Positions 1 through 41,597 of a stretch of 41,597 nt of DNA are shown here, piece after piece. The first letter of the stretch is position 1. The number at the start of each line of letters is the position of its first letter. The notes beneath the pieces are model-generated. The model saw nothing but the letters and a program-made list of their open reading frames with translations. It did not search any database and was not told the DNA's origin. The DNA comes from Phoronis australis (taxonomy: Eukaryota > Animalia > Phoronida). The stretch is taken from positions 1 to 41,597 of the forward strand of contig NMRA01001121.1 of the NCBI GenBank assembly GCA_002633005.1, read 5' to 3'. A program made the translations under genes and the position numbers.

Positions 1-216
1 GCCATGTCTAAACTGACACTGTGCCATGTCCAAGCTCTGTATCATGATATCTACCAACAGATTATTTTGAAACATTTTTGTAATTTACAACAATGTTAGG
101 AGCCATTGAAAAGGGAAGAATGTGGGAGTTTGACAATTTTATCTGTCCCAAGTTGGTAAGATTTTGTCTTTGAGTGTTATGTAATAAGGTTATTTAAAAT
201 GAATGTTCACTTTCAG

Positions 217-338
217 ATCAAAAAGAAGTCTTTCAAACATTCATCAAATCAATCTTTTACATTGGGAAAGGGAAACGAAGTCGTCCCTACCAACATTTCA
301 ATGAGGCGTTGGAGCAGATGAAACACCCCAAGGAAAAG
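217..338 (+). CDS. ANKLE1: ANKLE1/LEM-3 endonuclease, internal exon (GIY-YIG domain start)
   Basis: tttcag acceptor, gtatgt donor; translates xQKEVFQTFIKSIFYIGKGKRSRPYQHFNEALEQMKHPKEK, matching the ANKLE1 motif IFY(V/I)GKG.R.RPY.H..EAL. Upstream exons lie outside the window. Confidence 0.9.
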
Positions 339-1317
339 GTATGTTTAATTAAAGTGCTTGAAATGACCATTTACCTTGTTTTGATAAGTGACTATATTGT
401 CAGCATCAATAAACTTTCTTTAAAACATTGCATATCACAACTGTGAGTTCAATATCCCAAAATAGGAAAATAGAAGAAAGGCGATTACAATTGAAAATTT
501 CTTAGCACCACAGATTGGAGTGTGATGCATGGACGTACCCAATGCCAGTTTGTCATGTCCATTTCTGAAAAGAGCCAAAGCTCATTCAAAGACTAAGTTG
601 TCACAATCGCCACAAATTCAACGCCTCACCATTCCTTGTTATATCATAATCCACTGGAAATAAGCAACAACATCTGTCGACTTCACACTAAACAAATGTT
701 GCGATCGTTTTGCCTCGATTTTACATAATCTGATTCAACCAGTAGTGTTTGCGGGCGTTCTTATTTGATAACTGATTGACTGGTGATGTTGCTTTCTGGT
801 GCTTTTTGATATGAATTTGGTAATTTTTAGCACTTTAAGTGGCTCTTAATGCAAAGAGAGCTCATAAACCTCTACTGGAGATTGTTTTCTTGAATTAGTT
901 GTCGGTGGGAATTTATTAGCAAAGTTTTCAAAATAAAGTTCGTTCTTTAATACAAAAGATAATACACCCTGACCACAAGGGGGTTTTCTTTGAGCATTTT
1001 TATAGCGGAAAATGCAGGGCAGACTTTAATGACTTGATGCAGTTTACTGAATAATTAAACAAGCTTGGTTCTAAATTTCTTTAATCTTGGTTACTGTATA
1101 AAAAATGGGTACATGTACTAAACAGAAGCGCAAAGCAATGCGTTATACAGAACGGAGTCACACTTTTTTACGTCGGGCGCATGTGGTTGCAGGTAAGGTG
1201 TTCTGTTATCACCATACCTTTTTATCCTATGTACAGAGGTTATGGGCTGGCTCTTTAGTTTAGACAACAGTGTTAAGGGTATCCGGGCCAGATCGGGGAA
1301 TACAAACTGATGCAGAA

Positions 1318-1436
1318 TGCAGATGATACGGTTATTCCTCAGTGCAGATGATATGGTTATACCTCAGTGCAGATGATATGGTTATACCTCAGTGCAGATG
1401 ATATGGTTATACCTCAGTGCAGATGATACAGTTATA
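1318..1436. repeat. 25-bp minisatellite, about 4.7 copies
   Basis: Unit TGCAGATGATATGGTTATACCTCAG starting at 1318, 1343, 1368, 1393, 1418, in an ANKLE1 intron. Confidence 0.9.
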
Positions 1437-1974
1437 AATGTAAATGACTGGCTCAAAGACGCTGTTGGCATAGTTTAGAACTGTCCTTACCTTACAATCA
1501 GTTCTGCTTGGTGTTCAGAAGGATGCAATTTCACTCAGCTTTGTCTTGACAAGTACCATATTTATAAGCAATGGTTCAAGTGCAAAAATCCTCAATTGTT
1601 TCAAAGAAAGTTTCCACTGAAAGATACGTTTTGCAGAAACAAAATGAAATACTATGAGTTTATAGAACGCTGGCTCTAGGTGTTGACCGTTTTTGTTTAG
1701 TGTGAATGACTCATATTCTCTACTTGTTTAATGTTTAAATTGCCTTTGTATATTTAGTGGCACTGTACATTTGTACATAAGTTGACCTTAACTGTTCCTT
1801 GACTAAAACAAAAGTTATTGTATTAAATGTCGTGAGGACACTGTAACTGTGTGGTCTTTGTCGTACTTGTATTGAATAAAAAGATAAACAGATGAGAAAA
1901 CAGTTTACAAAATCTGAATTCCACCGCAACAATTGTCTCTCACAAAATGTAACGACGGCACCATTGATTTTCAG

Positions 1975-2104
1975 GCATCCACTAAAGTGCAACAAATTTT
2001 AGACATTTGGGCATGCGGCTTTGGAGTTATCTCCCTACATGTCTTTCAAAATACCATTCCTGTGGAGGCGTACACTAGAGAAGCATGCATGATTGAGGCG
2101 CTGG
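1975..2104 (+). CDS. ANKLE1: ANKLE1/LEM-3 endonuclease, penultimate exon
   Basis: ttttcag acceptor (phase 0), gtgag donor (phase 1); ASTKVQQILDIWACGFGVISLHVFQNTIPVEAYTREACMIEALG, a highly conserved ANKLE1 segment. Confidence 0.93.
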
Positions 2105-2284
2105 GTGAGAAACTGTTTATGTAGTCACCTTGTACACTACAACATTTGAATCTAGACACTTTTTAAAATTCCCAGGTGAATACTTTGGGTAGGTACTGAC
2201 CGTGTTTCACTTGTTTGCTTTTGATGTGCCTCTAGGAGATTCAGTGCACAAGTTGTATTCAACAGAAAAGAAACATTTATTAAG

Positions 2285-2530
2285 TTCTTTCTTCCGACCT
2301 CTGACCTCTAGTTCAGTCCTTCCAGCGCCTGTCTCCCGCTGTCTTACATGTCCCGATCTCATCCGTTGTACATTTCTCTGTTCTACTCCCCTCACCTCCC
2401 CCCCCTGCAGCCTTCCCCTCACATATCTCTTCTTCCACGTCTATTTACCCCTCATCTTCACCTCACCCCTCATCTTTACCCCATCGGGTTTCCCTCTCTC
2501 CCTCTCAATTCCACTTCCCTCCCCCAAGTA
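2285..2530. repeat. C/T-rich low-complexity tract
   Basis: Strong pyrimidine bias on + strand; overlapping ORFs are P/S/L- or G/R/E-rich compositional artefacts. Confidence 0.7.
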
Positions 2531-3371
2531 ACTCACTAGTTGTCACACAGGTGTGTTGCCATGGAAACAAGAACAAGTACTTTAAAGCACAGCATTTAGT
2601 GGTGGGAATCGGAATATTTTTTAGAATCAATTGATCAGAAACTGTTTCCCAATTCAAGTTTTAATTCTCGATCAGTTTTTGAGTGCCATTGTCACCGAGT
2701 GCTACAAGACTGGTCATTATCATTGGCAATGAGACAGGATCCAAACAGATGTTTTGCTTCTCTTCAGAACATCAAATCACCGCTGCCCTTTACTATCAGA
2801 CAAAGATTCACATGCAGTCGTGTTGAATTTTGCCCTGTTTATGTATTTTTTGTGATCGACATATGTCCTGAATAATACTATAGATAACTGATACCTATGT
2901 CGCAAGCTCATTACCAGAGATGAAAAGGAGACCGAGTAAGAGATATAAGGTCATTTATTATGACTAATACAATTGCAAGAAAATAAAGTGAATACAAATA
3001 TTAAGTAAAATAAAAAATAATAATCTCTGGTGAGATGGACAATAAAAAGCGCCACAGGAGATGTAAGACAACTCATGCCCGTCCGCAATTCAATTATACT
3101 TGACGAAGATTGGCATATTTCTGTGGTGACATTGCCTCATGTGAATTCTTAATTTTTTTGCAAGATCACAGAATCGATTTTTTCTTTACTGTCTTGGAAT
3201 GGATTCCAATTCAAAGTTTTCCTTGAGCAGCAAATTTGGCCACAATTTGTCAAGTTGTTGCAACATTAATAAGCCACATCAATTTTAAACCTTTGACCTG
3301 AACCAACTACACTTAGTCTGGCTTAACCAATAGTACTAAAGTTCACATTGGTGATTGGCTTATTATTGTAG

Positions 3372-3538
3372 GTCTGTCGAGATTGACCAATCAGAAGAGA
3401 GGTGACTTCTATGGTGTGTCTAGCACTTGGCCAATGAAAAAAAAGCGTCAGATGGGAATTCACCTGTTGAAAAGAGCCATGGGCATCTTTGTTCTTGAGG
3501 GGGAACGTCAGATCAGGCCAGCTGATATTGGTGGCTAA
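3372..3538 (+). CDS. ANKLE1: ANKLE1/LEM-3 endonuclease, terminal exon
   Basis: tgtag acceptor (phase 1, fits previous donor); (G)LSRLTNQKRGDFYGVSSTWPMKKKRQMGIHLLKRAMGIFVLEGERQIRPADIGG then TAA at 3536-3538; matches the ANKLE1 C-terminus LTNQK.G..YG...W...EGERQ..P.DI. Not in the supplied ORF track. Confidence 0.92.
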
Positions 3539-3981
3539 TGTACATGTACCAGGTCTGACTGGCATCAGCACTCTGCTTGTACATGTACATGTACCAGGTC
3601 TGACTGGCATCAGCGCTCTGCTTGTACATGTACATGTACCAGGTCTGACTGGCATCAGCGCTCCGCTTGTACATGTACATCTACCATGTCTGACTGGCAT
3701 CAGCACTCCCCTTGTACATGCACATGTACCAGGTCTGACTGGCATCAGCGCTCCCCTTGTACATGTACATGTACCAGGTCTGACTGGCATCAGTGCTCAT
3801 CTTGTACATGTACATGTACCAGGTCTGACTGGCATCAGCACTCCCCTTCATGTACATGTACCAGGTCTGACTGGCATCAGCACTCCCCTTGTACATTTAC
3901 ATGTACCAGGTCTGACTGGCATCAGCACTCCCCTTGTACATGTACATGTACCAGGTCTGACTGGCATCAGTGCTCCGCTTG
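3539..3981. repeat. 45-bp minisatellite, about 10 copies, immediately after the ANKLE1 stop
   Basis: Unit GTACATGTACATGTACCAGGTCTGACTGGCATCAGCACTCCCCTT; one copy is 3 nt shorter. Confidence 0.95.
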
Positions 3982-6719
3982 TGACTGCCTCCTAAACTGA
4001 CCTACAGCTTTGCCTCATTTTTCAAGTGTCATGTGATGTAATTGGTCGATTTGGAGGTACAAGTCCTGAATTAAGTATGTGGTCGTAAGACACTAACTAC
4101 ATCACAACATGACTTGAGCAGTATTAGGTATCCTTAAGGCACTGCAGATGGCAAAACTGTTTGTTCTGTTCAGGATACATCTGATGGTAATGCATTTTCA
4201 CAAACTGTCCATAGGTGTCAGGCTGTGCTTTCTTGTAAGATTTGTTAGATTGCAGTGCCTTCTGTTTCCTGTTGTCAGCTATGCTTTTATCACTTAGTGC
4301 CTGACACATTTTATGTAACAGCAGCTATTATTGAAAGTTCTGCAACTCTGCATGATATGCATGTCACAATCCTCCAGTCTATGTCAATCCTTGTCCAATA
4401 GCAAGTGTATACATGTACGTGAATTAAGTTGTTAGAACAAACTTTGTCTCGATAATGAGCCACTCATAAAGCCACCTGATGTCACATTTCATAATTACAA
4501 ACATTGTGTGGCTGTCTTTGTCAACTTTGTGACACTTGCACTTTTAGTCTATTTTTAGGCACCGTGATTTTAATTTACTGTTCTATGTAAAATAGAAAGA
4601 CAGTGTTAAACAATTTTATTGCTCGTGTTGTAAAACAGGTTTGTTCAAGGTGTTTCATTAGGTTCATAATTTTATTTTTTTAAGGGAAAGTATATTGTAA
4701 CATTTGGAGTTCCATTGTTAATGATTTAATTTTAGACTTGAAATCTTTAAATCATTGTTACCTGCGGTGTCAGGTGGAAAGTATTCAGAAACTACATATA
4801 CAATAACTCTATATCACATTGGTAAAAATCTCAATGTCGTTGTGTTCTCTCTGTGTCAGGTGGAATGTAGTAAAAAACTGCATACAACTCTCTTTCAACT
4901 CGTTAAAAATCTCAATTCAGGGCAATGGACCGATACAATGTGCCCGAAATTTTAGAACTAGTTTTGTTCACTGAATATTCATCTGAAATCAATATGGCTC
5001 TCAAAATACGGGCATGTTATATCAGACTATTGTCCATGTGAGGACATTATGGGATGGATAAGTGCACTTTTTTCCATATGATGTGCAGCGGCTAGCAGAA
5101 GTGTGTACCAGTTCAATAACACAGCTACCACATGACAATGTTTGGAAATATCAAGTTGTGAATATTCGCAACAGAGTTAGAAAGTGAGAAAGGCAATTTT
5201 GGCTGAAATTGGCAAGACTTTAACATTCTTCCACTCAGCAGAGGGAAGTTTGGACTTTGGTACATTGTGCTAAGTTTTGACAAGTTTTAGCTTAACTTTT
5301 TAAGTCTTAACAGAGACTTATGAATAGGAGTGTTTTTGTTGCAGTCTGCGTTTACGCTCTGTATCAACAGAAATGTTGGCGAGACACTTTAGTGAACCAT
5401 GGACCGGGAAGGAAATTTGACTAAAAATTGTGCAGTGCTGTTATAATGTGGCTCTATGAAGGATGTATGCTTTTTTTCTGTGACACAAGGTTTTTGTGGC
5501 AGACATATATACATGGTTGTTTTACCATGTACCTTTGCTAAATCGTGTATAGATTAGAAATTGCAGGTTAACATGGTAAAGTTACCCACGTGATGTGGAA
5601 CCAATGGTTGAACCTAACTCACTGGACAGTAGGGACGGCACTGCTGTCTACAGATTTGTTCCTCAACTAGGTGTGGGATATCAAACACGGTTTTGCAATA
5701 GATTCGTCTCTTTTCAGAGCACAATCGTTCCCGAAATACCTTTCAGACCAGTCTGACTGTATGATAAATGACAAATATTCATGGCTTTACAACTTTATTT
5801 CTGAAGTGAAGCAATTATACACTTGGAACGGTGGCTCCTAGATATACATTATACGCTTTAGCAAGCTTCTCTAAATCAACCGTGAGAACACGTGTCACCG
5901 CCCACCCTGGTGATATATAGTGTTGTGCAGGGCAATTACCGCGTAAGCGATGACTTCCCCACAATAAAATACTGGCTGAAGTAAACTGAAATCCCAAGGA
6001 CAAAAACTATTAATTTTCTAATGTGTTCGGCTTCTGAAATTGAATTCCTCGTGAAAAGTTAGACAAAAGTGTACAATATTTTCACGGAAGTTTACGATAA
6101 AATTAGCCAAAACATTGCAATGTGTTTTTACTTGTTGATTATGCTAATGGTAGATTCGCCACGCGTCCCTCAGTATTTTCTAGGTTTACACACCACAGAC
6201 TGAAATGTGCTAGCAAAGCTCAAAACGGTACCCATGTTGCAAATCACGGAATTGAATCTGTGAGAAGTCAGACCTATACAGTTTTTCCCATACGTAACTG
6301 TGGATCACAGATTTATGTTGAAAACTCCCGTCTTAATTGTTCGTACTTCCACAATGTTTGGTGAGCGTTTGGTTTTGATGAGTCCACATTCCATTATCAT
6401 TCATTGGTGACGGGTTTTTCTTCATTTACAGATTTTCATGGAGTACATTTGAGTGTGAATCGCAGAACTTTATTTTCTCTAAAAATTGTATACCCACTAA
6501 AAAGCGTACATGTAGATTAAACATTCTCCATCCTAACTAATGCTCACCTCATACGAGCGAGCGTATACGCACAAGCACGCATGGCACAGACGCGCACACC
6601 CACACTCGCAAACACACACGCAAAACAAAAACACACACATATTCTAACTAGTGCATTAACGGGGACATTATCGCTCTTAATGCCGACAAACGCATGCAAT
6701 CTTATTCTCCAAGCCATGT

Positions 6720-6977
6720 TCATTGAGGTTCTCCCTCGGGGAATATCTCGTTGCACAGAACTTCATTAGTGCTGCGCATGTGGTGATAGATCGCTTCCAT
6801 ACGAATACCACGTTCAACACCGTTGATCTGAGGCCCTGCGGGTAGGCCTACCAGATGACGGTAATGACCACTATGCATCACAGCAACACGGGCGTTATCA
6901 TGTGCGTCGCTAACCAATCCTGGAGATCCAGAACTTCCACGGTTCATATTCTCACTCGCTTGGTACAGAGCCTCATG
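6720..6977 (-). CDS. ROCO-protease terminal exon: catalytic Ser of trypsin-like domain
   Basis: ttttttctag acceptor, phase 0; HEALYQASENMNRGSSGSPGLVSDAHDNARVAVMHSG...VERGIRMEAIYHHM...stop; GSSGSP nucleophile motif and xMH motif as in FAM111/Trypsin_2 proteases. Confidence 0.8.
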   Translation of the reverse strand, partial: HEALYQASENMNRGSSGSPGLVSDAHDNARVAVMHSGHYRHLVGLPAGPQINGVERGIRMEAIYHHMRSTNEVLCNEIFPEGEPQ

Positions 6978-7799
6978 CTAGAAAAAATAAACAATTCCCG
7001 AGCGAAAATTGCTGGAAAATATCCCTACTTATATTTAAACAAATTTTAAATGTAACTTGGGGTTTGTATTTAGGCACACATTTACAGGGAAATGTCAATT
7101 AATTTTAAAAAGAAATTAATTCAAGGTTTGTTTACGCAATTAAATTTGCACGAGGTCTGTCATCTTAAACCAGACCACTCTTAGTGCACAGAATGTCGGA
7201 CTGATTGTCCACATGAGGGCACAAGGAATTCATTCTTGAGTGTCAGTTTTCAAAGTAAACATTAAATATTAGCTGGTGGATATTATCTCTGAGAATTCAA
7301 AAATAATTGGCACAGATAAAAGATTCTTGTCATGAATCTGGGATTTTAAAGTCCTAGCTTTGGACAAACCTTGATGGAAAAGCAGAAAATTTATAGATTT
7401 TAGGTCGTTAATCACATTAATTATGGATAACATCAGGAGCTTTTAGTTATTTAGTTTCCATTCAGGCCCGTAGGAAGGTAAAAATTATTGGGGGGGCACC
7501 GACCCTGGTCGATACGTAACTTCTAATTTCGAAACCACTGCGTTGCACTGGGGAGTATATATCAACGCTGTAAAATGAACTACTGCAACCACTAGGTACG
7601 TTTTGAATTATATGAAAAAATATGTCTACTGATAATAAGGTGTGTAACAGATGCTGTACTTTTAGAGTTAATTTTTTGTTAAGATTGACTGGAAATTTTT
7701 GGAGCAACATACATGCCGCTCATACGATTACTCTTGTTGAACAGTAAGAATGAAGGTGTGAAATAATTGTAAATGTTTTTATTTACTCTTCAACATAAA

Positions 7800-10700
7800 T
7801 CAGTGGACGTTGCCCTGCTGCACACAGGAACTCTGGCTGTAGCTAAGTCTAACGTGGTAAAAACCCCCGAGTTGTGCCTTTCGCGCTTCACTTCCTCGTA
7901 CAAAATCGTTTGCCACATCCACCAAATTTAGCTTATCGCACATGTCTTTGTGAACATGGAGCAACATTAAATGGTTCAACCTACCCCTGTCCCATTGTGG
8001 AACGTAAATATGACTTAACACGCCTAAGAGCACTAAATGCTCGTTCGCTACTGGCATTTGTTGCAGGCATCACTAACAGCAAGTTTGCTAGTTTAATTAC
8101 ATTTTCGATCAAGTGTTTTTGACCGGCTGATAATTTCTGCAAATGATCCACAACACGAGACAATGTTACCTCTTGACTACCATCCTGTGCATAATTGGCC
8201 CCAAACGTAGCCAGGTGACAGCGCAGTGTTGAATCAAAATCATCTTCATAAAAACTGATAACATCTTGGTATTCATTTTCAAAGTTTTCCCCTTTTGCCG
8301 CCTTGAGTATCAGCTCCTCACACTGCATATAAATTTTGTAATCTTCTTGATCAAACCTGTCCCGTATTGATGCAATGATATTGTCAAGAGCTTCAAAATA
8401 AATTCTTCTATAATAATCTTCTGGACTCGAAGAAAACTCCGGAGGCGCATTTCCTGTTTCGTATCTAGCGGGTTTTCTATTGCGTCTAGGGAGACCAGGA
8501 TCTTTGACGTGATGACCCTTTGCACAAGCTGGGAATTCATCCCAGAAGTTTTTAAATTCTCTGTCGTTTCTCATCCGTTCTAATGTAGTAAGGGTCATTT
8601 TGGCAATCTTTTGAGCCTCAGCCGCGGACATCTGAACGCTTTGTAAAGTTGTACTCAGATTGTCAGCATGCACCAACAGGCGCTCTGAAAGTACTAAACC
8701 GTAAAAGAAACTAAACTGTGTCATGTGAGACTGAATTCCACGTATCCGCGCTTTCATTTCTGAATCATTGCAATTTTGGACTCCCCAGGACCAGAGTTCC
8801 TGTAAACAATCATAGTTACCTATCACACGATTCAGAGCGTCAGCCTTCACGGTCCATCTCGTTGGACACAGTTGCCGAATATTACCCACTTCTCTGTCGT
8901 CAAGCAACGCATCTCGTATTTTATTCAACTGTGCGTCACGTTTGGGAGATTTTTTTATCAGTTTGGTAATTTCGTACGTGGTGTCTAAAGCATCTGCCAT
9001 CAGCTTGCATCGTTTGATACTATCTGAGCAGGCAAGATTCAACGCGTGGCCATAACAATGTGTGTACAGGGCGCGATGTTCTTCCTGTTTAATGTTGACA
9101 ACGACTCCATTTTTGGACCCACTCATTGTGCTGCAACCATCATAGCATTGACCACGACATCTGCTTAAAGACAAGTTCATCCGCAACAGTGTGTCTTTTA
9201 GAAGTGACGTAATTGTTTGGGCATCCATCAATTCCAAGCGGCGAAATCCGATGAAATCTTCATGGGGTTGTAATGATTCGTCTACCCATCGGATACAAAC
9301 GACGAGTTGTTCGCTATTAGACACGTCAGTAGTTTCGTCTGCCAGTATACTAAAATAAGGACTGCCGCGAATGCACGACGCTATTTCTCGGAGAACTTTT
9401 AAAGCCATCAGTTTGATCGCTTCATTTTGAATATCTGGAGACGTATATTTATTTGTTTTCTGCGACAACCATGATTTCAAAATATCTGTCTCTGTTTCTT
9501 TTAGATGGAGTAGTTGAATAAAATTGGAATCTTGTTCATCTCCGTCACCCCTAAACGGTATACCTTGTCTTGCCAAAAAACGTATGTTTGTTAATATTTT
9601 CAGGAACATTCTGCGGTTTTTCGCTTTTTGCTCTCCGTGGGCTGTTGACAGTTGTTCCGCAACATCTTTGACAGACAACTTCACTATCAGTGTGCGTTCC
9701 ATTGCTTCTTTATGGCACTCAGATTTCTCATGCTTCGTAAAGCCAGACGTCTTGTCAGTAGCCTTTTTCCAGTTGGTATAACCGGTAACAACAAATGATA
9801 GCTCTTGTTTTGCTGAAGACAGCAGACCCATGTGGTAAGCTTTTGCACATATGTGACACAACACCTTATCTTCCCCCTCAATATAATGCAGCCACGGCCA
9901 TGAGATAAACCACTGTTTTTGAAATTGACGATTTTTCTTGCCAAAAGGTCGTTTTGGAAAGACGTGATTTGAAGGTTGGTGTGGATGCTCGGGAATGTCG
10001 TGTAAACCACGTTTTTCTTGCATGGTGTGAGCCGACTGAGAAGAACTGTTTTGGTGAGTGTGGGAGTTTTCACTTGGTGCTGAAGAGCTACAATAAAGCT
10101 CCTGTGACTGGCTCGATGGTTCTAAATTCGTAGTACCAGATTTGTGAGTCCCAGCGTTCACCACAAGTGGCTCTGTGTGCAATGTGGCTTCTTCAGAAGT
10201 GCTGTTTGCTAACTGCGTAGGACAGCTACTGTGGGACTCCAGGACGTCCGATAGTTCTGTGTTTGACGTTTCAGAGTTACTTTTTATATTCCAAGCTGAA
10301 GCACCTCCAGGTTTAGTGCGTGATGCGCCGCCTATTAAGTGAGTTTCGAGCGTGAGTGAGTTACTGGTTACAGGTAGGGATTTTACCTTAAAGAAGGCAC
10401 CTATTTTTCTTTGGTGACTGGAAGCGTGCTGCTTCTTTGCTCTTGAACATTCCTGGGAATCGTCGCAAAATCTTTTTTTATTCATTTGACACTCAGGTAC
10501 AGGGCGTGTGTTTTTTATTCTAACTGCTACGACATGATTTGGTTCAAAAATCGCGCCGGGTCGGTTGTCAAGATTTCCATCTCTAGACCACAAGAAAATC
10601 GCATATTTGTTGCATGAAGCATTTCCTAACACACGTGGTAAGATCTCCCCATGAAGGGAATGAACACTTTTTCCTACGTCGGGATATACGCTTGTTACTG

Positions 10701-10994
10701 GCATTTTCAATACAGACGACAGACCCATGACAGCCATGAGACCACTCCAATTCCCATCGTGGCACAGATGCTTTGCCTCTCTTACAATGGCTGCTTCATT
10801 ATCATCGTTTACAGTGTCTCCAAGACCGTCCTCCTGAGACATTACCACAGTGAATAATGTTTGAAAATCCGAAGATATAGAGTTTTCTTTCTGAGTAGCA
10901 GCAATAACGTGTGGGTGCCTTGCATAAAAGTCAGAGTGAATGAAGAGCTCGGCTGCAGTCAGCAGCCTTAATGTCACGTGGAGGGATTCGTCAC
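7800..10994 (-). CDS. hAT transposase, main exon (C-terminal part of OTU-like domain, TTF-type Zn finger, DDE core, dimerisation domain); 1-nt frameshift near the C-terminus
   Basis: tttatag acceptor phase 1; RQFQKQWFISWPWLHY...CHIC...WK...KHEKSECH; FSILADETTD, GQCYDG, HCYGH, CPTRW, ASSERAFS. Stop at 7981-7983 after RSTMGQG; the expected RLNHLMLLHVHKD continues in another frame to 7800; AATAAA on minus strand at 7778-7783. Confidence 0.9.
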
Positions 10995-12915
10995 CTATAA
11001 ACAGAAATTAAGCAACTGCAAGGTTGTATCAAGAGATTACTTGCCTTTATAAAATAAGGCCATGCGATACTTTAGATAGGTTTTGAAATTCTGTGTAATG
11101 ACAAGAAATTCGTAAATGGGCCTTATTCCAGGAATGAGTTTATAGACATAATTTCGACTTTCCGAAATGGCACTTTTAGTGAATGCCAATGGATTTTTTC
11201 CCATTTCACGTCCCCAACTTCATGGCAAATGCCCAAAATGCGCTCATACACAGAACAAAGTACGGGATGATAGTTGTTTCAAAGGGACAAGCCACATACA
11301 TGTAACCGCCGTCGCGAACCTAACATTACTATTTGCACAATTTCAGGTTAGTTTTCTGCTAGGAAACCGGAAACTTGTCGCAATTTTTTATAATCTAAGT
11401 TTTGCATTTTGTGCTTTTAAAGTTATGTAGAACCTAATAAGAGTTCCAATTTTTTCCAAATTCAAAAATGTATTGAATTTGCATCGAACTTTCAAATTCC
11501 GATACACTGTTCTCGAACACGCTGTTAGGAATTTTTCTTAAAATGTTCGACTTTTGCATGAGGGCTAATCAAAATAGTGCTTCAGATTTTTATGAAAACG
11601 TTTTAAAGTTGCATAAAACGAAAACGAAACGATATTTTAGAAAATTGTAACAGCGTTTTTGAGATTTTATCTTAAACAATTATACTACACGAAATTTGCG
11701 CATGCTATTGACGCCGTTGTTTTGTTTGATTAACAGAATGTACCTTATTAATTTGCTAAATTTTCCTATAAGTTAATGTCAAGCAACCTATTTAGTTGCG
11801 GACTGGTATGAAATCAAAAATCAAATTCTACGGAATTACTACTTTCCAAAAATATACTTTTGCTGGGCTAAGTTGTATACAATTTAGTATATATGTATTT
11901 GGCTAAATATACAGGCATGACGAGAAGGTGCTACATAACCTTAGTAAGGCGCGATGTGTTAATGTAAAAACTAATTTTGTATTTTTAGGCTGTTGTGATA
12001 ATTTGCATAGGCTATTTACTTCGTAGTTTCTGTTAAACACGCACTCCGCTAATGGGCGTCATTTTGCTTCTCCAAATTGAACTTTGGTTCATTTGACATT
12101 TAGTAGTACAGCAAAGCCTATAACATATTTTTTAACGTACATGTATTTCTTTTACTTTTTGGGTATGAAAGAAGGAATTCTGTGTTTCATATTCTTATGT
12201 TTCACTGAGCTACTACTCGCGTTTCATAAGAAAGTGAAATACGTTTCTGATTTCCCCGTTATAATGCGACACTATGGGACTTACTAAAGTAGTTCACAAA
12301 TTCTATTTTGTCATTGTACTACAGCCACTGTTGAATGCTATCCGGAAATATGGTGAACAAACAAAATTTGAGACCAAAATGCAAAAGGTGCACGTGTATT
12401 ATCACCGTGGTCAAATCAATAACTGCTTCCTGTGCAAACGATCAAATCTACGGTCTTCCAGCATAGGAGTTGAGTGAACGTAGTTAATGTTAAATGCATG
12501 CACTTTATGCATGAATACCACAGTTGGAGAAAGTAGTCTGCACTATAGATAAACTGTGGGTCGTTGACCCCTTTTTTCAATTTTTCACTCCCAGTTCTTT
12601 GGAAATTTCATTGAAAATATTTAAACTCTTTAATTTTAGAGAATGAGCGTTAATACTATAAGTTTTTCGTCATTATACAAGTTATTGTCACACAAGTTAA
12701 GATATATCTCTATTCATCACCATTTAAAACAGGGTACACGTTTGAATTAGCCGATACCTCAAAACCCAGGCATTTTCTACCATAATAGCCAATGACTTCT
12801 ATTTTAGCAACGGGTAATTCATTACATTTCTAGACAGACCGTGTGATTTGTCGTTTACATTCAGCAAAAACACGATCAGAAAACAAACACTATGAGCCAA
12901 AATCGATTCTTAATA

Positions 12916-13052
12916 CATGGGCGGCGCACTATAGGGGGCTGAGAGGCTATCACCCCCCTTAATTCAGTGGTGCACCGTCCGCGGGCGTAGGCGGCGCACC
13001 TGATAGGGGGCTGAGGGAATATAGCTCCCCACTAAATGCTGCGCCGCCCATG
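12916..13052. mobile_element. 137-bp MITE nested in the transposase intron
   Basis: 13-bp TIRs CATGGGCGGCGCA / TGCGCCGCCCATG, flanked both sides by TAATA. Confidence 0.8.
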
Positions 13053-13107
13053 TAATATCGACTAAAGTAAAAGTCAAAAATCTATTACGAAAAATATAAA
13101 GTTATAC

Positions 13108-13357
13108 CAGTTATGCAAAGAGAAGCGGCTCGAAATAAACAGTTGCCGTCCCCAGATGTGCGAATGGGTTCGTGTGTTGACTGGTGAGATTCGGGAATTA
13201 TGCATTTTGCGAACTCGTCGATCAGAGCATTTTCCAACAAACTAGATGTAGAAAGAGGGGATTCAACAGCTTGTGTTACAAGGTTACTGTATGTGTCGTA
13301 TAGACTTCCAGCTTTCTGCGAGTCGTATCCAATCGACGCCACGAGTTCTCCAAGGCC
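13108..13357 (-). CDS. hAT transposase exon 2: OTU/vertnin-like catalytic Cys loop
   Basis: ttttacag acceptor phase 0, gtataa donor phase 1; ...PIRTSGDGNCLFRAASLCIT(G) joins in frame to DESLHVTLRLLTAAELFIHSDFY of the main exon. Confidence 0.82.
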
Positions 13358-13478
13358 CTGTAAAATACAGAATTTGTGACCACTGATCGAAATTTACTCC
13401 AGTTCCCTGCTATAACGTGCATGCGACAATCACAATGAACAGTAAAAATAACTCCACAACGTTAGAAAACTCAATTAC

Positions 13479-13496
13479 CTCCATTGTGGTCGACAT
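13479..13496 (-). CDS. hAT transposase putative first coding exon (MSTTME)
   Basis: ATG TCG ACC ACA ATG GAG then gtaatt donor, phase 0, matching exon 2; about 350 bp inside the TIR. Confidence 0.6.
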
Positions 13497-14089
13497 CTCG
13501 AATAATGCACTGAACACCAAAGTTCAAGCTTAGAACTGCACGCGCTACTGCTAGATATAATGTAACACTTACCGGACGCACGTGAGGTCTTCACTTTGCC
13601 GACGGCGCTAAACATCAACTTGAAGTCTTGTTCTGCAGTCTTGGGAAACGATTCTTTGGCGAAATAAAAGCTACCTGATCCACAGGTTTTTTATGGTGTT
13701 TTTCTGATACCTAAGTCAGATTCTTCAATTTCGTTATAAGTCTGAGAAAACTGTACTTCAAATCAAAATACAATGTTGCAGAAGCTTCTACGCTGAAAAT
13801 TTTTGGGGGGGCACGGGCCCCCCCGGCCCCCCCGCTTCCTACGGCCCTGTTAATTGGGCCTCGGACTGAAAAACCAACTTCAGTACAAAGGCCTACAAAT
13901 AACGGAATCTCCACATACTCTTGCCTTCTAAGCAGTGCAAGAGAAAAGTGGAGATGAATTGTGAATACTTATATCTACCAGAATTTGTCGAGTTCTGACC
14001 TATTATAATCAGGAACTAAAAGGAAAACAACAGCAGGACCCTTAGTCATTCATTTTTTGTAGTAACAATATGATGGGGGTTTCACTTAC

Positions 14090-14397
14090 TGGACATGGCG
14101 AAGGATGGTGTACTACTGGGCACTGAATGTCCACAACCTTGGCCTGACCTCCAGGATGACCAGCAATATGTACCTTCTCGTGTCCGTCTAACTTTGTAAA
14201 CTTATCCAAAGCTTCAGGCAACTGGTTTTCTGATTCAACAAGGAGGGCTAAAACGGCGTAATCTAGATTTTTGTCATAGATGACAATTGGGTCGGGGGCA
14301 AAACAGACTGATCTCATGCTTGCTTGGTCACCGTACTGGAACGGTCTGTCAAAGTGGAATAGGCATGACCTCTCCCTTTGTCGTCTTCTTTCTTCCC
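14090..14397 (-). CDS. ROCO-protease exon: catalytic Asp region
   Basis: tttgcag acceptor phase 1, gtaagt donor phase 0; contains F.FD..., KNLDYAVLAL and VHIAGHPGGQAKVVDIQC, typical of FAM111/Trypsin_2 domains. Confidence 0.82.
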
Positions 14398-14879
14398 CTG
14401 CAAACAATTTTCAAGCAATCAAGTGAACTAGTCGCTACACTTCAAATCTTTTCACCCATGAATTAAAAACAGGGTAGCAGAGGAAATCACTAAAACTTTG
14501 ATATTCTTGGAGAAGCTTACGCGAGGGGTCAGTTCTACGAGTACAATGAGGGTGTTGAGGAACTATTTCATTGTATGACCACGCAAGCGCAGAGTATCAG
14601 CAGTGAGCCTTCAAAAGATGCTACACATGGCATCACTGAGAATTATATCATTTTTAAGTTGCGTTATTGTTTCGCTGTTATTCGGGGTTGTGTAGCAAGC
14701 TTTTCTTTTCAAGAAAAGGATATGAAGGTTTGTTTCGTTTATAAGCTGTTATGCGTTGCAGGGTGGGTAGAGTTCAGCCACCTTTCACACGCCGTGTCTC
14801 TCCTTTCGCATCCGAAGCCCTGTAACTAACAACATTTTTGCTTTGTATGAGATATTTCTCCGCCACTTATATTGTTTAC

Positions 14880-15099
14880 CTTGGTTGGGGGCGGCGCCTT
14901 CAAGCACCACGTGGTAGTTTGTCAACAGATAACGAGAGCCAACTCGAAAGCCTGAACCAGTTTGACTATTTAACCAAGTCACCTTGGCTACAGACGTGAA
15001 TGCTTGCATCAAAGATTTCATGAAGTGCTGGAATACTGTTTCCTTGCCTCTTTGACACAGTGCTTCAGAATCTCGTCGAGGCGTGGTTGCGCCTATCTT
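14880..15099 (-). CDS. ROCO-protease exon: catalytic His region
   Basis: cttacag acceptor phase 0, gtaaac donor phase 1; SVAKVTWLNSQTGSGFRVGSRYLLTNYHVV. Confidence 0.85.
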
Positions 15100-15623
15100 C
15101 TGTAAGCAACATATAATCTGTAATGGAATCTACAACTGATGTGACATGTGAGTATTCAATCCAGCGTGCATGAATAGAGTCTTACCCTGACACCACCACC
15201 AGTCAAACTTTGGTAGCTTGGCCGTTTCGCTAACCTTCAAACCCATTGCTATCTTCAAAGAAACCATCCAGCGTCAGTTGATGTTTATTATCCTTCTCGG
15301 GAGATTATCTTAGTTAAGGCGGGAAATTGGCCATCATAAACATAGTTGTAATGACTTCGAACCACAATAGTATCGTTAGTAAAGTTTTAGAGATCCCGAA
15401 TGTAAACTATAATCCCGATATGATAATGATAATGATTGCTCCTCACAACGCTTGTTTGTACCTCATGGGACATCGCTTAAATAAATTAAATATACATTAG
15501 CTTAACTGCGAAGGTATAATGCATTTAATGCAGTAGAAGTGCACTGAAAGATTTTTATGTTACAGTGATACACTTTGAAAATATATTTAGTTGAAAAACG
15601 AAAATAATCTGTTTCCAATTCAC

Positions 15624-15706
15624 CTCTGAATGGATTCTGTCAACCGTATCCACATCAAATCGACGTCTCTTTGGTGGAGGGGATTCGGACTGGGCACCAA
15701 TCACAC
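15624..15706 (-). CDS. ROCO-protease linker exon with NLS-like PPPKRRR
   Basis: cttctcag acceptor phase 1 (fits COR exon donor), gtgaat donor phase 0; (G)VIGAQSESPPPKRRRFDVDTVDRIHSE. Confidence 0.65.
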
Positions 15707-16549
15707 CTGAGAAGTAGGACGTACAACCACACGGTTAGTTGGTTTAACCGTACCGAGAGTGCTGTCGCATAGTACAGGTACTATTGTGGTACGCACCAAG
15801 ACATACAGTATCGGTGCACCAGTAAACAAACCGAATGAAAATACTTTCAGTAACAACGAGGTCAGTGCTCGAGTCGTAACCTGTGTACTCAAACTTGTGC
15901 TAAGTCAAGATAAGTGTCAGTTCATACTCTGCATCAGTACGATATGCTGGTGAATGTCTAGTTCAAGCTTGCACTTGATGACCCTAAGTTAGAGCTACAA
16001 TTTTGAGTTCAAACTCGGTAATTCGATAAAAATTGAAATTTTGAGTTCAGACTTGAAGTTATTAATGTTGGCACAGGCGTATAATAGAAAAATATTCTGA
16101 AATTTGATTTCGATACAAAGAATATTCTCCGGCCAGGTATTCCAAGATAACCTACGTGTTTGATAAAGACTAGAAACATTGTGATGCACAATCCATCAGT
16201 CTCAAAAGGTGTACAATTGACTGCTCCACACCGTATTTTTAGTTGTACAGTGAAGTGCAGAATGTATAATAAATATGTTTCACAGTCAGTAAACTGTCAA
16301 AAACACCATCCAGTGCACTGAAGTTAACTGGAACGGAAAAAAACACCCATGACTGCGCTGTGAAATATTAGATTTTATGTATGAAAAAGCGACTTGGTTG
16401 TTTTACTTTGCATAAATACTGGCATGCGATCAAACAAATTTATCTCTGAAAGTATTGCACATTCTATTAACACTTTTTTCTGTTATTTCCATCTAGACTG
16501 TGAGTCGTGTCGCGTATGGATGGTTGATTGGCGAAAAGAAACAACATAC

Positions 16550-19500
16550 CTGTTGGAATGACCACATCCACTGGCACCCTCTTGTCTTTACTGTTCTTAC
16601 ACGGCAGATACTTCCCAAGGTTTCTCCAGGACTCTAGCAACTTGTTAGCCGTAAAACATGAGGGTTCCTTTTGGTTGCTGGTCAGACAATGAGGGCATAT
16701 GTACCTTATATCGCATGGAGCGCCAGGCCATAGTTTCAAGAGGTTAACAATGTCATAGTAGGCGTGTTCAAAATGTGGCCACACGGCCTTGATCTCATTA
16801 CCCCTTACAGACAATGTAACAAAAATTTCCTCTCCCTCCTGTTTTCTGGTTAGCAATGCTTTGTCATCATCTTTGTGTAAGTAGACACCGTTTTTCCAAA
16901 CAATGACATCCTGTGCCGATTCCTCAAATTGGGCAAACTGTTGGTGTAATATGACGACAGCACGTTCGAAGAAACCAGTGGGGCACTGTACTGGAAAGAT
17001 GAATTTCACTTCATAAAGGTACTCATTTGACGAGGGGCGCAACCACTTTTCACCCTTAAGATCAGACGGTTCCTCATTCTTAAGGAACCAAGGAAACATC
17101 AGGTAACTACCATCATCGTTTTCCGACAGAGTAAAACAAAGGGAAAATTTCTCCAAAAGAAAAATCATTATTCTGAACATGAGCTCGTCTGTAACAAAAC
17201 CTTTTACTAAGTGCCGTAGAAGTGCAGACGAAATCCTACCATTTTGCAAGAAATTTTGTTTCTCAGTTTTAAAAACTTTCTCAGTGAAACTTGCTTTGAA
17301 CACAGGATTGGTGTGGTCAAGTAGCGTGTCCATGTCATGATGAAAAATCGACTTCAGAAAGTCTACAATCACTTCTGGCCTGTGGAAGACGCATTTGTTT
17401 AGTCGACTGTCGCCTTTGAACCAAAGAAAACCTCCGCAGCAATGCTGATACGAAAGAATGGCTTCAGCTGTTTCAGTTGCTTGATCTGCTCGAACGCCTT
17501 TGCTGGATAACCTTTGCTGCACAATTTCGCAAAATTCAGTATACTGGAGGCAATGTTTGGCCTTAATATCATCTGCATTCATTCGGTCTTCTATCAACAG
17601 CCATGATTCTGGAAGAGTCAGGGCCTTTCGCTCGCAACATGTTATCAATGCATGACGAAGTTCAGAAATCCCTCTCATGGTGTCACCAGAGCTTACTACA
17701 AACACGTGTTCAGGCTGAACAAAGTTTTGCTGCAAACACTGCAATAACTCCTTTTTTGCGGCATGGACTTCTTTAAGATGATTTGAGTATGTCTCAAAAT
17801 TATCTCGAGAGCTAGACCGTATTTCCATGTCAATCTTGAACAGGTGAGTTGTCACGTGTTCTGCCAATAGTGTCTGCTGACTCCTGATCTGATCTAGAAT
17901 GTTCCTTGTCGATGTTTGTATATGCTCTTCCGTACAAAAGTCGCTGTGAGTACAAACTACCATCACTGTAGACTTTGGTGAAGTCCAAAGAATTGAATTC
18001 ACCCAACGACCGATCAAATCATGGTATTTATATCTTTTATACTGATTCAAGTCAACAGCCACCAGAGCAATAACCTCAGAGCACAAAAACAAGGTGTGTG
18101 CCAACTCATATACTTGATGACCACCAAAGTCTGTGATAAGTAACGTCAAACCATCTTCTACAGCCCAGGTGTATTTCTGTAACACATGTGTGCGATCGCT
18201 GCTATCAGTTAAATAAGACCTTCCGTCCTTCAACGTCAATGCCAGGCTAGTTTTACCAGCGCCAGTTTCACCCACCAGCACCACCTGTTGCTTGCGAAGG
18301 GAACATTCAGTTGCTCGGAGATCTTTGAAATATCGGAATATTTGCTCTGGCCCACTGTTGCAAACTTCGAGTGGTGGTCTTGTTAATGGGTTATCTCTGC
18401 AGGTCATGTCTGTCAGAGAACCACACCGATCAAAGTGTAACGGAAGTTGATTTATCTGATTAGCACTGATGTCGAGAGATTCTAATTTGTAAAGCTGTGT
18501 TATCTCTTCAGGCAATTGCGATATCTTATTATTTGCACACTTTAATTTTGTTAGATTAAAGCATTTGCAAAGGTCTGTTAGGTCAGTTATCTTATTGCAG
18601 GACAAATCAAACTCTTTCAGTTCACCGAAGTTGACTAACTCCGCAGGAAGGCCCTCTAACTGGTTGAAACTCGTCTTTAGTATCTGCAGTTTCACACATC
18701 CAACAACAGGTGTGATGTCAGTTATCTTATTGTAGGACAAATCAAGCTCCTTCAGTTCACCTAACTTGACTAACTCCGCAGGAAGGCGATCTATCTTGTT
18801 TCGTAGAATGAACAACAGGTGTAATGTCAGATATGTTATTGCAGGATAAATGAAGCTCCCTCAGTTCACCTAACTTGACCAACTCCGCAGGAAGGGCCAT
18901 TATCTGGTTGCCCTCCAATACTAGTATCTGCAGTTTCACACATTCAACAACAGGTGTGATGTCAATCAAACTATTGTAGCCCAAACGAAGCTCCTTCAGT
19001 TCGCCTAACTTGGCTAACTCCTCAGGAATGGCCTCTAAATAGTTGTACAACGCGTTTAGTACCTGTAGTTTCGCACATTCAACAACAGGTGTGATGTCAG
19101 TCAACCCATTGTAGGACAAATTAAGCTCCTTCAGTTCGCCTAACTTGACTAACCCCGCAGGAAGAGCCTTTAACCCGTTGCTATGCGTGAGTAGCACCCT
19201 CAGTTTCGCACATTCAACAACAGGTGTAATGTCAGTTATCTCATTGTAGGACAAATCAAGCTCCTTCAGTTCACCTAACTTGACAAACTCCGCAGGGAGG
19301 CCCACTAACTGGTTGTTATCCACTTCTAATACCTGCAGTCTCGCACATTCAACAACAGGTGTAATGTCAGTTATCTCATTGCAGGACAAACCAAACACCT
19401 TCAGTTCACCTAACTCGACAAACCCCGCAGGAAGGCCCTCTAACTTGTTGTCACACACATTTAATATCTGAAGTTTCGTACATCCAATAACAGGTGTAAT

Positions 19501-20581
19501 GTCAGTTAAATAGTTGGAGGACAAATCAAGTTCCTTTAGTTCGCCTAACTTGACTAACTCCTCAGGAATGGCCTCTAACCGATTGCAATTCGTCTTTAGT
19601 ACCTGTAGTTTCGAGCATCCAACAACAGATGTAAGGTCAGTTACCGTATTAAAGGACAAATCAAGCTCTTTCATTTCACCTAACTTGGCTAACTCCCCAG
19701 GAAGGGTCTCTAACCGGTTGCCAATCGTCTGTAGTACCTCAAGTTTCGCACATTCAACAACAGGTGTGATGTCAGTTATCTCATTGCAGGACAAATCAAG
19801 CTCCTTCAGTTCACCTAACTTGACTAACCCCGCAGGAAGGCCCACTAACTGGTTGCCACACACCTTTAATATCTGCAGTTTCACACATCCAACAACAGGT
19901 GTAATGTCAGTTACCTCGTTGTAGGACAAATCAATCTCCTTCAGTTCACCTAACTCTAACTGCAAGGGAAGTCTCTTTATTTGGTTGTGACTCATCCTCA
20001 ATACTTGCAACTTTGTACATCCCAAAACAGGCCCAATGTCAGATATCTCATTGTCAGAAAAATCAACCTTTGTCATCTCTCTTATATATCTCATGTCAGT
20101 TGGAATATCACTTAACCTATTCCCAGCTATCCATAACATCTGTAGATTTGCACATGCCGTAACCGGTGACATATCACTTATGATATTGTAACTTAAATTT
20201 ACCTTTTCCAGTTGCGTTAATAACTTAATGTCACTGGGGATGTCTTGAATTCTGTTGAGACTAAAATTAACAAACTTCAGACTCAAAAGTGAGAATGTCA
20301 CATTCGGAATTGATGTTAGATTGTTTGACGACAAATCAAGATGAACAATGTTTTGGCAAGACGCTAGTCGTAGTGGAATTTGATCATCACTTAAACCCAA
20401 ATTACTCAGGGTTACTGACTGGAGCTTCTCAAATTTTTCTGTCGTCGAAGAGTCCGACTGATGTTCCTTAACTCCTGAGAAGTATTCCAACGTCTCATTT
20501 CTCTCCAAGGCTTCTTCCTCTTGCAAGGCTGCTGCCCATTTGGTTTTGATGACGTCTGGATACTTCAGATGAGAAAATTCC
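16550..20581 (-). CDS. Giant exon encoding LRR array, Roc GTPase and COR domain (internal frameshift)
   Basis: cctttag acceptor phase 2, gtatgt donor phase 1. LRR cap NPLTRPPLEVC; Roc motifs GETGAGKTS (G1), RT (G2), DFGGH (G3), THSD (G4), VSS (G5); COR motifs LPESW, FPWFL, PTGFFER, WKNGV, CPHC. Confidence 0.92.
18600..19960 (-). repeat. 135-bp coding tandem repeat (45 aa = 22-aa + 23-aa LRR pair), about 10 units
   Basis: Anchor TCAGTTCACC or near variants at 19941, 19806, 19671, 19536, 19401, 19266, 19131, 18996, 18861, 18752, 18617: nine 135-bp spacings and one of 109. Confidence 0.95.
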
Positions 20582-21164
20582 CTAAAGGAAACAAAGCAGA
20601 GAAGTTATGGGTCCTACTGTAGGAGAAATGCATTGTTAGCCTTTAAATTATTTGACCCAATGATAGAACTATTTTATTCTTTGGAGCAGAAATATGAGGT
20701 ATTAGCCATAGAAAAGAAATTGAAAATGTTCTGTTAGTACTGTCTACAGGCATTAAGACGACCAACGCTATGGAAAGGGAGAGTGTGACCGTCATGATTT
20801 ATGTGTGTCGCATATGCGTAGGCCTACATATATAAAGTATTTGTTGGAAATATGAAAAACGCAAGATGGTAGAATTCCAACATAATGTGTTTCATGTTAC
20901 ATGAAAAGCTGTTGCACGGTCAATGAAAATAATTGGTGTACTGGCATTAAAATTTGTTGTATACAACTGGTTTTGGTCATTTATGGTTGGACCAGGGAGT
21001 CCGTGATCAACAATGATTTTGTCGGAATTCAAACAAAGTTTGGGAGATGTTAACTTTCAAAGTTGGTTGTCGGTAATAGTGACAAAAATACAAATAAGGG
21101 CGAATTACGACTGTGTTGTCTTGTGAAAAGTATTTGTGCGGGAGATGACCCAGCAGGAGATAAA

Positions 21165-21390
21165 AATCTTCCATAGCGACGATTAGACTTCAAGTCGCAC
21201 ATCAGAAATTGAAGTGAAGGAATTTCAACATTTGTAATAGGAGGAATTGAAGAGCATTTCATGTTACATTGTTCCGTTCTAGTAGATTTAAGTAACAGAT
21301 TCATTCTACGCTGCCACGATTAAAGTTAACTTTTGAACTCAACAACAGCAATTAACTCTTTAAAAAAATATTCAATGTATATAAAAAGGG
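21165..21390 (+). mobile_element. Possible decayed non-LTR retrotransposon 3-prime remnant
   Basis: Broken frames read IATIRLQVAH and IEEHFMLHC, resembling the LINE ORF2 C-terminal RxSxHxL and E..HF...C motifs. Confidence 0.3.
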
Positions 21391-24257
21391 TAGTGCTAAG
21401 TCAGAAATAATTGCGAAGAGAATGAACTATCTCAGTTCCCTGACCCACAATGGAAGATTTCCCTCGCCAAAGCTTGGATATACTGCAAGCACTCTAGATG
21501 CAAGCATTTCTGTGGGTTGCATAGACCCTTTGTTAAGCACGGAAGCGAAGCGAAGTCTGAAAGGGGGGAGGGGGTTAACTTATCTCTCTGTAATGGTCAT
21601 ATGCATTCCACCATGACAAAAATCGCCGAGGCCAACAAGTGTTATGTGACATATGGTTTCCATAGGCTCTACTACTACACAACGCTAAACTCACATCAAC
21701 ACAAGCTAATTACTAATTAATGGCCTATCTTTTACTGTACGCTTGTGCAATACACGCTGAGGTCGTGGTTTTGATGTTCTTGGTTTCGTCGTCGACCTCA
21801 CCTTTAACTTTTATTCGGTTTCGCCAAGTGTCGTTCATCAGAGCGCTTATACTGTGTAGACGGCAACGCTCGTAGATAGGATAAATCTTATCAATATTGC
21901 AGTTTTCACGAAAGTCGCCCACCAAAAACCCTGTATAGATCTAACCACCATAGTACCCATGGGTAGGGGGCTCGAAGGAGCCCCCCCCCCTCCCCGTTTG
22001 AAAAAGTGGTCAAAAAGGTCCGCCTCAGAGAAACAAAAAGTCCGAGAACACGAGATAAAAGTCCACTAAAAAGGTGCTCCACAGACGGCACATTAGCCGC
22101 ACACGAGCGCCCTCTATGTACAGCTGGACACCCTGCAGCTTTGTGAGACTGGATTTTTTCGCGAAGATCTTCTTTGCTCTATGACAAAGGAAAAATCTTC
22201 TAAAGCTTAGCAAATTGACGATTTTGGTAACCCTTAAGATGTCGTCATCGTTTAATTCATGGTTTCAAAAGAACGTTCGATTTCTTTTCAAATACGAATT
22301 GTACACGTACTCTGTTATTTATTGTAAGACCACTTCCGGAAAGCATAAGCGTCATTGAAAACAGTAATTCTGCCTCCAAAAGTTAATCTACGGGCATGTT
22401 GGGCTCGGGGTTGAGATTGATCTATGAGCGATCCGATTATTTTTACAGGTAATTTACTACAGAAATTAAGCATATAAAAATTTTAATATTTAGAAGCTTA
22501 AAAACAGTAACTGCGGTTAAAACCGCTTCACAGTTACTGTTTTTACTATGAAAGTTTCTGTCGAAAATCGAATGTCTGTTGCAGTTGTTACATCTAACAT
22601 TCATAATTTCAACTAAGTTGATAACATCAGCATATATAAATATTATCACTTTTTTGTGAAACGTGTAGAACCTTTCGCTGATCTACCGTGGAACACGTCA
22701 ATATGCTTCTCAAATCGAATAGCACGTACAGCGCAGGTGAAATTGGATTTTCCAAAGATTGATAATTTATTGCTGTTTGGAGGCAAACATCTTTGCCTAA
22801 TTTTTCTGACATTACGGGAGTTTTTCTTAATCTGAAGGCCGCATTTTTTAGTATTTCACTGAAATCTGAAAATATCTGTTTCCCAATGCAGGACTCATGG
22901 TAGTCAGGTTGTAACAAATTATTGTTCATTGAAATTGCAATGTACATGTAGCTCACAAACCTGACGACATTGCCGTCGTCCATAAAAGGACTGCTATGAA
23001 TCAAAAACCAGGTGGGTGATGTGCAGGGTGCAGTGCTCACCAAGATTAATAAAAGTAGTTTATCATTCATCTATTTCAATACGTGATTCTTCAACACGAC
23101 TGTAATTTTGCGAGACTCGCATTTGATAAGATTACAGGGCACCAACCGATATGTTTTTCATCATTCTTCGATGTAATCTTTCCGGGTCCTGATAAAAGCC
23201 TGTTTTCTTAATATTCTTAAATTAATAAATATTACAATAACATTCGCGCCTTTCCGACAAGCAATGCCGCACCTCCTTAACCTGTGCGCTGACAAGGGTG
23301 CGTCTGAACGTCACTATGCCCTTTGGGGGGCATACGACGTACATTCGCCTGAATTTCATAAACCTACGTAAAAATGCACCGAAACATCGGATTCGACTTC
23401 CTAACGCAAGAGATAAAATAGTAGATGTTAAAACAAATATGACAAATGCCATACTAGAACAACTTATTTTCAAGACACCATCGGAATTTTCTGACGTTTA
23501 AAAAGTACACCAACAAAATATAACACGCAACGTCCAAGGCAAGCTCCATGCATTTGCTGCAATATTCGTCTGTTTTGGCCTTACGTTCTCATACACATAC
23601 AGTACAACCACGTTCCTCATTCGATCCGTGCAGTATTCGTCTGCTTAGTTTTCGTAAGACGTAATCACAGGCATACAGTACATGTGTATAAAAAATTGAA
23701 TTTCCCGTGCAAACGAATCTTTGGAATAAAATTAAATGCTTAGGCTATCCGGTCAAATATCAAGGTACTCTGGACATTCACTGGTGTTTTGGCAGCCGCC
23801 CTCTCGCACTTTCTGTTCATTTCAAAATAGAACTACATCATGAATCTTTGCCATTGTACAAGCTTCAAAATAATCACTACATGATTTATTCACTTACTGA
23901 TAGGCATTTCAGTAGTGGTTGAACTGAAATCAAACTTGATCTCAAGATGGCGTGTTCTTACAGTTTCTGCAGAAATGAGCCACACATTAAACTTTCAAAA
24001 GTGTACATAGCAGGACTTTTTCTATTCATGACGACTTTTTGTAATAATGAACTCAACAAACACAACTGCTAACTTAATCTTGAAATTTATTTAGATGCAC
24101 TTTGTCTATATTTCAAATCGAGTATGTCACTCGTTGTGAGAAAACTCCCCTACGGATTCATCAGGTCCCAACATTCCGCGCTATCTTTTCCTAACTTGTA
24201 ATCTTGCATGCAACCATCGAATCTGATTTAGGTTTTTTCAAACACGTTTTCACCTAC

Positions 24258-24325
24258 CGTGTACTTTTAACATGCAATAGGCGACGGCGCTCCCTGGTTC
24301 TAGCCAAACTGCTAGAGTCCATCAT
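24258..24325 (-). CDS. ROCO-protease putative first coding exon
   Basis: Exon 24374-24258 (ttttacag acceptor, gtaggt donor); MMDSSSLARTRERRRLLHVKST ends in phase 2, matching the 20581 acceptor; in-frame stops lie upstream of the ATG. Confidence 0.6.
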
Positions 24326-24776
24326 GCACGTCGTTCGCTGTAGGCTTCAAGTCCACTAGTAAGTCACGATGAACCTGTAAAACGCGATAACTCATCTGAG
24401 ATTAAAATTTGCAAAGAATATAACAATCAACATGAGAAAGAAACGGAGATTTTTGCACTCAGCCAAAAATATCCAAATTTTCCCTTCAACATGAAGTGCA
24501 TCTGCAAGAGCAGCCGGAAGGGCGTTGTTCGGGTAGGTGCATTGCAAACGAATGTTTATTCTCCAGTACTGTGCAGTACTGACATGTCAATTAAAGTGGC
24601 ACGGACCGCGAAAACTCGTGAAAAATACGTTTTAAACGATCCCTAACGAAAGAACCTTCTTTCAACCTTTACTACAAAGTTATTCACTTCCCCCTGCGAC
24701 GGAATTTCCAGAAAAAATGACCCAATCCATAGTTTTTTTACGTTCTTCGAGCACATGAGAATACCTTGCGACGTCC

Positions 24777-25012
24777 AGTGCGTGTCGTATGTTCACTGTC
24801 ACTAGTGCCTTCCGTGTGTTCACTGTTCTAATACATGCCGTGTGTTCACTGTACCAGTGCGTTCCGTTTGTTTACTGTACTAGGACGCGCCGCGTGTTCA
24901 CTGTACTAGTGCATGCTGTGTGTTCACTGTACTATAGTGCGTGCCGTGTGTTCACTGTACCAGTGCGTGCCGTGTTGACCTATTCAGTGTACTAGTGCAT
25001 GCCGTGTGTTCA
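24777..25012. repeat. About 26-bp minisatellite, left block
   Basis: Degenerate unit CTGTACTAGTGC(A/G)TGCCGTGTGTTCA, about 9 copies. Confidence 0.88.
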
Positions 25013-25235
25013 TTACAGCGTTTTCCCGTTGCTCCCAACTTGTTCGATTCTATAGCCCAACAACAACTTGGGAAGTTTACCCCTGTAGCCAATATCTTAC
25101 ACGACTGATTTAACTCCATTCTGGCATTTATGGTTGGAGGGCCAGCTCTCTTTTGTTCGATAATTGCTCAAATCTCCGATCAGATCGTAGGCCTATCTAG
25201 CCTGACTGGGCTGTGCTGCTAAAAATGAAAGTTAA

Positions 25236-26771
25236 AGGAGAATGCCACCCGATTTAATTAGTCTTTTTTGCGTCTTAATCGGTCTATATCCACATCGCCT
25301 TGCATACGGTCGACCTTACCTTGCCAGAAGGTGTCGCGTTAACCTGTGAGGAAGGTGAGAAACGACGCTAGCGACGTCAGCGGTTCATATGCAGAGTGAA
25401 TGCCGCTGTTGCGGTGCATCGTTCCCGCTTGTCCGAACTAAGCAGCTGCGAGGAAAGCGGGTACATCGTTTTTTTACTTCCTCGAGAGTTCGAAATGCTT
25501 AGGAAGTGGCTCATGGTAGTGAAGAATGAAATGTACGCTGTAAATAGCAAGTATGAGGCCGTAAAACATCTCCGTGTCTGTGGCCTGCAGACGTCGACAG
25601 TGCCTTACGAATGCCGGCTTACCAAATAACTCCATGCGTTCCGTTGTCTGAGCTTGGTCACGGCGTCTCTCTAGTGTTTCTTCATCACTGTATTCCTGTT
25701 CGAATTGATAGCCTGTAAAACTTAACGATCCACCTGCGAAGTCGGGACTGATGAGCTCTAGCTCGTCCTAAGTCGGGATTGCGAGTTGCCATGTTGGCGT
25801 TTATTACTGAGCGTTCTGTTTCAAAATGAATTATTCTTACCCCAACCAATACTTATATAAAACTGAAAAAAGTCTGTCTCATTAGATGCAATTTGTTATA
25901 TCTTTGGAGTGTTCGTGAGTGCAAATGATTTGAGAAGCCAGCAATGAATAAATCACTGAGTTACCGGCTTTAGGTGCAATAAAACTAATTGACGGGACCC
26001 CGGCCGTATGAGCTCATGCTAATGTAGTGTTTGCTGGCAGAAACTGCTGTGAAACAACTCGATATCCATCCCACGGCCAGGTGTTAGGGGAATCTTTATT
26101 TACATTTACATAACTCAAGTAATGATTGTCAATGTACAACTTCTGCCCTGACGGTGCTGCCGCCAAAGCGGAACCTGAATTCGCGGCCCCCGACGAGTAA
26201 GTAGATTTGCAATTTCGTGGCTCATTCACCAACATAATCACGTGCACATTACTTTGGCTCACTAGTATAGTATTTAATTGACTGGAAGTTTAGTTTCCAC
26301 TGAACTTTGGCTGGTTTATGTTCGTGATGTCTGATCAGTTTCCGAGCCACTGGCCGGGATATAGGGTCAATCCTGCCGACCGCGACGTGCCTGATTGGGC
26401 TCCGAGCCACTGGCCAGGATAACAAGCGTTTTGTGTTTAGAACTCAAAAAATCACAAGTCTGAACAACACAGATCAAAGTTCTCGTGTCTGTACTTCGAA
26501 ATTAGAACTCGGTGTATTTTTAAGGGTTTTACATCGAAGTTTGATGATTTATTGGTGTTAAACGATGACTTCAGGTGATAAGCTGACACCAGTAACCCGT
26601 GTTGAGAACTGCTGAACAGACTGCGTGTGAAACCGATGACATCATTGGATAATTTCAACACCTCGGTCTGCCGTCAGGTGTCAGGTAACGCAACCGTACG
26701 TGTCGTTATGGAGTAGAACTACTCGATCTAAATTGATACAAATTAGGTTGTTTTTTGGGTGGCATGCTCCT
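25236..26771. mobile_element. Non-autonomous Kolobok-type element, 1536 bp
   Basis: TTAA on both flanks, AG...CT termini, 15-bp TIRs AGGAGAATGCCACCC / GGGTGGCATGCTCCT (1 mismatch); decayed minus-strand frame GYQFEQEYSDEE near 25680-25715 weakly recalls the KolX accessory ORF. Confidence 0.7.
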
Positions 26772-26829
26772 TTAAGCTGCAACACTGTATTTGAGCATAA
26801 ACCAATAGCATTCCTGAGTTCCTTGCCAT

Positions 26830-27140
26830 TGTACTAGTGCATGAGGCGTGTAGTCACTGTACTAGTGCGTGCCGTATGTTAACTGCACTAGTGCATGCCG
26901 TGTGTTCACTGTACATGTACTAGTGCATGCGGCGTGTGTTCACTTACTTGTGAGTGCCGTGTGTTCACATACTAGTGCGTGCCGTGTGTTCACTGTACTA
27001 GTGCGTGTCGTATGTTCACTGCACCTGTGAGAGCCACGTGTTCACTGTACTTAGTGCATGCGGTGTGAAGTCACTGTACTAGTGCATGTCATGTGTTTTC
27101 TTTACCAGTGCATGCCGTGTGCTCACTGTACCAGTACATC
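26830..27140. repeat. About 26-bp minisatellite, right block (same unit and orientation as 24777-25012)
   Basis: Unit CTGTACTAGTGC(A/G)TGCCGTGTGTTCA, about 12 degenerate copies. Confidence 0.88.
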
Positions 27141-27255
27141 CCGTTTGTTTTATAGCAAAGGAATAATCAAAAATATTGCTGACTTTTTTTACACTTACAA
27201 ATTTACGCACTTGAGATAATCGGAGAGTTTAAAGGCGTATACAGCGCCCCCTTAA

Positions 27256-28579
27256 AGGCGAAGGCAACCCTTTTTCATGTCACTTTTAGCAAAAATAAGG
27301 TTCGTTGATTATCCCAGACACATTTTCACTTAATTACAGCTTTTCGTAATTTGATTAATTACTCGTCCTCTATTCCGGAAGTGACGTTTTGGGAGGCAAA
27401 AGTTTCGCGCCAATTTCTTTTCATTATAGTCTGACTGTGAGAGCTGTCGAGTCAGTCATTGTTCTACTTCGTTTGTGATAAGTTCGGTCGTCGTTTGCTT
27501 TTGTTTACAAGTCAGTGAACATGCCACGCTGTTGCTGCGTGCCGGGATGTACTCATTATCGTCTCACACTTGCTTTGGGTACCTTGTGTCGCTTTCCGAA
27601 GGATGACACACTTCGCCGTACTTGGCTAGCTCGTTCATGTAAAGAACGCAGCGCTACCCGTCCACGCAACGTACAAAGCAATGAAGGGTTACCGAGTGTG
27701 TGGCAAGCATTTTCTTTTATGACAGATACGTACGCTGAAATGATGAAGGTCCCTGCGAAACAACGCCTGAAGAAGGGTACCATACCGTAGCTGTTGATTC
27801 CCGGCAGTGCCCCGTCGCCAACCCCGAGAAGTGCGTTTTTGAAGCGAGAAGCCTGGCGAGCTGTGGCCACTATATACAGCGACTCGGGAGGCACTTCATC
27901 TACTGTTACCCGTGCCTCCGAACGTACCCCATTGCGTGCAATTCCGGGAACTAGCAGTGATTCGCCCTATGCTGTTGTCTCTAGCCCAGAGCCTGTAAGC
28001 AGCCCTGCAGCGATTTTGAGTAGTGGGAGTGAATACAGGCCCAGTTCGACACCCAGTGAAGAGGACAGTTCGTCATACAATGAACAGATCGGTGAGCCTA
28101 AGTTTGACAAGTTTATTGTGGAATTGTATTGAAGATATTTGGAAGGTGCCAGGTGTGTGGCGCGGGAGTCACACGGCGGGATGTAAGCAGTTTGGGTGCT
28201 CAGATCACCCTCCAGTGGGAGTGTGTCGCGGGACACTCGGGCAAGTGGGACAGTTCTTCCTCTGTACGTGAGACGATAACGAGTACACCCCAGTACGCAG
28301 CGACAGCGTGGCATGTTGACTGACTCGTAAGCAAAAGCAAACGACGACCGAACTTATCACAAACGTGGTAGAACAATGATTGACTCGACTACTGTCACAG
28401 TCAGACTACATGAAAAGAAATTGGCGCGAAATTCTTGCCTCCCAAAACGTCACTTCCGCAGTAGACGACGACTAATTAATTAAATTACGAAAAGCAGTAA
28501 ATAAGTGAAAAATATGTCTGGGATAATCAACGAACCTTATTTTCGCTAAAAATGACATGAAAAAAGGTTGCCTTCGCCT
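27256..28579 (+). mobile_element. Kolobok deletion derivative with 312-bp inverted arms (foldback)
   Basis: TTAA at 27252-27255 and 28580-28583; ends AGGCGAAGGCAACC / GGTTGCCTTCGCCT; arms 27256-27567 and 28268-28579 are diverged inverted copies. Confidence 0.9.
27521..28267 (+). pseudogene. Truncated, frameshifted THAP-domain Kolobok transposase
   Basis: MPRCCCVPGC...RFPKD...W...(shift)RVCGKHF...RLKKGTIP is a THAP C2CH finger; KFIV...FGRCQVC...WECVAGHSGKWDS is the pre-catalytic Cys/His segment seen in Kolobok transposases; DDE core absent. Confidence 0.8.
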
Positions 28580-31500
28580 TTAAATCGATCAAGGCACTCA
28601 ATAAAAAATCAAACATGCAATGACAACGTCAGTTCCTTAAAAGGTCCTGTAATTTTACACGCGACTCTTCGTTTTTACTCATAAAAAGGCTGTAGAGAAG
28701 TAAACGTCCTTTCCCGACCATAGATGACCCAAATTCTGGGAGCTTCATTTCAAAAGTTTCTGGTGACAGTGATATTTGTCCACGTCATTAACCACTGATA
28801 TGGTAACCGCCATCTTTCGATAATCCACTGTGACAGACATTTCACACTAACTTCTAAATTTACACCGAACACAGCAAAAACTTCTACAAAAGAATCTGAA
28901 AACTCCCTCAATAATTACTTACCAGTCTAATCAAGAGCACAAACCACTCTATGCGGGACCGGAGCCTTCTTGTTGGAACCAATCTGTACATGTAGCTATT
29001 GGCGGCGGTGCAAGGCTTCTAGGCGTGAAGAATTGTGAAAATCGAAAGCATCTCCCTGAAGTATTTCAATTGGAAAAATAAACCACGATTTTTCATTGAG
29101 TTGCTTGGGCACCATTAAAAAAACAGGTAAAGATGACGAGGTGGGAGGCGAAGACGGAAGGGTCGATAGAGGTGGAATCAAGATCGTCACCGCCGCGACT
29201 GAGGTCGTCTGTAGAACCCCTTTCGAGAGGGAGTGTGGCGGACTGGATGGACTTTGGGCCTTGGAGAGGGGTACCCGAGAAGATGTCCTACCCACGAATA
29301 TAACAACTGTAAGACATGAGGAGACACGGAGTGCCGAAAGATACGAACAACGGGTTACAAAGGTGATCTAACTCAAATAAAGTCAATATATCAGTGAAGG
29401 AGCGTGGAAAGAGAGCGAGACGTTGATTCGTGACCATGCAGAGGGTAATGAAATGTCGCGAAAAAATGACCGACTGACGAAAGTATGAGAATATAGGCGA
29501 AAAACTATTTCAAAAAACACAACAGGGTAGAGTTCTAAACATTTACGTATACCTATCTCGCGGCCAAAAATATTGCCAAAATTATGTGTTCTCAATGAAA
29601 ATACACCGAATTATTTCGCGTTAGCTCAGGAGATCTTGTTTTCTAGCGAGTTTCTGGCGTTAATATACTGTACCCAGCTCTTGTTAAGAAAGATGGCTGA
29701 ATGAGCTACAGCGACGCTACAATATACAAAAGAGCTAGAAATAACTGACCAATCAAATAACAAGTTGTTTGGCGTATGATTACAAAAGTAGTACGTGGTG
29801 GATGTAAATAGAAATGAGTAACGTAAAATAAACCCCAACGGTGAGTATAAAAATAGAAATGAGCAAAATCGTACCGATAAATTCATTTAACAAGTTTAAT
29901 TTGATAATTCGAAACAATCATAGATTTGACAATAGCACCAGTTACGTAAGCTGCTTTTAGTAGAAAACGTTGTTTGAACTACGCCTAATGCTTGCTCAGT
30001 CTTCTAGGTGGGGATTAAACATGGCCACAATTTCTCATGAGAAATGTTAGCTCTAACATCAGTTCCCGATATGACGAAATCTGCAGTTATACAACCCGTT
30101 ATTATCTCAAATCTTGAAATACAGACACTGCCGACTGAACCTGTCTTATTGTTGGGGACGAGGGAACGAGTTGTCAGACATTTAAGTAGCAAGTCCGATA
30201 AATAAACAATGCCAGATCTCTCCGGCCATACATTTGAAAGCCGTGTTTCACAATAAAGAACGAACGAATCAACCTCATTACCTCATAAAGGTCGCGTAGC
30301 ACACGATTAAAATTGGCGTATTAATTGATTAATACAGTCGATTCTATTTGTAAATTACCAACTATCATGGTTCCCAACTCCGTTTCCCATTCGTTATACC
30401 TGCAGGCCTAGTTATGTAAGCAACGCAATTCCTACGTCATCTGGAAGAATATCCAAAAGAGTCTTCTATAGAAAAGTGTGCAGAGCTCCCATGCACTGAC
30501 CGGGGACTTATGAAAATTATGGAAAACGTGTTTACTAGCGGAAAATTTACATGTAAAGTTTCACTTACCTGGGCCGATATCGAAGACCGAAGCCAACAAC
30601 AGCCGGAGTCGAGTTCCCACGGAGTTTGCCGTGTGACTATACATGTATATAGTGATGACCTCGTCCTAAGACGAGGCGTACTAACAATGGAATGCTTTTT
30701 AGTCGATTTGCTCAATTGTATTTTCTAAAACAGCTGCGACACGCTAAGTAAAGCCATTGGCTAGATGGTGGTTGGATATTGATTTAAACTACCTTTGTTT
30801 GGTGCATTGAGGCCTACTATAAAAAGGGTGTCAGATGACGCCATAAACTTGTCGAAAAACATTTGTCTATATACACAAAACATACCGAGAGTGGCGTACA
30901 TGAAGGAATATCCCACGAGACATTATTCCGCGTATCGACCTCGATCGACCTTCGGTCTCGGTCGATATGCGGGATAAGGTTGAGTAGGATATTACTTCTT
31001 GTACGCCAATCGAGGTACGTTTTATATTTATCCCATGCGCTTCGAATCCCTAAGTTTCTTGCATTTTTTGCGCATTTTTTCAAATACTTTACCCAGACTG
31101 TTCACATGGCGGATCACATCCTAGATGTATGTACTTGCGCGTTAGGTTGCAACTTTTCTCTTGTAAAAGAAAAAGTTTTAAAAGTAACGATTTGTTTCTT
31201 GAAAAGAAGTAGCAAAGATGAAAACAACGGCAACTGAGCAGTGAACTTATAACACTTCCTGAAAATAGTTAAAAAACAACATTTGATATTTTGATTTCGG
31301 CTAGGAATCGGCGCCTGATCGAGTTACAGACAATATGGTATTCAGCAAGTGAAAACTGAGGCATAAGTGTCCAATAATTAACAGTTTTGTTCCAGATTTT
31401 ACCTTTTAGGGCCTGGTTGCAGGCCGAGTGCTAGTTACACTGTTGCAACTGTATTACTTTAAACTATTATTCGGAAAGTTTGATGATCGAACCGGCTGAA

Positions 31501-31880
31501 GACGTCGAGTCGACATTAACCTACCTGTTGAACTTTCCATGTCAGAGGTCGCTGTTGAAGTAGTGCGGGAGGTGAATACGGAAAACATTAATTCATGGCC
31601 GTATTTCCCTCAACAGCATTGTTCGGCGCATGGGAAACAGGGTGTCAGGTGACGTCAAGAACTTGTCGATTAACATTTATTATGATTATAATTACCATAA
31701 AGCAATAATAACAATTGAAAACACAAAATATACCGGAAATACAAAAGAGACTTTCGCCAATGGATCCCTACTCGCCAAATTCACCAAAATTTCACTACTT
31801 ACAAGATAAAGCTCAGCACGCTATAGTGCGCCGCCCAGGCATGCCGCAGCTGATGTCGAGCATTTACTGCATGTAACCTG

Positions 31881-32031
31881 CCTCCCGTTCAGTAACGCTA
31901 GGACCTCGCTAAAAAGCAAGACTTCTCGAGAATACGTGAGATTTCGCCGTGTATTTTGAAAAAGAACACGTGACTTTGACTAGGTTTTAGCTAGGTCCTA
32001 GCGTAGGTCCTAGCGTCTACTGAACGCACGC
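31881..32031. mobile_element. Possible Harbinger-type MITE
   Basis: Inverted ends CGTTCAGTAACGCTAGGACCT / AGGTCCTAGCGTCTACTGAACG, flanked by CTG on both sides (CWG-type TSD). Confidence 0.5.
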
Positions 32032-32035
32032 CTGG

Positions 32036-32200
32036 TTCCCGGGCCTCACAAGCTGACGTCACGGATGGCTTGTGAAGGCCCAGGCACAGGGCACTAGAAC
32101 GATGGATTTCATTGGCTGTTAGCTGGCAATTTTTAACCAGGAAGTTGACGTGCGCATGTTTATATCCGGTAATAAGTTATGAGGTCGCTAGGTGTCGCAA
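32036..32200. promoter_or_regulatory. Promoter-like motif cluster
   Basis: CpG-richer patch with TGACGTCA (CRE, 32054-32061), ATTGG (reverse CCAAT), CAGGAAGT (ETS) and TGCGCATG (NRF1-like). No associated gene identified. Confidence 0.3.
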
Positions 32201-32468
32201 GAGTAAAAAGTTATTTTTGGGTTGCGTTTGCGGTCGATGTCTCTGGTGAAGTAGCTGTTTATATTGTTACATTATCAACAAACTGAGCTGAAATTCACGT
32301 AATTATCGATTCCCTATTATGTAAATAAACCTGAATTGACAATGGCTTCACCCTTTTCACTTGGCATTTTTCAGTTTCATTATTTGAAAGCTTTCTATGA
32401 ATTGTTTAGGTCTCTTACACCATAGATATTATTATATTATCTATACTCTATAGTCTATGCTTACACAG

Positions 32469-32626
32469 CAGGGGCGGGGATCCAGGATTTTGAGTTGGGG
32501 GAGGGGGGGCAGGGGCAGAGTATTTTGCTCGTCAGATATTCGCACCCCCAAACTTCCAAATGGAATCTGGGAGAACTTTAGACTGGGCCATGGCCCCCTT
32601 GCCCCCCCCCCCAAATCTGTACATTG
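32469..32626. mobile_element. Short hAT-like MITE, copy 1
   Basis: CAGGGGCGGGGATCCAGGATT...GCCCCCC..AAATCTGTACATTG; colinear with 37183-37335. Confidence 0.6.
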
Positions 32627-35600
32627 TTACAGAAGACACAGCTGGAGCCCAATTTCCACCACTTTGTGCAATCGTGGACTACTCAGTGTTCACTCCCTGG
32701 ATCACCACAATTTCGACCCTCCAGGTAGCAACAATTCTCGAGCTACAACCCTCCCCTCGTTGCCATAAAATTTTCTTCCCATTTCCCTCTTTGAGGTGGG
32801 ATCCTGCACAACTTGAGGGTCCTAAGCAATTCAAATCACCTTGGTGAATTTAACGTGCGTTGACTTTCAAACTTAGTGGAGAATAATTGGCCATGATGAC
32901 CAAAGTTCTAGCATGCACTGAAAACAATTGCTTCCAAGGGCATCCAGAACACCTTGGGTGTTTTCGGCTCAAATTTCACCTAATAGGCGAACGCACTGTG
33001 CAAGTGTGCAGAGTTCAGTTAGCATACTATTCTCAAGACTGAAAATCACGTGACTTCCCATATTTTGGATAAATTTAATCTCTGAGAGGATAGTTGAGGC
33101 TACGAAAGTAACCGAAGTGTTTCGAAGAAAAATCTGTAAATAGGAAAATAGCCGAGGTGCTCTAGATGTTCCGAGGATAAATTTCGTAGCTACAAAAATA
33201 CCCGAGAGATGTCCCAAATGGGCCCTAAGCTTTAATTTTATGCATAATCTGGTACTAGAAGAATCTCCACCCACTTAGACAGTGGCTAAAAAAATTAGGT
33301 ATTTGATCTGAGGTTTGGAGTTCAATGAAAATGTAGCCTAATGTTACAAATGCACGATCTTTTTATAAGGGTAATGCTAACAACTGAATTCTTTCGTAGT
33401 AATTCTTAGACAGCTGTCTTTCACTCATTAAGCTTGAAGAAGCCGGCTCAGAGATTCCTATTGTCAAAAAAGAGTCTGGTGCCCAACGTTTTAAAAATAC
33501 AGGTATCGTAGTAAAACCCTTTCTGCAGTAGGAAAAGGTACCATTTGCAGTGTTTTTAACTTCCAGAGTGAAACCCGTTGTATTCATAGGAAAAAGTTTT
33601 CTTTGGTAGGGATTTTTTCAAGCACCATTTTAAAGAGAAATTGTTTGGAAGAAATCTCCCAGCTGAGTGTCATGTTCTGTATAAACCTGTGGGAGTACCC
33701 CCTTGGAATGGTTTAAGGAGAGTACCCTGAAAGCCCAAGGATGGTGGAATGAACCCTATCCACATAAGTAACTATGTGGGTTGAACATCTTGGAAAGTAC
33801 AAGCACAATTGTTGATTTCAGAATGCGCTTATCAGCTGGTGTCTGCTGGCTTCAATATTTCCTTCGAATTAAACTCCTTTAAAGGTGCTATGAATGCACT
33901 GTATGTGATAAAGAATAAATTTTGATCCGAACAACTTACCACTAGATACAGGAATTGAAAAGACTAAAAGAGGAAAATTTTCCAGATGATGTATCGTTTC
34001 ACAAATAGGCTTGTGTGATAGAAATATTTTTCGTGTTGTAAAATTTAATTAATAAAAATAAAAGTCTTTGCATGAATGAAGTAAAAGTAATGATAAAAAA
34101 GAGGCTTGAAATCAAACAAGAGGAAACAAAAACAAAAAAATATGAAATCCTCTTAAAAGAGAAAATTCGAAGCCATGTTTCTATCCCTGTCTCAACTTGT
34201 TCCTTAGAGGACTTGGAAGAACTCAAACTTTGTTATTGCTCAAAGCAATGGTTATTGCACCAGGTCTTAAGCAATAACAAACTATCGTTCAATGGAAGCC
34301 AATATGCCACATGTAATCTCAGTAAGGATTAGTACGAGATCAAGAGTCTAACCACGAGCACACACGTGAAGCCTGACACCAGACACTAGTATCCAAATCC
34401 AACTGTTGGATATGCCAATCTCCATGCGACCAATTTTGATTAGATTTGTACTACTTTTTAGGCCAAAAACAACATTGTTGGTAGTGAGACCAATCTTATA
34501 TTGTTACATGACGGTTCTAAAAAAAGGTTGGGTTAATAGCAGCTTAAAAATGGTACACTTTGTGGACAAGTAACTTAAAATGGATTATTTTAGTACAGAT
34601 GCTTTCTTATTCTCCACATTGTATTTAAATGCTTTTTGGGTTAAACAGGTTCTAGCTCAGTCTTGATGGATTGATTTAAAACCCTGAACAGGGATTATTA
34701 GATCATGTTTTGGGAATACACATCTAGAGTGGATGCTTTCAATCCAAATTGAACTCGAAATTATTTTTATCACTCCCAGTCCACTTCCTTGCAAGTTCAA
34801 CAGTCGTTGAGTCGGGGTCCAGGAGAGAGAGGACACTTGCATAGATTGCATATGACCAAATGTGCCCCTCTGACCAGTGACTCAGGCATTACAAAAGTCA
34901 GCATGAAAGGGCGAATTTTCAAATAAATTACACTCAAAGATATTTACTTTTTGGTTTGAACTGTATAAAATGATCCATTTTTCCACCAAAACCACTGAAG
35001 GTTTCATATACAACTGAGGCTTGTTGTGTTAAAAAGAATACAGCCTAGAGAGATTCTTGCTGAAATTCAATTCCCTGTAAATAATAACTTTGCGTAATTA
35101 TTTTATCAGAAAAGTTGACTCTTTCATTGAGGCTCTCACCAAAATGGGTCAGTTTTAATGACTGTGCCAACTCACAAAAGGGTGAGGTTTTATCTTGCTG
35201 ATTATAGAAAAGAGTGGGTATAATCATAATTTCACAGCAACAAACAACCTCCGAAATAATTGAATACTCCGTATGACTGTACGATTGCAATCAAAGGCAT
35301 GCACTGCTGAATGGCACCGCCAAAAGCGATAAAATCAGTCATTATAACACTATTGCTAGACTGATTAATGTTTGCGTGTTTAGGACCATTGACTGTATTT
35401 TTATGCTCCTAACTTCTGTTAGAAGTGACATGTGTGCCAGTGACAGTGTATTATATCCTTATCTGACCCACCAGTTCAACCTTCACAGCATTCACGGGAA
35501 CTTATATAACACACATGAACATGTTAACATACGAGAGGGTGTGCTCTAAAAAGATCGAGACTCAGCAAGTCCTTTCCCGCTATTCGGTGATAGTACGCGA

Positions 35601-36726
35601 CTGTTGTTGTGGGTGGCCTAATGGTAATGGCAGGTAATGCCTATTTCTTCCACAAATTATTTCGTAAAAAATCACATTACTTCAGAATCCAGCATAGTAT
35701 ACTGGACAATTATCATAAAATGTTTCGTATACGTTACTGGTGATGTATTCCTTGACTCTTTAGCTTTGAAATGCAGGAGTTCGATCAAAACACAGATAGA
35801 TTTAAACAGCTGTAAATCCACCGACATTCTTTCACTGGAAGTCGCCATGTTGGTGAACTAGTTTGACCTATTATACAACTGACCAATGGAATGCCTTGTT
35901 TCTTGAAATCGGAACAGCCAATGATATTCTAAGAATGCGGATGGAAAAATGCCCTGTAGCAGACCCCAACCAACCTCGAGGGTCTTTGCAGGAGACTATT
36001 ACTGCATGGTGGATATACACTACGAAAACAATAACATCATTTGTGATTCTCCATTTTGTTTAGTGTGAAAAGTCGTCAGATGCTGCGGCTGGTTTTCCTG
36101 TGATAAAAACGTCAAGGCGACTGTGATTTTGTGTAGTGGTGGTGTCAGCTTAGTACTTGAGTACACTGTGGCTCTTTTCATTTACCCGCGGGACATTAGA
36201 GATATAACACACGTTTGAACAAGAAAGACGTATGTTGGCGACTTTGACACACAAGGGTCAGGTTCAAAGGTCACACCATCTTCTTGGAGCTAAGAATCGT
36301 CATAGTATAGTGGCAGATCTACGTTTTCAGTTAGGGTGTTTAGGATTCGCACAAATCCGAGGCGTGTAGCGCCGAGGGGAGGGAAGGTTGGAAGGGGGTT
36401 TGCCCCCTCCCGTGCAAGATTTTTTGGTTTTTAGTGGCTGATTTCGTTTTTCTGGCGACTTTTTTAAAAAATTTTATTTTTGATATTGTCCCGAGAGGGG
36501 TATGAACCCCCTGAACCCCCCTGTAGATCACAAAGTAAATGAACAAAATCACGAACAAGTGGTATCTGACACGACTTAGGTACTTGAGTATTTTTGGCAA
36601 GTGGTGTCGCCCGAAAATTTGGATACCTATCCATTTACAGAGTAGGTTTGGGCAAAAAATGACCAATTAAAGAGTGATTTTGAGTAAATATGAGAAAAGG
36701 CACTATTTTAGATACTACTTCTACTG

Positions 36727-36732
<6 letters not shown>

Positions 36733-36789
<57 letters not shown>
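36733..36789. repeat. (CTG)19 microsatellite with CTA-type flanks
   Basis: Pure CTG run seen directly. Confidence 0.95.
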
Positions 36790-37182
36790 ATGCTGCTGCT
36801 ACTAAATGCATTATGGTTCCCCAAAATTTTAAATTCATCTTCCCATAATAGACAGCGAGTGGTGTTTCAAAAGAATCTTAAAGGGGTAAGTTCCACTTTA
36901 ACGATATTCTGATAAACGTCTTGACAACTGTGAATGCAGTCGTTGACCAACTTTTTTTAAACGAGGACGATGAGACTTAAACATTTGTTTAGACGTGGCG
37001 CCAACTTCAAAAATTTATTGTTTCTGACCTGTGGGCTAGCAAGTTTGTGAAATAACGACACCCTTCCGTAAACTGGTTCCCAGGTCTCACACTGGTTAGC
37101 GTCTAGAGGGTCTGTGCAGGTAAAAATCTTTTTATGTTTGCCACGGAAGACTGGATTCAAGCTAACCTTTTACTTGCGACTT

Positions 37183-37335
37183 CAGGGTTGATCCAGGATT
37201 AGAGTTGGGGGGCAGGGAAGAGTATTAGCCAGGATTTTGCGGGTCAGACATTCACACCCCCGAACTGTGAAATGGAATCTGGAAGTTTTTTGGGGGGCAT
37301 GGCCCCTTTGCCCCCCGCCCTTAAATACGTCACTG
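37183..37335. mobile_element. Short hAT-like MITE, copy 2
   Basis: CAGGGTTGATCCAGGATT...AAATACGTCACTG; shares GATCCAGGATT, GAGTTGGGGG, AAATGGAATCTGG, CATGGCCCC with 32469-32626. Confidence 0.6.
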
Positions 37336-37500
37336 GACTAACACTTGAACATGAGGAAACCCACCGTGTTCTCAATTTTGTGTCTTTTTGAAAACATTCC
37401 TTATAATTTCAAATACTCACTGGGTAATGTTCCACGAGTACATGTAGTTCCGGGACCGCAATACGGAACACAATATCACATGGCTGTATTGATCTTGAAT

Positions 37501-40500
37501 TATTACTCTGCGCATGCAAGCGCAGAGTACTGTTGTTCCTGGGTTTTCTTCAATTTTATTCTTCTTATTACTCTGCTCGTGTAAGCGCAAAGTAATGTTG
37601 TCCCTGGGTTTTCTTCAATTTTATTCTTATTCTTTGAGGCTTAATAACACCAAAATGGGTGCAGTTATGTTCTTTAAATTATGTATGTGATTTTTGGCAG
37701 TACATAAAATTTGATTCGTTATATAATCATATTCCATATTGCACCTGAAGAGGTCATTTAGTGCAAAGGTCATGTAATTTTTAAAATGCTTCTCCTTTTT
37801 CATTTTTAAAGCTATTTTTTCAAATTCGGTGCACAGGTATAAGTCAATAAAGCGATTTAAAAAATTACATTTCTAAGTAATCGGGTCATCCAATCAGGTG
37901 AAATAGGTCAAAGGTCATTAGGTGCAAACTAAAATTTTGAGCTAGACACTTCAAATTGACAAGTGTGATTGGCACAGGTAATTCAATTTGGAATCCAAAG
38001 TTTCAGGTCATTTAGTGCAAACATGGGGTCATTAGGTGCATTTTTCTTCTGAAAATTTGACCTTTTCAATCAGCAAGTATTCTGATGTGTCAACCGGTAG
38101 ACAACTGTGATTCTCAGCGTAAAACACATTCTCCATGGGCTTTGCAATAATTCTCCTAAAGATGCTTAAAATGCACCGGATAAGGTCAATTAGTTCAAAG
38201 GTCATGTAACGTTCAAAATGTTATATCTCTTACGTTTTTCAAGGAATTCTTTTCAATTTCAGTACACTGTTGTAAGTCAACATGGCAATTGAATACCCTA
38301 CTTTACTTCGCAATAGGCCTAACTAATCAGAAAAAATAGGTCAAATGTCATTGAGTGCAAACTATAATTTTGAGTTAGAGACTTCAGAATTACGTATCTG
38401 TTTACTAAGTGCGATTGAGCATGAATTCTAAATTTTCAGGTCATTTGGTGCACCCATGGGGTCATTAGGTGCATTTTTCTTCTGAAAGTTTGACCACTTC
38501 ATTCATCTTGTGTTCTGAAGCGCTTAAAGTAAAACATCTGTGATTATTAGCATTAACCACACTTTTAATCGAGTTAACAATTACTCCCTCACCGGGGCTC
38601 CTAATGCACCAGAAGCGGTCAATTAGTGGAAAGGTCATCAAAAAATTAATATGTAATTTCTCCTACAATTTTAAAGAATTCCTTTTCATATTGGTAAACG
38701 GGTTGTAGTCAGTAACTTCCCATAATAATTCTAGTAATACGCACGCGCAGAGTCCGTTATTGCCACGCCGTGACAATAATCTTTCTAGTTACTCTGCGCG
38801 TGTAAGCGCAGAGTACTGTTGTTCCTGGGTTTTCTTCAATTTTATTCTTATTACTCTGCGCGTGTAAGCGCAGAGTACTGTTGTTACTGGGTTTTCTTCA
38901 ATTTTATTCTTCTTATTACTCTGCACGTGTAAGCGCAGAGTACTGTTGTTCCTGGTTTTTCTTCAATTTTATTCTTATTCTTATTCTTATTCTTCTTATT
39001 CTTATTCTTATTCTTCTTATTCTTCTTCCGACCAACTTTGAGGCTTAATAACTCCAAATTGGGTGCAGGTACGGTCTTTAAATTCAGCATATGACTTTTG
39101 ACTGTATATAAATTTTGATTGGTTATATAATCATATTCCATATTGCACCGGAAGGGGTCATTTGGTGCAAAGGTCATATAATTTTCAAAATGCTACTCCT
39201 TCAGTTTTAAAGCTATCTTTTTCAAATTCGGTGCACAGCTAAAGGTCAACATGACAATTTGAAAAGTTAGTTTTCTAAGTAATCGGGTCATCCAATCAGG
39301 TGAAACAGGTCAAAGGTCATGAGGTGAAAACTAAAATTTTGAGCTAGACACTTCAAATTGACAGGTCTGATTGCCACAGGTAAATCAAATCGGAATCCAA
39401 AGTTTCAGGTCATGTAGTGCAAACATGGGGTCATTAGGTGCATTTTTCTTCTGAAAATTTGACCTTTTCAATCAGCAAGTATTCTGATGTGTCAACCGTT
39501 AGACAACTGTGATTCTCAACGTTAAACATATTTTCCATGGGCTTTGCAATAATTCTCCTAAAGGTGCTTAAAATGCACCGGATAATGTCAATTAGTGCAA
39601 AGGTCATGTAACGTTCAAAATGTTATATGTCTTACGTTTTCCAAGGAATTCTTTTCAATTTCAGCCCACGGGTGTCTGTCAACATGCCAATTGAATACCC
39701 TACTTTACTTTGCAATAGGCCTAACCAAACAGAAAAAATAGGTGAAAGGTCATTGAGTGCAAACTAAAATTTTGAGTTAGAGACTTCAAAATTACATATC
39801 TGTTTACTAAGTACGATTGAGTTTGAATTCTAAAATTTGAGGTCATTTGGTGCACCCATGGAGTCATTAGGTGCATTTTTCTTCTGAAAGTTTGACCACT
39901 TCATTCATCTTGTATTCTGAAGTGCTTAAAGTAAAACATCTGTGATTCTTAGCATTAACCACACTTTAAATTGGTTTTACAATTATTCCTCATCGGCGTT
40001 TATAATGCACGGAAGAGGTCAGTTAGTGGAAAGGTCATCAAAATATTAGCATGTAATTTCTCCTACAATTTTAAAGAATTCCTTTTCGTATTGTTAAACG
40101 GGTTGCTGTCAGTAACTTCCCATAACAATTCCTTCCTTTAATACGCACGCGCAGAGTCCATTATTGTCACGCCGTGACAATAATCTTTCTAGTTCTTATT
40201 CTTATTCTTCTTATTCTTATTCTTCTTCCGACCAACTTTGAGGCTTAATAACTCCAAATTGGGTGCAGGTACGGTCTTTAAATTCAGCATATGACTTTTG
40301 ACAGTAAATAAATTTTGATTGGTTTGATAATCATATTCCACATTGCACCGGAAAAGGTCGTTTGGTGCAAAGGTCATATAATTTTCAAAATGCTACTCCT
40401 CCTTCAGTTTTAAAGCTATCTTTTTCAAATTCGGTGCACAGGTATAAGTCAACATGACAATTTAAAAAATTACTTTTCTAAGTAATCGGGTTATCCAATC

Positions 40501-41597
40501 AGGTGAAACAGGTCAAAGGTCATTAGGTGCAAACTAAAATTTTGAGCTAGGCACTTGAAATTGACAGGTCTGATTGCCACATGTGAATCAAATCGAAATC
40601 CAAAGTTTCAGGTCATTTAGTGCAAACATGGGGTCATTAGGTGCATTTTTCTTCCGAAAATTTGACCTTTTCAATCAGCAAGTATTCTGATGTGTCAACC
40701 GTTAGACAACTGTGATTTTCAGCGTTAAACACATTTTCCATGGGCTTTGCAATAAATCTCCCAAAGATGCTTAAAATGCACCGGATAAGGTCAATTAGTG
40801 CAAAGGTCATGTAACGTTCAAAATGTTATATCTCTTTCGTTTTTCAAGGAATTCTTTTCAATTTCAGCACACAGGTATAAGTCAACATGACAATTTAAAA
40901 AGTTACTTTTCTAAGCAATTGGGTCATCCAATCAGGTTAAACAGGTCAAAGGTCATTAGGTGCAAACTAAAATTTTGAGCTAGGCACTTCAAATTCACAG
41001 TTCTGATTGGCACAGATAATTCAATTTGGAATCCAAAGTTTCAGGTCATTTAGTGCAAACATGGGGTTATTAGGTGCATTTTTCTTCTGAAAATTTGACC
41101 TTTTCATTCTCCAAGTACACTGATGTGTCAACCGTTAGACAACTGTGATTCTCAGCATTGAACACATTGTTCATGGGCTTTGCAATAATTCTCCTAAAGA
41201 CGCTTATAATGCACCAGGTAGGGTCAATTAGTGCAAAGGTCAGTTAACGTTCAAAATGTTATATCTCTTTCGTTTTTCAAGGAATTCTTTTCAATTTCAG
41301 CACAGTAGTGTATGTCACCATGCCAATTGAACAACCTACTTAACTACGCAATAGGCCTAACCAATCAGAAAAAATAGGTCAAAGGTCATTGAGTGCAAAA
41401 TTAAAATTTTGAGCTAGAGACTTCAAAATTACATATCTGTTTATTAAACGCGATTGAGTTTGAATTCTAAATTTTTGGGTCATTTGGTGCATCCATGGGG
41501 TCATTAGGTGCATTTTTCTTCTGAAAGTTTGACCAATTCATTCATGTTGTATTCTTAAGTGCTTAGAGAAAAACATCTGTGATTCTTAGCATTAACT
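37501..41597 (+). mobile_element. Head-to-tail array of non-autonomous Helitron/Helentron (HINE)-like units, at least 3 copies
   Basis: Units about 37501-38788, 38789-40192, 40193 to end. 5-prime palindrome ACTCTGCGC..GCGCAGAGT, TTC/TTA microsatellite, about 433-bp AGGTCA-rich internal repeats, 3-prime GCGCAGAGT, hairpin TTATTG(C/T)CACG-C-CGTGACAATAA and CTAG end. Confidence 0.78.

Follow-up and report, generated by a model that had tools for sequence, protein, structure and literature searches.

ROCO proteins with a trypsin-fold effector are already in print for bacteria and SAR algae (PMC8195603, PMC11378527). In the bacterial LRR-AP-GTPase-COR proteins fast-evolving LRRs are followed by Roc (the AP-GTPase), COR and a variable effector, trypsin being one of at least 24 listed, and these proteins are predicted, from computation only, to be counter-invader systems (PMC8195603). 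Some ROCOs of the SAR lineages, brown-algal ‘group 3’ among them, carry a C-terminal trypsin-fold peptidase (IPR009003) after LRR-ROC-COR (PMC11378527); the supplement of that paper (one file) gave no match to trypsin or peptidase. The Roco protein of Chlorobium tepidum is a monomer with GTP and a dimer when nucleotide-free (PMC6337361). It and MFHAS1 are group-1 ROCOs (PDB 6HLU, 8R4B), with an LRR-Roc-COR core and no protease.

FAM111A is a restriction factor of poxviruses and SV40. The protein is antiviral (PMC11847056) and is also active at replication forks (PMC10920703). Its cleavage of substrates requires dimerisation via helix alpha1, while autocleavage at Phe334, adjoining the protease domain, does not (PMC10920703). 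It has two UBL domains in vertebrates and a PIP box in placental mammals, and invertebrate FAM111 proteins are without the UBL and PIP region (PMC9798293).

Here we describe a locus of the phoronid Phoronis australis in which an LRR-Roc-COR part and a FAM111A-like protease form one gene, and the fusion is real. The window analysed is the whole of contig NMRA01001121.1, 41,597 nucleotides. The gene has the same domain order as the bacterial proteins, but it is from an animal, contains introns and has a FAM111-type effector. It is eukaryotic like the SAR ROCOs, which belong to a different lineage; here the protease matches FAM111A and the LRRs lie in one exon rather than one exon per repeat. The original prediction knew of no characterised animal example, and our literature search found neither an animal nor a FAM111-type ROCO-trypsin fusion.

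Structure and transcription of the Phoronis gene

A splice-site and frame check joins six minus-strand exons in phase at GT-AG sites. The features of the gene are as follows.

24258..24325, minus strand: exon 1, with a putative ATG start codon at 24325 and phase-2 donor GTAGGT (sequence and phase fit)
18330..20581, minus strand: exon 2, LRR array of tandem 135-nt units, lower boundary approximate (Pfam LRR_4/LRR_8, unit spacing)
18800..18811, minus strand: 26-nt deletion in one LRR unit, breakpoint ambiguous inside this span (109 against 135 nt; overlapping ORFs in two frames)
17613..18290, minus strand: exon 2, Roc GTPase (Pfam Roc E 1.6e-9; motif positions)
16550..17612, minus strand: exon 2, COR-A and COR-B, donor GTATGT after 16550 (Pfam COR-A E 1.1e-8, COR-B E 2.8e-11; junction reads)
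15624..15706, minus strand: exon 3, linker that contains the basic motif PPPKRRR (frame; RNA at both flanking junctions)
14880..15099, minus strand: exon 4, amphipathic segment, first strands and catalytic His, codon 14913-14911 (profile E 6e-7; RNA joints)
14090..14397, minus strand: exon 5, with the GHP motif and the Asp of the triad, codon 14263-14261 (PDB match; profile E 3e-15)
7463..13849, minus strand: hAT transposon inside the last intron (inverted repeats of 15 bp at its ends; matches to DUF4371 and to a hAT dimerisation domain)
6720..6977, minus strand: exon 6, with the motif GSSGSP that holds the catalytic Ser, codon 6932-6930, then a C-terminal segment of FAM111 type and the stop (profile E 1e-11)

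Canonical AG/GT splice signals border exons 20581-16550, 15706-15624, 15099-14880, 14397-14090 and 6977-6720, and the frame that starts at 18860 runs through these five exons as a single open chain of 1,059 codons whose sole stop is the terminal one. Exon 1 (24325-24258, phase 2) is compatible with the acceptor at 20581. The domains expected by the original prediction were recovered, with Roc, COR-A and COR-B in one ORF, and LRR, all above Pfam cut-offs, and the protease exons found by a profile of homologues. Roc followed by COR on one chain places the protein among the ROCOs. All five Roc motifs are intact (18272, 18197, 18131, 17951 and 17696), which we take to be G1, G2, G3, G4 and G5, respectively; the P-loop and DFGG columns are invariant among 10 aligned ROCOs. 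The exon 3 motif presumably resembles a nuclear localisation signal. A Pfam scan of the ORFs of exons 2, 4, 5 and 6 gave no match to a kinase or death domain of the LRRK1/LRRK2/DAPK1 type, nor any to a NACHT or NB-ARC ATPase; the protein is not an NLR, though it may act in an NLR-like way. Neither the Roc-COR nor the protease part has a second copy within the window.

The tandem unit of the LRR array is 135 nt, or 45 amino acids, and comprises two LRRs with variable exposed positions. In the first LRR of each unit pN/pS is 2.09 at exposed and 0.83 at scaffold positions (9 units; 6 codons, non-independent pairs, uncorrected), and in the second LRR it is 0.90 (9 units). One unit (18822-18714) is 109 nt instead of 135, splitting the LRR region between two frames. 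Because of this short unit the coding sequence measures 4,969 nt (1 mod 3), and translation meets its first stop at codon 631, ahead of Roc. Phase-compatible exons from LRR to protease had been predicted; the chain is indeed open from Roc onward, but the 26-nt deletion frameshifts this copy before Roc. As read from the assembly, the allele cannot make the fusion as written, and the copy is likely a null allele. A small intron bypassing the frameshift was rejected, since each of the 10 GT-AG candidates is weak and falls within conserved coding sequence of the repeats.

RNA came from four runs with the same species label (X1 to X4), approximately 19% of each raw run being sampled and three reads required for a joint. 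In X3, 9 reads cross the junction 16550/15706 and 8 cross 15624/15099, the latter also having one read in X2 and a contig in X4; an X4 contig spans 14880/14397. This X4 contig comes from a diverged copy and keeps the exon 4/5 junction at equal length, 40 letters for 40. Of the three junctions singled out for an RNA check the first two were thus seen, but 14090/6977, leading to the Ser exon, was not among the joints reaching three reads in the sampled 19% of each run. Three reads pass the last intron unspliced. Exon 5 has low coverage, its upstream junction likewise being unlisted in X3, and the exon 6 region has a same-strand depth in X3 of 4.7 at 6707-7113 and 5.8 at 6300-6706. Transcripts ending at the read-through stop at 16467 would have spoken against the fusion; no read-through was seen, with depth zero in all four runs across the bin containing it (16068-16474). 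Depth is very low in X1 and X2. Of the six listed coding positions at which X3 reads depart from the window, five differ non-synonymously. The RNA support lies below position 18500, with exon 1 and the frameshift known from DNA alone, and comes from short reads, which cannot demonstrate a single full-length transcript and may derive from a paralogue.

The catalytic triad had been placed on three exons 8 kb apart. The three exons are there, and most of the distance is accounted for by a hAT transposon of 6.4 kb (7463-13849) with a spliced transposase, which fills most of the last intron. Three X3 reads skip 7460-13852, and the element seems to be absent from some transcribed haplotypes. The last intron has a strong GTAAGT donor and a pyrimidine-rich acceptor, and is in phase 0.

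The protease domain and its relatives

Among 2,474 six-frame pieces a profile of nine homologous protease domains singles out exactly the three protease exons in the correct order (E values of 6e-7, 3e-15 and 1e-11 for exons 4, 5 and 6), the next best piece having E 3.9. Searched against the PDB, exon 5 matches only FAM111A (8s9l/8s9k, E 6e-4), while exons 4 and 6 singly have no significant match. A profile including all three exons has FAM111A as its top match (E 9e-22; next protease 1.5e-6), and with the homologue profile FAM111A is the sole protease match (E 2e-27). The top Atlas cluster of the relative P0121 is also FAM111A. These comparisons uphold the predicted FAM111-like assignment: the protease is FAM111A-like in sequence, the other S1 proteases with solved structures being more distant from it. 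Exon 5 alone, searched against 1.84 billion representatives, gave five matches, one FAM111-like (P0121) and four resembling WD40-repeat matches. A protease tree of 10 rows, in which the window branch is long, is uninformative on origin.

The human FAM111A domain (PDB 8S9K, 8S9L), the closest solved structure by sequence, has in common with the Phoronis protein the triad motifs, the GHP motif, the segment at the C-terminus and, where alpha1 lies, a helix-like segment. In exon 4 this amphipathic segment has a hydrophobic moment of 0.58-0.60 (residues 22-34). The Phoronis protein differs in its fusion to LRR-Roc-COR, which fills the N-terminus where a FAM111A orthologue would have two UBL domains and a PIP box, both absent here, and in a shorter loop before the Ser. 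The His-Asp-Ser triad, in trypsin-fold order, aligns with nine homologues, the last junction being predicted. The GHP motif and the Ser motif are 37 residues apart here compared with 56-73 in all nine homologues, a loop approximately 20-35 residues shorter, and a full-length loop with a helical insert is not present. Given this spacing there may be a missing exon, or an altered region beside the FAM111A activation loop L6. A scan of the last intron for a hidden exon gave 135 open models but no convincing extra exon, the best with a strong donor scoring 130.8 against 124.9 for the direct join (a gain of approximately 6 bits) and the best overall, at 136.5, requiring a poor donor. AlphaFold with a five-row protease alignment gave a mean pLDDT of 40.7.

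When the LRR-Roc-COR ORF was searched among proteins of 1,305-3,725 amino acids, 213 matches were obtained, and none of the 120 listed matches the protease part. The nearest among those listed is Lingula P0001 (approximately 31% identity across 96% of the query). It shares the LRR-Roc-COR core and is without a protease, as are amphioxus P0002, P0003 and P0005, which end in a C-terminal GT4 glycosyltransferase (GT4-conflict); among the matches listed, the closest Roc-COR relatives thus end otherwise.

A homologue with both domains on one chain, the absence of which would have counted against the fusion, exists in gene models of anemone, oyster and scallop. In Actinia XP_031567289, Saccostrea XP_062585359, Argopecten XP_069128434, Mizuhopecten XP_021378942 and Crassostrea LOC105342660 and LOC111121151, as here, Roc-COR immediately precedes a FAM111-type protease with the Ser motif. 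The GxSGSP motif occurs in 8 of 10 homologue matches, on one chain in all eight protease-bearing homologues, and four of the eight have Roc above the Pfam cut-off (P0126, P0133, P0134, P0135). LRRs were found in none of the eight; compared with the LRRs here, the N-termini of these unannotated models are NACHT, B-box, PH or unassigned. Four oyster homologues have weak or nil Roc/COR scores, one of them without a P-loop, so not every relative retains an active GTPase. Actinia has three near-identical Roc-CORs with both ends different.

The Roc-COR tree has 15 rows, with five candidates lacking a P-loop match and the four degenerate oyster proteins left out, and in it the homologues fall in a group separate from the window's Roc-COR. 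The data reject a tree that unites all Roc-CORs bearing the protease in a single clade (p-AU 1.5e-5), and since the homologue Roc-CORs do not form one clade with that of the window, attachment of the protease probably took place repeatedly. In these comparisons the protease acts like one interchangeable effector among several that invertebrate Roc-COR scaffolds carry.

Possible functions of the fusion

We tentatively favour the reading that intact alleles encode an intracellular immune receptor on a single chain, with its protease switched by the nucleotide state of Roc-COR, the assembled copy being a likely null. The variable LRR face would bind an invader-derived or damage ligand, and binding would shift Roc-COR toward the GDP or nucleotide-free dimer. 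Proximity would then pair the N-terminal helices of two protease domains, ordering the oxyanion hole as in FAM111A, and the protease would cut viral proteins or a host cell-death substrate. We infer both the immune role and the activation by dimers. Chlorobium Roco is a dimer when nucleotide-free (PMC6337361), and activation by dimerisation, as in the original prediction, would by analogy follow GTP hydrolysis or release and not GTP binding. The linkage of FAM111A activity to dimerisation, also invoked there, holds for substrate cleavage but not for autocleavage (PMC10920703), and autocleavage is therefore not diagnostic of dimer-linked activation. We hold with less confidence that marine invertebrates have an undescribed class of intracellular immune receptors, formed by repeated grafting of FAM111-type proteases onto Roc-COR with different sensors, in which a dimerising GTPase would directly license a dimer-dependent antiviral protease.

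For LRRK2 the control of a fused enzyme by the Roc-COR nucleotide cycle is still debated, and a naturally fused protease with a human relative that requires dimers would offer a simple read-out of the switch state. The existence of the receptor class just described would suggest that the FAM111 domain has an ancestral immune-effector role predating its vertebrate role in DNA replication. The fusion links FAM111A to domain architectures of receptor type from oysters, scallops and anemones, which yields immune gene candidates for farmed shellfish and an origin of its antiviral role that can be tested. Because it is frameshifted, the Phoronis locus is of lower value for this than the homologues from oyster and scallop, which are more suitable for testing.

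An immune sensor-protease could also work without Roc-COR dimerisation, the LRR-Roc-COR part restraining a protease that is freed by ligand or by self-cleavage in the linker and possibly nucleus-bound through the basic motif of exon 3. We consider this unlikely. The dimer-independent autocleavage of FAM111A at Phe334 (PMC10920703), the PPPKRRR motif in the linker and the oyster homologues that retain the protease while their Roc motifs decay are consistent with such release, but the five intact GTPase motifs and the amphipathic segment at the alpha1 position count against it.

It is more improbable that the gene is a species-wide decaying pseudogene, the transcribed, functionless relic of a shuffled fusion. 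The frameshift, the hAT insertion, the shortened protease loop, the five non-synonymous differences among the six listed for X3 and the very low depth in X1 and X2 would fit decay. Yet there is a single lesion in approximately 5 kb of coding sequence, within a slippage-prone tandem array, and the 1,059 codons downstream are open, with catalytic motifs and splice sites all intact. X3 transcribes and splices the locus from a haplotype seemingly without the hAT element, and the diverged copy in X4 preserves the length of the exon 4/5 junction.

A chain that stops before or skips exon 6, leaving His and Asp without the catalytic Ser as a binding or decoy domain, is very unlikely. The unlisted 14090/6977 joint and the unspliced reads across the last intron point that way, but this intron has good splice sites in phase 0, X3 has same-strand transcription of exon 6 and the sequence downstream at comparable depth, exon 5 has low coverage and its other junction is also missing from the X3 list, and all eight homologues have the Ser motif on the same chain. 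Least probable is a housekeeping role without immune function, like the clearance of protein obstacles on DNA by FAM111A, for although FAM111A works at replication forks (PMC10920703) and a nuclear localisation motif is possible, there is no UBL or PIP region (also missing from invertebrate FAM111 proteins, PMC9798293), and the patchy distribution, domain swapping, variable LRRs and null allele suit a conflict gene better.

The ROCO-protease gene

The window is animal DNA of about 40% GC with many introns and repeats, and six of its exons, with AG acceptors, GT donors and matching phases, join an LRR-Roc-COR (ROCO) region to the exons of a serine protease triad, as originally predicted.

Exons of the ROCO-protease gene
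24325-24258, minus strand, exon 1
20581-16550, minus strand, exon 2: LRR array, Roc and COR
15706-15624, minus strand, exon 3: linker
15099-14880, minus strand, exon 4: protease His
14397-14090, minus strand, exon 5: protease Asp
6977-6720, minus strand, exon 6: protease Ser

Counted from the frame start at 18860, the spliced chain has 1,059 open codons. Of the domains expected in the spliced protein, LRR, Roc, COR-A and COR-B all exceed their Pfam cut-offs, and Trypsin_2 on single exons falls below it (E 0.0011 and 0.02). A profile built from nine homologous protease domains and run against 2,474 six-frame pieces of the window matched the three protease exons, with everything else at E >= 3.9, and the spliced protease domain scores E 1.9e-40 against it. 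The fused exon chain is well beyond chance; the gene does belong to the ROCO family and has a protease of FAM111 type as its effector. Among the matches listed, the nearest relatives of its ROCO part are brachiopod and amphioxus proteins.

The sole PDB matches of exon 5 are to FAM111A (E 6e-4); exons 4 and 6, searched singly against the PDB, gave nothing significant. With a profile containing the three protease exons, FAM111A scores 9e-22 and the protease ranked after it 1.5e-6; the homologue profile finds FAM111A at 2e-27, in an alignment that begins where the solved domain begins. Judged by sequence the protease is of FAM111 type, and the earlier FAM111-like call stands. Exon 4 carries an amphipathic segment at the place of the FAM111A dimer helix, a likeness of position rather than of mapped contact residues. 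GHP and the Ser motif lie 37 residues apart, compared with 56-73 in all nine homologues, and none of 135 splice models gave a convincing extra exon in the last intron.

Recurrence and published relatives

Evidence for recurrence comes from database gene models. By way of a FAM111-like relative (P0121) we came to an Actinia model that combines Roc, COR-A and Trypsin_2, and a profile search limited to proteins of 1,051-3,000 aa returned 10 matches, none with LRRs. The Ser motif is present in eight; Roc is above cut-off in four protease-bearing matches (Actinia, Saccostrea, Argopecten and Mizuhopecten), four oyster matches have weak or no Roc/COR scores, and the remaining two are Actinia Roc-CORs without protease. 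Homologues with both domains, whose absence would have spoken against the original prediction, are thus found in anemone, oyster and scallop models. Of the two Crassostrea clusters, one has 23 members and the other 38, with many isoforms among them, and in an Atlas cluster of 70 members, for which taxa are not recorded, Trypsin_2 occurs in 100% and Roc in 26%.

In a Roc-COR tree of 15 rows, with long branches and nine candidates left out, the window protein groups with Lingula (94/96), close to amphioxus GT4-bearing proteins and apart from an anemone and bivalve group (98/96). A single group of the five protease-bearing rows was rejected in this long-branched tree (p-AU 1.5e-5). On these sequences the simplest reading is that the protease was attached more than once, or swapped repeatedly; it may instead have been fused once in the distant past and lost many times.

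Three Actinia tenebrosa proteins (P0126, P0127 and P0128) have near-identical Roc-COR cores behind N-termini of NACHT, DED plus Death, and CAP-Gly, with a protease in only one of them. This is very recent domain shuffling, and the NACHT may reflect a merged gene model. In the Crassostrea/Magallana Roc-COR-FAM111 proteins P0129-P0132, which have many isoforms, the GTPase is decayed and the protease motifs are intact.

Bacterial LRR-AP-GTPase-COR proteins are described with at least 24 effectors, trypsin among them (PMC8195603), a peptidase closes the chain in ROCOs of SAR lineages, including group 3 of the brown algae (PMC11378527), and ROCO-TIR fusions are described in invertebrates, in Aplysia and anemones (PMC9334734, PMC5094078). 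The up to forty domain combinations of animal ROCOs (PMC11378527, its figure 2) might include ROCO-protease. A review of FAM111 evolution names coral and amphioxus members and, in the text available, no Roc fusion (PMC9798293). We found no paper on an animal ROCO-protease in a search that most subscription journals and bioRxiv supplements lay outside. The window gene is one example of a recurrent animal architecture that is apparently undescribed.

Working model for activation

For sensing, switching and output we infer a scheme in which ligand binding would bring Roc-COR to a GDP-bound or empty dimer, in which the protease domains would be paired. Chlorobium Roco is a dimer when nucleotide-free and mainly a monomer with GTP (PMC6337361), and the FAM111A alpha1 dimer is needed for substrate cutting and dispensable for self-cutting (PMC10920703). 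Ligand-driven pairing is the most likely working model, held at a little under even confidence. The main rival, a protease that is autoinhibited and released without dimer control, seems rather unlikely. A poxvirus serpin is reported to target FAM111A (PMC11847056).

Transcription and state of the assembled copy

Three raw RNA runs (X1-X3, about 19% of each read) and an RNA contig set (X4) of the same species label were mapped onto 6300-18500 at 90% likeness; these reads come from other individuals, possibly also from paralogues, and stop short of a full-length transcript. Junction 16550/15706 is crossed by nine X3 reads, 15624/15099 by eight X3 reads, one X2 read and an X4 contig, and 14880/14397 by an X4 contig. 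Two of the three junctions originally proposed were therefore seen, and the third, 14090/6977, is absent from the joints listed for this region and read fraction. A second, diverged X4 contig at 14880/14397, with 40 letters swapped for 40, suggests that two or more copies or alleles are transcribed. Depth in X1 and X2 is low over the gene. Across 16068-16474, the bin with the read-through stop at 16467, depth is zero in all four RNA sets, so the alternative of transcripts ending there after the COR exon fails. A short intronic stretch at 15946-15983, where same-strand depth is high and loose ends occur in X1, X2 and X3, is a repeat in common with an abundant transcript from elsewhere.

The LRR array is built of 135-nt units, of which one (18822-18714) has 109 nt. 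The assembled coding length is 4,969 nt with its first stop at codon 631, ahead of Roc, a frameshift that the original prediction overlooked; with a full-length unit restored the predicted protein has about 1,664 residues. The 26-nt loss lies in a tandem array and more probably reflects slippage in a single haplotype than a base-calling error; this copy is probably a null allele. A pseudogene throughout the species is improbable.

The last intron contains a transposon.
7463-13849, minus strand, hAT element with 15-bp inverted ends and transposase

The insertion is probably polymorphic, because three X3 reads skip it; no clean 8-bp target-site duplication was found at its ends. In X3 the depth is 4.7 on exon 6 and 5.8 on the downstream region of the same strand, and three reads cross the last intron unspliced. 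Loss of exon 6 from the chain is very unlikely. Exposed positions in the first LRR of each unit are hypervariable (pN/pS 2.09), compared with 0.83 at scaffold positions and 0.90 in the second LRR (nine units, uncorrected). A housekeeping role is the least likely reading of all.

Splicing of the hAT transposase, with RNA joints at 13573/13357 and 13108/10994, yields 1,093 open codons, in which an OTU-like cysteine-protease motif pair (GDGNC, NH), with a weak Peptidase_C65 match (E 0.023), precedes the DDE core. Both X1 and X2 show good expression of the family, and the window copy is one base apart from most reads, at 7983, near the stop. A further 245-nt CT..AC joint within the transposase ORF (9666-9910, X1 and X2 reads) is an alternatively spliced transposase transcript.

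Elsewhere in the window, a gene for a GIY-YIG nuclease of LEM-3/ANKLE1 type has an exon at 198-443 on the plus strand (Pfam E 7e-15). A THAP-domain fragment at 27482-27787 has a second, inverted copy of about 317 nt, 90% alike; the surrounding 27252-28583, bordered by tandem repeats of 26 bp (24777-25012, 26830-27149), is probably a decayed DNA transposon. A minisatellite of ten 45-bp units occupies 3538-3982, and at 37500-41596 lies a nested satellite whose unit is 433 bp long.
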